Shown piece after piece: positions 1-64,000 of a DNA stretch of 64,000 nt. The notes beneath the pieces were generated by a model. The model saw only the letters and a program-made list of their open reading frames with translations, was not told where the DNA came from and did not search any database. Source of the DNA: a virus. Location of the stretch: the IMG/VR virus record IMGVR_UViG_3300045988_182866; one strand, written 5' to 3'. The position numbers and the translations under genes are program-made. How positions within the stretch are numbered: position 1 is the first letter of the stretch; every line of letters starts with the position of its first letter.

Positions 1-74
1 AGTCAATCTTTCTTTATGATTGATAGTACCAATGAGAATTTCTTCTCCTTCGAGAATTACTTTGTCAATCATGA

Positions 75-365
75 TTAAATTCCTTTAAAGAGTTCAAAAC
101 GCTTGATATGGCAAATTTCGTGCAGGACAAGTAAATAATATTCACCATCATCAAACCGCTCAAGATCATTAACATCAGCGATTTTTAAAATATAATTTTC
201 TTTAGTTTCTTCAGGCAAACAATCTTCTATATAAGAAGTAAACATTTCCCGCAATTCAAAAGTCTCTTCATCAATTTTGACTATATCAAAAGTAGTTCCG
301 AGGTCCGAATCAAGAAGAATGATATTTGTGCCATGTTCTTCAAATATTTGAGATATATTCATCAT
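75..365 (-). CDS. hypothetical protein
   Basis: 96-aa ORF, no recognisable motif. Confidence 0.4.
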   Translation of the reverse strand: MMNISQIFEEHGTNIILLDSDLGTTFDIVKIDEETFELREMFTSYIEDCLPEETKENYILKIADVNDLERFDDGEYYLLVLHEICHIKRFELFKGI

Positions 366-405
366 ATACTTTTATAGTATTGCTTTCCATAATTGAAGGA
401 GGTGT

Positions 406-1008
406 TTAGTCAATGATCATAAATTCATTACTACACAATTCTTCGACTTCTTTAGTAACCCACTCAATGAAAAAACCTCGCTTGAAATGGTCATCCTCAC
501 TAACAACATCAATCATTTTTCGTCTGTTAAGAATATCCCTTTCAATACTCTTAGGGCAGTAATCTCCTGAAAAAGGATTTCGAAGCCGACTCTTCAAAGC
601 TTGATTATCATAGTTCCAGAAATAAATTTTATTAGGGAAAAGTATTTTTCCTTTATTATGATATTCAAGAGCCAGCGTATATTTGTTTACAAACTCGGCC
701 GGGGTCATACCGAAAGAAGCTTCAGTTGAAAATCTCTCAATCATTAAAGAATGATTTGGATCTGTTCCATTTCTATAGACATCTTGAGCCAAGGACTTAA
801 TAGAAAATGAATATTGCTCTGCATTCTTTTTTAAGAAGCTGAATATATCATCATTATCCTTGATACTAGACTTTAACGCAAAGATTCTCTTGTATTTTTT
901 AGAATAAAAGAAAAGCTTAAGGAAAAAGGGACTTACAGAAAATATAGCGTCAGGATGTTCCTGAAGAAATATTTCAAGAGTTGAGGTATTCAAATTTATC
1001 AGAAGCAT
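406..1008 (-). CDS. hypothetical protein
   Basis: 200-aa ORF, no recognisable motif. Confidence 0.45.
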   Translation of the reverse strand: MLLINLNTSTLEIFLQEHPDAIFSVSPFFLKLFFYSKKYKRIFALKSSIKDNDDIFSFLKKNAEQYSFSIKSLAQDVYRNGTDPNHSLMIERFSTEASFGMTPAEFVNKYTLALEYHNKGKILFPNKIYFWNYDNQALKSRLRNPFSGDYCPKSIERDILNRRKMIDVVSEDDHFKRGFFIEWVTKEVEELCSNEFMIID

Positions 1009-1063
1009 AACTTCATTTTATAATTCTCCTTATTTGAGGATGGTGTCTGATATAAAAATAATA

Positions 1064-1097
1064 AAAGCTCGGATGGACTTTTATCCATCCGAGCTTT
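1064..1097 (-). terminator. rho-independent terminator
   Basis: GC hairpin gctcggatgg/ccatccgagc followed on minus strand by TTTTATTATTTTTAT, just 3' of ORF 1123..1458. Confidence 0.6.
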
Positions 1098-1122
1098 ATA
1101 ATACTCAAGTTAAATCAATTGC

Positions 1123-1458
1123 TTACTGAATACTCTGAGTCGGAACTTCAAAGTTCAGCATTTCAGCCGCAGGTTCGAAACTCGTAATTTCGTTAAGAAT
1201 ACTTTCAGGAAGAGAATCCTTCAGCGGTTCAACAACCATCTGATGCCAGGGTTCAACAATCTTTTCGTTCCAAGTAGCCTGGGCCTCTTCAGGAGTAGTT
1301 TTGCCAAGCAGAACCTTATTAGTCAGATTCGTCTTAGTCGTGCAAGCCTTCGACTGAACACCAGCATAATCACGAGCAGAAACACTCGCACGAATGCGAA
1401 TAACGGTTCCATTGGTCAGATGAGCGTTCAGGTCTACGTTCTTAATGTCTTTAGCCAT
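1123..1458 (-). CDS. hypothetical protein (GC-richer codon usage, own terminator; likely highly expressed)
   Basis: 111-aa ORF; strong terminator immediately downstream. Confidence 0.5.
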   Translation of the reverse strand: MAKDIKNVDLNAHLTNGTVIRIRASVSARDYAGVQSKACTTKTNLTNKVLLGKTTPEEAQATWNEKIVEPWHQMVVEPLKDSLPESILNEITSFEPAAEMLNFEVPTQSIQ

Positions 1459-1560
1459 TGTATGTTTTTCTTTCTATTTTAGTTTGTTTTGTTTTTTAAG
1501 TTAACCACTTAATGTGATTTACAGTTTTATAATAAGATTTAACTTATTGTTCAAAGGTGT

Positions 1561-1800
1561 TCAAGATTTCTTCTTGATATTTCTAGGATCACAAAATAGC
1601 ATCGGAATAAAGAACACTATATCAAGGCAAATTGCAAGAGGAGTATAAATCAATATTCCGAAGGATATAATCATTAGAGCAAGTTTGTCTCTAAATCTTG
1701 GAGCATCTCTCATATACTTGAAGCAAGTATAGATTAGCTCAAACTCAAATCTCAGAAACGGTAGTACCATCAGATGGACTGAATACAAAAGCCCGTACAT
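1561..1800 (-). CDS. small membrane protein
   Basis: 79 aa, hydrophobic segments. Confidence 0.35.
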   Translation of the reverse strand: MYGLLYSVHLMVLPFLRFEFELIYTCFKYMRDAPRFRDKLALMIISFGILIYTPLAICLDIVFFIPMLFCDPRNIKKKS

Positions 1801-2218
1801 ATTGAGCCAATGGAAGCCTCTGTCTCCATTCGGCTTTGAGCTGAGTAACTCTATTCCGATAATTCCGTTCAGATTTTGGACAAGAATTTATAATATCTTC
1901 GGAAATAATTTTACAATGCTCGATATAAACCATATTTTCCTGATAAGAAAACTCCCGCTTAGGCTGAAGGCCGTTCAAAGTTTTAATAAAAGAATCCCGC
2001 ATTTCAGATAAAGCTTGAATCTCTTCTTCATCTACGAGTTCCTGAAGCAAAGTTCGTTCAAGAGTATTTTTAATAATTTCAAGGCTTTCCCGAACTAACT
2101 CCAAATATCCATCATATCCGATCTTTTCGAATACAATATTTTTTAGGCTTCGGTCGGAAGCAGAGAAATATTCTTTCAGAAAATATCTTTGCATATATTT
2201 GTTTATCTGTAGTTTCAA
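1745..2218 (-). CDS. hypothetical protein
   Basis: 157-aa ORF. Confidence 0.45.
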   Translation of the reverse strand: MKLQINKYMQRYFLKEYFSASDRSLKNIVFEKIGYDGYLELVRESLEIIKNTLERTLLQELVDEEEIQALSEMRDSFIKTLNGLQPKREFSYQENMVYIEHCKIISEDIINSCPKSERNYRNRVTQLKAEWRQRLPLAQYVRAFVFSPSDGTTVSEI

Positions 2219-2261
2219 TCCACATACTTTGAGCTAATCAAAGTATGAAAAAGTTTAATGT

Positions 2262-2729
2262 TTACCTATAAAATGCCGCCGTTACAGTCAACCCGTTGTT
2301 GAAGACAACCTTACCGCAAATAATATAACCGTCCTCCTCTTCTTCATCAAATTTGGTAAAGCTCTTAATATAGCCATTAGCTTTGATAAAATCAAGAAAA
2401 TCTTTCTCTCCAAGGAACTTATAATTGTTCGGAGAAAATATAGTTATTTCACCGGTAGACTTATTTTCAATCGAGATAAGATTTGCCCGACTGCAATAAT
2501 AAAGGAACATGTTAGCATTCCGGTCAAAATTAACAATCTGTGCACCCTTCAAAGTAGTAAACCTAAAGTTAGAATGGCCGAGTTGTCCTTCATACATTCT
2601 AGCGAAGCTGTTAATATTTTCTTCAGTAAAAGGATTTTCCCGAATAACTTTAGAATGGAATACCCATTTACCTGCTTTGGTTCGTCTTTCTACGATAATA
2701 GTCCGGAATTTCTGGTTTGTCTCTAGCAT
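2262..2729 (-). CDS. hypothetical protein
   Basis: 155-aa ORF. Confidence 0.5.
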   Translation of the reverse strand: MLETNQKFRTIIVERRTKAGKWVFHSKVIRENPFTEENINSFARMYEGQLGHSNFRFTTLKGAQIVNFDRNANMFLYYCSRANLISIENKSTGEITIFSPNNYKFLGEKDFLDFIKANGYIKSFTKFDEEEEDGYIICGKVVFNNGLTVTAAFYR

Positions 2730-2738
2730 ATTTTGATT

Positions 2739-2942
2739 TTAGTGTATATTGTTAAGATTTTTATAAACTGCTTTAGTATATTCGTCCTTTTTAGAAACCC
2801 AACGTTTAGGCATGCTGATACGTTCTTTCTTAGAGAGGAATGACCAATGAGTTGCTTTACCGCCTTTTGTCTTTCCCTCTTTACTCCAAATGCCTGAAGT
2901 TTTCATACTTCTAGGAGTTGGCTCAATACTGTCATTCAACAT
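2739..2942 (-). CDS. small basic protein
   Basis: 67-aa ORF, K/R-rich. Confidence 0.35.
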   Translation of the reverse strand: MLNDSIEPTPRSMKTSGIWSKEGKTKGGKATHWSFLSKKERISMPKRWVSKKDEYTKAVYKNLNNIH

Positions 2943-3371
2943 AATTTTATGTTATTTGCGTTCTATTTTCTCAAAGGTGTTTTAACAATTGGAAATAAGT
3001 AAAAATTATTCCAATTATGAGTGCGATTATAAAAGCAATTATATTTGCTTGCCATTGTTTCATTTAACCAAAGAATACTTGATAAAGTTGATAAATGCCT
3101 GCAATAACAAGTATAACAATTGCTACGCCCAAAGCTTGCATAAAACCTTCAAATGATTCAGGATCAGCCATGATATTTGATATAGTTGATTGTTAAAAGA
3201 ATGATAAAACCAATTCCAAAACCAGTAAGCCAGGATTTTATCATATTAAAACTTATCTGGATTTTCTGAAATCCATTTAGATCCCCATGCCATTAGGCAA
3301 AGAACCAAAAGAATTGCAGGACCAACCAAAACCGGTTTAAGGGCCTCATATAGTTCAATAAGAAAAGTCAT

Positions 3372-3668
3372 TTAATAATATCCTATCCAGTTGTTAAGTG
3401 TTGCCAGTTCTTCTAATTTTGTTTCTGCTTCTTGAAGAGTCTTAAAAATAAAATCTTCTTTATTCAATCCTTGTTGAATATCCCAAATATATCCTCGTTT
3501 GATAAATTTGGAATGAAAATCTTCTCCTCCGATAATTACTCGGATAGAATAATCTTCTTTTTCAAAATGGACCACTTGAAGATAAATCCTGAAACCGTCG
3601 CCGTCCCCAATATGATATGTCTTTGACGGCTCCAGGACAAATTCCGTAATACTACTTTCGTTTTCCAC
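3372..3668 (-). CDS. hypothetical protein
   Basis: 98-aa ORF. Confidence 0.4.
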   Translation of the reverse strand: MENESSITEFVLEPSKTYHIGDGDGFRIYLQVVHFEKEDYSIRVIIGGEDFHSKFIKRGYIWDIQQGLNKEDFIFKTLQEAETKLEELATLNNWIGYY

Positions 3669-4044
3669 GCTGACCTTTCTTATATTCCCAATTCTTCATC
3701 TTAAGAAGATAATAAACCCTCCCAACTGCAATTCCAGAAAGAACGGACATTTGCTTAACTGTACGATCCGGAGAATAAAACTTTCGAAGTTGCTCAATCT
3801 CAGGTTCCCAATCTCGAGTTTGCCGCCCTGAAGTAGCCCGGCCGCCAATTTTACCAACATAAACAATATCGCAAAGATATTTGCCAAGTTTGAAAAGATT
3901 GTTAACAGGCTTAATATTGTCCTCAATATTCAAATCCGAAAAATAATCTTCCTTTGCTTTATTGAGAACATCTTCAATTGTTCCAAATTTTACATTAACA
4001 ATCTGAAAGTTTAATGTTTCAGTGTTGATAATTTTTATTTGCAT
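3652..4044 (-). CDS. hypothetical protein, possible C-terminal HTH
   Basis: 130-aa ORF; C-terminal basic helix-turn-helix-like segment. Confidence 0.45.
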   Translation of the reverse strand: MQIKIINTETLNFQIVNVKFGTIEDVLNKAKEDYFSDLNIEDNIKPVNNLFKLGKYLCDIVYVGKIGGRATSGRQTRDWEPEIEQLRKFYSPDRTVKQMSVLSGIAVGRVYYLLKMKNWEYKKGQRGKRK

Positions 4045-4091
4045 GATACTTTTATTATATTTCTTACCTTATTATTTGAAGGTGTTAGAAC

Positions 4092-4367
4092 TTAAACCAA
4101 ATAAAAGAAATGTTTCTTTTTGAAATTATACAAAATATACCTTTTTTGATCTTCATCATATTCAACTTCAGACTCTTCTTCTCGATAAAACATCTTAATA
4201 TCATTGGACAAGCGAGTAACTAAGATGCCATATTCCGGCCGTTCTTTAATTTCAATCGAAACTTCAACGGGCTTAAGAAAATCAAAATTAAGAGGAATAC
4301 CACAATATTTTACTTTTTTCCCTTTTAGCTTTTTAGCAAACTTTCTAAAGTCTATTTTATTTTTCAT
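4092..4367 (-). CDS. hypothetical protein
   Basis: 91-aa ORF. Confidence 0.4.
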   Translation of the reverse strand: MKNKIDFRKFAKKLKGKKVKYCGIPLNFDFLKPVEVSIEIKERPEYGILVTRLSNDIKMFYREEESEVEYDEDQKRYILYNFKKKHFFYLV

Positions 4368-4451
4368 TTAATTTATTTTTAAGATTGTTTTATTCTTTTA
4401 TAATATAATAATCTTATTATAAAAATAATTCCTTAAAACGATTTTTAGAAT

Positions 4452-4478
4452 AAAAAAGGCATTCGAATTGAATTCGAA
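4452..4478. terminator. palindromic hairpin terminator
   Basis: ggcattcgaatt/gaattcgaatgcc perfect palindrome followed by T-run on minus strand, 3' of ORF 4507..4932. Confidence 0.6.
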
Positions 4479-4506
4479 TGCCTTTTACAATATTAGATAA
4501 AATACT

Positions 4507-4932
4507 TTATTCCAAATAATCGGAAAGTGCTTTAACAAACTCTTTACCGATTTGAGTTATCGGTTCATTATAAAACATTTTACGATCGGCCCTAACAATA
4601 ATTTGCTTCTTTTTGGGCAAAATAGCTCCAGGCTCTTCTTGCCCGGCATAATCTTCAAGATATTGTCCGATACTCAAATTAGCAAGAAGAATATCATCGA
4701 TAAGTTCAAAAACATATTGAAAATCATCTTTACCAATTACATCACTAACTTCCCAATCTTCATCGTCATTGTATAAAAGAATAAAGAGTTTATCACGATG
4801 TTCAGGACTTTCGTAAACAGCCATATAAACCGGCATATCCTCATCAAGCGGTGCATCTACCCAGTTTTCAGGATTACGAGGGTCGGAAGCATCCGATTGT
4901 TCTCGCACCCTATCAATACTCCAATTTTCCAT
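4507..4932 (-). CDS. strongly acidic hypothetical protein
   Basis: 141 aa, D/E-rich. Confidence 0.5.
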   Translation of the reverse strand: MENWSIDRVREQSDASDPRNPENWVDAPLDEDMPVYMAVYESPEHRDKLFILLYNDDEDWEVSDVIGKDDFQYVFELIDDILLANLSIGQYLEDYAGQEEPGAILPKKKQIIVRADRKMFYNEPITQIGKEFVKALSDYLE

Positions 4933-4970
4933 AATATTATTTTATAATAAAACTTAATTTATATCGGTGC

Positions 4971-6371
4971 TTAAACCCAGTTTCTTCGAACTATTTCACG
5001 AATTTCAGAAAAAGTTTGTTCTCGAATCAGTTTGCCATTCTCAAAAACTAGATCTAAAATATCTCTTTCAGAAGTTTCTTGAATAGTTTGATATTTATTT
5101 ATTTCGTTAAGAATCAAAGACAAACGCCCCTTCTTAGAAGCTTTTGACATATCCAATGGACGTTTTTGAACATCATGCCATTTATCGTCATACTTCTGAG
5201 CGGAACATTTAAAAGCAAACCGGCAAGTATCTCGGTTAATTTTTTGAAGAAGTCCTCCACCCATGCCAAAAGCCCAGTTTTCCGATGACCAGCCGTTTTT
5301 TGCAGATTCTTCAAGAATACGATCCATATCGCTAATATTGATACCATCACCCCAAAGAGCCCGAACTTGATCCGGAAGAACTTTGAATCCTTTATTGTTT
5401 ACAGTATATCCGAAATATTGGCCGAGAAGTTCCAGTACCTGTTGAGATACTTTAATAATATCACCAGAATCAGGTCTGAATACAATTCGTCCATTTCGAT
5501 TGAGAATCAAATCCTTAAATTTTGTTCCGCAAACTTCAATGAATCGTTCATAATTGTATGAATCGATTACCATTGCCATAATTCCGTCAGGATTCTTATT
5601 CAGCAGTTCTTCAACTACGCCAAACTCTCCTTCTTCTCCTCGAGAAGTCATGATGGAATGTTCAGTAGCCCTGATGCTATATCCGAACATTTTATCAATA
5701 TTCTCATTATAGTATCGGGAAGGAACAAGCAAAGCTGGAACGGTATCAGTCCCATTAAAATTCAGCAAATGGGCAGAGCCGCCCAGCATAGAAGCTTCAA
5801 AATTTTCAGTTCCCCGGCATCCAAAATCGTGAAGTTGAAAATTGAGAATATTATTAAAATCTTCTCCTTCTTTATCTGAGGTAGTTGTCAGCCAATTAGT
5901 TAACATTAACTTCCCATAATAAGAAGTTGTGGCGACTGTAATCGGGTACCATATATGAGTAAGAATAGTTTCGGCAAAATTAGTTAAGAAAGGAACTTTA
6001 TCGTCAGTATTTTCAATAGTCATTAGAACATTGGAAATATCAATTAGGGAACCTTCTTTAACGGCCTTAATCCTAAGAGGAAGATGACCATTATATTTTT
6101 TAAGAATATATTCCCAACCTTCTTTATTAAAGATGCCAGGACCAATATGCCGAGTAATAAGATAATCAGCTTCATTAATCAGTTCCTGAGTAATAACAGG
6201 TCCTACAAAATATTTCTTAAGGATTGCCTGAAGGCCATAAAAAACAGTCTTAGGAAACTTAGAACCTTTACGGGCTTCGAAATAAGAATATACTCCTTGA
6301 GTATTGTTAGGTAACATCTTGTCATGAGTATATTTGTAAGAATCAGCAGAAAATAAAATATTATCGGTCAT
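4971..6371 (-). CDS. nadV: nicotinamide phosphoribosyltransferase (NAMPT/NadV)
   Basis: 466 aa; matches NAMPT family by length and conserved blocks (KKYNGHLPLRIKAVKEGS, RGTENFEASMLGG, GMGGGLLQ). Confidence 0.9.
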   Translation of the reverse strand: MTDNILFSADSYKYTHDKMLPNNTQGVYSYFEARKGSKFPKTVFYGLQAILKKYFVGPVITQELINEADYLITRHIGPGIFNKEGWEYILKKYNGHLPLRIKAVKEGSLIDISNVLMTIENTDDKVPFLTNFAETILTHIWYPITVATTSYYGKLMLTNWLTTTSDKEGEDFNNILNFQLHDFGCRGTENFEASMLGGSAHLLNFNGTDTVPALLVPSRYYNENIDKMFGYSIRATEHSIMTSRGEEGEFGVVEELLNKNPDGIMAMVIDSYNYERFIEVCGTKFKDLILNRNGRIVFRPDSGDIIKVSQQVLELLGQYFGYTVNNKGFKVLPDQVRALWGDGINISDMDRILEESAKNGWSSENWAFGMGGGLLQKINRDTCRFAFKCSAQKYDDKWHDVQKRPLDMSKASKKGRLSLILNEINKYQTIQETSERDILDLVFENGKLIREQTFSEIREIVRRNWV

Positions 6372-6375
6372 CGAA

Positions 6376-7281
6376 TTAAAGAGAAGAAATTAAAGTTTTG
6401 AATAATTGGCGATGAGCAGGATTAATGTCATCGATAGAAAGATCTTTGATATTGCAAAGATGCAACTCAGCAATATCATCATAAGGAGCAGGATTACCCG
6501 AAACCCGGGTCATCAAAAACAAAGTAGTCATTACTTGTTCTACCTCTCCAAAATATCGCCAATCCTTAACTTTAAAAGATCCGATATATTTTTCAATCTT
6601 GCATTTCAGACCAGTTTCCTCTTGTGCTTCCCGAATTGCGGCTTCTTCATAAGAATTATCTTTAGGATCAATAAATCCGCCCGGAAACCTCAATGTTTTT
6701 TCACCGGGTTTTTTGGCAAGATAAATCTTTGAATAAGAATCATCTGTAAAGATTGCACAATCTACCGTGGGATAATAATAAGTCCAATTATTCTGAGTTG
6801 CATAGATACATCCTCGACGGAAATCTTCAGAAGTACCAATATTCTTTTTCAGTTCTTCTCGCAACTTTGTTCCAGATAATGTCAATTTTTGCTGGTATTC
6901 ATAAGTCTCAAATTGACCGGTATAATGTTCAATAAAACTGTCTCTGGACCCATAAAGAATAACATCTGAATTACCATTAGTAATCGCCAAGATTTGTTTA
7001 TCAAGGTCAGAAGACCATTCTTCATCGGACATTACATCTGTTTTATAACAGATTTCAAACTTACCCGGATATTCTTCTTCAATCATCCTTTTCCTGGAAA
7101 CATAAGGAAGAGGATTATTCTTTGTACACCGAACATCTCTCGGAGGATTACCGAGAACAAGAATGTTCATGTAATGATTCTGACTAAGGACAAAATCTAA
7201 AATTTCTTTATGTCCTTCCGTTAATTTATGTACTTGAAACCGGCCAACTATTACGCCGATTGCGTTTTGTTTATTTGTCAT
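6376..7281 (-). CDS. natV: bifunctional NMN adenylyltransferase / Nudix ADP-ribose pyrophosphatase (NadM-Nudix, NatV-like)
   Basis: N-terminal cytidylyltransferase-type GRFQ..H..GH motif; C-terminal Nudix box GGFIDPKDNSYEEAAIREAQEETGL. Confidence 0.85.
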   Translation of the reverse strand: MTNKQNAIGVIVGRFQVHKLTEGHKEILDFVLSQNHYMNILVLGNPPRDVRCTKNNPLPYVSRKRMIEEEYPGKFEICYKTDVMSDEEWSSDLDKQILAITNGNSDVILYGSRDSFIEHYTGQFETYEYQQKLTLSGTKLREELKKNIGTSEDFRRGCIYATQNNWTYYYPTVDCAIFTDDSYSKIYLAKKPGEKTLRFPGGFIDPKDNSYEEAAIREAQEETGLKCKIEKYIGSFKVKDWRYFGEVEQVMTTLFLMTRVSGNPAPYDDIAELHLCNIKDLSIDDINPAHRQLFKTLISSL

Positions 7282-7335
7282 GTTTTTTGTTTGGTTAATT
7301 AAGGTTCAACTATTACAACCTTAAGTTAGTATTAT

Positions 7336-7746
7336 TTATCGTTCAACACGAACTTTAGCTTCTTTACCTAGATAAGTTGAAGTAATAATCTTACCAAGAC
7401 CTTCAACTTTAATATTTGGCAAAGGAGGATTTTCTTTATTAAGATATTTGCAAGGAATCATCAAACCAAAACGATTATCAGTAAACTTAACTAAATGAGA
7501 CTTCTTAAAACGAAGAGCATCAATTAGTTGGATAGCATATCCTTCAGCAATAATATCATTGGTTTCCTGATGAATAACCTGAATAACAGTATCATTATAA
7601 AGATTTTCTTCAAGATAAAGCTTGTTAAAAGCCCGAGCTCCAAAGTTCAACTGATTAGGATAAAACTCGTCAAATTCCTTATCATAAGAACATGTTACAA
7701 ATATAAATTGATTTGTATTGTTCTTTGTTACAAAAAATTTAATCAT
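7336..7746 (-). CDS. hypothetical protein
   Basis: 136-aa ORF. Confidence 0.45.
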   Translation of the reverse strand: MIKFFVTKNNTNQFIFVTCSYDKEFDEFYPNQLNFGARAFNKLYLEENLYNDTVIQVIHQETNDIIAEGYAIQLIDALRFKKSHLVKFTDNRFGLMIPCKYLNKENPPLPNIKVEGLGKIITSTYLGKEAKVRVER

Positions 7747-7786
7747 TATATTTTAATTTTAAGGATTAACTTAAATTCTAAAGGTA

Positions 7787-8800
7787 TCAAATATTGGAAT
7801 AATAATCCATTGACTTTGCCTTATAATGAGTACCGTCTTCAAACTCAATAACAACACCTTCTCCATCTTCTTTTGGAGCTTGTTGGAATTGAAGCAGGAG
7901 ATCTTTAGTTATAGTCATTTCTCCCAGAATAGGAACAGTTTCCAATTCTAAACCTAAAACTTCAGTGCACCACAAGAAATGGCCCTGAGTTCCATATAAC
8001 CCCCATTTCCAAATTGTATTATCTTTTGAGGGATGTATTGTTTTGAAAAGATTAAACTTTAAAGGACCTTTAGAATCTTTGTTAACTTTATTTCCATTAA
8101 CTCCATGCCCGGTAATTTCTCCTCGAACAATGATCGTTTCATTATATTTCTTTACCCACTTTTCCAAAGCAGGTCTTACAATTTCATGTCCGACTTTTGT
8201 ATATCGATTAAAACAATCATTTTTATAAGTGAAACGTCTTCCGCAACAATAAAATTCTCCGCCGGCAGTTAAAATATAAGTTGCGGAACAACCATCCATC
8301 TTTCGGGTCACAAGAGCTTTTTGTCCTAAAAGAAGCTGATGTTCAGGAATATTTTCCCAATTCTCTTCATCAGTCTTTGTAAGATTAAGGGGAAGATTAG
8401 GAAAAGCAACCGCAAGATCATTAGGAAGAGGAGGGCTATAATGGCCGATACCTAAGTCAATTGCTACTTGCTCAGGCTTTATATCAAGTATTAGATCCTC
8501 ATCATGAATACTATATTCAGATGCCAAATCTTTAAGCTTTACAAAAATACCATTGGAATATTCTCCTCTAAGCTTAACTGTTCGAACTCGATTTTCTTTT
8601 CCGGTATAATTTAAGAAAGGTTCAGCCCAAACTTTATTATTGGGAAGTTTTGCATCCGGACAAATAAACAATCCAATTTCATTTTCAATAAAACTACCCT
8701 TTGGTACAACAACGGGCCAATTGTTTACTAGCCCCAAATCAAGCTTATCCGCATTAGGGTGAGGATGAATATTTGTAATTCTAGAAAAAAGACAATCCAT
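7787..8800 (-). CDS. RNA ligase with N-terminal tRNA-binding-type OB domain (Rnl5-like)
   Basis: N-terminal HPHPNADKLDLG resembles EMAP/MetRS/CsaA tRNA-binding domain; central KMDG (KxDG) nucleotidyltransferase lysine motif. Confidence 0.6.
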   Translation of the reverse strand: MDCLFSRITNIHPHPNADKLDLGLVNNWPVVVPKGSFIENEIGLFICPDAKLPNNKVWAEPFLNYTGKENRVRTVKLRGEYSNGIFVKLKDLASEYSIHDEDLILDIKPEQVAIDLGIGHYSPPLPNDLAVAFPNLPLNLTKTDEENWENIPEHQLLLGQKALVTRKMDGCSATYILTAGGEFYCCGRRFTYKNDCFNRYTKVGHEIVRPALEKWVKKYNETIIVRGEITGHGVNGNKVNKDSKGPLKFNLFKTIHPSKDNTIWKWGLYGTQGHFLWCTEVLGLELETVPILGEMTITKDLLLQFQQAPKEDGEGVVIEFEDGTHYKAKSMDYYSNI

Positions 8801-8804
8801 GATA

Positions 8805-9065
8805 TTAATTTTTGACCGGAATAATTTCCGCAGAACCTTTAATAATATAAGTTTCTTTTGAATTTAAAGGAGTTACTTCAATATAATTGCCGTTTACTTT
8901 ATAATTTTTGGTGATTAAGGTATTGACAATCTGACCTTGTTCATTAAACTCGGTAATAATAACTACCGGAGCATTTTTCTTTTGGTGGCGGTCATACAAA
9001 ATCATTCCGCTAATTCCAGTCATTACAACTGTTGTAATTAAAGTAATCCAACCTGCAAAACTCAT
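8805..9065 (-). CDS. small membrane protein
   Basis: 86 aa with N-terminal TM helix. Confidence 0.4.
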   Translation of the reverse strand: MSFAGWITLITTVVMTGISGMILYDRHQKKNAPVVIITEFNEQGQIVNTLITKNYKVNGNYIEVTPLNSKETYIIKGSAEIIPVKN

Positions 9066-9227
9066 AATTCTTTGTCTGTGTATTCTCTATAAGCTTCGCG
9101 GAGAGTTTCCAGCCTTCCTTGTTTAGGAAGTTTAGAAGCCTCGGCAATAATAGCCTTGGCTTCTTCTTTTGGAAGTTCATAATAAAGCTTATTTTCTGCT
9201 CTTTTGATTTCTTCTTCTAAAGTCATA

Positions 9228-10712
9228 TTAAATGGTGATTACTTTATAACGTTCAGAATTAATAACAGACTCCATAAATTGTTCAGGATTTTTGCCCTGA
9301 AGAATCAGTTCAAACATTCCGGGCTTGCAGCCGTTAATAATAATTGCTCCTTCATCATTCTTAGTGACAGGCTGGTTGGCCTTGTAATCGGCAGCAACAT
9401 TCCAGTAAACAAGCTTAGGACATTCATATTCTGAATTCCTAAACACTTTCTTGATGGAATTCATTACATGCTCCGGCCATCTTTGCTGGTCAAACTGCAT
9501 GTCAGAAATAACAACAATTACCTCAGGCATTTCTTCCTTAGGAATATGATGCTTAATTGCAGTGTTAAGAACCAATTCAAATACGGCATAAAGGTTAGTA
9601 CTTAAACCTTGACGAGGATTATCCTCAATATTGGTAACCTTTCGCTTAATTTTATCTTCTGGATTTAAATTAACCAGATAAGGTTCAGAGGAAAAGGTAA
9701 TGAACTTATTCTGAAATACTCCCATATTACGTTCGGCAATATAAAGGCCGAGAGAAATAGAACAGTTCATTGGAAGTTCTTCATGACAAGTCATGGATCC
9801 AGAAACATCAACTACTGCAAGCCAGTTTGCATGGTCTTCCTCTCCAAAATAATTCGGAAGGGCTTTCCACATTTGATCCATCAATGCCAATTCCTTATCA
9901 TCATAAGTATGACGAACTTTTCGTACAATCTCATAAGGATAAAGAGTTTTAGAATTTACTTTAGCTTTACCATTTGCAAGTGAATTAAGATATTCTGTAT
10001 ATCTGTCATTATCATTTCGAGCAAATGCTTTTCGATACTTTAAAGCAGCTTGGCCCGGAACTTGGGAATAATCAAATTCATACTCTTTCTTAGAAAGATG
10101 AGACTCAATAATATTGATGGCCTTACGAAGACGAGAAAGCATTTTTCGATAAGATTTTTCATCCATTCCAAATACTTCTCGACGAATCTTATTTGCAATC
10201 GCCTTAGTATGTTTAGAAGACGTATTGCAAGAAGGAAGCCATTTCGCACAAAGAGAAATATCAGAACTACCTTTATCAAGCTTTTGAATATCTTCATTAA
10301 TTTGAAATTTAATAATTTCAGCAATATGATTACTGATACTTCTTTCGATTCCGTAAAGAGCAATCAAATCATCCCAACGTCCGTAAAACGGAATAAAACG
10401 AAGAACTTTACAAATAGTTTTAGGATCAATATCAATAAGTTCTTTCATTCCTTCTCGAAAGATATTTCTTTCACCTTGTCCGCCATTACCTCGAATATCC
10501 CGAAAATAAAAAAGAATACGAATACAAAAAAGCTTATCTTCAGAGTATGCCTTTCGAACAAGAGATTTCAAACGCTTAGAATCTGAGCGACAAGATGCAC
10601 CAGAAGCAAATAAATCAAGAAGACTGTCAAGAGTAGACTTGTATGCTGGACAACCGTTTTCAGTTTCTGTACTATTATTTTCCACTGTCATTGCTTTAAA
10701 AAGTTCACTCAT
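9228..10712 (-). CDS. von Willebrand factor A domain protein, Ro60/TROVE-like architecture
   Basis: C-terminal vWA with MIDAS motif VVDVSGSM.., helical N-terminal ~300 aa with YFRDIRGNGGQGER; overall layout as in Ro60/Rsr. Confidence 0.6.
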   Translation of the reverse strand: MSELFKAMTVENNSTETENGCPAYKSTLDSLLDLFASGASCRSDSKRLKSLVRKAYSEDKLFCIRILFYFRDIRGNGGQGERNIFREGMKELIDIDPKTICKVLRFIPFYGRWDDLIALYGIERSISNHIAEIIKFQINEDIQKLDKGSSDISLCAKWLPSCNTSSKHTKAIANKIRREVFGMDEKSYRKMLSRLRKAINIIESHLSKKEYEFDYSQVPGQAALKYRKAFARNDNDRYTEYLNSLANGKAKVNSKTLYPYEIVRKVRHTYDDKELALMDQMWKALPNYFGEEDHANWLAVVDVSGSMTCHEELPMNCSISLGLYIAERNMGVFQNKFITFSSEPYLVNLNPEDKIKRKVTNIEDNPRQGLSTNLYAVFELVLNTAIKHHIPKEEMPEVIVVISDMQFDQQRWPEHVMNSIKKVFRNSEYECPKLVYWNVAADYKANQPVTKNDEGAIIINGCKPGMFELILQGKNPEQFMESVINSERYKVITI

Positions 10713-10767
10713 ATTGATATTATTTGTTATTTCTTAATATCAAAAGGTGCTTTGTACTAAAAGTAAA

Positions 10768-10808
10768 AAGCTCAACAATACATACATGTGAAGTATTGTT
10801 GAGCTTTA
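10768..10808 (-). terminator. rho-independent terminator
   Basis: 13-bp stem aagctcaacaata/tattgttgagctt followed on minus strand by TTTTTACTTTT; ends the tRNA-Glu transcription unit. Confidence 0.65.
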
Positions 10809-11142
10809 ATGGGAGAAACAAATCACTCTTTTTATTATGAAGAAATTAAAGGTGACTGATAAGGTCTTTAACATAAAGTTGGGCATCCTCAAAACCCTTT
10901 GATAATTTTATCAAATTATCTTCCGATATTAGTAACCCTCGGGATCGGTAATCATCAATGCAGCTTTCACCTAAGGTCGGCGATGATGACCTCCTTAGTC
11001 AAGGAACCGTTATCAAGTAATTCCTGCCTGCTTTATATAACATCTGGTTATACGCATCATTTACCAGACTCTAGTAAAGAGAGGCGCCAGATTTTGATTT
11101 TAACCTTGATAATATTTTTGCCAAAGATAAATCTTTGTTACT

Positions 11143-11180
11143 GGAAACAACCACGTAGAGGTATATTACCGTATGTTTCC
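11143..11180 (-). ncRNA. conserved tRNA 3'-trailer hairpin element (ACCACGTRGAGG family)
   Basis: stem GGAAACA/TGTTTCC abutting tRNA-Glu 3' end; homologous to element at 16471..16531. Confidence 0.4.
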
Positions 11181-11253
11181 TATTGCCATCGAGATTCGAA
11201 CTCGAGATAGCCGGTAGAAAGCCGGCTGTGATAAACCACTTCACTATGGCAAC
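11181..11253 (-). tRNA. tRNA-Glu (anticodon TTC)
   Basis: cloverleaf read by eye: acceptor GTTGCCA/TGGCAAT, D-arm GTGA-AGTGGTTTA-TCAC, anticodon loop CTTTCTA, T-arm TCGAG-TTCGAAT-CTCGA; no encoded CCA. Confidence 0.8.
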
Positions 11254-11401
11254 ATATCAAGACTCAGCGGATTTGTTTTAAAAGAACAATGCTTAATGAT
11301 TGCTGTTTGAGTCTTTCAAAGAATTTAAATTTTCTTATTAGAGAATTGTTGGAGTATTGGGCATTTACAATCCAATTTTTATAGCAACTGGCCTACCAGT
11401 C

Positions 11402-11620
11402 TCAGGATTTCTTACGAACAAGAAACTTACGCGATTCTCGGAGAGTTTTAAACTCATTCATCCTTTGCCGATTAAAATTGAGACGACGAAGACCCTCATC
11501 ATACTGCTCCTCAAACGATTTTTCACTCTTAATTTCTTCCAGATTCTTAATCGTTTTTACGTCAAGCATCGTTCCAATTCGCATAATATTTCCTTTCGTA
11601 TTTTCGTTATTACTTAACAA
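11402..11620 (-). CDS. small charged hypothetical protein (TTG or internal ATG start)
   Basis: 72-aa ORF with protein-like composition. Confidence 0.3.
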   Translation of the reverse strand: MLSNNENTKGNIMRIGTMLDVKTIKNLEEIKSEKSFEEQYDEGLRRLNFNRQRMNEFKTLRESRKFLVRKKS

Positions 11621-11765
11621 CTTGTTACATTTTTATTATATTTTTTACCTTTATTTTTAAAGGTGATTTGAAATAATGGAGCAGACAAGTAAGATTTGCA
11701 CTTACAACTTTCTACTGGAATGTAGAATGACTTACTATTAAATCGATTGTCGCTTTTAAAAACTT

Positions 11766-11793
11766 GGTGCACCTACCGGGATTCGAACCCGGA
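11766..11793 (-). ncRNA. tRNA 3'-half-like fragment (T-arm + acceptor 3' strand + encoded CCA)
   Basis: minus strand reads CCGGG-TTCGAAT-CCCGG-TAGGTGC-A-CCA; no matching 5' acceptor/D/anticodon arms upstream. Confidence 0.35.
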
Positions 11794-12072
11794 CGTCTTT
11801 AAGACAATGGATTTTCATACTACTATTAGTTTCCTAATCCAATATTATTTTTTATATTGTTGTAGTCTGGACTATATCTTCATCTGTTCTAGATGTAACG
11901 TACATAGTCTCTGAACCTTCCTCATATTATTTCTAACTTAGAGGCTCGGCTGCTGATTGACCAATTTCCTATAGTTTTAAAACTTTCGCATCCGTTGTTT
12001 CCAACCATGTTGTAGTCATAGGAACTTTAAGGTTATCCCAGCAATTCTCGTTATTCTCATTCTTAGATCCCT

Positions 12073-12561
12073 CTAAGATGACTCCTTTGTTTTGTTTTTA
12101 GAACGATATGTATCAGTTTGAGCATGACAATTTGGACAAATCATTTCTAAATTTTCTAATCTATGGTCATAACTTACACCATTTTTATGGTGCAATTCCA
12201 TATTAAGAGGTTTTCCATTCCATTCAGTTATACCACATTTATCACATTTATTTTCTTTATAACCATAACGTAATAAATATAGTTTTACTTTATATGTTTG
12301 ATATGAAGGTCTTTTACCTTCTAAAAGATCTTTTAAATCATTTTCCGTAAAATAATTTGGATTTGACTTTTTAAGACCTTTAGCCCCTTGATTAGGTTTA
12401 TAACAATTAAACTTTTCAGCCCAACGTTTAAATGTTGAAAACTGCATATTCAATGTTATACATGCTTGTCGCATTGTTAAGCTCTCATTGACAACTTTTA
12501 TAAAGTATTCTTTATCGATCTTTTTCATGTTAAAGTTATTTAACATGAAATTGACAAACAC
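12073..12561 (-). CDS. HNH homing endonuclease
   Basis: CDKCGITEW..ELHHKNG..N..ICPNCH HNH/zinc motif, N-terminal HTH-like region; embedded in tRNA island. Confidence 0.8.
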   Translation of the reverse strand: MFVNFMLNNFNMKKIDKEYFIKVVNESLTMRQACITLNMQFSTFKRWAEKFNCYKPNQGAKGLKKSNPNYFTENDLKDLLEGKRPSYQTYKVKLYLLRYGYKENKCDKCGITEWNGKPLNMELHHKNGVSYDHRLENLEMICPNCHAQTDTYRSKNKTKESS

Positions 12562-12787
12562 TTTAAATAAAGTCCACAGCGTCTACCTATTCCGCCACAA
12601 GTGCTTGTGCGCTAGATACATTAATTATTAAGAATTAATTCTTAATACCTGGAATCGAACCAGGAATATCCATGTATAAATTATTGCTGTATGTATCTTA
12701 CATAAAACTAGACTCATTTTTTATTATATACACCAATAATATTTTAATTTGCTGTACGAGTCTATAAAATCTTTATAACTAACTAAG

Positions 12788-12880
12788 CACCAAAGGTTTG
12801 ACTCGAACAAGCAACTAACAACTAACAACTAACGAGTAACGAGTTAACAGCTTGCCCCTCTACTATTGAGGTACTTTGGT
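12788..12880 (-). tRNA. tRNA-like gene, possibly tRNA-Asn(GTT) with ~27-nt repeat-expanded variable arm
   Basis: acceptor ACCAAAG/CTTTGGT, D-arm CCTC-AATAGTA-GAGG, anticodon loop CTGTTAA, T-arm GCTTG-TTCGAGT-CAAAC (one mismatch); variable region built of GTTAGTT heptamer repeats. Confidence 0.35.
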
Positions 12881-12890
12881 ATTCAATTAA

Positions 12891-12942
12891 TTATCTGATT
12901 TGAGGAAATCTTTATCTTTATTAATTTCCTCAAATCAGATAA
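12891..12942. repeat. 19-bp inverted repeat / long hairpin
   Basis: ttatctgatttgaggaaat ... atttcctcaaatcagataa with 14-nt loop. Confidence 0.6.
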
Positions 12943-13238
12943 CTAATCAAAACTAGTTATTTGATTTATTACTTTGCATCAAAACAATTTTAATTCAATT
13001 ATCCGTCCTTCACAGGATTGATTTTTTTTTTGAATATTTCATTCGAAAAATTAGTTTCGCTCTTGGCTACTTATGCTCATCGCCGCGTAAAGGCTTTTTC
13101 GATGATGAACTGGTTGCAGCGGGCGGACATGCTCCGCTTAAGAGATGCTTATGAGACATCTGAGGCTACTAATACCTCTTTACTTTCCTGCTGCGATTTT
13201 CTGAGCAGTTTAAAATCTTGCTCAGGATTCTGAATTAT

Positions 13239-13358
13239 TTACTTACCTTTCTGAACCTTAATTACAGGAGGCTGATTAACAGTTTGTTGCTGTTGCTGAG
13301 AGCAAGAAGCTGTCAAACAAATTACAGAAGCGGTAAGAAGAATTGCAATGTTTTTCAT
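13239..13358 (-). CDS. small lipoprotein (39 aa)
   Basis: MKNIAILLTASVICLTASCS signal peptide with lipobox-like LTASC; below 60-aa ORF track cutoff. Confidence 0.4.
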   Translation of the reverse strand: MKNIAILLTASVICLTASCSQQQQQTVNQPPVIKVQKGK

Positions 13359-13401
13359 GATTTTATAATATTTTTTATCTTATTTTTTGTAGGTGCTCAA
13401 A

Positions 13402-13656
13402 TCAAATATATGAGTTTTGATATTTAATTGAATTGCGGAATTTTTTATCAGGATATTCTTTAATAAATCCTTCAGCAATTTTATCATCCCATATAGGTCT
13501 TTGACTAAATTTAGCACGAATATTGGGTTGATCCTTGGCCTTATATTCCCGATACCATTTTATGTTGTTTCGAGTTTTATAAATCCAAAATACTTTTCTG
13601 CTGTCAAGTTTATAACAAAACTTGTCCGGTATATTTTTTCTATATGATCTGCTCAT
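13402..13656 (-). CDS. basic hypothetical protein
   Basis: 84 aa, K/R/Y-rich. Confidence 0.4.
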   Translation of the reverse strand: MSRSYRKNIPDKFCYKLDSRKVFWIYKTRNNIKWYREYKAKDQPNIRAKFSQRPIWDDKIAEGFIKEYPDKKFRNSIKYQNSYI

Positions 13657-13674
13657 AGCTTTCTAGGATTGTAC

Positions 13675-14801
13675 CTAGAAAGCATTACGATAATTATTGT
13701 TCATATTAAAGATGTCTGCAATATTATTATCAACACTAGTTGCTTGAACACACTCAAGCAAAATATTTTCTTTCTCTACTTTATATACTAAACGATCAAT
13801 TCCATTTTCAATGAGATCATTCGGACCAAATACGATATGTTTCCATTCATAGTCATCATTAGAACCTTTTAACCGTTTAGCAATTCGAAGCGGATTAGTA
13901 GTAAACAAATTAATCGGTTCAGGACTAATATCGGTTTTAGTTATATATTCAAACTTATTGCCTGCCTGGGGAATAACTTTAATTCTATAATTGCAAGGTC
14001 TAAATTCAATGTTAATATCATTGATTATCTTATCTAGAGTTGTTTCGTAAAGATTACATTCTTCAGTAAGAGCCTGGAGAACATCAAAACTAAAGTTAAG
14101 AATAGATTTTGAAGTTTTTATAAATTGAGAAATATTAGTATCAATTTGTACTTTCAAATTATCTTTAAGATATTCTTGAATTACTTCGGAAGAAAGTGAA
14201 TCAAATTTAAAATGATAAAAGATTCTGCCAGGTCGGGAAAGGAAAAATTGATTAATCTTATAAAGATTATTACAAGAAAAAAGATAAAGATTCTTATTTT
14301 CATTTATCCCGTCCAAAAGACCGAGCAATCCAAATTGGTTTTCTTTTCCTGAATCCATTTCGCAATCATCTGTATTTTCATAGCTGAATTTATCAAATTC
14401 ATCAAAAATACAAACAACTTTTTCGTCAATCTTTTTAATAAAATCAGAAAACTTATTTAGGTTAATTTCTGATTAACAAGGATAACAGGAATATTATCCT
14501 CAATAGCTCTTTCAATACAAAGCTTAATCAAAAGGCTTTTTCCAGTTCCTTTCAGTCCGGACAATAGCACGCCGAGATTTTTATCCCTAGATTCATAAGT
14601 CTTAAAAATCCTTTGAACCTTATTATTCAAATCTCCATAAATCTTCCTATTGTTGAAAATAAAATTATGTTCTTTTAAGAACATTTGTCCCTGAGGACCT
14701 GCATTTATTGTATAAATTTTAGCCGGGAGATTCTTTAAAATAGTAATACAGTTTTCAGAAAGAACATCAACTGTATCATTGTTAATGATATAATTAGACA
14801 T
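13675..14801 (-). CDS. AAA+ ATPase, interrupted by a frameshift near 14455-14470
   Basis: Walker A GLKGTGKS in ORF 14457..14801; Walker B CIFDEFDK about 53 aa later but in the -1/+1 frame continuing into ORF 13675..14358. Confidence 0.55.
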
Positions 14802-15219
14802 TATATTTTAGATAATAAGAATAATAAAAAGATTTTTGGAATAAACAACCGCCTATTGCAGTTGAATGAGATACAAGCTCATAACCTTTTTTAATTAGAA
14901 AAGAAATAACTTCATTTAATATTTCCTCAAATATTTCTTTATCATGCTCTCTTTCATTTCGAAGAGTAAAGAATAAAAATTTAGGCCGTATAACATATTC
15001 CGGTAAAGAATAATCCTCAATAATAAAATAACCGGTTTTAGGCAATTCTTTAGTATAGCGATCTATTTTTAGATCAATTTGATCAAGAATATATTTGAGA
15101 CAATTAGACTTTTTAATTCTATATTTCTCAATATCAAGAGCTACTTTAAATCGTTTCTTTTCTTCTTTAAGCCTTTGTTTAAGAAAAGTTTTATATTCAT
15201 TTTTGTTAAACCAGCTCAT
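14794..15219 (-). CDS. hypothetical protein
   Basis: 141-aa ORF. Confidence 0.45.
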   Translation of the reverse strand: MSWFNKNEYKTFLKQRLKEEKKRFKVALDIEKYRIKKSNCLKYILDQIDLKIDRYTKELPKTGYFIIEDYSLPEYVIRPKFLFFTLRNEREHDKEIFEEILNEVISFLIKKGYELVSHSTAIGGCLFQKSFYYSYYLKYNV

Positions 15220-15523
15220 TGATTGATGCTTCTTTATAAAAGTTAGAAAGGATAAGAGTTATAATGAAAGGTTCTCCTTTACTCAATTCAATGTCATATT
15301 CAATGCCATTATTATCTTCTTCCCAAATAATATGAAGCTCATCGTTAAACACAACTGTTTCAATATTTTTAATGAGCAGCATATTTTTTACCTTTTGAGT
15401 AAGGTCAAACATTGATCCATCAAATTCAATGATTTTTCCTCCTATAAGGCAATCTTTAATAGTATCTTCATTGCCATGAGATACATGAAGATAAAATGGA
15501 ACTGAAACTGCAAAATTACTCAT
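15206..15523 (-). CDS. hypothetical protein
   Basis: 105-aa ORF. Confidence 0.45.
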   Translation of the reverse strand: MSNFAVSVPFYLHVSHGNEDTIKDCLIGGKIIEFDGSMFDLTQKVKNMLLIKNIETVVFNDELHIIWEEDNNGIEYDIELSKGEPFIITLILSNFYKEASINELV

Positions 15524-15576
15524 AAAAATATTATGAGATAAATCTTATAACTTAAAGGTGTTTAAGAAATAAATGG

Positions 15577-15648
15577 AAGAGTTGCTGGGGTACGATCCCA
15601 GAATAGGAGAGTCAAAGTCTCCTGTGTTGCCAATTACACTACAACTCT
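15577..15648 (-). tRNA. tRNA-Gln (anticodon TTG)
   Basis: perfect 7-bp acceptor AGAGTTG/CAACTCT, D-arm GTGT-AATTGGCA-ACAC, anticodon arm GGAGA-CTTTGAC-TCTCC, T-arm CTGGG-ATCGTAC-CCCAG (atypical T-loop). Confidence 0.5.
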
Positions 15649-15657
15649 ATTTGTTGG

Positions 15658-15729
15658 AGGCTTCAATCGGTTATGCTCCGATGTTACCGGGTTACAAATC
15701 CGGGGTTTTACTGATTAAACTATAAAGCC
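15658..15729 (-). tRNA. tRNA candidate, anticodon TGT (Thr), non-canonical D and T loops
   Basis: cloverleaf with acceptor GGCTTTA/TGAAGCC, anticodon loop TTTGTAA, T-stem ATCGG/CCGAT; packed between two tRNAs with 9- and 5-nt spacers. Confidence 0.4.
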
Positions 15730-15734
15730 GTTGG

Positions 15735-15805
15735 TACCTTGTATCGAAATCGAATCGATGACTTCTGAGTGGAAATCAGATGTTTTACCACTAAACTAAC
15801 AAGGC
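15735..15805 (-). tRNA. tRNA-Gly (anticodon TCC)
   Basis: acceptor GCCTTGT, D-arm GTTT-AGTGGTA-AAAC, anticodon arm TCTGA-TTTCCAC-TCAGA, T-arm ATCGA-TTCGATT-TCGAT. Confidence 0.7.
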
Positions 15806-15827
15806 ATTGGCAAGACACATTCTTTAT

Positions 15828-15882
15828 CTCTACCAATTGAGCTAGTATTCTCTTCTCAAGAATACTTGGGATTCGAACCCAA
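15828..15882 (-). ncRNA. rearranged tRNA-like element (T-arm, closed acceptor hairpin, D-arm-like motif in permuted order)
   Basis: minus strand reads TTGGG-TTCGAAT-CCCAA, GTATTCT-tgagaag-AGAATAC, TA-GCTCAATTGGTAGAG; no anticodon arm. Confidence 0.3.
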
Positions 15883-16015
15883 AACCGTTCATTTTTTAGA
15901 TGACTAAGAATAATTGCTGTTTGTGTCTTTTTTATGAGAAGACTTAGAGATATTAGTTTCATCCTTCCGGATTACTTGTGTTCATTACCACGTAAAGGTT
16001 TCTCTATCAATGAAC

Positions 16016-16087
16016 TCGGGTGCCAGAGGGTCGAACTCTGTTAATCATGCTCCCAAAGCATGCCCATAACCGTCCTGGCCACACCCG
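16016..16087 (-). tRNA. tRNA-Pro (anticodon TGG)
   Basis: acceptor CGGGTGT/GCACCCG, anticodon arm CATGC-TTTGGGA-GCATG, T-arm CAGAG-TTCGACC-CTCTG. Confidence 0.6.
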
Positions 16088-16470
16088 TTATACCGGTATT
16101 GTATGTCAGCTTCCTCAGAAGTACCGGGCTCCTATAGCTTCGTTAATCAGCTAAACGATTATTTCTTAACCCATCGTTCTAATGGTAATCAGTTCCAGCT
16201 CATTCTCTAACCACTAAACTGATAAGTCGTTGGTTAGGTAATTCTTTGTGACTAGCAAAGAAACACTATGTTCGATCTACAATTTTACTCATCACTATCG
16301 AGTCAACGGACTAATAGGCTAAGAGTGGGATCTTCGTATTTTTAATATGTCTATTTATGCGATTTTCGGAAAACCGTCCTATTTCCAAGGATAGACTTTA
16401 ATTCAACAGGCAATCATGTTTCCATGGGAAATTCAACCATTGAATCTTATAAGATTTTATCTTTAAAGAT

Positions 16471-16531
16471 GTAAGACTTAGCCAAAGTATTATCTTTGTT
16501 GCCCGGAATAAACCACGTGGAGGTGTCTTAC
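16471..16531 (-). ncRNA. conserved tRNA 3'-trailer hairpin element (ACCACGTGGAGG family)
   Basis: stem GTAAGAC/GTCTTAC enclosing CAAAGTATTATCTTTG hairpin and ACCACGTGGAGG; about 55 nt homologous to 11120..11180. Confidence 0.4.
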
Positions 16532-16539
16532 TTTATTCC

Positions 16540-16614
16540 TAGTCGTACTGGGAATCGAACCCAGAACCTCTCGCTTATAAGGCAAGTGCTCTCACCAATG
16601 TGAGCTATACGACA
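16540..16614 (-). tRNA. tRNA-Ile (anticodon TAT), 1-72 mismatch
   Basis: D-arm GCTC-ACATTGGTGA-GAGC, anticodon arm CTTGC-CTTATAA-GCGAG, T-arm CTGGG-TTCGATT-CCCAG, acceptor TGTCGTA/TACGACT. Confidence 0.55.
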
Positions 16615-16621
16615 ATTTTGG

Positions 16622-16704
16622 TTCATTGGGAGGGATTCGAACCCTCGAAATCTAAAGATGCCAAATTAAAAGTCTGGTGGTTTTAACCTCTTACCTACCA
16701 ATGA
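16622..16704 (-). tRNA. tRNA-Lys(TTT)-like with 14-nt variable arm
   Basis: acceptor TCATTGG/CCAATGA, anticodon arm CCAGA-CTTTTAA-TTTGG, T-arm GAGGG-TTCGAAT-CCCTC; unusually long variable region for Lys. Confidence 0.4.
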
Positions 16705-16821
16705 ATTAAAATTTATTAACTAGACACAATTACATAATTCAGTTATGGAACGAATATTTCTATTGCTGTGAGTGTCTAAAAAGTTTTTATAACTAATTTA
16801 ATTATTATTTTATTCTTATTT

Positions 16822-17667
16822 TCAGATGGTGCCTGCAAAAAGCCTTCTTCGAATTGACATTAAATCTTTTCCAAGATTATTTTCTCCAATCCCATTACAA
16901 ACTCCAAAATAAGTATCTCCCCAGGTATTTTCTTCAATAAGAATTGATTCTCCTGTTCTCATTAATAGAGTTTTAAATGGTTCTTGCTTGAATTTTTCTT
17001 CACAAACTGCATACATAACCATATTTTTAATTCTATCCCAATCTTTTCGAAGGGGAACAGTTTGACCTAATTTCCTAGCTTCTTTCGGAGACAATCCAAT
17101 AAATTGGGCACGAATACCAAGATCTTCAGTCTTAAGAGCTTGATAAGCAGCTTCAGTAGAATTAAAAACCATTCCTTCCGCTATTATTTTAACTTCGGCA
17201 AAATTAGAAAGAAATTTAAAAATGCCTCTAAAATCAGCAATTATACGAGGATAAGAAAAGAAATATCCATTTGTTCCTTTAAAATTATTGGAATCAACAA
17301 TATCCCAATATTTGTTATCATTAAAATTATAAACAAAAGCTTTTCCAAACAAAATTGGAGGAGGCTGATGAGAAATATTAGGCCTCCAGGCTTCCTGAAG
17401 AGTGACAGAATCAGCCCTATCTCTATAATAATAAGAAACAGAATTATCCTTTAAATCGGAAGGAATCCATGAACCAGCGGCAAGTTTATGCGGACTTAAC
17501 CTATGAATATTCCCATTTTTAATTAAAAGTTCTGGACAATCATTATAATGGCATAAAACATTTGATAAGAATTCCATATGATCAGAAGTTCTCATATCAA
17601 ATAGAAACAATTCTAACCAAACTTCTTTAAGACTATCATAGATAAAAAGTTGAGTAGGATAATTCAT
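16822..17667 (-). CDS. NADAR (YbiA-like, DUF1768) domain protein with N-terminal extension
   Basis: C-terminal half LSNFAEV..FNSTEAAYQALK..E..WGDTYFGVCNGIGENNLGKDLMSIRRRL matches NADAR family conserved blocks. Confidence 0.75.
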   Translation of the reverse strand: MNYPTQLFIYDSLKEVWLELFLFDMRTSDHMEFLSNVLCHYNDCPELLIKNGNIHRLSPHKLAAGSWIPSDLKDNSVSYYYRDRADSVTLQEAWRPNISHQPPPILFGKAFVYNFNDNKYWDIVDSNNFKGTNGYFFSYPRIIADFRGIFKFLSNFAEVKIIAEGMVFNSTEAAYQALKTEDLGIRAQFIGLSPKEARKLGQTVPLRKDWDRIKNMVMYAVCEEKFKQEPFKTLLMRTGESILIEENTWGDTYFGVCNGIGENNLGKDLMSIRRRLFAGTI

Positions 17668-18311
17668 TTTCTTTTAATTAAAATTCGTTCTTCTTTAGAT
17701 ATAGGATTAATTTGGCAACCTTTTATTTCAAATCGTTCTTTAAAAGCTTTTTGGTTAATATTCAAAATATAAAAATTCCTTATATCTAATCTATATTTTT
17801 GATAAATCTTGATTGTTTTTAATGAATATAATGTAGCGTAATTAGCTGACAAAGTGCAAAGACCATCAAATGATTGGCAAGAATAAAAATTAAAACCATC
17901 AAATATAATATACTTCTTTTTTAGAAGAGCAGCATGAATAACATTCCACCATTTAATTAAACCAGGATATTTTTCAATTAAAGTTTCCTTTAACCGGCAA
18001 TAAAATTTATAACCTTGTTGTGCCCTTTTACCCTCAAAAGCCAATTTTCTTTTATATTCTTTAATTCTTTTATTGAGAATTTTAACTCGAAGGTTATTAA
18101 ATCTAAAATGGAAAGAATCAATTAAAAGAACTGTTTCAGTATCAACCAACGATAAAATACTTTTTCCAGGAAAAGCTTCCTTAAATCGGAGCCAATGATA
18201 AATGTAATATTCAACAAGCTTCTCAGGGTTTTCTTTAAGATGATCTTCTATACTCCTTCCTAAAGGCTTAATAAGAGTTTTATATAACTCAACTTGAGAA
18301 ATCTTGTTCAT
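17664..18311 (-). CDS. hypothetical protein
   Basis: 215-aa ORF. Confidence 0.45.
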   Translation of the reverse strand: MNKISQVELYKTLIKPLGRSIEDHLKENPEKLVEYYIYHWLRFKEAFPGKSILSLVDTETVLLIDSFHFRFNNLRVKILNKRIKEYKRKLAFEGKRAQQGYKFYCRLKETLIEKYPGLIKWWNVIHAALLKKKYIIFDGFNFYSCQSFDGLCTLSANYATLYSLKTIKIYQKYRLDIRNFYILNINQKAFKERFEIKGCQINPISKEERILIKRK

Positions 18312-18555
18312 AATTAAAAATAAAAAAGTTAAGAGAGGGAGATTTAGTTGCTAAAGCCTCCAATAAGAGCCTGATACTCATTTTACCGGTCAACTTTACA
18401 CATCCTAATCTCTTATAAGAAACCATTAATTTAGGCAAAGTAATCAGTATACCTGCACTAAATGTATTCCTTAATAACAATCCTCAGTCTAGTAAAGGAG
18501 CTACCTTTATACCACTATTGGTCTAAACTTTTATTTGTCTTTCACTTAAAAACTA

Positions 18556-19668
18556 TTAGATGTTCATTAATTTATTATACACCTTGAAACCAATAGGTGT
18601 TTTGCGATAAATCATCCACAGTAGAGTTTGATTCAAGCTAGGATAAGTTTTCAATAACTGAACTACTTCATGGGCATCTTCATAAATATTGATTTCTTTT
18701 AACCTTTTTTGACATTCTTTATAAGGAAGAACTACGAATTGTTCAAATTTTTTACAAACCTCAATCATATTAGGTTTAATATATTCTGCGATCTCATAGT
18801 CAAATTGTTTTTCTACAAACTCATAAAACTGCTTTTGAACTTGTTCAGCTTCAAAAGTTTCCGGATTGAGATAACCATGTTCATACATCGCTTCAGCTAC
18901 TTTGAGTATAGAACTTAAGGTAGATTTCATCCGATGCAAAGTACAATACCAATCTGATTTTATCTTTTTAAGAAGCTGTCCATTATTAAAATAAACAACA
19001 ACTCCTTCAGCCGAAGTCCAGGATTTAATCTTTTCATTTAAATCAATGTAAGATTTAATATCCGGATATTCATATTGCCTTGGCCGTTTAAATTTATATG
19101 TATGAGCAATCGAGTTTAATTCTTTCTGAGTGGCATAAGAGTAATCTTTATGATTAACCTTTCCAATCAGGAATAAATCAGGATTATCATACTTGAGAAC
19201 AATCTGATTCGTTGGGGTTACCCATTCAAAAATCAAAGAAAAATCTGCAGTTTCGTAAGATTTAAAATATAATTCAATCTTGTACTGTTCCAATAAAGGA
19301 TTAAGTTCGGAAGCATTTTTCTGTTGATATGCAGAAATAGTACCTCTGGTTCGAACAATAAGTTTTCCTTTATATTTTGAAACAATCAGACATGAACCAT
19401 CTAACTTTTCGGTTAGAACAAAATCTTTATCATAGTATGGTGCAACTGGTTCAAAAGCTGGCTGTTCATTAAAATTCATGAACTTTCTAAATCCCAATGA
19501 AACTGGGAATCCATCAGAAACCCGCCAAATAGAAGAACGATAAATCTTATTTAAATCAGTAAATTTGGCAGAAATCAAAGGCGTAATCAGAACACAAAGG
19601 TCTCCAGCAATTTCTACTTCTTTAAAAGAAAATTCTTCTTCGGATTCTTTAAACCACTGATACTTCAT
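18556..19668 (-). CDS. rnlA: RNA ligase 1 (T4 RnlA-like tRNA repair ligase)
   Basis: 370 aa; KxDG motif LTEKLDGS, FEWVTPTNQIVLKYD, KKIKSDWYCTLHRMKS; these blocks and length match what I recall of T4 Rnl1 (374 aa). Confidence 0.85.
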   Translation of the reverse strand: MKYQWFKESEEEFSFKEVEIAGDLCVLITPLISAKFTDLNKIYRSSIWRVSDGFPVSLGFRKFMNFNEQPAFEPVAPYYDKDFVLTEKLDGSCLIVSKYKGKLIVRTRGTISAYQQKNASELNPLLEQYKIELYFKSYETADFSLIFEWVTPTNQIVLKYDNPDLFLIGKVNHKDYSYATQKELNSIAHTYKFKRPRQYEYPDIKSYIDLNEKIKSWTSAEGVVVYFNNGQLLKKIKSDWYCTLHRMKSTLSSILKVAEAMYEHGYLNPETFEAEQVQKQFYEFVEKQFDYEIAEYIKPNMIEVCKKFEQFVVLPYKECQKRLKEINIYEDAHEVVQLLKTYPSLNQTLLWMIYRKTPIGFKVYNKLMNI

Positions 19669-19882
19669 ACTTCCAACTAATTATTCCATTTTTATGACAG
19701 ACAGAAATTACTTCAATTTTAAATGAACAAGTATAAGTTATTTTAGTATTATCTTTAGATGACTCAACTGACAAATGAGAAATCAAATCTTTATGAGGCA
19801 TATCAAGAGAAACATAACTATTATCTCTTATATCAACAGCCTCCCAATGAACCCGGAATTCATTCCAATAAAGAAGGAACAT
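19649..19882 (-). CDS. small protein, paralog of 19885..20130
   Basis: shared N-terminal [LI][VL][HY]WN..R.HWEA.D motif. Confidence 0.4.
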   Translation of the reverse strand: MFLLYWNEFRVHWEAVDIRDNSYVSLDMPHKDLISHLSVESSKDNTKITYTCSFKIEVISVCHKNGIISWKYEVSVV

Positions 19883-19884
19883 AA

Positions 19885-20130
19885 TTAGAATCCAGCTGGA
19901 ACGCAGCCATTCTTAACCTGGAGGCTGCCGCCGGGAGTTTTAGTAATAGTAAATGTTCCAGAACGAGAAGGACATTTATAAATTACATAGGCCTCATTTT
20001 CAGAAGAAGAAATTGCAAGAGGCTGAGAAAGCTCATTTTCTCGAGGAATAGCCAAACCGATTGCATTACCAGTCTTGGTGTCCTTAGCTTCCCAACGATT
20101 TGATGAACGATTCCAATGTACGATAATCAT
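19885..20130 (-). CDS. small protein, paralog of 19649..19882
   Basis: shared N-terminal motif VHWNRSSNRWEAKD. Confidence 0.4.
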   Translation of the reverse strand: MIIVHWNRSSNRWEAKDTKTGNAIGLAIPRENELSQPLAISSSENEAYVIYKCPSRSGTFTITKTPGGSLQVKNGCVPAGF

Positions 20131-20180
20131 AATTTTAATTTCTAATTGTTAAATGTTATACTTTTATATTATTAAAACTC

Positions 20181-20411
20181 TTAATTTTTAGAGGTGTTCT
20201 TTACTTTTTCTAAATAAGCCTCAATTTTCAAAACTTCTTTATATGAAAATGATTTATCTTTACACTTAGGGCAAATATGTGTTAATACATCTGGAACAGT
20301 AATAACTTGGCCTTTTTTGTTGGTGAAAACAAAATCTTCAATAACTTTTTGATAATATGCTTTATCATAATTAAAGCATAGAATCTTCTCGTCTGGGACA
20401 ATATTGCTCAT
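20181..20411 (-). CDS. small hypothetical protein with CxxC
   Basis: 76 aa, CPKCKDK. Confidence 0.35.
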   Translation of the reverse strand: MSNIVPDEKILCFNYDKAYYQKVIEDFVFTNKKGQVITVPDVLTHICPKCKDKSFSYKEVLKIEAYLEKVKNTSKN

Positions 20412-21117
20412 AATATGTCATTGAAAGTTCATTAAGACAAATACATTTACAATTTTTAAAATCAAAACTTTCATCTACATGATAATGTCCAAAGAACCAG
20501 AATTTTGGCTGGTAAATATCAAAGATCTTATTAATTATTAGCTGTTCTTCTTGAAGGTCATTACGCAAGTCAGCATCCTGCAAATACCAATAATCGAGGC
20601 GATTATTAGAACACTTAGGAGGTAAGGGACCGCAATGGCTAAGAATACCATGAAGTCCTTTATTTTTAATAATATCTTTTTCAAGTTCATTATATTTGGG
20701 AAAACTAATATTTTCATCAGTCCAGTAAGATCTTTCTATATCTCTAAAACATCTATCAATAGATGTCCCTCCTCCTATACACATGAAAAGATCATCATTT
20801 AATAGAAGCAGTTGATGATCTTTCAAATGAATAATATTCTCATATTCTTCATCAATTAAATCATCTTTCCAATGAGAAGGGTTGTCATGATTTCCTCGAA
20901 GCAAATAAGCTTTACAATTAAGCTTTTTTAATTCATCATTAAGCCAGCCATAGTCAAAAGCATAATTATTATCATTAAAACCTACTCCAATATCTCCAAG
21001 AAGAATCAAATGGGCATCAGCGATATTAAGATCTTTTATCTTTTCAACCAGCTGAAACTTTTTACCATGAATATCTCCAATGAGATAAATGTCACCTTCA
21101 ATCTCAAGCATATTCAA
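20371..21117 (-). CDS. calcineurin-like metallophosphoesterase
   Basis: GDIHG, GDIGVG, GNHD motifs. Confidence 0.7.
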   Translation of the reverse strand: MNMLEIEGDIYLIGDIHGKKFQLVEKIKDLNIADAHLILLGDIGVGFNDNNYAFDYGWLNDELKKLNCKAYLLRGNHDNPSHWKDDLIDEEYENIIHLKDHQLLLLNDDLFMCIGGGTSIDRCFRDIERSYWTDENISFPKYNELEKDIIKNKGLHGILSHCGPLPPKCSNNRLDYWYLQDADLRNDLQEEQLIINKIFDIYQPKFWFFGHYHVDESFDFKNCKCICLNELSMTYYEQYCPRREDSML

Positions 21118-21583
21118 AATCAGGTTTAATTGTGCAAGTATTAAATCTATTCTTCATCCTTTGCATGGTTTCTTTTGGAATATCATGAATAGACCCATAC
21201 TGAGTTGTCATCTTAATTACAAATACTTTTACATTATATTGCTTGGCTGCTAGAAAATAAGCTTTAAACTCTTTATCTGCAAGAAAAGTATTAGAACAAA
21301 TACAGCTATGACCAGCTTTCAACCTAGAAAATGTCCTAGCTTGGCAAAAAATATGGGCGCTATGAAGATATTTTGGATTAAAATTATAATTTCCATCTTT
21401 ATCTTCAAAATATTGGTCCGCTTCAAAATAAGGAATATTAAACTGACTCGAAACCTCCTTCGCCAAAGTCGTTTTGCCAGAACCCGGTAATCCCTGAATG
21501 ATTATCAGACAAGGTGCCTTCGTTGTCAGGATCATCTTTAAAATGTTCTTCAGCTTTTCGTTTTGCATGGAGTTGTAAGTCAT
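21104..21583 (-). CDS. P-loop kinase (polynucleotide 5'-kinase-like)
   Basis: Walker A IIQGLPGSGKTTLAKE; sits between two phosphoesterases near Rnl1; N-terminal ~100 nt overlaps upstream ORF in another frame. Confidence 0.6.
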   Translation of the reverse strand: MTYNSMQNEKLKNILKMILTTKAPCLIIIQGLPGSGKTTLAKEVSSQFNIPYFEADQYFEDKDGNYNFNPKYLHSAHIFCQARTFSRLKAGHSCICSNTFLADKEFKAYFLAAKQYNVKVFVIKMTTQYGSIHDIPKETMQRMKNRFNTCTIKPDFEYA

Positions 21584-22208
21584 TATATTTTTCTTTTTTC
21601 CTTAAAATATCAAGGCACTCTTCCAAAGTAAAATAAATTCGATTCTTTAACTTCAACGCATTGTCAACTCCACAATCAAAAATTTTGCCAAATGAAGAAT
21701 CATCTGCATTTAAATGAGGACTGCCCCCATGACAGTGCCCGCAAAGAACTCCCAAAGCGGCATGATCCCAATCCATAATTGGAAAATGAGAAAGCCAGAC
21801 ATAACATTTCTTGGAAATTCTCAATGGAATATTAGAACCTAAAAGGGCAAGATTTTCATATTCATTATTACTGGTACCGCCAAAAATAGTATTCAATCCG
21901 GAACAGTGGTTACCAGTTAATGTATAAATCTTTTTAAATGGAAAAGTAGAAAATATTTTAATAATATCCGCAGAAGCATCATTAAAGATATTATCTCCTA
22001 GAGAAATCAAATAAGAATCTTTATTATTGATGGCAAGATTATATAATTGGTCCAGACAATAATCAGTGTATTCAGCACAAGAGTTAAATCCTCTTGCCCC
22101 GTAAAGAAATTCTTTGTCATGATTCAAATGAAGATCAGAAACAATAAAAATATTCTTATCATTCAATTCTTTAATCAACGGGCCAATGATATTATGTCTC
22201 AGAATCAT
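21438..22208 (-). CDS. calcineurin-like metallophosphoesterase
   Basis: SDLHLNHD, LGDNIFN, GNHC motifs. Confidence 0.65.
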   Translation of the reverse strand: MILRHNIIGPLIKELNDKNIFIVSDLHLNHDKEFLYGARGFNSCAEYTDYCLDQLYNLAINNKDSYLISLGDNIFNDASADIIKIFSTFPFKKIYTLTGNHCSGLNTIFGGTSNNEYENLALLGSNIPLRISKKCYVWLSHFPIMDWDHAALGVLCGHCHGGSPHLNADDSSFGKIFDCGVDNALKLKNRIYFTLEECLDILRKKEKYNDLQLHAKRKAEEHFKDDPDNEGTLSDNHSGITGFWQNDFGEGGFESV

Positions 22209-22309
22209 ATTTTTTATTTTCTTCTTCTAGCTGTCTTTTGATAACTGGATCGCCTAGCCAGTATATAAAATATTCTTTATCATCCTGAGATTGAATCCAA
22301 AGATACTCA

Positions 22310-23763
22310 AGGCTCTGTCCTACCACAGTGTTGATTTTTAAGGAATCTTTCATGCTGTAAGACTTAATGTGTTGATGTTACCATCAAGACAATGGGTGAA
22401 GCCCCACCCTCTACACCTTGGTCGGAGACCGACATCGGGTGCTTCTTTTCTATATCGATTTTAATTGGATTAAACATTGATTTGTGAGGTGAGAATGTTT
22501 TGCCGAGACCTCTACGCAGTATGTTAGCGGCACCATTGATGTCGGCGTTTAACATGCATCCAACAGAGCTTACAAACAACCCACGTTTCTTTCTCTTACC
22601 CATATATTCATCATAGTGACAAATATCCTCGTCGTCAAGGAATGAGCATTTGGAGGTGTGAGACTCATTGTGAGTTTCCACATTGATACCGGCTTCACTT
22701 GCTTTGTAAGACAACATCCAAATGAGTTGAGAATGTGGAATGCTCACAAAGTTCTGATTGTTTCGTTTACCAATGTTTACTTCCTGCTTCCATCCATCAT
22801 TATGACCGATAAAGCAGTTTCCGATTTTGTTTTCTACCATCAAATCAACCACTGAACGACTAGCCTTGTGCATATAATCTTTTGTTTTGTTATTGCGCTT
22901 TCTAGTAAGTCTCCTGAGTTTCTTTGATGTATTCATATCTCTCTCAGCCAACTTAGATACAATTTCAGCGTAAGTCTTGTTATAATATTGGTTGATGCTC
23001 TTTAATGGTCTGCCATTAACAAGGTGGGATATAGACCCCTCGTTTGAAGTTACAGCCATTAAGTTATCAATACCAATATCTATCCCTACTGCTTTGTTGT
23101 AGTCTAAGTCAACCGGAGAAATCTTTGTTTTGTAGAAGATTTGTATCTCTATACATCCTTGCTTTGGCACAAGACGAAGCTCTTGCAAGGAGGTGAGCTT
23201 CGTTTTAATTGGAAGCTTAAAGTCCTTGCGAATGTTTATCGTTCCGTCTTTCTGGATTTTCGCGTCATTATAAGAGAAGGCAACGGAAAATAACTTATCG
23301 CCATTTGCTTCTTTCTTATACCTGGGCATCCTTGGTTTCCCAGTGAATTTCTGTGGATTCTTCTTGTATGAGTTAAGAGACCTGAACCAAGTAGAGAATG
23401 ATTCGGCACACTTCTTCACAGTTTGTGCTGCTTCGTTATCCTTTAACAACGATCTAAAATCTTTGTCGTTTAACTTCCTCATTCTGGTGATTAGGTCAAA
23501 CACAGAGATAAATTTCTCTTTCCTGATTATGTCTGTGTATTCAGGAATGTTCTCGTGTTTGCCACTAAACGCTTGGCGGAGAATGTATAACGTTCTATTG
23601 TAAAGAGATGTATTCAGAGAGCATTCTTGCACAGCCCAACCATAGAAGGATGTCCCTTCTTTTATCTGGTGCGTTTCAACTCTGATTGCCTCTTCTTGCA
23701 TTCGCTGTTGTATATATTATACCATAGGTTTATCAGAAATCAACACTGTGGTAGGACAGAGCC
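22310..23763 (-). mobile_element. TnpB-only element bounded by perfect 28-bp terminal inverted repeats
   Basis: 22310-22337 is the exact reverse complement of 23736-23763 (AAATCAACACTGTGGTAGGACAGAGCCT); the TnpB ORF lies between. Confidence 0.6.
22364..23701 (-). CDS. tnpB: TnpB (IS200/IS605 OrfB, RuvC-like OMEGA nuclease)
   Basis: 445 aa; C-terminal zinc finger C..C..C..C and RuvC-III motif NADINGAANI. Confidence 0.85.
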   Translation of the reverse strand: MQEEAIRVETHQIKEGTSFYGWAVQECSLNTSLYNRTLYILRQAFSGKHENIPEYTDIIRKEKFISVFDLITRMRKLNDKDFRSLLKDNEAAQTVKKCAESFSTWFRSLNSYKKNPQKFTGKPRMPRYKKEANGDKLFSVAFSYNDAKIQKDGTINIRKDFKLPIKTKLTSLQELRLVPKQGCIEIQIFYKTKISPVDLDYNKAVGIDIGIDNLMAVTSNEGSISHLVNGRPLKSINQYYNKTYAEIVSKLAERDMNTSKKLRRLTRKRNNKTKDYMHKASRSVVDLMVENKIGNCFIGHNDGWKQEVNIGKRNNQNFVSIPHSQLIWMLSYKASEAGINVETHNESHTSKCSFLDDEDICHYDEYMGKRKKRGLFVSSVGCMLNADINGAANILRRGLGKTFSPHKSMFNPIKIDIEKKHPMSVSDQGVEGGASPIVLMVTSTH

Positions 23764-23773
23764 TAAATGTATC

Positions 23774-24280
23774 TTAACCGTCTCTGTATTCATGAACACC
23801 CATTCTCCACTCGGGATTTTCAATAAAATCTAAAACGTTATCTAAATCTGCATAAAAATCATTATCAAAAATGATTTCATCATCATATCCATCAGAATAT
23901 ATTGGACGTTGAATATAGAATTTTTCATTCGAATAATTTAAATTAAGAATATATCCAGACCTAAGTTCTAGACGTCGAATAATTTCTTTATAAGTTTCAT
24001 TCTCTTGAACCTCGGCATAAGAAATATATCTGTCATAATCTTCCTGATTCTGCCAAAAAGCCGGAATACCTGATAAAACTAAAGCAAGTTTGTTATCTGG
24101 GCTAACATCCCCAGTTTCATCAATCCACCAGTCAAAATCAATATTGACAACCTTATCTTTATCGGCTTTGGAACGAGCCCAACCTTTAAAAGATATTCTT
24201 TCAGACTTAATAGGGTAAGTATAAGAATGAACAGAAGATGAATTAGTTTCAAATACTCCAGAACGAGTTACAATTTTCAT
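23774..24280 (-). CDS. FETNSSS-motif family protein (paralog 1)
   Basis: N-terminus MKIVTRSGVFETNSSSVHSY shared with two neighbouring ORFs. Confidence 0.5.
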   Translation of the reverse strand: MKIVTRSGVFETNSSSVHSYTYPIKSERISFKGWARSKADKDKVVNIDFDWWIDETGDVSPDNKLALVLSGIPAFWQNQEDYDRYISYAEVQENETYKEIIRRLELRSGYILNLNYSNEKFYIQRPIYSDGYDDEIIFDNDFYADLDNVLDFIENPEWRMGVHEYRDG

Positions 24281-24283
24281 AAT

Positions 24284-24910
24284 TTAGCAAGAATAATATT
24301 CCGTTCTAATAATCATGGACCGATCAAGAAGGAATGGTTTAATAAGATTTTTTAAATTGGTATAAGTTGTACAATGTTTATCAAATAATTCAGGAAAGAT
24401 AAATGGATTTTCTCCATAACAACCATTATTGATAGGAATCCATCCTAATATTTCAGTAGGATTTTCTGGTTCTTTGAACATTTCACCTAGTTCAAATCCA
24501 TTATCACCGTATTCCTGTTGATAAATTTCTTTAATATCTTTTTGGAATTGAATAAAATCAGAATGATTAATCAATTTATCATAATTTAAACAAAATGATA
24601 CATCAACTTCATAGTAATCACTGAAATCATTAGTACTCCATTTGTCTAATTTATCAATTTGATCGATTTTATTTTGAAGGCAATCTCGATAAAAAGGATA
24701 ATAAGACTGACAAAGAGCTAAAAACTTATCAGAAAATGTCCATATTCCTTCAAACTCAGAATAATTAAATTGAATTTCCTTATCTAGAGGACTAACTTTT
24801 CCAAAGAAAAATTCCCAACCCGGAACTCTTCCTACCTGGCATGTATGAGAAAGAACATGTTCTGAAGAGCTATTCGTTTCAAATACACAATTACGAATTA
24901 CTTGTTTCAT
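24284..24910 (-). CDS. FETNSSS-motif family protein (paralog 2)
   Basis: N-terminus MKQVIRNCVFETNSSSEHVLSH. Confidence 0.5.
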   Translation of the reverse strand: MKQVIRNCVFETNSSSEHVLSHTCQVGRVPGWEFFFGKVSPLDKEIQFNYSEFEGIWTFSDKFLALCQSYYPFYRDCLQNKIDQIDKLDKWSTNDFSDYYEVDVSFCLNYDKLINHSDFIQFQKDIKEIYQQEYGDNGFELGEMFKEPENPTEILGWIPINNGCYGENPFIFPELFDKHCTTYTNLKNLIKPFLLDRSMIIRTEYYSC

Positions 24911-24911
24911 T

Positions 24912-25262
24912 TTAACTTATTCTGAACCAGGCTTTATAGCCAGGATAATTCTGAAGGCGCTTAGAAATAGTCGTAGTATCGCATTCAAAAATATTTGCAA
25001 CTTCAGCTTGAGAAAAACCCATGTAATTCAAAGTTGCAGCAACTTCAACCATACGAGGTGTAACAACTACTTTACTTTTACGTCCTCCGTCAAGTAGTTT
25101 ATTTGTTCGATTATTAACAGAACTAATTTCTACTTTAGTTTTACCTTTAAGCATATTAGCCTGATTTTTATTAAATCGAAATATATTTGTAATTACTTCA
25201 ACAGGAAGTATTTCAGAAAGATTCTTAGCAGCTTGGATGTCTTCTTTATAAATTCTAGCCAT
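24912..25262 (-). CDS. HTH DNA-binding protein (sigma-70 region 4 / transposase HTH-like)
   Basis: 116 aa; TPRMVEVAATLNYMGFSQAEVANIFECDTTTISKRL helix-turn-helix. Confidence 0.5.
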   Translation of the reverse strand: MARIYKEDIQAAKNLSEILPVEVITNIFRFNKNQANMLKGKTKVEISSVNNRTNKLLDGGRKSKVVVTPRMVEVAATLNYMGFSQAEVANIFECDTTTISKRLQNYPGYKAWFRIS

Positions 25263-25326
25263 TTTATAAATTAATTTATATTCAATTTAATTGAAATTAA
25301 TATCTTAAGATTAAAAGGTGCTTAAA

Positions 25327-25752
25327 TTAATTCCAGTTATTATCATTATCAATCATAATTACATAATGATGTCTTAAGAAATCGACATAATCAATCCCTT
25401 CTCTATCCAATAAATTACTTGATTGATGATCAATTGTAGAAGGTTCAAAAGATTCTTTAATATATATTTCAAAATTATTGCCAAAAGCATTATGAACTAC
25501 TTCAGAAAAATGTTCTATTGAATACTCATTGACTATAAAATAAACATATAGATAATTTAATTTTTGTTGAAGTGATTTAATATCATTGCCTACCCATCCG
25601 TAAGATCGAGGATATATGTACAATTTCTCATCTTTTAATAGTTTATTAAATTCTTCGTCAACAGAAATATTTTGATTATCTTGTGCCAAAGATAGCGTAT
25701 GGCATGAAGATGAATTTGTTTCAAATATATTTTTTCTAATTTTCTTTTTCAT
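25327..25752 (-). CDS. FETNSSS-motif family protein (paralog 3)
   Basis: N-terminus MKKKIRKNIFETNSSSCHTLS. Confidence 0.5.
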   Translation of the reverse strand: MKKKIRKNIFETNSSSCHTLSLAQDNQNISVDEEFNKLLKDEKLYIYPRSYGWVGNDIKSLQQKLNYLYVYFIVNEYSIEHFSEVVHNAFGNNFEIYIKESFEPSTIDHQSSNLLDREGIDYVDFLRHHYVIMIDNDNNWN

Positions 25753-26236
25753 TGTAAATTACTTTAAAAGGATCTACATGATTAACTTTTACAATTCTCC
25801 ATTTGGAACCATCCCAAAAATAATGGTAATCATCAAAATATTCTCCAAGATATTTCATATAAACATCTTCCATTGAAGCATGCTCATGAGCCTTGATATT
25901 ATTCCATTCTTCACCTGGACGATTACAATAAAACCTTGAAGCATTTTTATCGTCAGTCTCTTCACCTTTATAAGGAGAATCATAATTTTTATCCCAAATG
26001 GCAAGACCGACGGGTTGATTCAAAAAAGAAACATCACCATGGTTTACAATCCAGTCAGCCAGCTCCTGACTATTAAAATATGTTCTAAGCTGATTAAAAA
26101 GCCAGTCCGGATAACCGTCAGAATGATTATAAACAGAACGATAAATTCCATCCGTTCCCAATACTGTAATACAAGCAGAAGTAGACATTTTAGTTTTTAA
26201 TTTTGTTAAAGATTTCTTCAATAGACTTATAATCAT
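25736..26236 (-). CDS. hypothetical protein
   Basis: 166-aa ORF. Confidence 0.45.
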   Translation of the reverse strand: MIISLLKKSLTKLKTKMSTSACITVLGTDGIYRSVYNHSDGYPDWLFNQLRTYFNSQELADWIVNHGDVSFLNQPVGLAIWDKNYDSPYKGEETDDKNASRFYCNRPGEEWNNIKAHEHASMEDVYMKYLGEYFDDYHYFWDGSKWRIVKVNHVDPFKVIYNEKEN

Positions 26237-27194
26237 TTAAGTTATATCGATCTACCGATGTAGAATTTTTTGCAAATTCTTCCTTTACCAGATCAATATA
26301 CATAGTAAAACTGCCGTCATCGCCCATATAATGGGCTTTCCAATCTTCTGGAGAAACATACTTTTTAATATTAAGTTGTTCAAGTGCAAGATTATCAAAT
26401 GATAGAACCTTAAAAGACTCTAAATATTCTGGTATTTTTGCTTCAAGTTCGGCAATCTTTTTACGAATAGTCGCACCATGACAATTAATAAAATCTTTTC
26501 CCCGTCGAATTGATTTATATCCAAGAATAAGAACCTTTAATTCTTTTGAGACCAAAGGTTCAAGATTATGAATACCGGCAATAGTATGAATTACTGCATT
26601 TTCAGGAATATAAAGAGATTTAATTACTTTCTTGAGGTAATCAACAGAACCATTATAAGAAATACCTACGCCATAAACAAGCTTTTCCTTTTGCCATTGG
26701 CGAACTTTATTAAGGTTTTCTTCAATTTCAATATGATGCTGGTTAACTGTAATATTTGAAATTACTCCAAGATCTTTTAAACGAATAAGAAATTCTTCAA
26801 AATCAGGATGTTCAAAAATATTGCCTCCACCGATAGCAATTTCCTGTCCTGGATGAAGCATAGACAAAATTGGATGATTGATATTTCCATGAAGTCCGTC
26901 GACTACTGAATTTTCATGACAGAAAGCGCAACCCATATCGCATTTGTTAGTGATTTTGCAATCAATATTCTCTGGGAATTGCGCAATAAATTCATCATCT
27001 TCAGTAGTTCTGACCTTAGTACCATCTGAATAAATTTTTACATCATAATTTCCGTTCTGATACAAGTGAAGAAGGGGAGGTTCTGGAATTTTATAAATCT
27101 TCATTATATTCTTTGAGTAAATGAAATCATTGAAATTAACCGAGCTTAAGCAATAGGTTTTTTGAGACGAATTCTTAAACATGATTAGCATCAT
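26190..27194 (-). CDS. radical SAM enzyme
   Basis: CDMGCAFC (CX3CX2C) cluster-binding motif near N-terminus of 334-aa ORF. Confidence 0.75.
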   Translation of the reverse strand: MMLIMFKNSSQKTYCLSSVNFNDFIYSKNIMKIYKIPEPPLLHLYQNGNYDVKIYSDGTKVRTTEDDEFIAQFPENIDCKITNKCDMGCAFCHENSVVDGLHGNINHPILSMLHPGQEIAIGGGNIFEHPDFEEFLIRLKDLGVISNITVNQHHIEIEENLNKVRQWQKEKLVYGVGISYNGSVDYLKKVIKSLYIPENAVIHTIAGIHNLEPLVSKELKVLILGYKSIRRGKDFINCHGATIRKKIAELEAKIPEYLESFKVLSFDNLALEQLNIKKYVSPEDWKAHYMGDDGSFTMYIDLVKEEFAKNSTSVDRYNLNDYKSIEEIFNKIKN

Positions 27195-27355
27195 CGATAT
27201 TGGTATTATCTTAATAATACCTTTACTCTCAACTCCTGAAGGTGTTTAGACATATAATTTAAATTAATTTTTATAAATTATTTTTATAAACTTAGAGGAT
27301 AATAAGGATAAAAATTAAAGAGTTCATAAAAATAATTTTAGAAGATTTATAATAA

Positions 27356-27395
27356 AAAATCCCGAATCTCTTAACGAAATCCGGGATTCATATAA
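27356..27395 (-). terminator. rho-independent terminator
   Basis: stem aatcccg/cgggatt followed on minus strand by TTTTTATTAT, 3' of ORF 27414..28409. Confidence 0.5.
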
Positions 27396-27413
27396 TCACT
27401 GAAACAGAAAATC

Positions 27414-28409
27414 TTAAGAAATAGGAACTCCTAATTGAACCCAGGTATCGTTAACCCCGATAAAAACTTTACCGTCAGTTTGGAATATCAGGCCGCCATT
27501 AACGACTGTAACAGCAGATGCGTTTGCAACTTGCTGGCTAGTATTACATATCTGAACTTTATCAGATGTAGAAGTTATAGACTGATCTGTCTTAAGGGCA
27601 TATTTATTATCTGACCCAGTTTTTGTATAAGCAGTAGTCAGCAAAGCAAATTTACCATCACATTCAGCTTTTGTGTAGGTTGTAGCTTGCGGTGCAGCTG
27701 CATCTGCAGTGGTTTTAATAGCGGTTACCTCAGTCTTAGTTGCATATTTATTATCCGACTCGGTCTTAGTATAAACATCTGCTGAATTAGCTTTAGAACT
27801 TAGACTTGTATCAACTTCAGTTTTTGTATAGGTAGTAGATTTGGGAGCATATTTATTATCGCATTCAGTCTTAGTATAAGTTGTGGACTGAGGAGCAGCA
27901 GCGTCTGCAGTCGCCTTTACTGCATTTAAAGATGTAATAGTAGCATAGGTTGTTGGAATATTCTGCTCTGCAATTTTAGCATCAATTTGGCTATTAACCC
28001 ATGCTGTTTGAGTAAACTTATTATCGCATTCAGTCTTAGTATAAGTTGTGGACTGAGGAGCAGCCGCATTGGCGGTTGTTTCAACAGTCGTTAAAGCAGC
28101 CTTGGTGGCATAAGTTCCAGAAAGATTAAGAGCAGTAATCTTTTTATCAATTTCTGTATCAACTCCATCCATAGTAAGAAGAGGCTGACCATTGGAAAGT
28201 AAAGTACCCTTTAAATCAATTGTACCTGGAGTACTAAGATCAACAACTAACGTATTGTTTAAATCTTTAATATCTTTTGTACTAAGGCCATTAGGAAAAA
28301 TATCCTCGGAAGAACCAATCTTATGAAGACGAACTTCATATCCGTCCGGAACAGTCACAATCTTAGTTCTATTTGCCGTTACATCAAAATACCCGTCTGT
28401 ACTATTCAT
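27414..28409 (-). CDS. tail fibre-like structural protein with internal tandem repeats
   Basis: repeated AAAPQSTTYTKTECDNKY units; about 50-nt direct DNA repeats inside gene; T/S/A-rich. Confidence 0.5.
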   Translation of the reverse strand: MNSTDGYFDVTANRTKIVTVPDGYEVRLHKIGSSEDIFPNGLSTKDIKDLNNTLVVDLSTPGTIDLKGTLLSNGQPLLTMDGVDTEIDKKITALNLSGTYATKAALTTVETTANAAAPQSTTYTKTECDNKFTQTAWVNSQIDAKIAEQNIPTTYATITSLNAVKATADAAAPQSTTYTKTECDNKYAPKSTTYTKTEVDTSLSSKANSADVYTKTESDNKYATKTEVTAIKTTADAAAPQATTYTKAECDGKFALLTTAYTKTGSDNKYALKTDQSITSTSDKVQICNTSQQVANASAVTVVNGGLIFQTDGKVFIGVNDTWVQLGVPIS

Positions 28410-28456
28410 AAAGATATTTATTAATACGCCAGACGGAATCCTAAATACAAAACATA

Positions 28457-28822
28457 ATGAAACGAATTAATTTATCGTTATTCAATAATATTTTGAATAT
28501 GTGCAAAGTCTTGCACTGGAGTACTCATTCCTATTCTAAGCACATGGCTTTGGACCAGGCTTATGATGCTTTTAAAGATTCTTTTGATGAATATGTAGAA
28601 TGTGCCCTTGGAATTTATGGAAGGGAATCTGCGATTACTACAACCATTAATAACAAGATTGTTCCTGAAGATATTATGATTTCTTTTGTGGAAGATGAAT
28701 TTGTAAACTTTAATAATGAAGTTGCAAAGATTACCGGAGAATTTACGCAGCTTCAATCAATTTTTGATGATATTAAAGCTGCCGAATCCCAGCTTGTATA
28801 TCGTTTAAGAATGGGCGCTTAA
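28457..28822 (+). CDS. hypothetical protein
   Basis: 121-aa plus-strand ORF followed by terminator. Confidence 0.45.
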   Translation: MKRINLSLFNNILNMCKVLHWSTHSYSKHMALDQAYDAFKDSFDEYVECALGIYGRESAITTTINNKIVPEDIMISFVEDEFVNFNNEVAKITGEFTQLQSIFDDIKAAESQLVYRLRMGA

Positions 28823-28828
28823 AATTAA

Positions 28829-28860
28829 AAAACTCACCAGATTAAGTTCTGGTGAGTTTT
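28829..28860. terminator. bidirectional hairpin terminator
   Basis: aaaaaactcaccagattaagttctggtgagtttttt. Confidence 0.65.
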
Positions 28861-28863
28861 TTA

Positions 28864-29055
28864 TTAAATCTTCATCATGATAATCGATTTGACATATTCA
28901 GAAGCTGCTTTAAGCTTATCTAATGCCATATCAATGTCAAACCGTTCTCCAATAACCATTTTGCTATTAGCTATCTTCGCCCCAATAACTCGAATAAGGC
29001 TTTCTATATCTTTAGCAATATGCTTATATTCTTCCTTAGTAATTTCTTTTCTCAT
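28864..29055 (-). CDS. hypothetical protein
   Basis: 63-aa ORF. Confidence 0.3.
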   Translation of the reverse strand: MRKEITKEEYKHIAKDIESLIRVIGAKIANSKMVIGERFDIDMALDKLKAASEYVKSIIMMKI

Positions 29056-29071
29056 GGTAAAGTCTCTGAAC

Positions 29072-29323
29072 TTAATAAGTTTTTAATTTAACCCAAGTTT
29101 TATTATCTTGAATATCTTGAATTGTTTGTTGCACTTCAGAAAAATCTTTTAGGGTTAAGGCAGCTCTGACATTGGTGCGAGGCATGGTTGCGAATAATCT
29201 ATAGAATGAGCGATTATTAAACCTGTTTTTATAAGCATAAATGATTGCCGAAGTCTCATTTGTACATTCGGCTTTCCAGCAAATTGAGATATTGTAAAAA
29301 ATATGAAGAAAGAAATTATCCAT
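29072..29323 (-). CDS. hypothetical protein
   Basis: 83-aa ORF. Confidence 0.35.
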   Translation of the reverse strand: MDNFFLHIFYNISICWKAECTNETSAIIYAYKNRFNNRSFYRLFATMPRTNVRAALTLKDFSEVQQTIQDIQDNKTWVKLKTY

Positions 29324-29324
29324 T

Positions 29325-30116
29325 TTAACTCAATGCGTCCAAATGAATTTTCTTCATCAGGGACTGAATATTTTTTACCCAGTAACGATTTCCGGCTGCA
29401 TCCCAGCTTGGAGCATACCGTTTTTGAATTTTATTAATATCAATCAAACCCTTTTCATGATATTTCTCTCGAAGCAACTTACCCATATATATAAGGCACT
29501 CGTCCACAGATTCAAATGACCTGTAAGCATTTTTAGAGCCTTTAATACCGCCCAAATTATTCTTGCTTCTTGCTAATTTGCTTTTTCCATATCCAGATTC
29601 AAGAGCGATAAGGGCACAAAAGAAATGAGGCGAAATAGAATTAGCTTCCGCAATCTGAACCATTAATTCTCCTTTGCCTTCAAGAACTCCTCCCTTAAAC
29701 TTCTCATTGACGACATTTACATCAATCTTAGAAATGACTGAAGTGTCCTTGAGATCAGGAGCATCATCTTTAGTAATTTTGGACTCATATCTCTTAATTT
29801 CAGACTTAAGGACAGAAACTTCCGACTCTAAAGTAAGTAAGTCTTTTTGTTTAATTTCCAGCTCTTTTTTAGCTTTTGAGATTTTATTAATTTGTTTATC
29901 TCGTTGAGCAAGGGTAGATTTATTAGAAAGAAGAAGATTTTTAAGATTATTAATTTCTTTCTTATATTGTTCTTCTTTCGTTTTAAGTTCAAGTTTAGTT
30001 TCCAAAACTTGAGCCTGAAGCGAACCTGTTGTTTGATTATGATAAGCAAATCCAGATACGATGGAAAAGCTGAGTATAAAGACAACAGCCGTCTTTTTTA
30101 ATGATTGTGTAGTCAT
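29325..30116 (-). CDS. peptidoglycan hydrolase (FlgJ-type glucosaminidase domain) with N-terminal TM and coiled coil
   Basis: C-terminal ALIALESGYGKSKLARSKNNLGGIKG matches mannosyl-glycoprotein endo-beta-N-acetylglucosaminidase domain; N-terminal hydrophobic segment and long heptad-rich region. Confidence 0.7.
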   Translation of the reverse strand: MTTQSLKKTAVVFILSFSIVSGFAYHNQTTGSLQAQVLETKLELKTKEEQYKKEINNLKNLLLSNKSTLAQRDKQINKISKAKKELEIKQKDLLTLESEVSVLKSEIKRYESKITKDDAPDLKDTSVISKIDVNVVNEKFKGGVLEGKGELMVQIAEANSISPHFFCALIALESGYGKSKLARSKNNLGGIKGSKNAYRSFESVDECLIYMGKLLREKYHEKGLIDINKIQKRYAPSWDAAGNRYWVKNIQSLMKKIHLDALS

Positions 30117-30193
30117 AATACGATTGTCCAGAAGCTATACGATAGCAAACTGGATAATATGAGGATAAATGACCGAATCCTCAAAGGTTTTTA

Positions 30194-30451
30194 CTATTTA
30201 TCTGAATTCAAAATAAGCACAATATTACCATGTGAATCAATCAAATAAATCTTTTTAATATCATTGTTATAGATTTGATTTTTAAACTCAATAAGAGGAA
30301 TTAAACCAAAAACATTTTCCAAAATATTAAAGCATTCGGCATCTGACATTGTACCCAGACATTCCCAACTATAAGTTTCACTACACCGGTGGTGAAGGAA
30401 ATTTCTAATTTGATTGATATGTTTTTTTGAAGTAAAATAACGATAATCCAT
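30194..30451 (-). CDS. hypothetical protein
   Basis: 85-aa ORF. Confidence 0.35.
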   Translation of the reverse strand: MDYRYFTSKKHINQIRNFLHHRCSETYSWECLGTMSDAECFNILENVFGLIPLIEFKNQIYNNDIKKIYLIDSHGNIVLILNSDK

Positions 30452-30473
30452 ATTTATATTATAAAAATAGCCT

Positions 30474-30833
30474 TTATATTTGTAAGTGCTTAGAAATTAA
30501 ATCTTTAATTTGTTGATTGTTCTTTTTCCAATCATTTTCCCAAACTTCAATTAATTTGATACCATTTTCTTTACAAGCTTTTCGTTTATTCTTGTGATAA
30601 CCTGGTTCTTTCTCTTCGTGAAATTGATGCCAATATTCACCATTATATTCAAAAGCTAATTTAAGTTCGGGAAGATAAATGTCCAATTCTTTTCCGCCAA
30701 TAAATTTTCGAGTATTTTCTAAAATCTTGCCAGAATAAAGAGATTTAATATATTGGCAAAGCTCTTTTTCACCCCTGGAATAAGTTTGCGGGAAACATGC
30801 TCTGTCTTTAGCTGAGTATATGAAAGCAAACAA
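30474..30833 (-). CDS. DUF559/Vsr-like PD-(D/E)xK endonuclease domain protein (stand-alone copy)
   Basis: ELDIYLPELKLAFEYNGEYWH; about 80% nt identity to 3' ends of 35830..36735 and 38412..39503. Confidence 0.65.
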   Translation of the reverse strand: MFAFIYSAKDRACFPQTYSRGEKELCQYIKSLYSGKILENTRKFIGGKELDIYLPELKLAFEYNGEYWHQFHEEKEPGYHKNKRKACKENGIKLIEVWENDWKKNNQQIKDLISKHLQI

Positions 30834-30896
30834 AAATAATTTAGAAAAATATTAAAAAATACTAAATTTAAATAAATTAAAGGTTAAATATATGTA

Positions 30897-32069
30897 ATGA
30901 TTCATAAAGCATATAAATTCAGATTACTCCCAACAAAGGAGCAAGAGGAATTTTTATGTAAATCATTTGGTGCATCTCGATGGGTTTATAATTATTTCTT
31001 AAATTATAGAGATTCTAAATTCAAAAATGAAGGAGTAAGAGTTAATTATTTTGAGATGAAGAGAATGTTTCCTGAACTTAAAAAACAGGAAGAAACATCT
31101 TGGCTTAAAGAAATAAACTCTCAATCCCTTCAATGTGCTTTAATGAATCTTGATAGTGCTTATATTAAATTCTTTAAAGGATTATCAAAGTTTCCAAAAT
31201 TTAAGAAAAAGAATGGTAAACAGTCATTTGAAATTCCGCAACATTGGAAATTAAATGATAATACTGTTAAAATTCCTAAATTAAAAACTCCATTAAAATT
31301 TATTAAGCATCGTGAAATAAAAGGAGAAATTTGTTCTATCACTATTTCTAAATCGAAAACAAATAAGTATTTTATTTCTTTTTGTTGTGAATTAGAAAAC
31401 TATCATCAGCAAACTAAAGGTTCTGAAGTTGGTATCGATTTGGGTATAAAAGATTTATTGATATGTTCAGATGGAACGAAATATACAAATCATAAATTTT
31501 ATAAGAAAAATTTAAAGAAGTTAAAAAATCTTCAAAAACATTTAAGTCGAAAGAAGAAAGGTTCAAAGCGAAGAGAAAAAGCTCGTTTAAAAGTCGCAAA
31601 AGCTTATGAGAAGATAACCAATTCTCGTGAAGATTTATATCACAAGGTTTCTAACGATTTAATGAACAAATATTCTTTAATTTGTCTTGAATCTTTAAAT
31701 GTTAAGGGAATGATGAGAAATCATAAATTAGCATGTTCTATTCAAGATGCCGCTTGGTATAGTCTTATTTCAAAAATAGAATATAAAGCTAAATGGAAAG
31801 GTATTAATGTTGTTAAAATAGACCAGTTTTATCCGAGTAGTAAAACTTGTTCGGTATGTAATTGGAAGAAAAATGATTTAACGCTTAAAGACCGTGAATG
31901 GGTTTGCCCCAAATGCGGTACTCACCACGACAGAGACTTAAATGCAGCTAAAAACATTCTTGCTTGGGGTAAACAGTTGATTACTCTATCGGATGGAACG
32001 TCCGATTACGAGCATGGAGATGAAGTAAAACTAAAATCGTCTAAAAAGACGAGAACGTATCATCTATGA
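30897..32069 (+). CDS. tnpB: TnpB (IS200/IS605 OrfB)
   Basis: N-terminal YKFRLLPTKEQEEFL; C-terminal CSVCNWKKN..CPKCGTHHDRDLNAAKNI zinc finger plus RuvC-III. Confidence 0.85.
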   Translation: MIHKAYKFRLLPTKEQEEFLCKSFGASRWVYNYFLNYRDSKFKNEGVRVNYFEMKRMFPELKKQEETSWLKEINSQSLQCALMNLDSAYIKFFKGLSKFPKFKKKNGKQSFEIPQHWKLNDNTVKIPKLKTPLKFIKHREIKGEICSITISKSKTNKYFISFCCELENYHQQTKGSEVGIDLGIKDLLICSDGTKYTNHKFYKKNLKKLKNLQKHLSRKKKGSKRREKARLKVAKAYEKITNSREDLYHKVSNDLMNKYSLICLESLNVKGMMRNHKLACSIQDAAWYSLISKIEYKAKWKGINVVKIDQFYPSSKTCSVCNWKKNDLTLKDREWVCPKCGTHHDRDLNAAKNILAWGKQLITLSDGTSDYEHGDEVKLKSSKKTRTYHL

Positions 32070-32074
32070 AATGC

Positions 32075-32230
32075 TTAAAAGAAGGCGGTTTTACCGCCGA
32101 AGCTACTCAATCTTCAGCTGAGTAGAGGTTCACAACCCTGGTAAACTGATAGAGAATAGTCATACCTATCAGGACCATGCTTTTTTATGGCTTTTTCAAT
32201 AAACTTTTCAGTTGTAAACTTTACCATAAA
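32075..32230 (+). ncRNA. candidate omegaRNA/RE region downstream of tnpB
   Basis: stacked hairpins ggcggttttaccgcc and ctactcaatcttcagctgagtag directly after tnpB stop. Confidence 0.35.
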
Positions 32231-32234
32231 TAAA

Positions 32235-32277
32235 AAATCGCATATATGCCATTATTTGACATATATGCGATTTTTGC
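32235..32277 (+). terminator. rho-independent terminator
   Basis: 14-bp stem aaatcgcatatatg/catatatgcgattt then TTTTG. Confidence 0.6.
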
Positions 32278-32284
32278 TTAAAAA

Positions 32285-33445
32285 TTAAAGAGTTACAATA
32301 AACCGGCTAATTGAGCCTGGAGCTGTAGACACCGAATATCCTAAACGTAGGACCAAAGCCAGCATGGTAGCTCGAGAGATCTTATTCTTTCGACCAACAC
32401 TGCCGCAAAGCTGGGCAATATTAGTTCCTTGAATTATAGTGGGTCCTCCCAGAAAAACTGGAGACAGAGTACCGTCTTCCCTATTAACAAAATGATTCTG
32501 AATATTTCGTTCAATAGCTTCCCGAGTCTTGGAAATGTTGGCAGGGCTGCACATTTCATCAATTATTCCCCGATCAGAAGCTTCAACATTAACCGGAGTA
32601 CGATCCTTGGAACATTCCTTAACGTCAATGCCATCAACTTCTACATCAGGAGAAGTATAAGCTTCCTTAATTTCATTAAGAACTTTATATTTACTTACAC
32701 GGCATTTTTGACATTCACAATCAGTAGGAACTGAAACAACATCTTGAGGATTAACTTCTACCGCAACTACGCGCTTTCCAAAACCCTTAGCATAATCATA
32801 AGATCCAACATGCAATCCGGCACTACACCAGTTATTTCGATTTGCATCAACATCTGCAACTACTACTTCAATGACATCGCCGGGATTATTTCGAATTTGG
32901 TAATGCCCGTTTACTTTACCTTGAAGCACTCTGGTTTCGGCATTACCATGAAGCGAATACATATCTTCTCCAACACCCTTATAGGCAATAAAGGTACCTT
33001 CGGAAGTAATAGGCAATTCCTGATAAGAAAGGAAGTCATAAAGCTCTTCTCTAGAAGTTTCGGAAGGATTAGCCATCAAGTTATCAATAAACTTAAAGTA
33101 ATGGGTAAAATCAGTACAACCAGACTTCCAAAGAGAAATAAGCTTTTTTTGAAGACATTTGGGAAGAATCTGAGTCTTATAAGAAGCAATAGTAGTAATT
33201 ACACCATTTTCATCTCGTTCAACAAATTGGAGATTATCGTAATCTTTAATTGTTTCAGAAACGGAATTAATGATATAAGAAGTGGTATTTTCCTTAAGAA
33301 GCCTGAGAAGAGTTTTTTCATCATTGGCCATTACCGCATCGACAATATCAGTATAGCGAACATCATCGGGAGTAATCTTAACTGCTCGACCATCAACAAA
33401 GAAGGTCCAGCCTGAGGCATTCATAATATATGGAATAGAATTCAT
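32285..33445 (-). CDS. hypothetical protein (GC-richer)
   Basis: 386-aa ORF; CxC..C.KC cysteine cluster. Confidence 0.45.
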   Translation of the reverse strand: MNSIPYIMNASGWTFFVDGRAVKITPDDVRYTDIVDAVMANDEKTLLRLLKENTTSYIINSVSETIKDYDNLQFVERDENGVITTIASYKTQILPKCLQKKLISLWKSGCTDFTHYFKFIDNLMANPSETSREELYDFLSYQELPITSEGTFIAYKGVGEDMYSLHGNAETRVLQGKVNGHYQIRNNPGDVIEVVVADVDANRNNWCSAGLHVGSYDYAKGFGKRVVAVEVNPQDVVSVPTDCECQKCRVSKYKVLNEIKEAYTSPDVEVDGIDVKECSKDRTPVNVEASDRGIIDEMCSPANISKTREAIERNIQNHFVNREDGTLSPVFLGGPTIIQGTNIAQLCGSVGRKNKISRATMLALVLRLGYSVSTAPGSISRFIVTL

Positions 33446-33456
33446 ATTTTGTTTAA

Positions 33457-35805
33457 TTAATATAGTTTATAGTTGAGTTTTTTGAGAATTCGCTTAAAGG
33501 TTAATTTAACTTTATCTTTTGTTTGAAATCCTGCACCATTTAAAACCGCTTGTATTTTTTCTTTTACAGAAGAAGTCATAATATAGGTTGAAATATTATC
33601 CAAACAAACTGATGACATAGTATAAAAGAAATTCAATATTTCTTTATCTGAAAGCTTTTTAATTTCAGCATCAAACTCTCTTTGAATATTATAACATTGA
33701 ATTGAAAGATCAAATATATCCATTATGAATCGGTTAAATCCTCCTCTATAAAGATTAATTTCATATCTTGTAGAGATAACCGGATAATCAGGAGTCGATG
33801 CAGAAATTTTTGGAGCTGTATATCCTGTTACAGATTTAAAATCAATATCATAAATCCTGCAGATATTAATGATTTGATCTGGAAGATAAACGAGTTTATG
33901 CTTTTTACAATATTCAATATAGGTTTCTTTCCATTTAATTTCTATAGCTGAAATGCACCCGAGAGAAACAAATTTATCGTAATGGTTTTTATAAAGCTTT
34001 GCTATTCGTTTAATGCCAAAATCTGTACAAAGATGAGACTGATAAAGCTGCGTCGGACTATTATAATTAACGAAATTTGTACAAAAGGCCAAATAAGAAT
34101 TAAGGTAGTTATCATTATTCATGCGCATTGAAGGATAAAATACTAACGTATTTTTGTATTCTTTCTCATCAATAATTTCACCGGTATAATAATCCCGGAG
34201 AACTACCGCTTCACCATCTGAAGACTTTATTCTTTTAGGCCTGACATATGTTGAATGCTTAACAATATCAGAATAATTAAACCAATCGATATTTTGCCTA
34301 AAGCACGGCTTGTCGTTAAAAGTAAAGGCCGTCCTTAAATTAAGGAAATTTGCTTTTTCTTCTTCATCTTTAACAAAACAAAAAATATGAGTTCTTCGAA
34401 GATCAAAGACTTCTGCTCGATAATCATTCCCCCTAAGGTGAACAAGATAATTATAAAGGGCATTAATTATTTCACCATAAGGAAGCTTGATAGGATCTTT
34501 ATCTTGAACGATAAAGATTATTTCACCGTCAAACTTCTTAATGGTCGGATTTGAATAAAGGCTTTTCGTTTTAAGATTAATATTAGTAATATTGCCTGAA
34601 CCTGCATAATAATTTTTTGCAACTGAGCAAACAGTATTCAAATAGCAATCCGGCCATTTAATAATTGAACTATTTCGATAAAATAAAGTACTTTTTGAGT
34701 TAGCTTTATTGATAATATCTGAACAAAGTAAATCACTGTCAATAAGTTTATCGACATAATCATTAATAGTCTTTTCATAATTTTTATTAATGATTTTAAA
34801 TTTACCCTTAATCCAATCATTTGTGAAATTGTTTATTTCAATCGATTCTCTGGTAGGAGAAATCGGAATTTCACCGCGTTTAAAAAATAAAAGAACGGTA
34901 CAAGCATTTTTAATGATATTATATTCATTAAAGATTTCATTAGGAATATCAATCTTGTAAATGTTATCCCCATCATAAGCATAATAATTACAGCTCTTAA
35001 AAAATGAAGAATAAAAAGTATTAGAAGACCGGTAATTCGGAATCAGCAAAACTGTATCTTTAATATAAAGAACTCGGGATTTGTCAAGAAATTCTTTATC
35101 TCGATACTTTGCAAATCTTGGGGTTTTTTCGTAAGGGACATAATTTTCCCATTTATCCTCCGGTACGTCTTCAATGTCTATTTTTTCCGGATAACTCCTA
35201 AGTTCAATGACAGGTTCATCACTATTGAAGCCAAAAGTAATATACGCATCCTTGATTAAATCAAGGAACTTGTAATAATCATCAGAATTATTAAGAGGAA
35301 TCTTTACCTCAATACCCGTATCATTCAAATCACAGGGTTCAGAATGAATCAAAGAAGCAATAGAATCATTACCATCAATGCTTGAAGAAAATGTATATTT
35401 TGTTCCTTCAAATCGAGAAATTACCAAATAAAGGCCTGTATATGCCGCAGGAGCCTTAGACCCGATTCCAAATCCTCCAATGGATGTATTTTCTTGATTC
35501 TTGGTAGATTCAAAATATTGAAAGAAAACTTGAAAAGTATCTTCTTTGCTAAGACCCCTGGCAAAATCACGAATAGAAAGTTCATTTTTTGTAAGATGAA
35601 TAGAAACAGGCCTTTTAATGCCATATTTTACATGTCCATCCAAAGCATTGCTTAACGTTTCAAAAAGTGTTGCCTTAAATTTGTCTGAATAGATCCTATC
35701 GCGCAAAATAGAAATTGCCATTCCTACGCGCTCGGCCGAGATAGACTGTTTGACCTGTTCGGCTATACCTCCGCAAATACTTTTATTCTCTTCAAAAACC
35801 TTCAT
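33457..35805 (-). CDS. GHKL-superfamily ATPase, HSP90/HtpG-like N-terminal domain
   Basis: N-box FETLSNALDGHVK (compare HSP90 ELISNASDALDK) and G2 box GGFGIGSKAPAAY in first ~130 aa of 782-aa protein. Confidence 0.6.
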   Translation of the reverse strand: MKVFEENKSICGGIAEQVKQSISAERVGMAISILRDRIYSDKFKATLFETLSNALDGHVKYGIKRPVSIHLTKNELSIRDFARGLSKEDTFQVFFQYFESTKNQENTSIGGFGIGSKAPAAYTGLYLVISRFEGTKYTFSSSIDGNDSIASLIHSEPCDLNDTGIEVKIPLNNSDDYYKFLDLIKDAYITFGFNSDEPVIELRSYPEKIDIEDVPEDKWENYVPYEKTPRFAKYRDKEFLDKSRVLYIKDTVLLIPNYRSSNTFYSSFFKSCNYYAYDGDNIYKIDIPNEIFNEYNIIKNACTVLLFFKRGEIPISPTRESIEINNFTNDWIKGKFKIINKNYEKTINDYVDKLIDSDLLCSDIINKANSKSTLFYRNSSIIKWPDCYLNTVCSVAKNYYAGSGNITNINLKTKSLYSNPTIKKFDGEIIFIVQDKDPIKLPYGEIINALYNYLVHLRGNDYRAEVFDLRRTHIFCFVKDEEEKANFLNLRTAFTFNDKPCFRQNIDWFNYSDIVKHSTYVRPKRIKSSDGEAVVLRDYYTGEIIDEKEYKNTLVFYPSMRMNNDNYLNSYLAFCTNFVNYNSPTQLYQSHLCTDFGIKRIAKLYKNHYDKFVSLGCISAIEIKWKETYIEYCKKHKLVYLPDQIINICRIYDIDFKSVTGYTAPKISASTPDYPVISTRYEINLYRGGFNRFIMDIFDLSIQCYNIQREFDAEIKKLSDKEILNFFYTMSSVCLDNISTYIMTSSVKEKIQAVLNGAGFQTKDKVKLTFKRILKKLNYKLY

Positions 35806-35829
35806 GCTTAAATTACAATAACAAAATTA

Positions 35830-36735
35830 CTATAATTTTTCTCTAATTTTCTGGAGGTGTTCAGATATTTCTTTTTTAATGGTTTCTGCATTAGTTTTCC
35901 ATTGGCTGTCCCAAACTTCAATTAAAGTGATTCTGGCATCTTTACAAAGTTGCCTTTTATTTTCATGATAGCCAGGTTCTTTTTCTTCATGTATTTTATG
36001 CCAGTATTCGCCATTATATTCAAGGGCAAGTTTTAATTCAGGAAGATAAATATCCAATTCTTTTCGACCAATAAATTTTCTTGTATTTTCGAGAATTTCT
36101 CCAGGATAAATTGATTTGATAAAATCGCATAACTCCTTTTCACCCTTAGATTTCTTTTCATGAAGGGCACATTTTAAACATCCCCGCCCAGTTAAGTGAT
36201 TATACGCCATTTGAGCAAATTTACCATGGACAGGACAAATAATAATCACATTTGTTTCTGCATTAATATAAATTGTTTTCGAATAATCGAATTTATGTCC
36301 ATGCACTTTTTGAGCACGGTTAATAAATTCTTTTGTGGTTAAACGCTCCAATCCTACGCAACTTTTGCATCCATGCCCCCTTAAATGATTGATGGGATAT
36401 TGCTGAAAAGGTCCATGAACAGGGCAAATAATAGGTACTTTTGCATGATTATTTTTATAGTTTACTTTAGAATAATCATATTTGTTCCCATGAACCTCTC
36501 TTGCTTTCTTTATAAACTTCTCAGTCGTTAAAGATTTTGCATCAACTGCACATTTAAAACATCCCTGACCTCGTAAATGGGCTCCGGCTCTTTGTTGGAA
36601 AGGTCCATGAACCGGGCAAATAACAGTTATAGAACTATAAGCATTTTTATAATTTACTTCAGAATAATCAAAAAAGTCTCCATGTATTTTTCTAGCCCTG
36701 TCAATAAAAATTTCAGTGGTTATTCTGTTGGGCAT
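35830..36735 (-). CDS. putative homing endonuclease: 3x zinc-binding KYDYS repeat modules plus C-terminal DUF559/Vsr-like nuclease
   Basis: repeats F.KA..VHG.KYDYS.V.Y....K..IICP.HG.F.Q....HL.G.GC..C; C-terminal ELDIYLPELKLALEYNGEYWH. Confidence 0.65.
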   Translation of the reverse strand: MPNRITTEIFIDRARKIHGDFFDYSEVNYKNAYSSITVICPVHGPFQQRAGAHLRGQGCFKCAVDAKSLTTEKFIKKAREVHGNKYDYSKVNYKNNHAKVPIICPVHGPFQQYPINHLRGHGCKSCVGLERLTTKEFINRAQKVHGHKFDYSKTIYINAETNVIIICPVHGKFAQMAYNHLTGRGCLKCALHEKKSKGEKELCDFIKSIYPGEILENTRKFIGRKELDIYLPELKLALEYNGEYWHKIHEEKEPGYHENKRQLCKDARITLIEVWDSQWKTNAETIKKEISEHLQKIREKL

Positions 36736-36810
36736 AATAGTTTTTATTCAAAAATAAAAAATCCTCAGATCAATTAAGACCTGAGGATTTTCGGTTATCA
36801 TGATTACAAA

Positions 36811-38415
36811 TCACTTTTCAGATTGTTCATCAACCAAGAATGTTTCTGTTGTTAGAATCAAACCTGCCGATGCAGCGGCGTTTTCAATTGCGCAACGACA
36901 TACACTAAATGGATCAATAATTCCCGCTTCTAACATGTCTACTAACTTTTGCGTCTTAATATCAAACCCGATACTGCCTTTAGCTTTTGCAACCTTTTCG
37001 ATGATAACATCCGGTCGTTCAACTCCGGCATTCTCAAGAAGAGTCTTAAGAGGAATATCAAGAACCTTTCGCATTAAGTTAACACCGGCATTAAAAGATT
37101 CATCTCCTGTTTCAAACTTAATAGACTTGTTTTCTTTAATCTTAGCGAGAACAGATCCTCCTCCTGGAATAACTCCGGATCGTAAAGCCGCTTGACAGGC
37201 ACACACCGCATCGTCTACACGATCCTTAATTTCATTTAATTCAGATTCAGAATTACCTCCGATATTAAGAACACATACTCCTTGGGCAAGCTTGGCAATT
37301 CGCTTATTAAGCACATCTTCTTCCCAGGAACCAGGACTGCAATTATCTCGTTCCTCTTTAAGCAAATCAATATGTTCTTTAAGCCTTTGAGGATTTCCTC
37401 CGCCTTTTAAGAAAGTTGTATATCGTTTATCACAAACAATCTTTTCACAGGTGGCAAAATCTTCCTCTCTAATAGAATTAAAATCACGTGAAAGAAGTTC
37501 AGTAAAATATGTACCCCCTAAAGTAATTTCAAGATCTTCCATTTCTCTCTTCATGCCGTCTCCATATCCGGGACACTTAATGGCACAAATGTTAATAATG
37601 CCTTTAATCTTATTAATGACAAGAGTTTGAAGAACTTCGGATTCAATATCCGGAGCGATAATAAACAAAGGCCTTCCACGAAGTTCTTTAGTATTAAAGA
37701 CCTTTTGAAGAATAGGCATAATTTGTTGATTATTCGTCAATTTAATTCCGGATAAAAGAATTAAGGGATTTTCAAGAATACATTCTTGTTTAGTCGTATT
37801 ATTGACAAAATAAGAACTCATCCAGCCTCGAGGAACTCGTAAACCTGCAATAAACTGGGAAGAAGATTCATTACTCCTGCTGTCATTAATAGTAATGGAA
37901 CCATCCAAACCTACTTTTTCAACAGCTTCAGAAACAAGATGTGCAATTTCTTTATCCCAGTTGGTAGAAACTAAAGCAATTTGGTGAATCTGTTCTGGAG
38001 AACATTCCTGCTTAATATTTTCTTTAATATAGTTGGCAATTGTCTTTGCCGCTGAAATAACTCCGCGTTGAATTAAAATCGGATTATAACCTGTTTCAAT
38101 CAGCTTCATGCCTTCAGATGCAATAGCCCCAGTGAGGATTGCGCTGGTACTGGTCCCATCACCAGCCTGGTGCGCTGATTGCTCGGATGCTTGACGAATA
38201 ATATCTGCACCCATTTTTTCAAGTACATCAGGCGGATTTACATGACGAGCTACTGTAACGCCGTCTTTTGTAATATATGTCGCATTACCCATTCGATATA
38301 TTACATTTCTGCCGCCAGGCCCGAGCGTCGAAGAAACTGCATTAGCAAGTTTCTTTACACCATTAAGCAGTTTCTTCCTGCCTTCATTTCCCATATAAAT
38401 GTTTTGTTGAATCAT
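36811..38415 (-). CDS. groL: chaperonin GroEL
   Basis: 534 aa; LGPGGRNV, AGDGTSTSAILTGAIASEG, VVALVSTN..-type blocks. Confidence 0.85.
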   Translation of the reverse strand: MIQQNIYMGNEGRKKLLNGVKKLANAVSSTLGPGGRNVIYRMGNATYITKDGVTVARHVNPPDVLEKMGADIIRQASEQSAHQAGDGTSTSAILTGAIASEGMKLIETGYNPILIQRGVISAAKTIANYIKENIKQECSPEQIHQIALVSTNWDKEIAHLVSEAVEKVGLDGSITINDSRSNESSSQFIAGLRVPRGWMSSYFVNNTTKQECILENPLILLSGIKLTNNQQIMPILQKVFNTKELRGRPLFIIAPDIESEVLQTLVINKIKGIINICAIKCPGYGDGMKREMEDLEITLGGTYFTELLSRDFNSIREEDFATCEKIVCDKRYTTFLKGGGNPQRLKEHIDLLKEERDNCSPGSWEEDVLNKRIAKLAQGVCVLNIGGNSESELNEIKDRVDDAVCACQAALRSGVIPGGGSVLAKIKENKSIKFETGDESFNAGVNLMRKVLDIPLKTLLENAGVERPDVIIEKVAKAKGSIGFDIKTQKLVDMLEAGIIDPFSVCRCAIENAAASAGLILTTETFLVDEQSEK

Positions 38416-39503
38416 GATTTACAATTATTATAGCATGTTTCTTTGATAAACTTTTTTAATTTTTCCTTATTCTTTCGCCACTGAGTATCTAAAATTTCTA
38501 TTAATTTTATACCTTTTTTCTCACAATCTTTTTTCTTTTGAACATGATAGCCTGGATATTTTTCTTCCTTTAACTTATGATGGTAATCACCGTTGCATTC
38601 AAAGGCTAGATTTAATTCAGGAAGATAAACATCAAGTTCTTTTTTTCCAATAATATCTCTTGGGTTTTCTTGAACCTCGCCTGGATAAATTGATTTAATA
38701 TATTGACAAAGTTCTATTTCACCTTTAGATCTTTTTGATGCCGCTAAGCATTTAGGGCAACCGCTTCCGCGTAGATGCGTATTGGGCAACTGTAAAAATG
38801 GGCCATGTTTTTTACAAGTTATAATAATTTTTGTTTTTGCATTTTTATAAGCTACCAAAGAATAATCATACTTGTCTCCATGAGTAGCTCTAGCTTTTTC
38901 TATAAATTCTTCAATAGTTCTCTTATTATTTCCGGCACAAAATGGGCAGCCGGAGCCTGAAAAATGCTTATCAGGGCGTTGTTCAAAAACTCCATGTATG
39001 GGACATATAATTTTTACTTTTGTTCTTTTATTTTTATAAATTACTAAAGAATAATCATATTTGGTTCCATGAACTTCAATAAATCTTTTTCTAATCTCTT
39101 CCTCAGTTAAAAACTGATTTTTAATTGCACATTTTTTACATCCTTTTCCTATTAAATGGCTTGATGGATCTTGCTTAAGGGTACAACCACATTTATTACA
39201 TTTTATGATTACCTCGGTTGTTGAATTTATATAATTAACTAAAGAATAATCATATCGGCCTTTCCCATGAATTTCTTCAGCTTTTTCTATAAATTCTTCT
39301 GTAGTCCTGTTAAATCCTTTACATTTAGGACAACCATGGCCCATTAAATGAATGTTGGGAATTTGCTCAAAGTAGCCATGTATGGGACAAAATATTTTAA
39401 TTAATGTTTTTGTGTTAAAATATACAACTTCAGAATAACCATACTTATTGCCATGTATTTCAATAGCTTTTTTAATAAACCCTTTAGTTGTTAATCTTTT
39501 CAC
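38412..39503 (-). CDS. putative homing endonuclease: 4x KYDYS zinc modules plus DUF559 nuclease
   Basis: paralog of 35830..36735. Confidence 0.65.
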   Translation of the reverse strand: MKRLTTKGFIKKAIEIHGNKYGYSEVVYFNTKTLIKIFCPIHGYFEQIPNIHLMGHGCPKCKGFNRTTEEFIEKAEEIHGKGRYDYSLVNYINSTTEVIIKCNKCGCTLKQDPSSHLIGKGCKKCAIKNQFLTEEEIRKRFIEVHGTKYDYSLVIYKNKRTKVKIICPIHGVFEQRPDKHFSGSGCPFCAGNNKRTIEEFIEKARATHGDKYDYSLVAYKNAKTKIIITCKKHGPFLQLPNTHLRGSGCPKCLAASKRSKGEIELCQYIKSIYPGEVQENPRDIIGKKELDVYLPELNLAFECNGDYHHKLKEEKYPGYHVQKKKDCEKKGIKLIEILDTQWRKNKEKLKKFIKETCYNNCKS

Positions 39504-39662
39504 GATTTTTAATCATTATAGCACGAATTAATAAATTTCTGCCCGCAATTTGAATCTAAATCTTCGAAAGATATGGAATTACCGCAAGGAGGATGCTTAT
39601 ATTGAACGGGAAAATATCCTTTCTGGCAGCAGCAAGAAGACAGAAGAAATATTACTAATAAT

Positions 39663-40085
39663 TTAACCCCAAGTGAATAATCCATAACCCCAGTACCGGC
39701 TTATATTAGGAAGAGGATTTGGTGTTTCTTCAAGGAAAATAGTCTGGCCGGGATGCCGCTTTTCATATACTTGCTTTACAAGGAAAATAATAAGAGATAT
39801 GAAAAAGTCAATTATAAAATGAACGTTATCTGTCTGTCCCTGTAAAATATTTTCGATGAGGTCAAATTTATTTTCTTTAAGATAATCAATTAGCTCAACC
39901 GGAAGAATATCATCTTCGCCAGCGGCAAAAATATTATCATCAAAATCAAACCCTAGTTCAGATTTAATGCCATCTAAACATTGTTCAAATTCTTCTTTAG
40001 TAAGATCAGTCTTTAACCATACTATATCTCTTTCATCATGTCCATCTCCGGACAAATCACCATATTCAAAACTAAAAATATTCAT
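39663..40085 (-). CDS. acidic hypothetical protein
   Basis: 140-aa ORF. Confidence 0.4.
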   Translation of the reverse strand: MNIFSFEYGDLSGDGHDERDIVWLKTDLTKEEFEQCLDGIKSELGFDFDDNIFAAGEDDILPVELIDYLKENKFDLIENILQGQTDNVHFIIDFFISLIIFLVKQVYEKRHPGQTIFLEETPNPLPNISRYWGYGLFTWG

Positions 40086-40145
40086 ATCAATATAAATGGA
40101 AATTCCGCCTAATATTAAATTAGGCAGAATTTCTTTATTTGTTAA

Positions 40146-41195
40146 TTAATTACCAGCAGGTTTAAAATCTGCAATATTCAGAACCTTAAACAAACCATCG
40201 TTTTGATTAGCTCCTCCCATAATCAACATTGAAGGAAGTTTAATATCTTTAAAAGATTCAAAAAACTTAATTCGTGCATAATTACTTCCCATTGCTGCAT
40301 TCAATTCTCGAATTGCTTCAGCTTCAAGCTTCTTACCTTGAGCTTCTGCGGTCTTCATAGCAAGAAGAGCTTCTGCTTCATTTTTCTTTTGAGCAAGCAT
40401 GGCCAAAGACTCTTGTTCTCGGCGATACCTTGCAGCATCAGATTCAGCCTTAGCCTGAAGAAGTTTACCTTGAGCTTCTGCAGCCATCTTATTGGCAATT
40501 GCCCGGCCTTCTGCATTAGCAATCTCTTCGGAACGCTTTGCAATTTCAAGCTGGGTAGCCTGGCGTTCATATTCCTGAGTAGCCTCAACCTTCTTAGTAA
40601 TACCAAGAGTCACCGATTCAGGTGGAATAGTGGAACCAATAGTTACACTTTCAACAATAAATGGAGTGCCATTAAGTTGCTTCTTAAGGTTAGTTTCTAC
40701 CATCTTGGTGATTTCCGGAATCCTAGAAGGAGCTTCTAGACCTTTAAACTTAGCAATAGCAGATCGTACTTCGGTACGGAAAGGTTGCTGAATAAATGAA
40801 GCGTAAGCATCTTGAGCAATAGCTTCCGGGCATCGAGCTGTTTCAGAGATAGCTCCATAATTTTCAACAAATTCCTTTACTTTTTCACTGTCGATACGAT
40901 AAACAAGATAAGATTCAGCCTTCATCTTAAGCTGGTCCGAACTACGAACATCATCAAAAGTTTCAGTCTGAGTATAAGGAGTTACGCAAATCTTAATAGA
41001 ATTCTGCCTCCATACCATACCTGTACTACCGGGTCCTTTAATTACTTGCTTAAATTCCTTCGAACCAAATATAGGTTCGGAATAAACATAACCTGCGTAA
41101 CCGCCATCGATTTTTTCATTTGAAAAATTAACGGCAAAAATAATAGCCGCAACAACGGCAATAATTAGAAATAGAGCTGCAAAAAAATCCTTCAT
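40146..41195 (-). CDS. SPFH/band-7 (prohibitin/HflK-like) membrane protein
   Basis: N-terminal TM helix, SPFH-like core, A/E/Q-rich coiled-coil tail. Confidence 0.7.
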   Translation of the reverse strand: MKDFFAALFLIIAVVAAIIFAVNFSNEKIDGGYAGYVYSEPIFGSKEFKQVIKGPGSTGMVWRQNSIKICVTPYTQTETFDDVRSSDQLKMKAESYLVYRIDSEKVKEFVENYGAISETARCPEAIAQDAYASFIQQPFRTEVRSAIAKFKGLEAPSRIPEITKMVETNLKKQLNGTPFIVESVTIGSTIPPESVTLGITKKVEATQEYERQATQLEIAKRSEEIANAEGRAIANKMAAEAQGKLLQAKAESDAARYRREQESLAMLAQKKNEAEALLAMKTAEAQGKKLEAEAIRELNAAMGSNYARIKFFESFKDIKLPSMLIMGGANQNDGLFKVLNIADFKPAGN

Positions 41196-41237
41196 GTTTT
41201 ATTTTCTTTTTATTTTTTAATGTGACTAATATTAATG

Positions 41238-41687
41238 TTATACAGAAATATTATTAGTAACTGGAATTCCAACCACTGGAATCTTGGTCTTTAACTTAAT
41301 CTTATAATCCCCCACAACTAAATCCTTTGCCTTTATCTTAGAAATAGCATTGGAAACTGTAGTGATATTATATTTTTTACCTCGTTGAGACTTCACAACA
41401 TCGATAAGATTTCGTTCAACTGCCAACTGAACTTCTGAATCACTAAGTTCCTCAGGAGCTTGAATAATTACATAAGAACGATCTTGAAATTGTTCGACTT
41501 CTGTATCATCCAAAACAATCGGCATTACAAGAAATCGATTTTTAACTCGATTTTTCTTTTCGGTCAATTCTTTCTCTTGCTCAACAAGAGCCTTTGCTTC
41601 CTCCAGAATAATTTTTTGTTTATCCTGAGGTACTTTAGAAGCCGCAAGAATCATCTCAAGGTCTTCAATATCAATTTTTAGTGCCAT
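41238..41687 (-). CDS. hypothetical protein
   Basis: 149-aa ORF. Confidence 0.45.
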   Translation of the reverse strand: MALKIDIEDLEMILAASKVPQDKQKIILEEAKALVEQEKELTEKKNRVKNRFLVMPIVLDDTEVEQFQDRSYVIIQAPEELSDSEVQLAVERNLIDVVKSQRGKKYNITTVSNAISKIKAKDLVVGDYKIKLKTKIPVVGIPVTNNISV

Positions 41688-41690
41688 AGT

Positions 41691-42257
41691 TTATATTTGA
41701 TATGTGATTAAATCCGTTGTCAATTTATTAATTGTTTCAATAAATGCTACCGGGATAGCTTCTTCAATTTTTAGTAAAAGTAATTTTAAGTTCTCATTAA
41801 CTTTAGGGCCAAATAAAATATATTGAGTATCATTGTTTAAATCGACAGAATAAGCTTTAAAATTTGCTTGATTAAAACTTATAACTGTAAATCTATCAAC
41901 AATTAAATTGTTTTTTAAAAAAGTCTCTCTGACAAAATTCTCAAGATCTCTGGAATAAATTCCTCTATGATGATCTACTTCTACTTCAATTAAAAAAGAT
42001 TGATTTATATCAATAAAGTGGTCAAATGAAGCTATTCCTAAAGTATTCCACCAAGTAAAATACCTTTCATTAAGGCCATTCTTTACTTTAATGATTTTGC
42101 TTTTATTGGCAAATGGAGAGTAAATTGTAAAAGCATGTTTAAAATCTTCAATAGTCCTGTAAGCAGGATCTTCAAAGAATTCTTCTTCAAATAAATCGAC
42201 TTGGTAAGTTTTACCATTACCAAGTCGATCAATAAGTTTGAAAACTGCTTGTTTCAT
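41691..42257 (-). CDS. hypothetical protein
   Basis: 188-aa ORF. Confidence 0.45.
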   Translation of the reverse strand: MKQAVFKLIDRLGNGKTYQVDLFEEEFFEDPAYRTIEDFKHAFTIYSPFANKSKIIKVKNGLNERYFTWWNTLGIASFDHFIDINQSFLIEVEVDHHRGIYSRDLENFVRETFLKNNLIVDRFTVISFNQANFKAYSVDLNNDTQYILFGPKVNENLKLLLLKIEEAIPVAFIETINKLTTDLITYQI

Positions 42258-42931
42258 TAACTCTCAGCAACACGAGCCTTCAAACGGGCAAGAGCATCTT
42301 CTTTAGATACAGATTCAATAAATTCATTCATTTCATCTTTAGTATCATTAAGAGTTCCGCTTACTTCAATTGAAGCATCGGCCTTAGAATCTTTCTTTTC
42401 AAGAATCTTATCTACATCTGCCAGCATCCCGTTAAAATCATTTTTGCCTGAAATATTCGCAATATCCTTCAAAGCAGCAAGATCTTCCTTCATAGCAGCA
42501 GATGCAGCCTTCAACTTAATCTGTTCAATTCGAGAATCATAAGAATTAAGAACAACTCTTTGATTACTAATCAACTTATCATAAGTTGCAGTTGCTTCTT
42601 CAAGAGCCTTTTCAGCCATATCAAGCTGTGCCTTAGTATTTTCATATTGAAGAGAAAATTCGGCGGCAAGACTTTCCTTGCCATTCTTAAGAGCAAGAAT
42701 GGCTCGTTCATTGAGAACTTGAACCTTTTGCTTAAGACTCTTTACATTTTTAGTCATGTTGTTTACTGTAGTCTTTACAGCAACCAATCGTTCATAAATT
42801 TCTTGCTCGGCCTTGCTCTTTTCATCTTCGAGAGACGCAATAAGAGCATCAACATTCTTACTTTCAAGTGAATTTACACCAAGATTAAGCCAGCCAAACA
42901 AAACACGTCCCAAACGTCCAATAATTCTCAT
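42257..42931 (-). CDS. PspA/IM30/Vipp1 family protein
   Basis: N-terminus MRIIGRLGRV.. and ERAILALKNGKESLAAEF parallel PspA MGIFSRF.. and ALTNGEENLAREAL; coiled-coil throughout. Confidence 0.7.
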   Translation of the reverse strand: MRIIGRLGRVLFGWLNLGVNSLESKNVDALIASLEDEKSKAEQEIYERLVAVKTTVNNMTKNVKSLKQKVQVLNERAILALKNGKESLAAEFSLQYENTKAQLDMAEKALEEATATYDKLISNQRVVLNSYDSRIEQIKLKAASAAMKEDLAALKDIANISGKNDFNGMLADVDKILEKKDSKADASIEVSGTLNDTKDEMNEFIESVSKEDALARLKARVAES

Positions 42932-42937
42932 ATATTT

Positions 42938-43207
42938 TTAAATTTTAATTTTTTGATTTTCGTCCAAATATTTGTATTCGTTAAGTATTACAAATTGATT
43001 TTTAATACTTTCTTTATCCCAATTAACTCCAATTTCTTTGAATTTATTAACGCTTAATTTAATTTCAGTCTGCCCGTTTCTTATTAACCAAAACTTGGCT
43101 TTTTCATCAATTGTTATTTCTCCATCAGAAGGAATTAAAGTATGGTAATAATTTTCAAGAAATGCTTTTTGATTGCGCGTCCAAAGCCATTTAGGATAAT
43201 CAAGCAT
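42938..43207 (-). CDS. hypothetical protein
   Basis: 89-aa ORF. Confidence 0.4.
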   Translation of the reverse strand: MLDYPKWLWTRNQKAFLENYYHTLIPSDGEITIDEKAKFWLIRNGQTEIKLSVNKFKEIGVNWDKESIKNQFVILNEYKYLDENQKIKI

Positions 43208-43245
43208 ATTAAAATAATAAACTTTTACTATTCTTTTAAAGGTGA

Positions 43246-43710
43246 TTAATTTCCTGCGTATTCAACTAAAAGAACAGAAATATCATGCTTTGTTCGAAAA
43301 TTATACAAAAGATTTTCAAATTCTTTTGGTTTTACTCGTCCTATACCGCATCCCAAAAAAGGCATTACAACAGTATTAAGATGATGAGTGTTCATAACTT
43401 CAAACAAATCGCAAAGAGACAAAGAAATATCTCCCAAATTTGCTATTGAACCAGGATAAAACATGGTTGGAACATTGGCAATCATTTTCCAATTATCTTC
43501 ATCGGACAAATAAAAATAATGGCCTTTACCAATATTAACCATTTTAGAATTACAAGAGTTCTGATAACTCCAGTACATTTCAGGAAATTTATCGGCAAAA
43601 GCTTTTGCAACTCCTGCTCCCATTACTCCGATACAATTGACGGCATTGCAAATTACATCCGCCTTTGTATCAAAGATATTTCCTTTTGTTTTAATAACTT
43701 TAAGAGACAT
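43246..43710 (-). CDS. Macro domain protein (ADP-ribose binding/hydrolase)
   Basis: GNIFDTKADVICNAVNCIGVMGAGVAKAF macrodomain signature. Confidence 0.75.
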   Translation of the reverse strand: MSLKVIKTKGNIFDTKADVICNAVNCIGVMGAGVAKAFADKFPEMYWSYQNSCNSKMVNIGKGHYFYLSDEDNWKMIANVPTMFYPGSIANLGDISLSLCDLFEVMNTHHLNTVVMPFLGCGIGRVKPKEFENLLYNFRTKHDISVLLVEYAGN

Positions 43711-44015
43711 TATAACTCTGGTTCATATTCAATATTACGAAGAATGAATTCTTCCAACCATTCTTGTGAAAGAACTCCAGTGTAGGATTCAAGCTTGTCA
43801 TAGTTCTCATCACAAGCAACAAAAGTAGGAACAGATCGAATTTCGAACTTTTTAACATAAGGCATTGCCGAATTATCCTGATCGACAACAAAACTCATGA
43901 ATTCGATTTCAGGATCTTTTTTATATTTTTCAACTACACGTTCCCAGGCTGGTTTCATCATACGGCATGGACCACATGTAGAAGAAGAAAAAAGTAAAAA
44001 TTTAGTCATTATCAA
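43710..44015 (-). CDS. thioredoxin
   Basis: CGPC active site in 101-aa protein. Confidence 0.8.
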   Translation of the reverse strand: MIMTKFLLFSSSTCGPCRMMKPAWERVVEKYKKDPEIEFMSFVVDQDNSAMPYVKKFEIRSVPTFVACDENYDKLESYTGVLSQEWLEEFILRNIEYEPEL

Positions 44016-44226
44016 AAATAATAATAGTTAGTAGAGCGATAATTCCCCCGAAAATAATTCCAAGAATAGTAGCAGCAATAGAAATCCAAGTTGGAGAAAA
44101 TAACTGAATCCAATTCCAATTAGTAAAAGGCTCATAACCAAACCAATACCAAAATAGAATCATCATCTGAAGAAATCCTCCAACAGATAAACCATTATTA
44201 ATAGCTTTATTTGTTATATTCTTCAT
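44002..44226 (-). CDS. small membrane protein
   Basis: 74 aa, two TM segments. Confidence 0.35.
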   Translation of the reverse strand: MKNITNKAINNGLSVGGFLQMMILFWYWFGYEPFTNWNWIQLFSPTWISIAATILGIIFGGIIALLTIIIFDND

Positions 44227-44248
44227 TAAAAATATAATATGAAAATTC

Positions 44249-44584
44249 TTAGTTATCGAAAGTGCTCAACTCTGAAGTTTGAAGTTCTGCATTCCAAATT
44301 GGTTTCCAACTATATTTGTCATCATAAGGAGTCATAGGAATAATCCTGGGAGCTTCTTTATTATTAATAACTTTTTCTTTATTAATAATATCTTGAGCCT
44401 CTTTATAACATTTCTCCATAATAGATGAAATATTATCAGACTTAATAGTTGCTATCGGCTTCTTTTCCTCTTCAATAATAATATTAATAATCTTCCTAAG
44501 TTTAAAATCTGACAACTTGGAAAGATCAATTTGTTTTACCATTTTGATAAGGATTTCTCTTTGAGTTTCAGTTTCCGAGCTCAT
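44249..44584 (-). CDS. hypothetical protein
   Basis: 111-aa ORF. Confidence 0.4.
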   Translation of the reverse strand: MSSETETQREILIKMVKQIDLSKLSDFKLRKIINIIIEEEKKPIATIKSDNISSIMEKCYKEAQDIINKEKVINNKEAPRIIPMTPYDDKYSWKPIWNAELQTSELSTFDN

Positions 44585-44798
44585 CTTTAAATTTGTTTAA
44601 AAGTTTTTGTTGCTGTTCTTTTGTCAAGGAATTAAAGAATTTAAGAAAAGGATTTTCTCGAATCTTCTTAAATTCTTCCCCAATAGTCTTGAATGTTTCA
44701 TCAAGCTCTTTTTTGAAATTAGAAATTTCGGCCGATTGAATCTTTTTTCGAAGATCTTCTACTGGTTTTGGATCACGTGGTTTAAATTTTAAGCTCAT
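44568..44798 (-). CDS. hypothetical protein
   Basis: 76-aa ORF. Confidence 0.35.
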   Translation of the reverse strand: MSLKFKPRDPKPVEDLRKKIQSAEISNFKKELDETFKTIGEEFKKIRENPFLKFFNSLTKEQQQKLLNKFKDELGN

Positions 44799-45100
44799 GA
44801 ATATTTTCCGTTTCTTTTCTTAATGGTTCTTAATTCTTGAATACTAGCTAATTCTTTTTCTTCGTTAATATAATAATTAAAAATTAACTTTGCAGCTTTA
44901 TATTGTGCATCCATATCATTCCATTTATATGGAAAAATCGCAAGAATTGTATTCCCTGTAATTATTCTAAATTCAGAATTAAAATGAACTCCTCCCCAAT
45001 CATCGACATAACTATCTTCAAATCTAACTAATTCAATCGATCCCGATTTTTTGTCGTGCTTCTCTATATTTTTCATCAATTTTTTTCGAGGATTTCTCAA
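44795..45100 (-). CDS. hypothetical protein
   Basis: 101-aa ORF. Confidence 0.4.
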   Translation of the reverse strand: MRNPRKKLMKNIEKHDKKSGSIELVRFEDSYVDDWGGVHFNSEFRIITGNTILAIFPYKWNDMDAQYKAAKLIFNYYINEEKELASIQELRTIKKRNGKYS

Positions 45101-45365
45101 GAAATGCTTTTATCTTATCTTCAAAAAGACTTTCAAGACAAATTATTAATGCCACTAATAATGATATAGGCCAAAATATAGATAAGAATAATTTAAAAAA
45201 TAAAGATTCCTTTATTCCTTCATATAAAAAACAATATAAAAAACTAAATGGATGCTTTATTGCTTTTTTAAAACTAAAATTTAAATTAAAATCTATAAAA
45301 TCATAAAGATTAAATCCTAAAAAAGATAAAAAAGCAATAATGATATATCCTGCTAATATATTCAT
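45033..45365 (-). CDS. membrane protein
   Basis: 110 aa, hydrophobic. Confidence 0.35.
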   Translation of the reverse strand: MNILAGYIIIAFLSFLGFNLYDFIDFNLNFSFKKAIKHPFSFLYCFLYEGIKESLFFKLFLSIFWPISLLVALIICLESLFEDKIKAFLEKSSKKIDEKYREARQKIGID

Positions 45366-45697
45366 AATTCTTTAATTTCTTCGGGAAGAACTTTTTTACG
45401 AAGCAAACTTTCTTTAAACCATTTGAAGTTTTTAATAGAAAACCAGCTAAATTTTTCATCAGGCTTAAAAAATTCTTTCTTAAAAGATAGAAGATCGTTA
45501 AATATTTCCACCCTCATCTGATTATAAAATTTATCATCTGTAACTACAATAATTTGACCATTTTCCTTTTCATAAAGAGTCAAAATATCTCCTTCTGTTT
45601 GACCAAAATAAATTTCTTTGGCGTTAAACTTATATGTTATTCCATCAGATCTATTGACAATAGTCCGATCAATACAGTCTTTACAGTCTTTATCCAT
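45362..45697 (-). CDS. hypothetical protein
   Basis: 111-aa ORF. Confidence 0.4.
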   Translation of the reverse strand: MDKDCKDCIDRTIVNRSDGITYKFNAKEIYFGQTEGDILTLYEKENGQIIVVTDDKFYNQMRVEIFNDLLSFKKEFFKPDEKFSWFSIKNFKWFKESLLRKKVLPEEIKEL

Positions 45698-45714
45698 AAT
45701 TTATTAAATATTAA

Positions 45715-46857
45715 TTATTTTCTAATTGCTTTAAACTTCCCAAACCTAGGTACATTAAGATCAGGAGTTAAATCCTGATAAATGATAGTTGCCATCTTGC
45801 CTTCATAAAGTGCTCGATTTTTGAAAAATTCACGTTTAGCAGGTTCATCCCAGCCTTTACCCATACCTACTGAAAATTGAACTCCATTTTCATCTTCACA
45901 AATTATTTGTGCTGCTTGTCCGGCATGATTACCCCGTCCATCAAGAATTTGAACAATCTTATATTCGCTATCTTGAAATCGCTTATACTTTACAAGATTA
46001 GAAGAACGTCCTTCATCATAAGTCATCTCGGGATTACGAAGCATAATTCCTTCAAATCCATTTTCGATTGCATCATCTAAATAAGCTTCTACCTCTTCAA
46101 AAGAATTAACTTCAAATTGAGTAACACCCAAACTATACTTTAATGTAATATTATTAATCTGAAGGGGATAAAGATGATGACAACATTGATTAAGCTTGGT
46201 ATGCTTATTACGGTCCTTATAAGGAATCTTTGTATTTCGTTCCGCAAAATCAAAAGCATGAAATTTAATAATGCTTTTTGTTTTTGCCAGGAATTCTTCA
46301 GTAATATTCTTAGTTCTAGAAATCAAAGATGCAACTTGATTAAAATCATCTCTAAGTTCATGAGAATATAATTCTCCATCAATAATTGCATTAGGATTAG
46401 CAATGAAATAAGGTTTCAACTCCTCAAATACATGAGGGCATGAAAGAATCTCATGATGAGTCCTTGAAAACATTCCTTTAGCACAAATATAACATCTAAA
46501 GCCATCTAATTTGGCAGAAGCAAATTGAGGAAATTTAATAAATTTCTTTCTTGCTTTAAATTCTTTGGCAAGAGTTACTTCAAATTGTTTTTCAGTTGGA
46601 ATAGTATCTTGAAACCCCCTTTTCCTTTGCTTTTCAATTCGAGATTGTACTTCTAAAGCACATTGCTGTTCAGGAGTAGTAGCATTAGAACGACCTTCAT
46701 TCTTACCTTCACAATAAGTCGGTTCAGTCGTAGTAATAGCTCCCCCTACTCGACCAGAAGACATAGTATACCAATTACTGGAATCGTCATAAGATATACT
46801 CCATGTAATAGGATTGCCTTTCTTATCGAGATTAAACAATTCGAAAGATTTAATCAT
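45715..46857 (-). CDS. ATP-dependent DNA ligase
   Basis: KLDGFR (KxDG), EGIMLRNP, LVKYK motifs; 380 aa like T7-type ligases. Confidence 0.8.
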   Translation of the reverse strand: MIKSFELFNLDKKGNPITWSISYDDSSNWYTMSSGRVGGAITTTEPTYCEGKNEGRSNATTPEQQCALEVQSRIEKQRKRGFQDTIPTEKQFEVTLAKEFKARKKFIKFPQFASAKLDGFRCYICAKGMFSRTHHEILSCPHVFEELKPYFIANPNAIIDGELYSHELRDDFNQVASLISRTKNITEEFLAKTKSIIKFHAFDFAERNTKIPYKDRNKHTKLNQCCHHLYPLQINNITLKYSLGVTQFEVNSFEEVEAYLDDAIENGFEGIMLRNPEMTYDEGRSSNLVKYKRFQDSEYKIVQILDGRGNHAGQAAQIICEDENGVQFSVGMGKGWDEPAKREFFKNRALYEGKMATIIYQDLTPDLNVPRFGKFKAIRK

Positions 46858-46895
46858 TATTTTTTAATAAATTATTTCTTAAAAATCGATGGTGT

Positions 46896-47219
46896 TTAAA
46901 CTATCTCCTTAAAGTCAAAAGTCTCATCATCCTCATTGATAAATGAAACAAGATGGTAAGTTTCATCAGAAAATCCGTCTGAAACTTTTACTTTAATTTC
47001 CCACCCTTCCCCGAACAATCCTCCATAAGTACCCCAGAAAATTTGAGAAGCACAAAATTTAGCAGCATCCGCCATATTTTGGATATTGTTAGCTTTAATA
47101 TCATATTTGTTAACAATCAAATAACCTTGTTTCTTAACTTTTCCGTCATCCCAAAGTTCTTTAGCAATGCAAACATAATTTGCATCCTTAAGAAGTGACA
47201 TATTAATCTTTTTACTCAT
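46896..47219 (-). CDS. hypothetical protein
   Basis: 107-aa ORF. Confidence 0.4.
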   Translation of the reverse strand: MSKKINMSLLKDANYVCIAKELWDDGKVKKQGYLIVNKYDIKANNIQNMADAAKFCASQIFWGTYGGLFGEGWEIKVKVSDGFSDETYHLVSFINEDDETFDFKEIV

Positions 47220-48258
47220 AAAAATTTAAAATATAATTCTTAAAAAATTCCTTATCAGGTTTTTCAGGTAATTTTGACTTATTAAACAATTCTTTTAATT
47301 CTAAAGATTTTTCATTTGCCAACTTCATTAGATAATCATATTCAAAATCGCCATTTCTAATCTTTAAAAGAAATTGTCTTAAAATAGGATTACATTTAAC
47401 CGTTAATGTTCCATCTTTTAAAATCTCTCTGCAAAGACTCATAAGACGGAAAAGATGCATCATATTCTTTGTATCATAAAAGGTTTTATCAGACGTCTTT
47501 TCTACATTTGTTGCATATCTTTTTTCATTCCTTTTAGCAACCCAATCCCAGTATTCTTTATATTCTTTACAATATTTCTGATAAGCCGGAATATTAATAA
47601 TCACATAGGCTGCGGTATTTGCATTTTTTGGAACCGATGTAATATTAATGTTCATGTCTAAAATAGGTCCGGCTTTACAAGGATGATTATAAAGTACATA
47701 AACATTTTCAGCATGATTCATTTTACAAAGAGATAAATTAGTCTCTTTAATACCACAGCATTCCAACCAGTCTCGATAAGGAATAGAATGTTGATAGCAC
47801 AACACCCAGCTAAAATCTTTTAACGTTTTTCTTTCTTTAGGAAAAGGATTAGCTGACTTTTTATTAACGTTTTTGGCCTTTAAAATTTGAGATTCAGCAT
47901 AAGCTCCAAAAGTATAAAAACATTTCTTGGAAAGAACTTTTTCAATTAGTGGATCAAATCGTTTATCCCTAATTTTAACATGTTCAGGATCAGTAGTAAA
48001 CAAAACTTCAAGAGCCGAAGGAGTATTCTTTCTTAGTTGTTCAAGGAAGAATCCAATCTCGGTATAGATAGTATCATTATTATTCTCCTGGATTACCTTT
48101 TCATATTCACCAACTAATATATCTTTAACAGGATGAGCAAAAACACCTCTAATATCAACATCCGAATCTTTAGTATTCAACCCATAAGAAATACTTCCCG
48201 CAATAACGCTCAATAATACTTCTTTACCCTTCAGAGGTCCTTCTCCACTTAAACACAT
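47212..48258 (-). CDS. Pol-beta superfamily nucleotidyltransferase domain protein
   Basis: GSISYGLNTKDSDVDIRGV (GS..G..SDxD) NTase motif at N-terminus of 348-aa protein. Confidence 0.6.
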   Translation of the reverse strand: MCLSGEGPLKGKEVLLSVIAGSISYGLNTKDSDVDIRGVFAHPVKDILVGEYEKVIQENNNDTIYTEIGFFLEQLRKNTPSALEVLFTTDPEHVKIRDKRFDPLIEKVLSKKCFYTFGAYAESQILKAKNVNKKSANPFPKERKTLKDFSWVLCYQHSIPYRDWLECCGIKETNLSLCKMNHAENVYVLYNHPCKAGPILDMNINITSVPKNANTAAYVIINIPAYQKYCKEYKEYWDWVAKRNEKRYATNVEKTSDKTFYDTKNMMHLFRLMSLCREILKDGTLTVKCNPILRQFLLKIRNGDFEYDYLMKLANEKSLELKELFNKSKLPEKPDKEFFKNYILNFYE

Positions 48259-48376
48259 GAATTCATTTTATAAATTTCCTTAAAACTTGAAGGTGTTTAA
48301 TGGTAAAAATAAAAGAGAGAAATGCTTGAAAAATAAAGCATTTCTCTCAAGTTATATAGCTTTTTCTAAGCTTCTT

Positions 48377-48817
48377 TTACGCTTTAGGGACGACTTTTAC
48401 CGGACGTCCGGTCTTAATCGCCAATTGAATGCCAGAGTCAATAGCAGACTTGATAGATTCTAAAGCCATCATCAATTTTTCATTATCATGAATCTTTGCC
48501 ATATTTTCGTCATATACATTCATGATTTCAGAAACAACCTTATCTACAATTTGCTTCGAGAACAATTTAGACAAAGCTTCTGTCAGCTTGGCCTGAAGTT
48601 CATCCCGGGTAACTTGATCGTTCTTAATAATAGTTCCAATAATGTCAGAAGCCTTTTGGAAAGCCGCCAATGTTTCAGCATCCTTTCGAATAGACGAGGA
48701 CACAACACATGCTCCGGAACAAACCATCAAATCTTCTTTTCCTTGCTTATCTAAAAGCATATTTTGAGAACAGGAACACATAATTCCCCCTACCAGCAAT
48801 GATAAAATAATTTTCAT
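48377..48817 (-). CDS. lipoprotein
   Basis: MKIILSLLVGGIMCSCS signal/lipobox. Confidence 0.45.
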   Translation of the reverse strand: MKIILSLLVGGIMCSCSQNMLLDKQGKEDLMVCSGACVVSSSIRKDAETLAAFQKASDIIGTIIKNDQVTRDELQAKLTEALSKLFSKQIVDKVVSEIMNVYDENMAKIHDNEKLMMALESIKSAIDSGIQLAIKTGRPVKVVPKA

Positions 48818-48827
48818 ATAATTTTAA

Positions 48828-49664
48828 TTAATTTACTTCTTCAAGAACTTCAAATCTATTTGTGCGAATCTTTCCATCCTTGAAAGAGATATAATGAAGA
48901 TCTTTAAAAAATATTCTTACTTTGATAATTTTTTCAGAACAATATACTTTGGCATTTATATAATCCCAAACACTTAATCCAAAAGAATTATCTACATCAT
49001 CCTTGTCGCATATATCCGTATATGTGTTGCCTACTTCATATGTTATACGTGATGTCATAGTAGAAGTATTATCTTTCTTAATTCCCTTATAAGCTATAAA
49101 AGAATGTTCATCGTAATCTTCATACTTAATACCTGATGTTTTTTCCGCAAATCTTAGTGTTTCCTTCTTATTTTCTTCAGGCTCATGAGCTTTATTATAT
49201 TCTCTCCAGAGCGTTTCTGCCAAAAACTCGGGCTTGTTGTCATAAGCTTGAAGCAATTCTAAAATAGTCAACAAAGTTTCTTTATCTAAAGTTTCATCTT
49301 GAACAATAATAGCTTTGGCAATTTTTAAAGCAATGTTAAATTGTGCAATAGCCGTTAAACCACTGTTGTTAATCTTTGCAAAAAACTTATAAAGAAAAGG
49401 AACACAAAATAATTGATAGTTTACATCAGATTTATAATAAGATTTATAAAACTTTTCTATAAACTTTGTTCTAAATGCTTCATTTTCAAATCTTGGATTT
49501 ATATGATAAAGAATAATACTTTCAAATAATCCATATTTGTCAAGCAAAGAAAAAATCTGATTGTCATTTAAACAATCAGATTTTTTAGAAGCACAAAATA
49601 ATCTTGCAAAATATTCGTTAGATGTACAATCTTGAAATGTTTTATTTTCAAAAAGGAAATCCAT
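48828..49664 (-). CDS. hypothetical protein
   Basis: 278-aa ORF. Confidence 0.45.
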   Translation of the reverse strand: MDFLFENKTFQDCTSNEYFARLFCASKKSDCLNDNQIFSLLDKYGLFESIILYHINPRFENEAFRTKFIEKFYKSYYKSDVNYQLFCVPFLYKFFAKINNSGLTAIAQFNIALKIAKAIIVQDETLDKETLLTILELLQAYDNKPEFLAETLWREYNKAHEPEENKKETLRFAEKTSGIKYEDYDEHSFIAYKGIKKDNTSTMTSRITYEVGNTYTDICDKDDVDNSFGLSVWDYINAKVYCSEKIIKVRIFFKDLHYISFKDGKIRTNRFEVLEEVN

Positions 49665-49670
49665 ATATTA

Positions 49671-50357
49671 TTAACGAAGAGTAGAATCGATAATATCTTT
49701 TGTTCTTGGAGGAAGCCATCCTTCTGGCTTAATTACATCAAAAGTACTTCCGCGCTTTCCGACATTATCTTTAGTTGCACGAATCTTTTGCATGTTCCTG
49801 GCCTGAACATCATTCCACAAAGCCTGGGCAGGCATGTTCATGAGATTTAACAAGCCCGACGCAACATAAATCAGATCGGTTAAACCATCTGAAATTTCAT
49901 AAATATTACCTTCCTTGTGCGCTTTATCAATTTCTGCAAGTTCTTCATAAAGATGGCCGATCTTTACTTTCATTTCCTCTTCAGGGAGAATACCAAATTG
50001 ATCCTTTCTCCAAAGACCATATTTTTGCTGAAAAGCCATTGTATCATCAAAAATATTAGTACTCCAAGTATTCATCAAAGAATGATATTCTTGTGCGTCA
50101 AGATCTTCATCATTAATATATTCAAAATAACCAGTTAACATTACTTCCACTAAAGTAGATGGAATCCATGTACGAATAGTCATTTGCTTATTTTCTTCAA
50201 TATTTTTAATGGGATCTCCTTCCAGCATAGGAGTCTTTGCTCCATTGCCCCATAGATAAAATTGAAGGTCGCCATCTTCAGTAACAAAATTACTGCTCTT
50301 CCTGTTTACCACATATCGATTGTGGTCCTGCTCGCAATGAAAAATTAGATATTTCAT
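49671..50357 (-). CDS. MazG-like nucleotide pyrophosphohydrolase with N-terminal extension
   Basis: EELAEIDKA..EISDGLTDLIYVASGL MazG-type helices. Confidence 0.6.
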   Translation of the reverse strand: MKYLIFHCEQDHNRYVVNRKSSNFVTEDGDLQFYLWGNGAKTPMLEGDPIKNIEENKQMTIRTWIPSTLVEVMLTGYFEYINDEDLDAQEYHSLMNTWSTNIFDDTMAFQQKYGLWRKDQFGILPEEEMKVKIGHLYEELAEIDKAHKEGNIYEISDGLTDLIYVASGLLNLMNMPAQALWNDVQARNMQKIRATKDNVGKRGSTFDVIKPEGWLPPRTKDIIDSTLR

Positions 50358-50363
50358 ATAAAA

Positions 50364-50870
50364 TTAAAGTGTTTTAAGATAATCATATCGAACTACCTTA
50401 TGTTGAAGGTCAGGGTGACATGACTTAAAAGTTAGATAAATGTCCTGATACTTGTCATAAATTTTTGACATAACATCAACATTAGAAATATATTCTTCTT
50501 TAACCTTCATGCAATCGACATAGTTTTTAAGGTAAATCCCCTTATCCATAGGAAGACAAAAAATAATAAGGTCAAAAGCATTTAATAGGTCATTAATAAA
50601 ATCTTTACCTCCATCCATGTCCGGACAAAAATGAATACGCGGTTCATTTCGAACTACTGATCCATAAACATATTCTGAAATAAGATGACGATCAATAATT
50701 ACATTATCATGTTCTTTTAAGAACTCAAAAGACTGCTTAATTTGATCTGCATATTCAAAGTCATCCTCATTGTAAGAATAGTGAATATATTCGCATTTTA
50801 AAGCTTCTTGCAAAACTTTTGCCAAATGTGTTTTCCCGCCTGAATCGGGACCATCCAAATAAATTTTCAT
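50364..50870 (-). CDS. P-loop (d)NMP kinase (thymidylate kinase-like)
   Basis: LDGPDSGGKTHLAK P-loop; sits in nucleotide metabolism cluster. Confidence 0.55.
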   Translation of the reverse strand: MKIYLDGPDSGGKTHLAKVLQEALKCEYIHYSYNEDDFEYADQIKQSFEFLKEHDNVIIDRHLISEYVYGSVVRNEPRIHFCPDMDGGKDFINDLLNAFDLIIFCLPMDKGIYLKNYVDCMKVKEEYISNVDVMSKIYDKYQDIYLTFKSCHPDLQHKVVRYDYLKTL

Positions 50871-50871
50871 A

Positions 50872-51138
50872 TTAATCTTGAGAGGTAAAATTATAACTTA
50901 TATTATTTTCTAATAGAATCTTAACAAATATTTTTATAATTCCATCAACTTCTTTTCGTTCTCTTGAAGAGAAAATAATAGAATTTTTAAAAATAACAAG
51001 ATGGTCTGTTTCATTATCATCTTTCTTAAAGATAATAGAATTATCATCTTCATGTTCAAGATAATATAAATTTTGATCTTCTGTTAAAAGAAAAATCTCT
51101 TTTTCATCTTGTTCAAAATTAAAGATTTGATATTTCAT
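50872..51138 (-). CDS. hypothetical protein
   Basis: 88-aa ORF. Confidence 0.35.
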   Translation of the reverse strand: MKYQIFNFEQDEKEIFLLTEDQNLYYLEHEDDNSIIFKKDDNETDHLVIFKNSIIFSSRERKEVDGIIKIFVKILLENNISYNFTSQD

Positions 51139-52064
51139 ACAGCTACAGGCATATTAATAATTTTAGCTGGCTTATAATTTTCAATAGAAAACCAATCTAA
51201 TTGAAAATCTTCTAATTTTTCTACATAATCAGGGCCGGAATAAATTAAATTTGGAGGTACATTAATTGTTGAAGAAATCATTTCTCTTACTCCCTCCATT
51301 TGATTTACATAAATGTGACTATCTCCAAATAACCCATAAACAGTTCCCACTTCATGATTTGTCATTTTAGACATCATAAAAAGAAGCAAAGAATAAAGGC
51401 AAATATCAAAAGGAACTCCAACAGGCATATCACAAGATCTTTGAATCCATCGAAGATGCAAGCGCCGTTTACCATTTTCCAAAGATTCAGAATAAAACTC
51501 TCCGCCCCAATGGCAAGGGGGAAGTGCCATATCATTTAGTTCTCCCGGATTCCACATTGAAAATACTAATCGTCTATCATCAGGATTAGTTCTGAGAGTA
51601 TTAATGATATTTTGAATTTGATTAATAGTCGCCCGTTCTAAAATATCATTTTTAGAAACATTAAAATAACCGCAATCCCATTCCATTAATTGCTTGCCAT
51701 ATACAGGACCCAAATCACCTTTTTCATCAGCCCATTTATCCCAGTAATGTACATTTTCATTTTTAAGATACATTACATTATTCCTATCAGTATTAGGAAT
51801 AGGATTTTGAGCTTGAAGAATGCCAAGAATCCAGAATAATTCTACTAATGCCCCTTTAAAAAAGATTTTTCGCATTGTAATTAATGGAAAATAACCTTTG
51901 GTCAGTAATTTTCCAGAATTCCAGCTAGTATTAAAAATACTTTTAGTATCAATACCCGTTCTATTAGATTTAAGAACCCCCTTCTCAAGGATCTCCAGCA
52001 AAATCCTGCGATAACAACTCTCAGGCTTGTGTAAGAAGCCTATTTCCTTTATATCTCCACTCAT
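51135..52064 (-). CDS. thyA: thymidylate synthase (ThyA family)
   Basis: NRTGIDT, ELFWILG, GDLGPVYG, ALPPCH, QRSCD..G.PF.I..Y blocks. Confidence 0.85.
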   Translation of the reverse strand: MSGDIKEIGFLHKPESCYRRILLEILEKGVLKSNRTGIDTKSIFNTSWNSGKLLTKGYFPLITMRKIFFKGALVELFWILGILQAQNPIPNTDRNNVMYLKNENVHYWDKWADEKGDLGPVYGKQLMEWDCGYFNVSKNDILERATINQIQNIINTLRTNPDDRRLVFSMWNPGELNDMALPPCHWGGEFYSESLENGKRRLHLRWIQRSCDMPVGVPFDICLYSLLLFMMSKMTNHEVGTVYGLFGDSHIYVNQMEGVREMISSTINVPPNLIYSGPDYVEKLEDFQLDWFSIENYKPAKIINMPVAV

Positions 52065-52087
52065 TTCTTTTTATCTTATCAGTATTC

Positions 52088-52636
52088 TCAATTATCCATG
52101 GTGTTTTGCCATCTTATAAATTTCTCAATAGCGAGCCTGTAATCACCTACTGTATGAATTTCTAATTGAGCTGGAATAAATTTCCAAAGCAGATAAAGAC
52201 TGCTAATATCTGAAAAATAGGTATCATGATAAATGTCCATCAATTCTTCAATATAAAAAATAGAACGGTAGACAACTTTGGAATATTTTAAAAGCGTATC
52301 ATAAAGCATACTTCCGCCAATGCAAACCACCTCTTCTTCGGAATCTTTAAATTTATCTATAAAATCGCATATATTAATTTTAATAACATTATCAGGCAGA
52401 TTAAGAGGCAAATCCCGGGAAGTAATAATAAAATGATTTAAGCGATTTTTTAAAGGTTTAAAATTCAAACTTTCAAAAGTGTTATAACCCATCACAACAC
52501 TTTTTCCTTCGGTAACATTTTTAAAATGTTCCATATCTCTTCTAGCTATTTCTTTATATTTTTGACCTTTCCAGGGAAGAGAATTTTTATGTCCAATAGA
52601 ACCATTGGGAAGCATTGCAAAAATTGAAGAAATCAT
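52088..52636 (-). CDS. folA: dihydrofolate reductase
   Basis: MISSIFAMLPNGSIGHKNSLPW ... VVMGYNTFESL. Confidence 0.85.
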   Translation of the reverse strand: MISSIFAMLPNGSIGHKNSLPWKGQKYKEIARRDMEHFKNVTEGKSVVMGYNTFESLNFKPLKNRLNHFIITSRDLPLNLPDNVIKINICDFIDKFKDSEEEVVCIGGSMLYDTLLKYSKVVYRSIFYIEELMDIYHDTYFSDISSLYLLWKFIPAQLEIHTVGDYRLAIEKFIRWQNTMDN

Positions 52637-52704
52637 TGTTTTTTAATATTTTATTACTTTTTTAGGCTCAGCTATAATCTTAAATAAACTTATATTTTAA
52701 AAAG

Positions 52705-53346
52705 ATGAATAGCTATAGTTACGATGAGGAGAAAGATAAATGGGAGGCAGAATTAGTTGCAACTAAGGACCGTATAGCTAGACGAATTTATTCAACAAAA
52801 GATTATTACTATTGTTGCTGGAAAATGGCAAGGCATGGATTATTAATTCTTGATTACCGGGGGTTAATTATAGATGTTAACCCGTATTTTTGTGAAAAAA
52901 TTGGATATTCTCGAGAAGAATTATTGGGAAAAAATATTAATGATTTTTGTGTTAAAGCTGAAGATCTTCATGCTTCTGATTCTATTAATATTTTAACTTT
53001 ACTTCAATCGATTAATCAACAAAGTACAAATCAATGCGAATTAAAAACTAAAGAAACTAAATTATTTCGTGTAAGATGGGTCGCAACCAGAATTCCAGCA
53101 TCATTATCTAGTCCATTCTCACATAGTTTAGTATGTGTATACTTTTTAAGTGAAACTAATTATTCTAAAATTATTGATGAGATTAATAAAATTAAAAAGA
53201 AAGAATCGAATATCCTTTGGAAGATACTCGATTCTCTTTGGGCAAAATGCTTAATTTTTTTAATTATTATTCTTACAGCTATTGGTGGAAGTTTACCAGA
53301 TATTGTCTCAAAGATAATATCTTTATTTGCAAATTCTCCACTTTAA
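52705..53346 (+). CDS. PAS-domain protein with C-terminal TM helix
   Basis: CEKIGYSREELLGKNINDF PAS signature; hydrophobic C-terminus. Confidence 0.5.
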   Translation: MNSYSYDEEKDKWEAELVATKDRIARRIYSTKDYYYCCWKMARHGLLILDYRGLIIDVNPYFCEKIGYSREELLGKNINDFCVKAEDLHASDSINILTLLQSINQQSTNQCELKTKETKLFRVRWVATRIPASLSSPFSHSLVCVYFLSETNYSKIIDEINKIKKKESNILWKILDSLWAKCLIFLIIILTAIGGSLPDIVSKIISLFANSPL

Positions 53347-53520
53347 TAAAGTAAGCTCTTCATATAAAAATCAGAACATTCAATATCAAAATCTTTCTGA
53401 GTTTCAATATTTTCCGCTGGATAAAAAGTTGTTACAATTGTTAAACTATTCTTTTGATAAACGGAAATTGATCCGTTATCATTCAAAGAAAATTTAAATT
53501 TATCAATGGTACATTCCATA

Positions 53521-53787
53521 TTATTCGTCCTCGTTTTCTTCTTCGTCGTCTCGTTCTTCTAATTCTTCAAGCAGTTCATTAAGTCGAGATAATGAACACT
53601 CGGGAATATATTCTTCTTCATCAGGTTCCACAATAGCAGTTGTAATATTAGCTACAATACCTTGAACCATATCAGCTAAAGAATCATCTACATCTGTATC
53701 TTCAATATCGGCAATTAATTTATTACAAATTACTTCAACCTGAGTTTGATAATTTTTAAATCGTCGTTTAAATTGTTTAAGAGTCAT
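53521..53787 (-). CDS. highly acidic small protein
   Basis: C-terminal EELEERDDEEENEDE. Confidence 0.35.
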   Translation of the reverse strand: MTLKQFKRRFKNYQTQVEVICNKLIADIEDTDVDDSLADMVQGIVANITTAIVEPDEEEYIPECSLSRLNELLEELEERDDEEENEDE

Positions 53788-53873
53788 GTGTGTTACTTAT
53801 GGTTTCTAATTTTATTAGAAATTATTTTACTGAACAAAATTCAAAAATTTCTTTTTATTTTTTGAATGATAAT

Positions 53874-54593
53874 TCATTGAGAGGTATTTATATTTTTCTT
53901 ATAATGATTAAGCATCAGAATAATCTCATGCTTCATAAAATTTGTTGGAATAACTTCCCAATTTCCGGTATTCATATCTAACCAGAAAATGAGCAGTCCT
54001 TTGCATTTCTTCTTAGTCAGAATTTCATTCATAAATCCATAAATTCCTAACTGAAGAGCATATGTATTAAATTCACATTCAGATAAATGATTTAATGGAG
54101 CTTTCATCCATTTACCATAATCTGAACCAAATCTAAATTTTTTATTTGTTTTAAAATCGCCAATGATGAATGTACCATCTTCTAATTCAAATAGAAGGTC
54201 ACCAGTACCGGCAATTTTAAAATCATGATTATATAACAACTTTTCAGAATATATTTCTGAAATATTTGGAATATATTTTTCTACTTTTAATTGAAATTTT
54301 TCAATGATCTTCTTATACAAAGGATCAACTTCTCCATACTTTACATAATTTTCAAGAGCAGCATGAAAATCAGTACCTCTATCACATGCAAAATTTTTAT
54401 TATCTTCCCATTCTTTAAGAATTTCTTCTTGACTTACTCCTCTTTTCTTTGCAACCCATTTAGAAATATTTTCTGCATCAAACTTTTCCTTATATCGCCC
54501 TAATAATTTAGAAACTGAGCAATATTCTTCATTTGTTTCAATATTAATATATTGATGAGTATCTTCTAAAAATTTAATCGGGATATAGCTCAT
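53874..54593 (-). CDS. PD-(D/E)xK family nuclease
   Basis: GTGDLLFELEDGTFIIGDFKT D..E.K motif. Confidence 0.55.
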   Translation of the reverse strand: MSYIPIKFLEDTHQYINIETNEEYCSVSKLLGRYKEKFDAENISKWVAKKRGVSQEEILKEWEDNKNFACDRGTDFHAALENYVKYGEVDPLYKKIIEKFQLKVEKYIPNISEIYSEKLLYNHDFKIAGTGDLLFELEDGTFIIGDFKTNKKFRFGSDYGKWMKAPLNHLSECEFNTYALQLGIYGFMNEILTKKKCKGLLIFWLDMNTGNWEVIPTNFMKHEIILMLNHYKKNINTSQ

Positions 54594-55110
54594 TTAATTC
54601 TTTAATTTTCTTTTCAATCATGTAAATTAAATTTCTAATTAATCTTGAACTTTTCCAAGGAAGATTAGAATATTCAAATATATTTTTCTTTTTAATATTT
54701 TCTAAACTTATGAAGGTGTCACACATATAATCTGTCTCATCAGGAGAAAATAGATTAATAATTTCTCCTGAAAGGTAACCTATCGTTATAGTCGGATGAA
54801 AATCATCAAATGTATATTGAGATGATGTTATCAACTGTAATATTTCATTTACTGTGAGAGGATATTGAGTATTATCATCTTTTAACAAAAACATTAAAGA
54901 TAAAAATTGTATTTTACCTCTAATAAATTGTTTCCAAATTTCATATGGATTATCTGTATTAAAACATTTTTTAAGAATGGAAGTATTGATGAAAAATTTA
55001 TTATAAACATTCCATTTAGATCCACATTTTTTAGAAAAGATTTCGTTTTGAACATAGTAATCCAATATATCTTGGAACTTTTCTACTGTATTTTTAAATT
55101 TTTCGTCCAT
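54574..55110 (-). CDS. hypothetical protein
   Basis: 178-aa ORF. Confidence 0.4.
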   Translation of the reverse strand: MDEKFKNTVEKFQDILDYYVQNEIFSKKCGSKWNVYNKFFINTSILKKCFNTDNPYEIWKQFIRGKIQFLSLMFLLKDDNTQYPLTVNEILQLITSSQYTFDDFHPTITIGYLSGEIINLFSPDETDYMCDTFISLENIKKKNIFEYSNLPWKSSRLIRNLIYMIEKKIKELNELYPD

Positions 55111-55112
55111 TT

Positions 55113-55457
55113 TTAATTCAAATAAGATGGTTCTCCGCCAAATAATTGTTCTTTAATATCTTCATTTAAATCAAATACTTCAACCTCTAAACTATCATAA
55201 TCATCAAACCATCCTTTATAATAAACATTTGATTGTAGAAATATTTTATCATAAGGTATTTTATTAGATTTAATATTGCTTATATCATTTTGTGTGATAG
55301 GAACTGCAATAATAATCAAATTATCTTCAGATTTTAATCTACATTTAATGCAAATATATTCATCATGATGTCCAATATTATTTCGATTAAGATCTTCTGA
55401 TATGAATAAAAATGGACCATCATACCACATTAATATATCTATTATATTTAATATCAT
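55113..55457 (-). CDS. hypothetical protein
   Basis: 114-aa ORF. Confidence 0.4.
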   Translation of the reverse strand: MILNIIDILMWYDGPFLFISEDLNRNNIGHHDEYICIKCRLKSEDNLIIIAVPITQNDISNIKSNKIPYDKIFLQSNVYYKGWFDDYDSLEVEVFDLNEDIKEQLFGGEPSYLN

Positions 55458-55590
55458 ATATTAATATTAATTAATGACATAAAATTTAAAGGTGATTAAT
55501 TATTATATTAAATTAATTTAACATTCATAAGAATGATATTGATACCTATCTGAATTTTTAAAGGTGTTCCGATTATCTTTAAATATTAAT

Positions 55591-55851
55591 ATGGCTGAAG
55601 ATAATAAAATTGATCCTACCCTTTGGGTAAAACTTATTGCTTGGTTAAAGGCTCGTTTAAGTGAAAGTTCTACCTGGTCTGCTTTAGTAGTTTTAGGATC
55701 CTACCTAGGATATGTTTGGGATCCTGCGCTAATTGAACAAATTTGTTTAATTGGTGTAAGTTTACTGGCAGTTATCCAAATTATTCGTAAAGATCCTGTA
55801 ACAGCGGTTAAAGAATTAACTCCTGAAGAATCTAAAAAAGAAAAAGAATAA
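55591..55851 (+). CDS. holin-like membrane protein
   Basis: ATG at 55591 (MAEDNK..); two hydrophobic helices; immediately upstream of amidase. Confidence 0.45.
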   Translation: MAEDNKIDPTLWVKLIAWLKARLSESSTWSALVVLGSYLGYVWDPALIEQICLIGVSLLAVIQIIRKDPVTAVKELTPEESKKEKE

Positions 55852-55938
55852 AGAATTTTTTATTTGTATGGATAAAAAAGAAGTCTTGAGAATAAAATCT
55901 TGAGACTTCTTTTTTGTATGAATGTAACTATTATTAGT

Positions 55939-56628
55939 ATGGAACAAAAAGAACGAATTAAAAGAATTCAAAAAGCTTTGAATGTCAACGCAGATGGTAT
56001 TATTGGAGATAAAACTCTTACAGCTATTGAAGGGCTGCTGAATTTAAATAAACCCATAGAGGATAACATGGGATATTCCGTAGTCATAAGTATAGGTCAT
56101 TCTACTGCAGATAAAGGCGCAGTAGCATCGGATGGTCATATTGCCGAATATGACTATAATAAAAAGCTGGCAGATATTATTAAAAAGGAACTTGAAAGTA
56201 CAAAAAGTCTTTCTGTTCATGTCGTTAATCGCTTAACTGACGGAGGAGGGAAAGGTGTTTCTGCTTCCGTTAAAGCTATAAACATGTATAAAAGTGATTG
56301 TGCTATTGAGCTTCATGCAAATGCCTATAATGGTACTGCTTCTGGCTCTGAAGTTCTTTATTGGCATACTTCAACTAAAGGCAAGAAACTTGCGACCGAC
56401 CTTCAAGAAGCTATTATTAAAGTTTTAAATCTTCCAAATAGAGGTATTAAGCCATTATCCGGTGAAGATCGAGGTGGGGGAATTCTTAAAGGAACAGTTG
56501 CGCCGACAGTAATAACTGAACCGTTTTTCATCGATAATCCTAAGGACCTTAAATTAGCTGAAGATAAAATTGAACAGTTAGGAGTAGCTATGGCTAATAC
56601 TATTATCAAATATCTTTATACAAATTAG
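55939..56628 (+). CDS. endolysin: PG-binding domain plus N-acetylmuramoyl-L-alanine amidase
   Basis: IKRIQKALNVNADGIIGDKTLTAIEG (PG_binding_1) then Amidase_3-like ISIGHS..D.GA; ORF track alternative start 55900. Confidence 0.8.
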   Translation: MEQKERIKRIQKALNVNADGIIGDKTLTAIEGLLNLNKPIEDNMGYSVVISIGHSTADKGAVASDGHIAEYDYNKKLADIIKKELESTKSLSVHVVNRLTDGGGKGVSASVKAINMYKSDCAIELHANAYNGTASGSEVLYWHTSTKGKKLATDLQEAIIKVLNLPNRGIKPLSGEDRGGGILKGTVAPTVITEPFFIDNPKDLKLAEDKIEQLGVAMANTIIKYLYTN

Positions 56629-56660
56629 GATGATTTCTATCATCCTTAAATATACTCTAT

Positions 56661-58190
56661 ATGAACCTTTCTTTATTGACAGTATTATGTCATGGCAAAA
56701 ATAATAGCCAACTTAAAGAATTATTAAAAAATAATAAAATATTAAATTTTATTAATACTTTTATTAAAGATAAACCTTATTATGAAACACCCTTTAGATT
56801 TTTAAAATTGTTGAGTAAAAATGCAACATTACCTGCCTGTATTATATGTGGAAATATTATTTCTTATAGTATTTGGAATAGACGTAATAATGCTAAATTT
56901 TGTTCTAAAACTTGCAAATATTCTAAAGAAGGTAAAGAAAATACTAGAAAAAATATTGAAAAAACATTAATTGAAAAATATAAGGTTAAAAATATTTTAC
57001 AACATAAAAAGTTTAAAGAAAAACAAGAATTAACTTGTTTAGCAAAATACGGAACTAAATTTTATTCAAAAACTTCAGAATGTAAAGAAAAAGTTAAGAA
57101 GACGTCATTAGAAAAATTTGGTACAAATAATGTGATGTTCAATAAAAAGGTTTTAAAAAATATAAAAAATAATAATTTATTAAAATTTGGGGTTGAATGG
57201 CCTTTATCAGATAAAACTATTCATAAAAAAACTATGAATAGTCTTGTTAAAAAACATTTAGAAAAGCTTAAAAAGTTTAATTTAACTTTGTTAGATGAAT
57301 ATCAATCCACAAAAGAATACTATAATTTTAAATGTGCTACATGTGGTAATACATTTAAAGATCATTTAAAAAATGGTAGAATTCCTATATGCAAACATTG
57401 CTTTCCTTCTAATACTTCTATTGGGGAAAAAGAATTATCAAACTTTATTAAACAATTTTCTTCTAATATTAGCTTAAATGATAGAACATTAATAAATCCT
57501 TTAGAATTAGATATTGTTATTCCAGAAAAACATTTAGCAATAGAATTTAATGGGCTATATTGGCATTCTGAAGAACATGGTAAAAATGAAAATTATCATA
57601 TTAATAAATCATTATTATGTAAATCTAAAAACTTTAATTTAATTCATATATTTGAAGATGAATGGCTTTTTCAAAAAAATATAATAAAAGGTATTATAAA
57701 AGATTATTTTAATAGCAAAAAAATAAAAACAAATTTTATTACATTTAAAAAAATCGATAATAAATTAGCTAAAAAATTTAATGAAAAATATAATATTCTT
57801 GGACATATTACTACAAAAAATAATTTTGGACTTTTTTATAAAAATAGATTAATACATGTATTATCTGTTGGAAAACCAAGATTTAATAAAATTTACAAAT
57901 ATGAAATTTATCGATTATCCTCAACATTTAATTTTAAAATTGAAAATTATTTTAAAGTTTTAATTGATAATTTACCTTTATCAATTAAAGAATCATTAAT
58001 ATTTTATGAAAATAAACGTTTTCCTATTATTAATAAAACATTATTAGATAATTTGATATTTTTATCAAATTCTAAGCCAAGCTATTTTTTTGTCAAAAAT
58101 AAAAATAGATATTCAAAATATAATAAAATAAATAGATTTGATTATAAAATTTGGGATTGCGGATCAACACTTTATCAGGTTAAATATTAA
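56661..58190 (+). CDS. putative homing endonuclease: K/N-rich zinc-ribbon N-terminus plus C-terminal DUF559/Vsr-like nuclease
   Basis: CIICGN..C..C and CATCGN..CKHC; C-terminal LELDIVIPEKHLAIEFNGLYWH. Confidence 0.6.
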   Translation: MNLSLLTVLCHGKNNSQLKELLKNNKILNFINTFIKDKPYYETPFRFLKLLSKNATLPACIICGNIISYSIWNRRNNAKFCSKTCKYSKEGKENTRKNIEKTLIEKYKVKNILQHKKFKEKQELTCLAKYGTKFYSKTSECKEKVKKTSLEKFGTNNVMFNKKVLKNIKNNNLLKFGVEWPLSDKTIHKKTMNSLVKKHLEKLKKFNLTLLDEYQSTKEYYNFKCATCGNTFKDHLKNGRIPICKHCFPSNTSIGEKELSNFIKQFSSNISLNDRTLINPLELDIVIPEKHLAIEFNGLYWHSEEHGKNENYHINKSLLCKSKNFNLIHIFEDEWLFQKNIIKGIIKDYFNSKKIKTNFITFKKIDNKLAKKFNEKYNILGHITTKNNFGLFYKNRLIHVLSVGKPRFNKIYKYEIYRLSSTFNFKIENYFKVLIDNLPLSIKESLIFYENKRFPIINKTLLDNLIFLSNSKPSYFFVKNKNRYSKYNKINRFDYKIWDCGSTLYQVKY

Positions 58191-58299
58191 ACATAAACAT
58201 GTTTAAAAATATTCTTCGATTTATCGTCTTTATCGCTTATAAATGGATTGAAGGAACTAAACGAAAGTAAAGCACCTTTTTAAATCCAGTTAATCTTTA

Positions 58300-58345
58300 A
58301 ACTAAAATCAGTGAAGGTCAATGAAGGCTTTCACTGATTTTTATT
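58300..58345 (+). terminator. rho-independent terminator
   Basis: aatcagtgaa..ttcactgatt stem then TTTATTTTTT. Confidence 0.6.
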
Positions 58346-58349
58346 TTTT

Positions 58350-58853
58350 ATGAAATTAAAACTTTCCAGTGTTGATAGAATTGCTGCAAGTATTATAAAA
58401 CAAGAAGATATTGATGGATATAATCTTGTAAAATATATTATGTATTTTACCTACTGTTTTCTTTTAAGTTTTTATAATATTGACTGTATTCTGGTGAAGT
58501 TTAAAACATCCAAAGGATCAATTATAATTGATAGAAAACGTCCTATTGATTTAAGTGTTGAACCAATTCAACAAGGTTGTCTTGTATCTTATGTAATTAA
58601 ATGTGTTTGTAAAAACTTAAAAGGGCTAAAAGCAGATGAAATTAATAAAATGATTACTGTAATTGGAAGCCCATATCATACAGTGATCTCTCAAGGTAAG
58701 ACAAAAATTAAAAAGAAAATCATTAAAGAATATTTTAATAATTTCTATAATATACTTCCAAAATACGAAGTTATGGAAGATAGAATTACAACAACATTTA
58801 ATATTCTTAGACTTTTAGCTAATATTAAATCAAAGCCTTTTCATCATAGCTAA
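58350..58853 (+). CDS. hypothetical protein
   Basis: 167-aa ORF. Confidence 0.4.
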   Translation: MKLKLSSVDRIAASIIKQEDIDGYNLVKYIMYFTYCFLLSFYNIDCILVKFKTSKGSIIIDRKRPIDLSVEPIQQGCLVSYVIKCVCKNLKGLKADEINKMITVIGSPYHTVISQGKTKIKKKIIKEYFNNFYNILPKYEVMEDRITTTFNILRLLANIKSKPFHHS

Positions 58854-59459
58854 ATTTAATTTGGAATAATCTTCCATCCAAGGAATAATCTTTACGTTTA
58901 ATCCAAGTTTATTTTTCATTACCTTAATATCTCCAGATAATTCATAAGCTAAATCTTCACTAAAGTAAATTGTTTTAATAAGATTAGAAAGATTATATTT
59001 TGGAGGAAGTTTAATAGATTTACTTTTAGAATAAAGTCGATCCTCCATTTCATTACCTTTATGAGCACGGCCATAAGGCTGGTAATCAATAGCTGTAATC
59101 TGAGTATTTCTTAAATTAGACAATGCCTCTTTATCAAATTCAACAATAACAGAAGTATCTGGATCAAAATGATTTTGAATTAATCCAGGCCGTAAAGATC
59201 TTGCAAAACTTCTGGAATAAGGATATTCTTTATTTTTTTTATAAACTAGAGAATTCTGAAGCTTTTTAATATTTTCCTGAGAATCATCCATAACATTATC
59301 GTCAATATCTATATTCTCAAATTTATTATCTGTTAATTCCCATTCTTTATCTCGTAATAAATGAACTAGTTCTTCAATATCCATAACTCGATAAATTGAG
59401 CCTGGACTTTTAGATTCGATTAAAAATTTAGAAAATTTTAAATGTTGGGATAGCTTCAT
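58830..59459 (-). CDS. hypothetical protein
   Basis: 209-aa ORF. Confidence 0.4.
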   Translation of the reverse strand: MKLSQHLKFSKFLIESKSPGSIYRVMDIEELVHLLRDKEWELTDNKFENIDIDDNVMDDSQENIKKLQNSLVYKKNKEYPYSRSFARSLRPGLIQNHFDPDTSVIVEFDKEALSNLRNTQITAIDYQPYGRAHKGNEMEDRLYSKSKSIKLPPKYNLSNLIKTIYFSEDLAYELSGDIKVMKNKLGLNVKIIPWMEDYSKLNLAMMKRL

Positions 59460-60061
59460 ATAATCAATTTATCGTCAGGAATTTTTGTATACATTTGGGC
59501 AAAGGCAAAAGCACAAGAACATTCAATAGGTCCTGTTTGAGAATAGTCATAAGAAAATCCATTTAAGGAAGTTGGAAAGGCTTCCGAAAAGATGAATTGA
59601 ATCTTTGGCTTATTATATTCATCTAAGCCAATTGCACTAACATTTGTCCAATATGACTCTAATCTAAAATAATCTTGTTTAGAAATTAAATTATTTGGGT
59701 CAGGAATTGCGAGTTTCTCATCATGAATAAGATTTAACCAATTATAAAGAGTAATATAGTTAGTATAATCTCCATTAATCTCAAATGAAAAAGTTAATAA
59801 AGGAAATGGTTCTTTAGAATGAGAGGAAACATAAACATTTCCAGAAGCATATCGTTGTGAAATTGCTTTAATGGTAATATCAGGAATTTTAATTTTACTA
59901 AGAGCAAACTGAACTGAATTTTTATTAACAGATTCTTTGGAAATATTAAGAGTTGTCTTATTCAGACGCATTAAAGGCTGTGGCATATTAAAAAGAAATA
60001 TCCACTTATCTGCCCTTGTCTTATTAAGGGGACTTTGAATAATCGGTTGTTCAGTATTCAT
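59456..60061 (-). CDS. hypothetical protein (possibly structural)
   Basis: 201-aa ORF upstream of terminase. Confidence 0.4.
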   Translation of the reverse strand: MNTEQPIIQSPLNKTRADKWIFLFNMPQPLMRLNKTTLNISKESVNKNSVQFALSKIKIPDITIKAISQRYASGNVYVSSHSKEPFPLLTFSFEINGDYTNYITLYNWLNLIHDEKLAIPDPNNLISKQDYFRLESYWTNVSAIGLDEYNKPKIQFIFSEAFPTSLNGFSYDYSQTGPIECSCAFAFAQMYTKIPDDKLII

Positions 60062-61065
60062 TAAACAATGTCTACTCTGGATAAAAGATTTAAATTAGAT
60101 ACCATGAATGATGCAGGATATTTTTCAAACCGGCAAAATGCTGTTTTATTAGCACTTATTTTGGTAATAACATTCTCCGCTTTAGGAAATGTAATGCTTA
60201 TCTCAGTATTTCCAGAGTTTTTAATAGCAACCGTATAAGAAAATATATTAATATCTGGCATATTAGTAAAATTCCAATCTACAGTTTTATCAGCATTAGT
60301 TTGAATAATATAACAAGGATCAATGCCGTCTGAAGCATAATCAAAATTCATATTATCGGTATAATTAATGATTTTATTATGACTTATTTCAGAAGCACTA
60401 ATAGCATCATCAACATATTTTTTAGTTGCTGCATGATTATCATTAGTAGGTGTTACAATTGTAACAGGTTTACCTTCAATTGATGGACCGCTATCTCTTA
60501 CATAGAAACCATTTTCTACACTATCAACATTTGCATACATTGCTACTACATCAGCCTTACAAACCCAGGTATAATAATTTCCTTCATTTGAACCATACTG
60601 TACAGAACGATATGTTGGATAGATTTCCTCTTTCCAGGTCCTATCATTATTAAAAATTATGCCTCCTTGCCAAGAGGCAGATAATTCGCCGCCACTGGCA
60701 ATATTTGCAATTACTTGCTGATAAGTTACTGTATGAGGATTAGACTTATTATCAATATGTGCAGTTAAATCTGTAGATTTGGCAAATGTATCTGAAATAA
60801 GATCATCAGGAACTATACCGGAAGTAGGAATTAATAATACTTCATTAGGAGAAGTACCAGCATTATAATTTACTGCAGTTCCAAAATCTTTTTTAAAATA
60901 ATTAGAAACTGTTCCTAAAGTAACTTTATTAGCTTCTTCCCCATAAACAGAATTAACTGAATCAAATTGTAAAACATAAAATAGACTAGTGTCTGCTAAA
61001 GGATCAGTAAGCGCCGGTAACTGATCTAATGTTACTAAATTAAATTCTGAAGGTGACGAAGCCAT
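60061..61065 (-). CDS. hypothetical protein (possibly structural/fibre)
   Basis: 334-aa ORF. Confidence 0.4.
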   Translation of the reverse strand: MASSPSEFNLVTLDQLPALTDPLADTSLFYVLQFDSVNSVYGEEANKVTLGTVSNYFKKDFGTAVNYNAGTSPNEVLLIPTSGIVPDDLISDTFAKSTDLTAHIDNKSNPHTVTYQQVIANIASGGELSASWQGGIIFNNDRTWKEEIYPTYRSVQYGSNEGNYYTWVCKADVVAMYANVDSVENGFYVRDSGPSIEGKPVTIVTPTNDNHAATKKYVDDAISASEISHNKIINYTDNMNFDYASDGIDPCYIIQTNADKTVDWNFTNMPDINIFSYTVAIKNSGNTEISITFPKAENVITKISANKTAFCRFEKYPASFMVSNLNLLSRVDIV

Positions 61066-61082
61066 TGTTAAAATATTTAAAG

Positions 61083-63468
61083 TTAGAACCAGTTAGGTAA
61101 ATCTCTGACACCAAATTGGTCAAAGCTATTCGGAAGGGTAATCTGGTTTCGATATTCATCCAAACTAAGAGTTTCTCCAAAATCTAAAAGATTCATTTGC
61201 TTTTTTTGTTTAAAATCATTACTTGATGTAATAGTATTAATTTGGCCTTTACTAAATCCGGCCATTACTCCGATAAATGGAGATTCCATATCCAACTCTT
61301 TATAAAGAGTATTAGCCCAATCAGTCCTGGGATCCATTTCCCATCGTTTTTTAATAACAAGAGGAATATTATTGACGTCTTTTTTATCAACAATAAGATA
61401 ATTGTTAATTACTTTCTTATAAAGAGCAAAAAGACTCCAACATAAAGCCAAAACATGGTCATCATGGAATCCTGGTTGAGCACACCATCGAATATTATTA
61501 CTTTGATTACGAATGCAAGTAAATGTTCTTAATTCTTCAATAGTTTTTTTATCATAAATTTTGACAACTCGACGGTCATGAATATAATATTTCATATTAT
61601 GAACGCCTTCGCTTTTTGTCACTCTATTGGTAATAATACCCGGGAGAACTTTTCGCCCTGGGGTTTGCGGCCCGTATCCTGAACCGAAATTAATAAATCT
61701 CGGATAATTATTTTCATAGAACAGCTTTTCACAAACATGGGCCCCAGGGCCGTTTCGTTCAACTGACATAATAGGAGAATACCACTGTTTTGCAATTTCC
61801 AAGACTTTAGCCGCAAAAGTAGTAATATCCATTGTATTAGTTGAATATCTGGCAGCCTGCTCAATATTCAAGGGGTCAGTAATATCAAAAATTTGAATAA
61901 CTGAATAGTCTTGTCCTACGCCTTCAGAAGTATCAACTCCCATGGTATAGATTTTTTCGGAATCAGGTTTTTTCCAAATATAATAATTTCCATCTTCTAA
62001 TATGTTTAATGGTTCAATTAATTCTTTTGTGAACTTATCAAACATGTTAGGATCAAATGGAGAGCCCGAATTATTAAGAAACCTACATTCATATTCTTGA
62101 GTAAATGTATCATAGCTCATTGTGCTCAATTCAGCATCTTTCCAAGCTTCTGTTCTGCCAGGGAAATCAAACCAAAAAGCTTTCTCTAACGCAAAATCGT
62201 TTCTTCCTTCTTCCGCCTTAGATACCAATTCATGAAATTTATTACCTACGCCCTTAGGAGTAGATGCCACAATAAGCTTTGCATTTTTATTATTATTAAA
62301 ACGAGAAGCAAGAGTAGGAGTAACAGCAGCCCAGAAAGCTTCAGCATCTTTAGGAGGAATAATAGCAAACTCGTCAAGAAGAAGAACATCAATAGCTAAA
62401 CCACGAATAGCATCAGGTGAAGTAGCTGATGTTAAGATACGAGAACCATTCGCTAATGTAAAGAATGTTTTATTAAATTCAAGAACACCGCCCTTAATCC
62501 AGTTTTCCATCATTTGGAAAGCCAGACGAACACGCATAAAAATTTCGGTTGCTGTTGACTGTTTGTTAGCGACAATACATACAGTTTGGTCAGGATGAAA
62601 TACTGCAACCCATGTAGCAACGATAGTCATTAAGGTCGTATTATGGGAAAGAATACCGTTGGCATAATATAAATGATTTGAATCTTTAGCTAATTCAAAA
62701 TCATACATATTTTCCCATTCAGATGTTGCAATTACATCAACAACTTTATCTCCTCCATAATTAGTTGCAATATCTTCGCCAAGTGAATCTTTAGCAAAGA
62801 CTTGCTCATCTTTCATAGTAATTAAAATATGATTATCGGCACATTCGAGAATATTACCTGTCTTGAATTTAATAATATATTTTTGATAAGGGACAGTTTT
62901 ATTAATAGTTTTAATATCTGTCCATTCCTGATTTGAAGAAATTTGCCAATTTGAAGCATCAAGAACTTCTTCAAATTTTCTAAAAATTGTTTTAGATAAA
63001 TCTTTAAATTTTTTAAGCATTTTTAAAGGTAATTTTGTTAATAAACTTTTTAAGCTTATTTTGAATTTTAATTAATTTAAAAAAGATTCCAACGTTAATC
63101 TTAAAGGATAAATTTAAAGGCTTATAACGCACGCAAATTGGCACACTTGGAGAAAGACATTTGCCCCACTGACGAGAGCTTATAAGCAGTGTCTTCTTAT
63201 TGCGCTGAATTGTTTTTAAGATTTTTTTCTGTTTTTCAAAAAGGGTAATATGTTCTTTTTGACCGCTTAACGCAGAAATAATATAAAAGTGATTTTCAGC
63301 AAAATAGATAATATCTTTCTTACACCGGGCAATCTCTTTAATCATCGCCGGAGTATAGGTATAAGTTGTAGTATTCTTAGGTAAATTAGGATTATTAAGA
63401 TAATATTCCTCATTTGCTACTACTTCTTCACCCCTAAAATCAATGATCTTTGTAGCTTTTTTAGGCAT
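61083..63468 (-). CDS. terL: terminase large subunit containing a mini-intein in the Walker A P-loop (frame break inside intein)
   Basis: extein SRQWGK|..|TTLM gives Walker A; Walker B DVLLLDEFAII; intein blocks C-LSPSV.., GNILECADNHILIT, DSNHLYYANGILSHN; ORFs 63013..63468 and 61083..63020 are in different frames. Confidence 0.75.
62640..63159 (-). other. intein (Hint domain) inserted after GK of terminase P-loop
   Basis: starts with Cys after SRQWGK, ends ..NGILSHN immediately before TTLMTIV. Confidence 0.6.
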
Positions 63469-63471
63469 AAC

Positions 63472-63951
63472 TTACAGAATTTTATTGATGAAAGAATCAG
63501 GATGAATCAAAGTATTAGTAACATTCATAATCAATAATTCTTTAAAAGTACTATTGATAATAGTATAAAGATATTCATCCATAGAATGAGCATTATCAAT
63601 AATAATCAAATCATAGGTTTGTCCTCTTAGAGCAAATTCTGCAGAGTTCATTGATTTAAACCTAATAAGAGAATTATTACCGAAATAAAATTCAGATTTA
63701 TTGTAATCACGAACACAACCTATAATTTCATTGTTAAGTTCATTTAATGTATCAAGAGCAATACCCAATTCATTAATCATTAAATCAGCCATTTTCCTAT
63801 TCTCAGTAATGAATAAAATTCTGGAATTTGGATTATAATAAGCCTGGGCAAGAGCAAGGGCGATACAAGTTACTGATTTATTAGACTTTCGATTATCAGA
63901 AGATAATAATAATTTTAAACGTTTTTTATTAGACCGCTTAAGAACTTCCAT
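63472..63951 (-). CDS. hypothetical protein upstream of terL (possible small terminase subunit)
   Basis: 159 aa, position immediately 5' of terL; Walker-B-like DLIIIDNAHSM. Confidence 0.35.
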   Translation of the reverse strand: MEVLKRSNKKRLKLLLSSDNRKSNKSVTCIALALAQAYYNPNSRILFITENRKMADLMINELGIALDTLNELNNEIIGCVRDYNKSEFYFGNNSLIRFKSMNSAEFALRGQTYDLIIIDNAHSMDEYLYTIINSTFKELLIMNVTNTLIHPDSFINKIL

Positions 63952-64000
63952 AGTGAATAAAGAAGATTCAAATGGAATTGCCCGTTCTTTGGAATTAATC

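Follow-up and report, generated by a model that had tools for sequence, protein, structure and literature searches.

Proteins of the PspA family work at the inner membrane from its cytoplasmic side, and PspA owes its name to its induction by a phage protein. PspA and Vipp1 are membrane-repair proteins of the ESCRT-III type, and SPFH proteins form membrane cages (PMC7619361, PMC8581546). Cellular operons that combine PspA with a Band-7 protein exist (PMC8581546, PMC11237479). The pspA-ydjGHI operon of B. subtilis (pspA-samGHI) encodes PspA, two membrane proteins and the SPFH protein YdjI (PMC8581546). Here we describe a phage locus with the same co-directional arrangement: a PspA-like gene comes first, an SPFH gene last and two genes lie between them. 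However, the phage block does not copy the PspA-YdjGHI complex of B. subtilis. Its middle genes encode soluble orphans, whereas YdjG combines ZnR and TM regions and YdjH TPM and TM regions; YdjI is a soluble protein of the cytoplasm, but the phage SPFH protein carries its own anchor and is predicted to be periplasmic; and in the phage lineage either gene can occur without the other.

SPFH genes are already known from phages. The described set comprises phrog_200, annotated as 'lipoprotein', 'HflC/prohibitin' ORFs of Staphylococcus Sep1-like phages and SPFH ORFs of 44RR, Aeh1 and RB43. The protein reported here belongs to the same family and shares with them an N-terminal anchor or lipoprotein architecture and large myovirus genomes, but it is only about 24–27% identical to them and its nearest relatives are chromosomal genes of Akkermansiaceae. 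To our knowledge, none of those phages carries PspA next to SPFH. HflK and HflC of E. coli have an N-in single anchor and a periplasmic SPFH domain with a coiled coil, as predicted here, but they form a heterodimeric pair whereas the phage has a single gene. A functional analogy is offered by rIIA/rIIB of T4, early inner-membrane-associated proteins that protect the energised membrane against exclusion systems; they have no sequence or fold relation to the PspA-like or the SPFH protein.

A five-gene block in a human-gut phage

The window, that is the whole stretch of 64,000 nucleotides that was analysed (IMG/VR record IMGVR_UViG_3300045988_182866), is of phage origin given its genes for a large terminase, rIIA/rIIB, GroEL and DNA ligase; ARAGORN predicted eight tRNAs in it, at least one of which is probably false. 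Its source is an uncultured phage of the T4 type with a genome of about 200 kb and a terminase of the T4 superfamily. This phage is very common in human-gut metagenomes, where it occurs on more than 1000 contigs; a megablast search with the module DNA against 50,697 phage records gave no match. The block and its immediate surroundings contain the following features:

42938..43207, minus strand: orf89, 89 aa, predicted soluble; conserved upstream neighbour of the PspA-like gene, 6 nt from its start
42257..42931, minus strand: PspA/IM30-like protein (ESCRT-III superfamily), 224 aa; PF04012, hhalign, AF2 with Foldseek
42878..42931, minus strand: predicted amphipathic helix alpha-0 (MRIIGRLGRVLFGWLNLG), codons 1–18 of the PspA-like gene; muH 0.63, AF2 helix 3–17
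41691..42257, minus strand: orf188, 188 aa, soluble orphan; start overlaps the PspA stop (TAATG)
41238..41687, minus strand: orf149, 149 aa, soluble orphan; 3 nt past orf188
40146..41195, minus strand: SPFH/Band-7 protein, 349 aa, with signal anchor, SPFH domain, A/E-rich coiled-coil region and C-terminal tail; Band_7 64.8 bits
41124..41186, minus strand: single hydrophobic anchor of the SPFH protein, codons 4–24; Kyte-Doolittle 19-residue maximum 3.17
40296..40595, minus strand: A/E/Q/K-rich helical region of the SPFH protein, codons 201–300, presumed oligomerisation coiled coil; 76% A/E/Q/K/R/L
40266..41218, no strand: segment absent from the natural strain L054 (blastn and tblastn of the window module)
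40099..40133, minus strand: hairpin with a 15-bp stem, 13 nt beyond the SPFH stop codon; terminator-like scan
39663..40085, minus strand: orf140, acidic, 140 aa, one hydrophobic segment (residues 85–108); directly downstream of the hairpin
39509..39685, minus strand: orf58, small predicted lipoprotein with hydrophobic N-terminus and a lipobox (L-S-S-C) in its signal peptide; 23-nt overlap with the end of orf140

The block itself comprises the five co-directional genes orf89, PspA-like, orf188, orf149 and SPFH, separated in this order by 6 nt, a 1-nt overlap, 3 nt and 42 nt and followed by the hairpin. With the longest stem of the ten sites found in the terminator-like scan (2.6 expected), this hairpin probably marks the end of a transcription unit or acts as an RNA-stability element. 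The block genes would be co-transcribed, and the overlap of the PspA stop with the orf188 start makes translational coupling of these two genes likely. All block genes are under purifying selection (dN/dS 0.04–0.29), the PspA-like gene and orf188 evolving faster than their neighbours.

Neither orf89 nor orf188 nor orf149 matches a family in Pfam, PHROG, NCBIfam or PADLOC, and TM segments are absent from orf188 and orf149. Positional homologues of orf89 (dN/dS 0.04–0.07) immediately precede the PspA-like gene in the related loci L006 (35% identity) and L003 (29% identity); a homologue search with orf89 recovered the same phage species alone. Homologues of orf188 (dN/dS 0.26–0.29) occur in this phage group only, in 12 clusters with 77–99% identity, and its AF2 model is unusable at a pLDDT of 48. 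The distribution of orf149 (dN/dS 0.07) is restricted to the same phage species complex. Downstream of the hairpin, orf140 is found in all strain variants and is, judged by its hydrophobic segment, probably a membrane protein, while orf58 is conserved in strain variants; as predicted envelope proteins, both support the membrane theme of the locus. A role of orf140 and orf58 as a spanin was rejected because orf140 has no N-terminal TM domain.

The block appears to lie in an early, non-structural and counter-defence-rich region of the genome, and its expression would fall early in infection. Genes in the neighbourhood encode rIIA/rIIB, a DarG-like macro domain (PADLOC 1e-30), NADAR, NAMPT with Nudix, and RNA ligases. 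The rIIA/rIIB homologues are located 4–8 kb from the block in the same gene string, a synteny that is kept in L003, and the T4 late-promoter motif TATAAATA hardly occurs. The surrounding region is hypervariable, being a hotspot of homing endonuclease and IS insertions; from orf89 to SPFH, the block is unsplit by insertions in 10 of 11 strain variants.

Family membership of the PspA-like protein

The PspA-like protein falls into the same length class as PspA of E. coli (224 versus 222 aa) and shares with the PspA/Vipp1 (IM30) family an N-terminal amphipathic helix and a helical hairpin with further helices. It differs from described members in that it is encoded by a lytic-type phage and lacks the C-terminal extension of Vipp1. 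Against the Pfam profile PspA_IM30 (PF04012) it aligned over profile positions 5–217 of 220 with E=1.4e-7, although its score of 31.8 bits is below the cut-off of 33.9; matches to PF04012.18 are also precomputed for the identical protein and for strain variants. An hhalign comparison of the phage-only clade with 16 cellular relatives was full-length, with a probability of 99.8% and E=6.8e-28 over 226 columns. PF04012 was matched by 23 of the 25 sequences of the joint phage and cellular alignment, whose profile retrieved Vipp1/PspA structures from the PDB (E=1.2e-15); such similarity scores may be inflated by coiled-coil composition. Throughout a library of 1.84 billion proteins, phmmer found only 31 related representative clusters, the cellular ones being PspA_IM30, and the identity to any cellular member is only about 25%.

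The predicted structure points in the same direction. The AF2 model (pLDDT 80) contains helices 3–17, 27–82, 86–158 and 166–223, the second and third with pLDDT >90, which suggests an ESCRT-III-type fold consisting of an alpha-1 / alpha-2+3 hairpin followed by alpha-4 and alpha-5. When this model was compared with the PDB by Foldseek, the best 13 matches were all Vipp1/PspA (best E=3e-4, TM about 0.5), and Snf7, CdvB and other coiled coils ranked below them. Residues 1–18 have the strongest hydrophobic moment of the protein, R6, E23 and A89 hardly vary across the joint alignment, and the gene is under purifying selection (dN/dS 0.04–0.14).

One may ask whether the 224 aa encode no more than a generic coiled coil, perhaps an assembly factor or regulator, whose likeness to PspA is compositional. 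Besides the Pfam score under the cut-off, this would agree with two PDB searches: the profile of six phage-clade sequences gave weak coiled-coil matches and no PspA, and single-sequence phmmer found MlaD and other coiled coils but no PspA. Yet every test showed collinear similarity over the full length, the amphipathic helix occupies precisely the N-terminal position, Vipp1/PspA outranks other coiled coils in the fold comparison, the near-invariant residues are shared with cellular members, and the gene is located in a non-structural region. We regard a compositional likeness as very improbable. As judged by hhalign, by AF2 and Foldseek and by the N-terminal amphipathic helix, the protein is a diverged but genuine member of the PspA/IM30 family despite its Pfam score. 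The usual partners PspB/PspC/PspF, LiaI or YdjG/YdjH were not detected nearby, as orf89, orf188, orf149 and orf140 match no Pfam, NCBIfam or PHROG family.

Phage-borne PspA is rare and uncharacterised. Among the 50,697 phage records, tblastn gave no match with either the PspA-like protein of the window or the cellular PspA P0131. E. coli PspA matched only two human-faecal contigs labelled "UNVERIFIED Bacteriophage sp.", one of them MT839532.1; the other was rejected as a bacterial chromosome with TrpRS and PcrA. PHROGs contains no general PspA family, and a genome scan with PspA gave no match. Viral and metagenome scans for further PspA-like loci added none: the phage-clade alignment A2 was too divergent to yield search patterns, and A4 recovered the same species only. 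BFVD lists a "PspA/IM30 family protein" for Acinetobacter phage ME3. The likeliest gene, ME3_238, encodes 229 aa between small membrane proteins and adjoins an AAA ATPase; since it has neither a PF04012 match nor an hhalign signal to the phage clade, we do not regard it as a confirmed relative. Our literature search found no paper on a phage-encoded PspA homologue.

Identity, origin and topology of the SPFH protein

The SPFH protein matches Pfam Band_7 (PF01145) over residues 28–216 with 64.8 bits against a cut-off of 23.6 (E=1.4e-17) and the PHROG family phrog_200 with E=3e-28. A preliminary description of this locus had proposed both family assignments, the coordinates of the PspA-like and SPFH genes, the gene order (PspA-like, two unknown genes, SPFH) and, for the SPFH protein, an N-terminal anchor and an A/E/Q-rich tail. 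Our analysis bears these out, with all genes on the minus strand, the anchor at residues ~4–24 and the A/E-rich region at residues 201–300. It had also looked to both Pfam profiles for hits above threshold, which holds for Band_7 but, by a narrow margin, not for PspA_IM30. A single-sequence search of the PDB with the SPFH protein found no match; its family profile aligned positions 139–237 to residues 141–241 of prohibitin-2 at a weak E=0.0027.

In contrast to the PspA-like gene, for which no donor is identifiable, the SPFH gene (dN/dS 0.07) has close cellular counterparts: the protein is 62–65% identical to the product of a chromosomal SPFH gene in 38 Akkermansiaceae loci/species, and 65% identical to the phage SPFH of L006. 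This degree of identity indicates that the gene was exchanged with the host lineage, probably from host to phage, although a small SPFH tree does not fix the direction of transfer. Akkermansiaceae are probably also the host of the phage, a suggestion that derives from this one shared gene. Against such a host, the G+C content is 32% in the phage compared to 51–62% in the Akkermansiaceae loci, and one public record assigns the phage to a Gastranaerophilales bin. A literature search for an Akkermansia jumbo phage returned nothing usable.

Relatives of the SPFH protein carry lipoprotein-type signal peptides with a K-rich N-flank, and their N-termini include a lipobox in L006 (FVAC) and L013 (FLSC) and a conserved cysteine in Akkermansiaceae (N-C-S-N-E); in the protein of the window, phenylalanine takes the place of this cysteine (AVNFSNE). 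By simple sequence rules for signal anchors and lipoboxes, the SPFH domain is predicted to face the periplasm.

Linkage of the two genes and their possible roles at the inner membrane

That the two genes are encoded together, as claimed in the preliminary description, applies to the block and recurs in the distant relative L006, where the PspA-like and SPFH genes are directly adjacent with neither orf188 nor orf149 between them; the association does not extend to all relatives. In L003, PspA is present and SPFH is absent from the slot, whereas L013 has SPFH with no PspA nearby, and in L004 genes for three predicted membrane proteins come after the PspA-like gene. The natural strain L054 (202,937-bp contig) has a clean 953-nt deletion that removes SPFH codons 1–309 and 23 nt upstream, joining CACATT to TTTTTGAATC and leaving PspA, orf188 and orf149 intact. 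SPFH is thus dispensable under some conditions at least. The two genes need not occur together, and we read them as separable genes of inner-membrane maintenance.

This pattern bears on the idea that the proteins form a direct complex as PspA-YdjGHI does in B. subtilis, in which SPFH, perhaps with orf188 and orf149 as adaptors, would recruit the PspA-like protein to an obligate four-gene machine. The shared gene order, the adjacency in L006, the overlap of the PspA stop with the orf188 start and the repeated PspA-Band-7 associations in bacteria (PMC11237479) would all fit. However, orf188 and orf149 have no TM segment, ZnR or TPM domain and are absent from L006, and each of the two main genes is found without the other. 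The identities between window and L006 (27% for PspA, 65% for SPFH) give no sign of co-evolution. Furthermore, the PspA family acts on the cytoplasmic face, whereas the domain of the self-anchored SPFH protein is predicted to be periplasmic, which makes direct contact unlikely. We consider such a machine distinctly unlikely.

Alternatively, SPFH could act alone, as an HflK/C-like modulator of host FtsH or as a lipoprotein-type superinfection-exclusion factor, and its adjacency to PspA would then reflect the mosaic, hypervariable region. Phage SPFH genes without PspA are indeed common (phrog_200, 63 phage records, T4-like 44RR, Aeh1 and RB43), and the predicted HflK/C-like topology, the insertion hotspot and the presence/absence polymorphism of SPFH agree with this view. 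Still, the score against NCBIfam hflK is 13 bits compared to a cut-off of 159, the phage has a single gene in place of an HflK/HflC pair, SPFH again neighbours PspA in a lineage in which PspA is only 27% identical, and insertions leave the block unsplit in nearly all strain variants. This explanation is unlikely in our view.

Taken together, the data favour, with a probability of roughly 0.55 for the explanation as a whole, a block with two separable inner-membrane maintenance genes in a gut phage that probably infects Akkermansiaceae. The PspA-like protein would stay cytoplasmic, bind the stressed inner membrane via its N-terminal amphipathic helix and polymerise through its helical hairpin; the polymer may seal proton leaks and uphold the proton-motive force until programmed lysis. 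The SPFH protein would be a scaffold held in the inner membrane by its uncleaved signal anchor, with SPFH domain and coiled coil on the periplasmic side, like those of HflK/C, and could assemble there into an oligomeric cage or microdomain, replacing or supplementing its host counterpart in infected cells. Both proteins probably keep the inner membrane of the infected cell intact, from opposite faces and independently of each other. The roles put forward in the preliminary description, namely protection against envelope stress, lysis timing and action against abortive infection, are hypothetical.

A more specialised possibility is that the PspA polymer serves as a dedicated anti-defence device. 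It could patch the membrane against premature firing of the holin or against membrane-disrupting, pore-forming abortive-infection effectors (RexAB-like channels, CBASS/retron TM effectors, gasdermin-type pores), or it could mimic host PspA as a decoy that silences PspA-tethered immune enzymes such as CBASS cyclases, while on the opposite side a periplasmic SPFH cage of host origin would assist. In B. subtilis, PspA holds a CBASS cyclase (PMC11153139), and both the neighbouring genes described above and the faster evolution of the PspA-like gene and orf188 are in line with counter-defence. On the other hand, whole-gene dN/dS values well below 1 do not indicate an arms race, and PADLOC gives the PspA-like protein only a weak coiled-coil match to LmuB. 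We hold this reading to be unlikely; if true, it would represent the first case of a virus employing the bacterial branch of ESCRT-III.

Abundant in the gut and probably a phage of Akkermansia, this virus offers a tractable natural test of what PspA-type repair brings to infection, from the maintenance of the proton-motive force to lysis timing and resistance to membrane-acting defences. For SPFH, the natural deletion strain L054 provides a ready-made comparison. The SPFH gene represents a clear case of a host-type membrane scaffold that a virus keeps under purifying selection, and it gives a concrete lead to the host of an abundant uncultured phage.

A diverged PspA/IM30 protein encoded by a phage

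The four open reading frames of the block sit on the minus strand, at exactly the positions given in the preliminary description. They are listed here together with the elements that follow them.

Features of the PspA-SPFH block and its downstream flank
42257-42931, minus strand, ORF, PspA-like protein of 224 aa
41691-42257, minus strand, ORF, orf188 (188 aa)
41238-41687, minus strand, ORF, orf149 (149 aa)
40146-41195, minus strand, ORF, SPFH/Band-7 protein of 349 aa
40099-40133, hairpin with a 15-bp stem, 13 nt beyond the SPFH stop codon
39509-40085, orf140 and orf58, paired and conserved genes for predicted envelope proteins, immediately following the hairpin

A PspA/IM30 protein paired with an SPFH protein had been proposed, and Pfam profiles bore out only the second half of this proposal directly: Band_7 scored 64.8 bits (cut-off 23.6), whereas PspA_IM30 reached 31.8 bits, just below its gathering cut-off of 33.9 bits. 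The PspA_IM30 alignment nevertheless spans the full length (profile positions 5-217 of 220, E=1.4e-7). Among 1.84 billion representative proteins, searched exhaustively with phmmer, only 31 clusters matched at E<=1e-3, including a small phage clade (P0123 with 42% identity, P0124 with 36% and P0127-P0129 with 26-27%) and cellular relatives of 220-260 aa with ~25% identity. PF04012 matched 23 of the 25 sequences in a joint alignment of phage and cellular proteins, and a profile of all 25 reached solved Vipp1/PspA structures over their full length (6zvr, E=1.2e-15); one built from just the six phage-clade sequences did not. Aligned with hhalign, the phage clade and 16 cellular relatives gave a probability of 99.8% (E=6.8e-28, 226 columns). 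The AF2 model (pLDDT 80) comprises helices at residues 3-17, 27-82, 86-158 and 166-223, and its best 13 Foldseek matches in the PDB are all Vipp1/PspA, with chemoreceptors, SMC, Snf7 and CdvB ranking lower. The largest hydrophobic moment falls on residues 1-18 (MRIIGRLGRVLFGWLNLG), which resemble the membrane-binding alpha-0 helix of PspA and Vipp1; the protein has the length of PspA and lacks the C-terminal extension of Vipp1. Taken together, these lines of evidence identify the 224-aa protein as a true but strongly diverged member of the PspA/IM30 family, and the original assignment is upheld despite the Pfam score.

The association of PspA with Band-7 proteins is known in cells (PMC11237479), and SPFH genes already exist as phage annotations, with ORFs listed for T4-like phages from 2006 onwards (PMC1524935). 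Phage-borne PspA appears to be uncharacterised: we found no publication on it in the literature searched and no general PspA family in PHROGs, and three PspA queries against phage records matched only two faecal contigs, both unverified, one of them turning out to be bacterial chromosome. Automated pipelines (JGI) already name the window protein "phage shock protein A". The few viral look-alikes in BFVD include an uncharacterised gut Myoviridae protein (E=1e-3) and an entry of Acinetobacter phage ME3 named "PspA/IM30 family protein". The latter is probably ME3_238, a coiled-coil protein of 229 aa whose N-terminus is hydrophobic or amphipathic (KU935715 183400-186144, our locus L066 33400-36144), flanked by two small membrane proteins and with an AAA ATPase adjoining. 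ME3_238 gave no significant PF04012 or hhalign signal; its locus may hold a very remote ESCRT-III-like module, carried by a cultured jumbo phage.

Gene arrangement and predicted topology of the SPFH protein

The PspA stop codon overlaps the orf188 start (TAATG, with GAGAG upstream), and spacers of 3 nt and 42 nt separate orf188 from orf149 and orf149 from the SPFH gene. Six nucleotides upstream of the PspA-like gene lies orf89, the only PspA neighbour conserved in three lineages, namely the window and the phages L006 (35%) and L003 (29%). The two intervening genes had been described as unknown, and neither orf188 nor orf149 has a family match in Pfam, PHROGs, NCBIfam or PADLOC, or a TM segment. 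Homologues of orf188 are confined to the window phage group (12 clusters, 77-99% identity), and its AF2 model, with a pLDDT of 48, is unusable. Downstream, orf140 is acidic with one hydrophobic segment (residues 85-108), and the overlapping orf58 carries a canonical lipobox, L-S-S-C. A canonical spanin pair was ruled out for these two genes, as orf140 has no N-terminal TM domain.

The order PspA, two genes, SPFH parallels pspA-ydjGHI of Bacillus subtilis, where YdjI is required for bringing PspA to the membrane (PMC8581546), and could thus reflect a direct PspA-SPFH complex. However, the middle proteins of the phage block are not membrane adaptors, and the SPFH protein carries its own anchor and has a predicted periplasmic location. 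Its described features, an SPFH domain, an N-terminal anchor and an A/E-rich tail, are confirmed by the Band_7 score, by a single hydrophobic segment at residues 4-24 and by 76% A/E/Q/K/R/L at residues 201-300; phrog_200 also matches (E=3e-28). Akkermansiaceae homologues begin with a Lys-rich flank, followed by a hydrophobic stretch of ~20 residues and then by N-C-S-N-E with its conserved Cys, and their chromosomal SPFH protein is a probable lipoprotein. The L006 protein has a good lipobox (F-V-A-C), and that of L013, read from an internal Met, starts with a typical lipoprotein signal peptide (MKKIIAGVV...FLSC). In the window protein Phe occupies the Cys position (AVNFSNE), implying that its signal anchor is not cleaved. 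Its SPFH domain should, by the positive-inside rule, face the periplasm, as does that of HflK/C; an independent action of the SPFH protein, in an HflK/C-like or exclusion role, is possible. PspA-family proteins act at the cytoplasmic face, so a periplasmic SPFH domain, if correct, argues against a direct complex.

Distribution, exchange and strain variation

Cultured-phage relatives of the SPFH protein are only distant (~24-27% identity; Staphylococcus Sep1-like, Bacillus and Aeromonas phages). Scanning two conserved SPFH peptides against one genome per prokaryotic species yielded 38 loci (L015-L052), 37 of them in metagenome-assembled genomes of Akkermansia, Akkermansiaceae or Verrucomicrobiales. 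The phage protein is 62-65% identical to these over ~335 residues; the Akkermansiaceae loci have a G+C of 51-62% and lie among ordinary chromosomal genes, for example those for alanyl-tRNA synthetase and RecN. The phage sequences (window and L006) stand beside the Akkermansiaceae clade in a neighbour-joining tree. Identity and tree position together indicate that the gene was exchanged between the phage lineage and Akkermansiaceae, more likely from host to phage since it is a conserved chromosomal gene there. This relatedness is the sole and first host clue for the phage, which is uncultured and has a genome of ~200 kb, despite a G+C difference of 20-30 points. In one NCBI record the phage is binned with a metagenome-assembled Gastranaerophilales genome, which probably reflects a common low G+C.

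PspA-like and SPFH genes in other phages
L006/L005: Macro, orf100, PspA-like (27% identity), SPFH (65-73%), the last two abutting; GroEL 52%
L003: thioredoxin, orf88, PspA-like (41%), orf103, GroEL ... rIIA, rIIB; SPFH absent
L013 (196.5-kb IMG/VR contig): SPFH (47%); PspA-like absent within 6 kb
L004 (more distant; 3060-5049): PspA-like (P0124), then three predicted membrane proteins
L007, L009 (more distant): PspA-like, in unrelated contexts

Two of the three L004 membrane proteins are paralogues with C-terminal TM anchors, and the layout recalls cellular PspA with its membrane partners. At L009 (8087-10500), three adjacent structural-looking genes contain in-frame TAG codons and the PspA-like gene (P0129) none; late genes may be subject to TAG recoding.

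Within the window's species complex, 10 of the 11 loci examined keep the order orf89, PspA, orf188, orf149, SPFH, orf140, orf58, and homing-endonuclease and IS605-type insertions lie outside the orf89-to-SPFH block. L053 has ~300 nt extra between orf149 and SPFH. The 202,937-bp contig L054 carries a clean 953-nt deletion (window 40266-41218) that removes SPFH codons 1-309, while PspA, orf188 and orf149 remain intact. Nei-Gojobori dN/dS between the window and two strains was 0.04-0.14 for the PspA-like gene, 0.07 for SPFH, 0.07 for orf149, 0.04-0.07 for orf89 and 0.26-0.29 for orf188; all five genes are under constraint. Between strains (L053, L055), the PspA-like gene and especially orf188 outpace their neighbours in divergence, with dN/dS still <0.3; identity to L053 is 77% for orf188, 86% for PspA and 91-96% for SPFH, GroEL, macro and orf89.

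The PspA-SPFH pairing is thus dispensable. Since three defining features of pspA-ydjGHI (adaptors, SPFH location, obligate pairing) fail in the phage block, we consider a direct complex unlikely.

Phage setting and proposed role

The window is phage DNA, with a T4-superfamily large terminase (61083-63020, ~33% identity to Escherichia, Salmonella and Shigella myoviruses), rIIA/rIIB, GroEL, DNA ligase, NAMPT and eight ARAGORN tRNA predictions, at least one probably false. The 88-nt tRNA-Asp call (43453-43540) falls within the macro-domain ORF and is probably a false positive; a tRNA-Asn call (12787-12880) is unusually long at 94 nt. G+C is ~32%, and no cultured phage matches the window at the DNA level. 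DUF723/treble-clef homing endonucleases (35830-36735, 38412-39503, 56661-58190) lie on either side of GroEL, and IS605 OrfB/TnpB-like genes at 22364-23701 and 30897-32069. Their presence differs among strains: the endonuclease at 38412-39503 is missing from L001, L002, L058 and L061, and L054 and L055 have a TnpB-like gene between thioredoxin and macro.

The T4 late-promoter motif TATAAATA occurs at two sites in 64 kb (30451, 53885) against 14.7 expected by chance, and none is near the block. Avoidance this strong suggests a functional role for the motif in this phage, with most of the window exempt from late transcription; it agrees weakly with an early or middle timing of the block's expression.

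Counter-defence-type genes are dense in the window (43246-43710, 16822-17667, 4971-7281, 7787-8800, 18556-19668, 32285-35805), comprising a macro domain resembling that of the antitoxin DarG (PADLOC 1e-30), NADAR, NAMPT and Nudix (NAD salvage), two RNA ligases and rIIA/rIIB; both ligases adjoin the tRNA cluster. The PspA-SPFH block sits within this string of host-takeover and counter-defence genes. A specific anti-defence role is possible, including mimicry of the PspA to which a CBASS cyclase is tethered (PMC11153139).

Family membership indicates what both proteins most likely do. A lytic phage needs an energised, intact inner membrane up to holin firing. PspA/IM30 proteins bind and polymerise on the stressed inner membrane, limiting proton leak, and the phage protein would do the same. 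SPFH proteins assemble into oligomeric cages or microdomains (PMC7619361, PMC8581546), and the phage SPFH protein would form such a structure on the opposite membrane face. We therefore favour, at somewhat better than even odds (about 55%), two separable inner-membrane maintenance genes, probably co-transcribed and acting from opposite membrane faces, which would keep the membrane intact and energised until the holin fires. An identical PspA-like protein is present on >1000 contigs; the abundance of this phage in the human gut, its link to Akkermansia and the natural SPFH-deletion strain add to the interest of the finding.

Follow-up and report, generated by a model that had tools for sequence, protein, structure and literature searches.

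How can a phage make a functional packaging ATPase from a terminase gene that is interrupted by an intein within its nucleotide-binding motif, when the two parts of that intein lie in different reading frames? This question is raised by positions 61083–63468 of a 64,000-nucleotide stretch of the IMG/VR virus record IMGVR_UViG_3300045988_182866 (hereafter the window), which belongs to a genome of at least 126 kb. The original prediction, made from the sequence alone, had placed a HINT-type intein at the Walker A Lys|Thr position of the terminase large subunit (TerL) with a change of frame inside it, and had offered a sequencing error, a decaying intein or translational recoding as the cause of the break. 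The insertion and the frame change hold, but none of the three causes does. Instead, we consider it very probable that terL is a "fractured" gene, encoded in two pieces whose protein products are rejoined by a naturally split class-1 intein, divided at an atypical, N-proximal position.

Results and discussion

Organization of the terL locus

Both genes are located on the minus strand. ORF1 (63468..63013, 151 aa) encodes TerL residues 1–103 followed by the N-terminal intein fragment (IntN) and ends with a TAA stop codon at 63015..63013. The N-extein (63160..63468), as delimited by translation, matched the PHROG terminase large subunit family phrog_5989 (E 7.8e-14), and residues 85 onward of T4 gp17 aligned with it. 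It closes with SRQWGK (ORF1 residues 98–103, 63177..63160), the first six residues of Walker A, and directly after GK follows Cys104 (codon 63159..63157), which is Cys1 of the intein. IntN (63016..63159) comprises 48 residues, namely Cys1, block A, helix α1 and a tail, and was assigned on the basis of homologues, dN/dS values and a structural model. ORF2 (63020..61083, 645 aa) encodes the C-terminal intein fragment (IntC) and the remaining TerL in the +1 frame relative to ORF1. Its ATG (63020..63018) overlaps the ORF1 stop codon, the two genes sharing the 8 nt ATGCTTAA (63013..63020). The ORF2 frame is open from 63074, resulting in a 62-nt overlap with ORF1 that extends to 63013, in agreement with the predicted displacement of the intein parts into different frames. 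The A/T-rich leader of ORF2 is devoid of a Shine–Dalgarno sequence. It resembles 47 of 48 other gene starts inspected across the window; with such a sequence in only 1 of 48 genes, the start context of ORF2 is typical for this phage. The ORF statistics of the window were consistent with the standard genetic code.

IntC (62640..63020, 127 residues) was delimited by profile and Foldseek matches and by the start codon that it shares with its relatives. The conserved intein blocks could be located as originally claimed: block B as CADNH (62843..62829), block F as MYDFEL (62708..62691) and block G as GILSHN (62657..62640), where IntC ends and TTLM begins at 62639. The C-extein (61086..62639) starts with Thr+1, which completes the Walker A GK|T, and continues through Walker B (LLLDE, 62384..62370) and the nuclease domain to the terL stop codon (TAA, 61083..61085). 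The assignment of the C-extein was based on Pfam and on its colinearity with T4 gp17; the Pfam matches to Terminase_6N (8.4e-8) and Terminase_6C (4.5e-5) were both above the cut-offs. After in silico splicing, TerL matched T4 gp17 structures colinearly (E 7e-52), with the junction SRQWGKTTLM aligned opposite SRQLGKTTVV of T4, and the set of T4-type domains was present, i.e., an ATPase with Walker A and Walker B plus an RNase H-like nuclease. The product is thus clearly a T4-type terminase large subunit (Terminase_6), and its interruption as SRQWGK|C…SHN|TTLM on the minus strand is confirmed. A megablast search of the region against GenBank phages gave no match, indicating that the phage is without a close cultured relative in that set.

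Fold and catalytic residues of the intein

In a Pfam scan alone, Intein_splicing remained below its cut-off (E 0.0099), so that a family profile and a structural model were needed for detection. A profile built from the fused halves and their relatives matched solved inteins, namely VidaL (E 1.2e-11), gp41-1 (2.2e-9) and CatC (5.8e-9). AlphaFold (AF2) performed poorly on the fused intein as a single sequence (pLDDT 50); the AF2 model obtained for the fused halves was a HINT domain with a pLDDT of 87.5 and a pTM of 0.79. Residues 1–40 of IntN were modelled at a pLDDT of 87–96 as two strands (7–12 and 17–22) and a helix (23–44). The split between residues 48 and 49 falls just past this helix, inside the only low-confidence (disordered) segment of the model (residues 45–61). 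In a Foldseek search of the PDB with the fused model, the top 50 matches were all inteins or BIL domains, with VidaL ranking first (E 3.2e-8). The element is therefore assigned, on matches far above chance, as a class-1 intein with a HINT fold.

Cys1 was invariant across all IntN homologues, and ADNH, MYD and LSHN were invariant in the family, with Thr or Ser at +1. The residues required for splicing (Cys1, block B His, block F Asp, penultimate His, terminal Asn and Thr/Ser+1) were constant over a range of about 35–100% identity. In block B the His is invariant and the Thr of the TxxH motif is replaced by Ala (CADNH) throughout the family, contiguous inteins of Ackermannviridae included; CatC carries Ser at this position. 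This non-canonical Ala is probably tolerated, because it is kept family-wide and also in the contiguous inteins of viable Ackermannviridae.

The same residues bear on the possibility that the halves associate without splicing, either as a non-covalent two-chain TerL or because the intein is catalytically dead. Aeh1 NrdA, a phage enzyme split by a homing endonuclease, is said to be assembled in this non-covalent manner. One report (PMC3045599) describes the non-covalent assembly of such a homing-endonuclease-split phage enzyme, and the loss of the block B Thr would be in line with a dead intein. However, the Ala is shared with contiguous Ackermannviridae inteins, which must splice, and every splicing residue is invariant. 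Furthermore, the break lies inside the P-loop, and nucleotide binding would be disrupted if a HINT domain of 175 residues remained between Lys and Thr in GK|T. We thus regard association without splicing as improbable, and splicing of the two halves as the reading to be preferred.

Conservation of the split

Comparison with relatives revealed that the split is conserved while the junction around it is not. ORF1 homologues with 53–85% identity (P0003 and P0005–P0008) stop 39–48 residues past Cys1, and IntC starts at a homologous Met in all relatives, in differing genomic contexts. At locus L007 both halves share one frame, with TAA TAA and an endonuclease-free spacer of 12 nt between them. At L004 they flank a gene of 371 aa whose product combines a C2H2 zinc finger with DUF559 (25.4 bits versus a cut-off of 20.6). 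At L010 the halves are 3.9 kb apart with six genes between them, including duplicated and decayed parts of an endonuclease, and at L013 a decayed mini-endonuclease lies between them. The window junction, with its overlap of 8 nt, lacks a free-standing homing endonuclease gene. Among the 149 best cluster representatives, 116 had the split form, defined by a Met at the split site and an IntC end within 150 aa; the +1 residue in these 116 was Thr in 77 and Ser in 33. Terminase_6N followed IntC directly in 9 of 10 sampled representatives. Two candidate features of these loci were set aside. L013 carries TGA where Trp is expected at two positions, which might have indicated a stop-codon reassignment; decay is the simpler reading, because the L013 element is otherwise truncated and the code of the window is standard. 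The end of ORF1 (…KFINKITFKNA) resembles the endonuclease C-terminus in L004 (…KFIKNVF) and could be imagined as a remnant of a fused endonuclease; this idea was discarded as unproven because the IntN tails of endonuclease-bearing relatives are similar (…KKLCKNF in L010, …IKNVFPFV in L004), and a 15-nt direct repeat in L004 favours recombination instead.

Programmed +1 ribosomal frameshifting within the 62-nt overlap, one of the causes proposed originally, would produce a contiguous, cis-splicing precursor. The +1 position of ORF2, its overlap with ORF1 and the use of recoding by many phage genes are compatible with such an event, but inspection of the ORF1 end (ACC TTT AAA AAT GCT TAA) gave no recognizable +1 slippery or stall site. 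The frame relation is +1 in the window and 0 behind double stops in L007 and in Delftia phage PhiW-14, and whole genes lie between the halves in L004 and L010, so that no conserved frameshift could join them. Since all ORF2 homologues moreover begin at the same Met, we consider frameshifting very improbable and adhere to two separately encoded halves.

Decay of the intein, or of terL as a whole with packaging by another terminase, was judged by substitution patterns. The exteins showed dN/dS values of 0.06–0.17, indicating strong purifying selection. For IntN, the comparison with L013 gave a pN of 0.15 and a pS of 0.69 (dN/dS about 0.09), and for IntC the dN/dS was 0.16–0.28; all of these dN/dS values are rough, most of the comparisons being close to saturated at synonymous sites. 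Judged by pN, which is far below pS in both, the two intein halves are maintained by purifying selection. Both ORFs are intact in all relatives, and the catalytic residues are invariant. A pseudogene could still be imagined because the analysis covered 64 kb out of at least 126 kb, so that a second, intact terL may lie in the remainder, and because the ORF just upstream specifies a degenerate P-loop protein. Yet this protein lacks a nuclease domain, and neither a second terL nor a second intein was present in the 64-kb window. A relationship between the upstream ORF and TerL as paralogues was likewise rejected, the BLASTP match being insignificant (E 0.27). Both forms of decay are therefore highly doubtful, and a maintained split intein remains our assignment.

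An error of assembly or sequencing, i.e., a 1-nt indel in an A/T homopolymer at about 63013–63075 that breaks a contiguous mini-intein, finds some footing in the A and T runs of this region and in the two frames open over 63074–63013, so that a single indel could fuse ORF1 and ORF2, and in the contiguous homologous inteins of Ackermannviridae, but its probability is close to nil: relative to the window, three independent IMG/VR assemblies (L001, L002 and L003) show 3, 7 and 14 substitutions in 2386 nt, 0 indels and an identical frame structure at the junction; the 151-aa product of ORF1 represents clusters of 119 and 9 member sequences; divergent relatives are broken alike despite unrelated junction sequences, spacers or inserted genes; and PhiW-14 possesses two in-frame stops and its own Shine–Dalgarno sequence. 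The cross-assembly evidence available hence gives no support to a single continuous ORF after correction, and on these comparisons the frame break is real and conserved rather than an error.

Proposed mechanism

Starting from the conserved two-ORF architecture, the HINT homology and fold, the catalytic residues, the purifying selection and the exact restoration of TerL, we propose the following course of events. Gene 1 would give rise to TerL(1–103)-IntN with an IntN of 48 aa, and gene 2 to IntC(127 aa)-TerL(104–621), translated from its own ATG that overlaps the stop of gene 1; initiation of gene 2 might be independent or coupled. IntN, consisting of a β-hairpin and helix α1, would then dock on the nearly complete HINT domain of IntC. 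An N–S acyl shift at Cys1, attack of Thr+1 on the resulting thioester, cyclization of the terminal Asn and an O–N shift would follow, yielding a TerL of 621 aa and about 72 kDa, with IntN and IntC released as fragments of about 5.6 and 15 kDa. Protein trans-splicing is thus the most likely mode of action of this split intein, whose short N-fragment corresponds to a split at the S2 site. As Walker A is restored in the spliced product (SRQWGK-TTLM), the packaging ATPase would be active only after splicing. The window represents the endonuclease-free allele. In relatives, the halves are interrupted by a homing endonuclease gene of the Vsr-like (DUF559/EDxHD) type, which may have been lost from the window allele or may have yet to enter it.

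Comparison with known inteins

Four natural, atypically split inteins with short N-fragments have been named, i.e., AceL-TerL, GOS-TerL, VidaL and PolB16 (2026, PMC13014065), and the IntN of characterized natural atypical split inteins covers 15–37 aa (PMC13014065). With 48 aa in the window and 39 in some relatives, the present IntN is longer. Several traits are shared with AceL-, GOS- and Cat-TerL: the host protein (T4-type TerL of myoviruses), the arrangement in two genes, a block B of the form C(A/S)DNH, the profile match to CatC given above, and, as far as the model places it, a split after helix α1, corresponding to position S2 as defined in PMC13014065. A short IntN is combined with a long IntC in all of them (37 + 122 aa in GOS-TerL, 48 + 127 in the window, 39 + 127 in relatives). 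In contrast, the sequence identity is only about 25%, IntC of the window bears an additional conserved N-terminal segment (MxxFKKLSDTxxRKF), and the nucleophiles differ (Cys1/Thr+1 in the window, Cys1/Cys+1 in AceL, Ser1/Cys+1 in GOS). The insertion sites differ as well. The site of AceL/GOS-TerL, as derived from natural homologues of CatC, corresponds to QEYE|CRF (62079..62099, minus strand), which is unoccupied in the window and marked for comparison only; the C-extein CEFLGS… of AceL/Cat relatives is equivalent to QEYE|CRFLNNSG near the boundary of ATPase and nuclease. The window intein resides at Walker A GK|T and is therefore not an allele of the AceL/Cat inteins. VidaL (PDB 6vgv), the best match by both profile and structure (TMt 0.79 in Foldseek), resembles the window intein in its atypical split and short IntN, but it is divided at S1, after β2, leaving an IntN of 16 aa (PMC13014065), whereas the window intein is split after helix α1.

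Contiguous P-loop mini-inteins of TerL are known from Vi01-like Ackermannviridae, with phage Magnus noted (PMC6763660), and from the mycobacteriophage TerL1-a site (Kelley 2016, PMC5050341). These inteins and those of Campylobacter CP220-like phages share the Walker A Lys|Thr insertion point with the window, which agrees with the original view of a classic intein site. They are encoded by a single ORF, splice in cis and, at the position of the split in the window group, contain a variable linker. Those of Ackermannviridae are homologous to the intein of the window (about 33% identity over IntC, with ADxH, MYD and LSHN|T in common); site and intein lineage thus work in viable phages.

The locus also resembles the fractured genes of Dassa et al. 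2009 (PMC2677866), in which an endonuclease-less locus, gp41-7, is included. In both cases a split intein interrupts a conserved phage enzyme, and in relatives of the window (L004, L010 and L013) a Vsr-like homing endonuclease is encoded as a free-standing gene between the halves, the reading frames overlapping. Since the endonuclease is missing from its junction, the window matches the endonuclease-less variant, like gp41-7. The window differs from the fractured genes of that study in that its split is N-proximal and its ORFs overlap directly by the 8 nt of ATGCTTAA. We thus describe a new family member of a known but rarely described kind, at a TerL site different from that of AceL/GOS-TerL.

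The cultured Delftia phage PhiW-14 (NC_013697) has the same terL site, intein lineage and split position. Its IntN ORF lies at L015 1979–2413 and the ATG of IntC at 2462. Whereas the halves of the window overlap, those of PhiW-14 share one frame, and between them lie TGA TAA, a hairpin rich in GC and, ahead of the IntC ATG, a GGAG Shine–Dalgarno sequence. The expected splice junction of PhiW-14 TerL would read ARQMGK-TTTVAAF…. The ORF of the N-terminal half is unannotated in the public record, and we found no mention of the PhiW-14 terL split in the literature. For Vibrio phage vB_VmeM-32, the N-terminal half of terL was not located at the end of its record.

Conclusions

The relatives can be arranged as states of a fractured gene, with an intact endonuclease in L004, duplicated or decaying forms in L010 and L013, an endonuclease-free spacer in L007 and an endonuclease-free overlap in the window. 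A 15-nt direct repeat flanks the endonuclease of L004 (16 of 2000 shuffles), supporting the idea that recombination between its copies would yield a window-like junction.

For annotation, terL of the window's phage group and of PhiW-14, vB_VmeM-32 and Salicola phage SCTP-2 would have to be read as two or more genes joined by trans-splicing. The break reflects biology, not error, and the public record of at least PhiW-14 currently lacks the N-terminal gene. To protein engineering, the family, which has roughly 690 members, offers a large and diverse natural set of split inteins with short N-fragments (more than 100 clusters at 50% identity), in which Cys1 is paired with Thr or Ser at +1; they occupy a different site in TerL and can be compared with contiguous relatives.

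A further suggestion, unlikely as it stands, is that selection favours the N-proximal split, which would then not be a neutral scar left by an invading endonuclease, and that it times or doses the terminase or hides TerL from sensors. It draws on the dominance of the split form in the P-loop TerL intein family (about 116 of the 149 best cluster representatives) and on its persistence after the endonuclease is gone (window, L007 and PhiW-14). Avs-type STAND NTPases are host sensors that recognize terminase. If the suggestion were true, the conserved head of IntC (MxxFKKLSDTxxRKF) and the tail of IntN would be functional association or regulatory elements, the split could conceal the ATPase fold of TerL from such sensors, and two inert pieces, with Walker A formed only after trans-splicing, could time or dose terminase activity.

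Architecture of the terL locus

The terL gene of the window is divided between two overlapping minus-strand genes, each carrying one half of a split intein (IntN and IntC). Translation of ORF1 (63468..63013, minus strand) gave a 151-aa product consisting of the TerL N-terminus and IntN. Its TerL part stops with SRQWGK, the first six residues of the Walker A motif, and is directly followed by the intein Cys1 (63159..63157, minus strand), 47 more residues and a TAA stop. ORF2 (63020..61083, minus strand, 645 aa) is read in the +1 frame, open from 63074 onward, and its ATG overlaps the ORF1 stop at the junction ATGCTTAA. The first 127 residues of ORF2 constitute IntC, in which CADNH represents block B, MYDFEL block F and GILSHN block G. 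Thr-Thr-Leu-Met comes next and leads into the remainder of a T4-type TerL (Pfam Terminase_6N and 6C). Minus-strand translation confirmed the Walker A intein, its blocks and the frame change at the positions assigned by the original prediction. When ORF1 residue 103 was joined in silico to ORF2 residue 128, a 621-aa protein resulted that aligned with T4 gp17 (E 7e-52) without a gap at the junction, SRQWGKTTLM lying opposite SRQLGKTTVV. Insertion between the invariant Lys and Thr corresponds to the classic P-loop intein site (Kelley et al. 2016, PMC5050341).

The upstream neighbour of terL (63472..64000, minus strand) runs off the window end. The full gene, at 2950-3549 of the near-identical assembly L001, encodes a 197-aa P-loop-like protein at the position expected for the small terminase. 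This protein matched Pfam ResIII (4.5e-6) and TerL_ATPase (0.013) and the PHROG terminase large subunit family phrog_7579 (8.7e-4). Its Walker A motif is degenerate (SSDNRKSNKS; NKRQSGHTT in the homologue from the more distant relative L004), a Walker-B-like YDLIIIDNA is present, and BLASTP similarity to TerL was not significant.

Identity, fold and proposed splicing of the intein

While Pfam alone gave a marginal intein match, the intein assignment held up with a profile of the fused halves and their relatives, which matched the solved inteins VidaL (1.2e-11, the best match), gp41-1 (2.2e-9) and CatC, the consensus atypical TerL intein (5.8e-9). Modelled with AlphaFold from a 12-row alignment, the IntN-IntC fusion reached a mean pLDDT of 87.5 and a pTM of 0.79. 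Residues 1-44 formed two strands and a helix, and the split (48|49) fell within the sole low-confidence stretch, residues 45-61. The top of the Foldseek list against the PDB consisted of inteins throughout (VidaL, E 3.2e-8, TM 0.79).

We infer that both polypeptides are made, with ORF2 starting from its own ATG, probably coupled to termination of ORF1. The ORF2 leader is A/T-rich and without a Shine-Dalgarno motif, which is the norm in the window (GC 31.7%): leaders are A/T-rich and only 1 of 48 minus-strand gene starts has a Shine-Dalgarno-like motif. Such leaders point to a host that initiates translation independently of Shine-Dalgarno motifs, for example one of the Bacteroidota, although the host identity is a guess. 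IntN would dock onto IntC, completing the HINT fold, and class-1 chemistry would then proceed from the Cys1 thioester through transesterification to Thr+1, Asn cyclisation and an O-N shift, so that the exteins are ligated and the Walker A motif is completed. Non-covalent association of the halves, with no splicing, appears very unlikely to us; the family shows no variation at Cys1, at the His of block B or in MYD and LSHN, and always has Thr or Ser at +1. Ala replaces the canonical Thr of block B throughout the family.

Origin of the frame break

Recoding, decay and sequencing error had been proposed as causes of the break, and none of them was borne out. ORF1 homologues (53-85% identity) all stop 39-48 residues past Cys1, and the second gene of the relatives begins at the same Met as ORF2 in four differing contexts. 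In L007, the halves are separated by a double stop and 12 nt of spacer, and both genes share one frame; a 371-aa gene separates them in L004, and six genes (3.9 kb) do so in L010; in L013, the closest relative (82% nucleotide identity), a truncated endonuclease remnant follows the IntN stop. On sequence grounds, two separate genes can account for this pattern, which is beyond the reach of a conserved frameshift, and we therefore regard a programmed +1 frameshift as very improbable. Equally improbable is a terL pseudogene with a decaying intein: besides the invariant motif residues, pN was far below pS in IntN (0.15 and 0.69, window versus L013), dN/dS of IntC was 0.16-0.28 and the exteins were likewise low in nonsynonymous divergence, these values being rough because synonymous sites are near saturation. 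Sequencing error, the least credible cause of all, explains neither the junctions of the relatives nor the three same-species IMG/VR contigs, which differ from the window over the 2386-nt region by 3, 7 and 14 substitutions and zero indels, nor an ORF1 product class representing clusters of 119 and 9 member sequences. The terL P-loop is interrupted by a genuine naturally split intein, and this arrangement is conserved.

Endonucleases and fractured-gene context

The intervening gene of L004 encodes a protein with a C2H2 zinc finger at its N-terminus and, at its C-terminus, a DUF559/MTES_1575 nuclease domain with EFDGDYWH (DUF559, 25.4 bits; cut-off 20.6). It is of the same Vsr-like homing endonuclease type that is present at half of 26 fractured-gene loci in a study that also describes a GOS terminase with an unusual split point and a 122-residue IntC, and a gp41 locus without endonuclease (Dassa et al. 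2009, PMC2677866). In L004 the endonuclease stop overlaps the IntC ATG, and a 15-nt direct repeat, ATTAAAAA(C/T)GTTTTC, occurs at the 3' ends of IntN (4136-4150) and of the endonuclease (5285-5299), a match equalled in 16 of 2000 shuffles. Recombination between the copies would make the IntN stop overlap an IntC ATG set in the +1 frame, as in the window. We infer that the window carries the endonuclease-free allele of the fractured gene, either ancestral or derived.

In L010 the interval between the halves (548..4373) holds the N-terminal region of the endonuclease twice in tandem (228 and 289 aa), along with a DUF559 nuclease on its own 86-aa ORF. Three unrelated genes, one for a DUF4376 protein, complete the interval; by eye, these three look more GC-rich. 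The endonuclease of L013 (1165..1431) is drastically shortened, with zinc-finger and nuclease fragments in different frames. Two TGA codons stand in place of a Trp that is either present in the intact homologue or to be expected (DGDY*HNED*D); we read these codons as probable decay rather than recoding.

Searching the window by tblastn with the L004 and L010 endonucleases returned three Vsr-like/EDxHD nuclease matches (E 3e-6 to 1e-4), candidate free-standing homing endonucleases: 30474..30833 (minus strand), a 119-aa ORF with FEYNGEYWH; 57501..57701 (plus strand), inside ORF 56661..58190; and 36054..35869 (minus strand), inside ORF 35830..36735. The first adjoins an IS605-type OrfB/TnpB gene (30897..32069, plus strand, opposite to most genes of the region; 390 aa; Pfam OrfB_IS605 1.3e-28, Cas12f1-like TNB 6.3e-27, HTH_OrfB_IS605 6.3e-17).

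Relation to known split inteins and distribution

Natural CatC relatives (AceL/GOS type) have a C-extein beginning CEFLGS…, and their site corresponds to QEYE|CRFLNNSG of the window TerL (62099..62079), where it is empty. Given the different insertion site, the window intein is not an allele of AceL/GOS-TerL but a separate lineage at a separate TerL site. Like them, it is split after helix alpha1 (S2), a topology that has been listed only for AceL and GOS TerL, with S1 for VidaL and PolB16 (PMC13014065). With 48 aa (39 in relatives), its IntN lies at the top of, or beyond, the span of 15-37 aa given for naturally occurring atypical split inteins (PMC13014065).

A tblastn search of GenBank phages with IntC hit 309 records. 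Ackermannviridae (Kuttervirus, Kuja and others) and CP220-like phages of Campylobacter carry a homologous intein at the same GK|T site, where it is contiguous, and a TerL intein has been reported for phage Magnus (PMC6763660). Delftia phage PhiW-14 (NC_013697.1) is split at the same position as the window: an unannotated 144-aa ORF (1979-2413) encodes N-extein and IntN, ending …ARQMGK|C…GRG before TGA TAA, and a GC-rich hairpin and then a Shine-Dalgarno motif (GGAG) lie downstream of the stops. Its annotated TerL begins at the IntC Met, as do those of Vibrio phage vB_VmeM-32 and Salicola phage SCTP-2, neither of which has an N-half directly upstream. The vB_VmeM-32 record (KU160494.1) begins about 1.1 kb upstream of the IntC-TerL gene; none of the frames of this stretch (1-1101) holds a long ORF, and the N-terminal half is absent there and at the record end. 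In SCTP-2 (MF360958.1) the annotated 'terminase large subunit' (2531-3424) is an IntC-TerL fragment that enters a second intein near Walker B (…SISLLY|CLDGETTVKL…) and then stops, so that this 440-kb phage seems to have its terL broken into three or more pieces.

Across 1.84 billion cluster representatives, phmmer found 693 matches with E <= 1e-3, of which 373 reached E <= 1e-10. Among the best 149, 116 have their initial Met at the split site and complete IntC within 150 residues, 26 have block G deeper in the protein, as a contiguous intein would show, and 7 lack the motif. Directly after IntC, nine of ten sampled representatives carry Terminase_6N and one a ClpB-like AAA protein. The same IntC family heads a ClpB-like AAA_2 protein in metagenomic P0061, and metagenomic P0017 has a C-extein beginning SMWLCNL… that resembles a DnaB/gp41-type helicase; TerL is hence not the only protein with the short-IntN split form. 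These results correct the first reading of the terL break, reveal mis-annotation in cultured phages and indicate that nature holds a large reservoir of split inteins with a short IntN.
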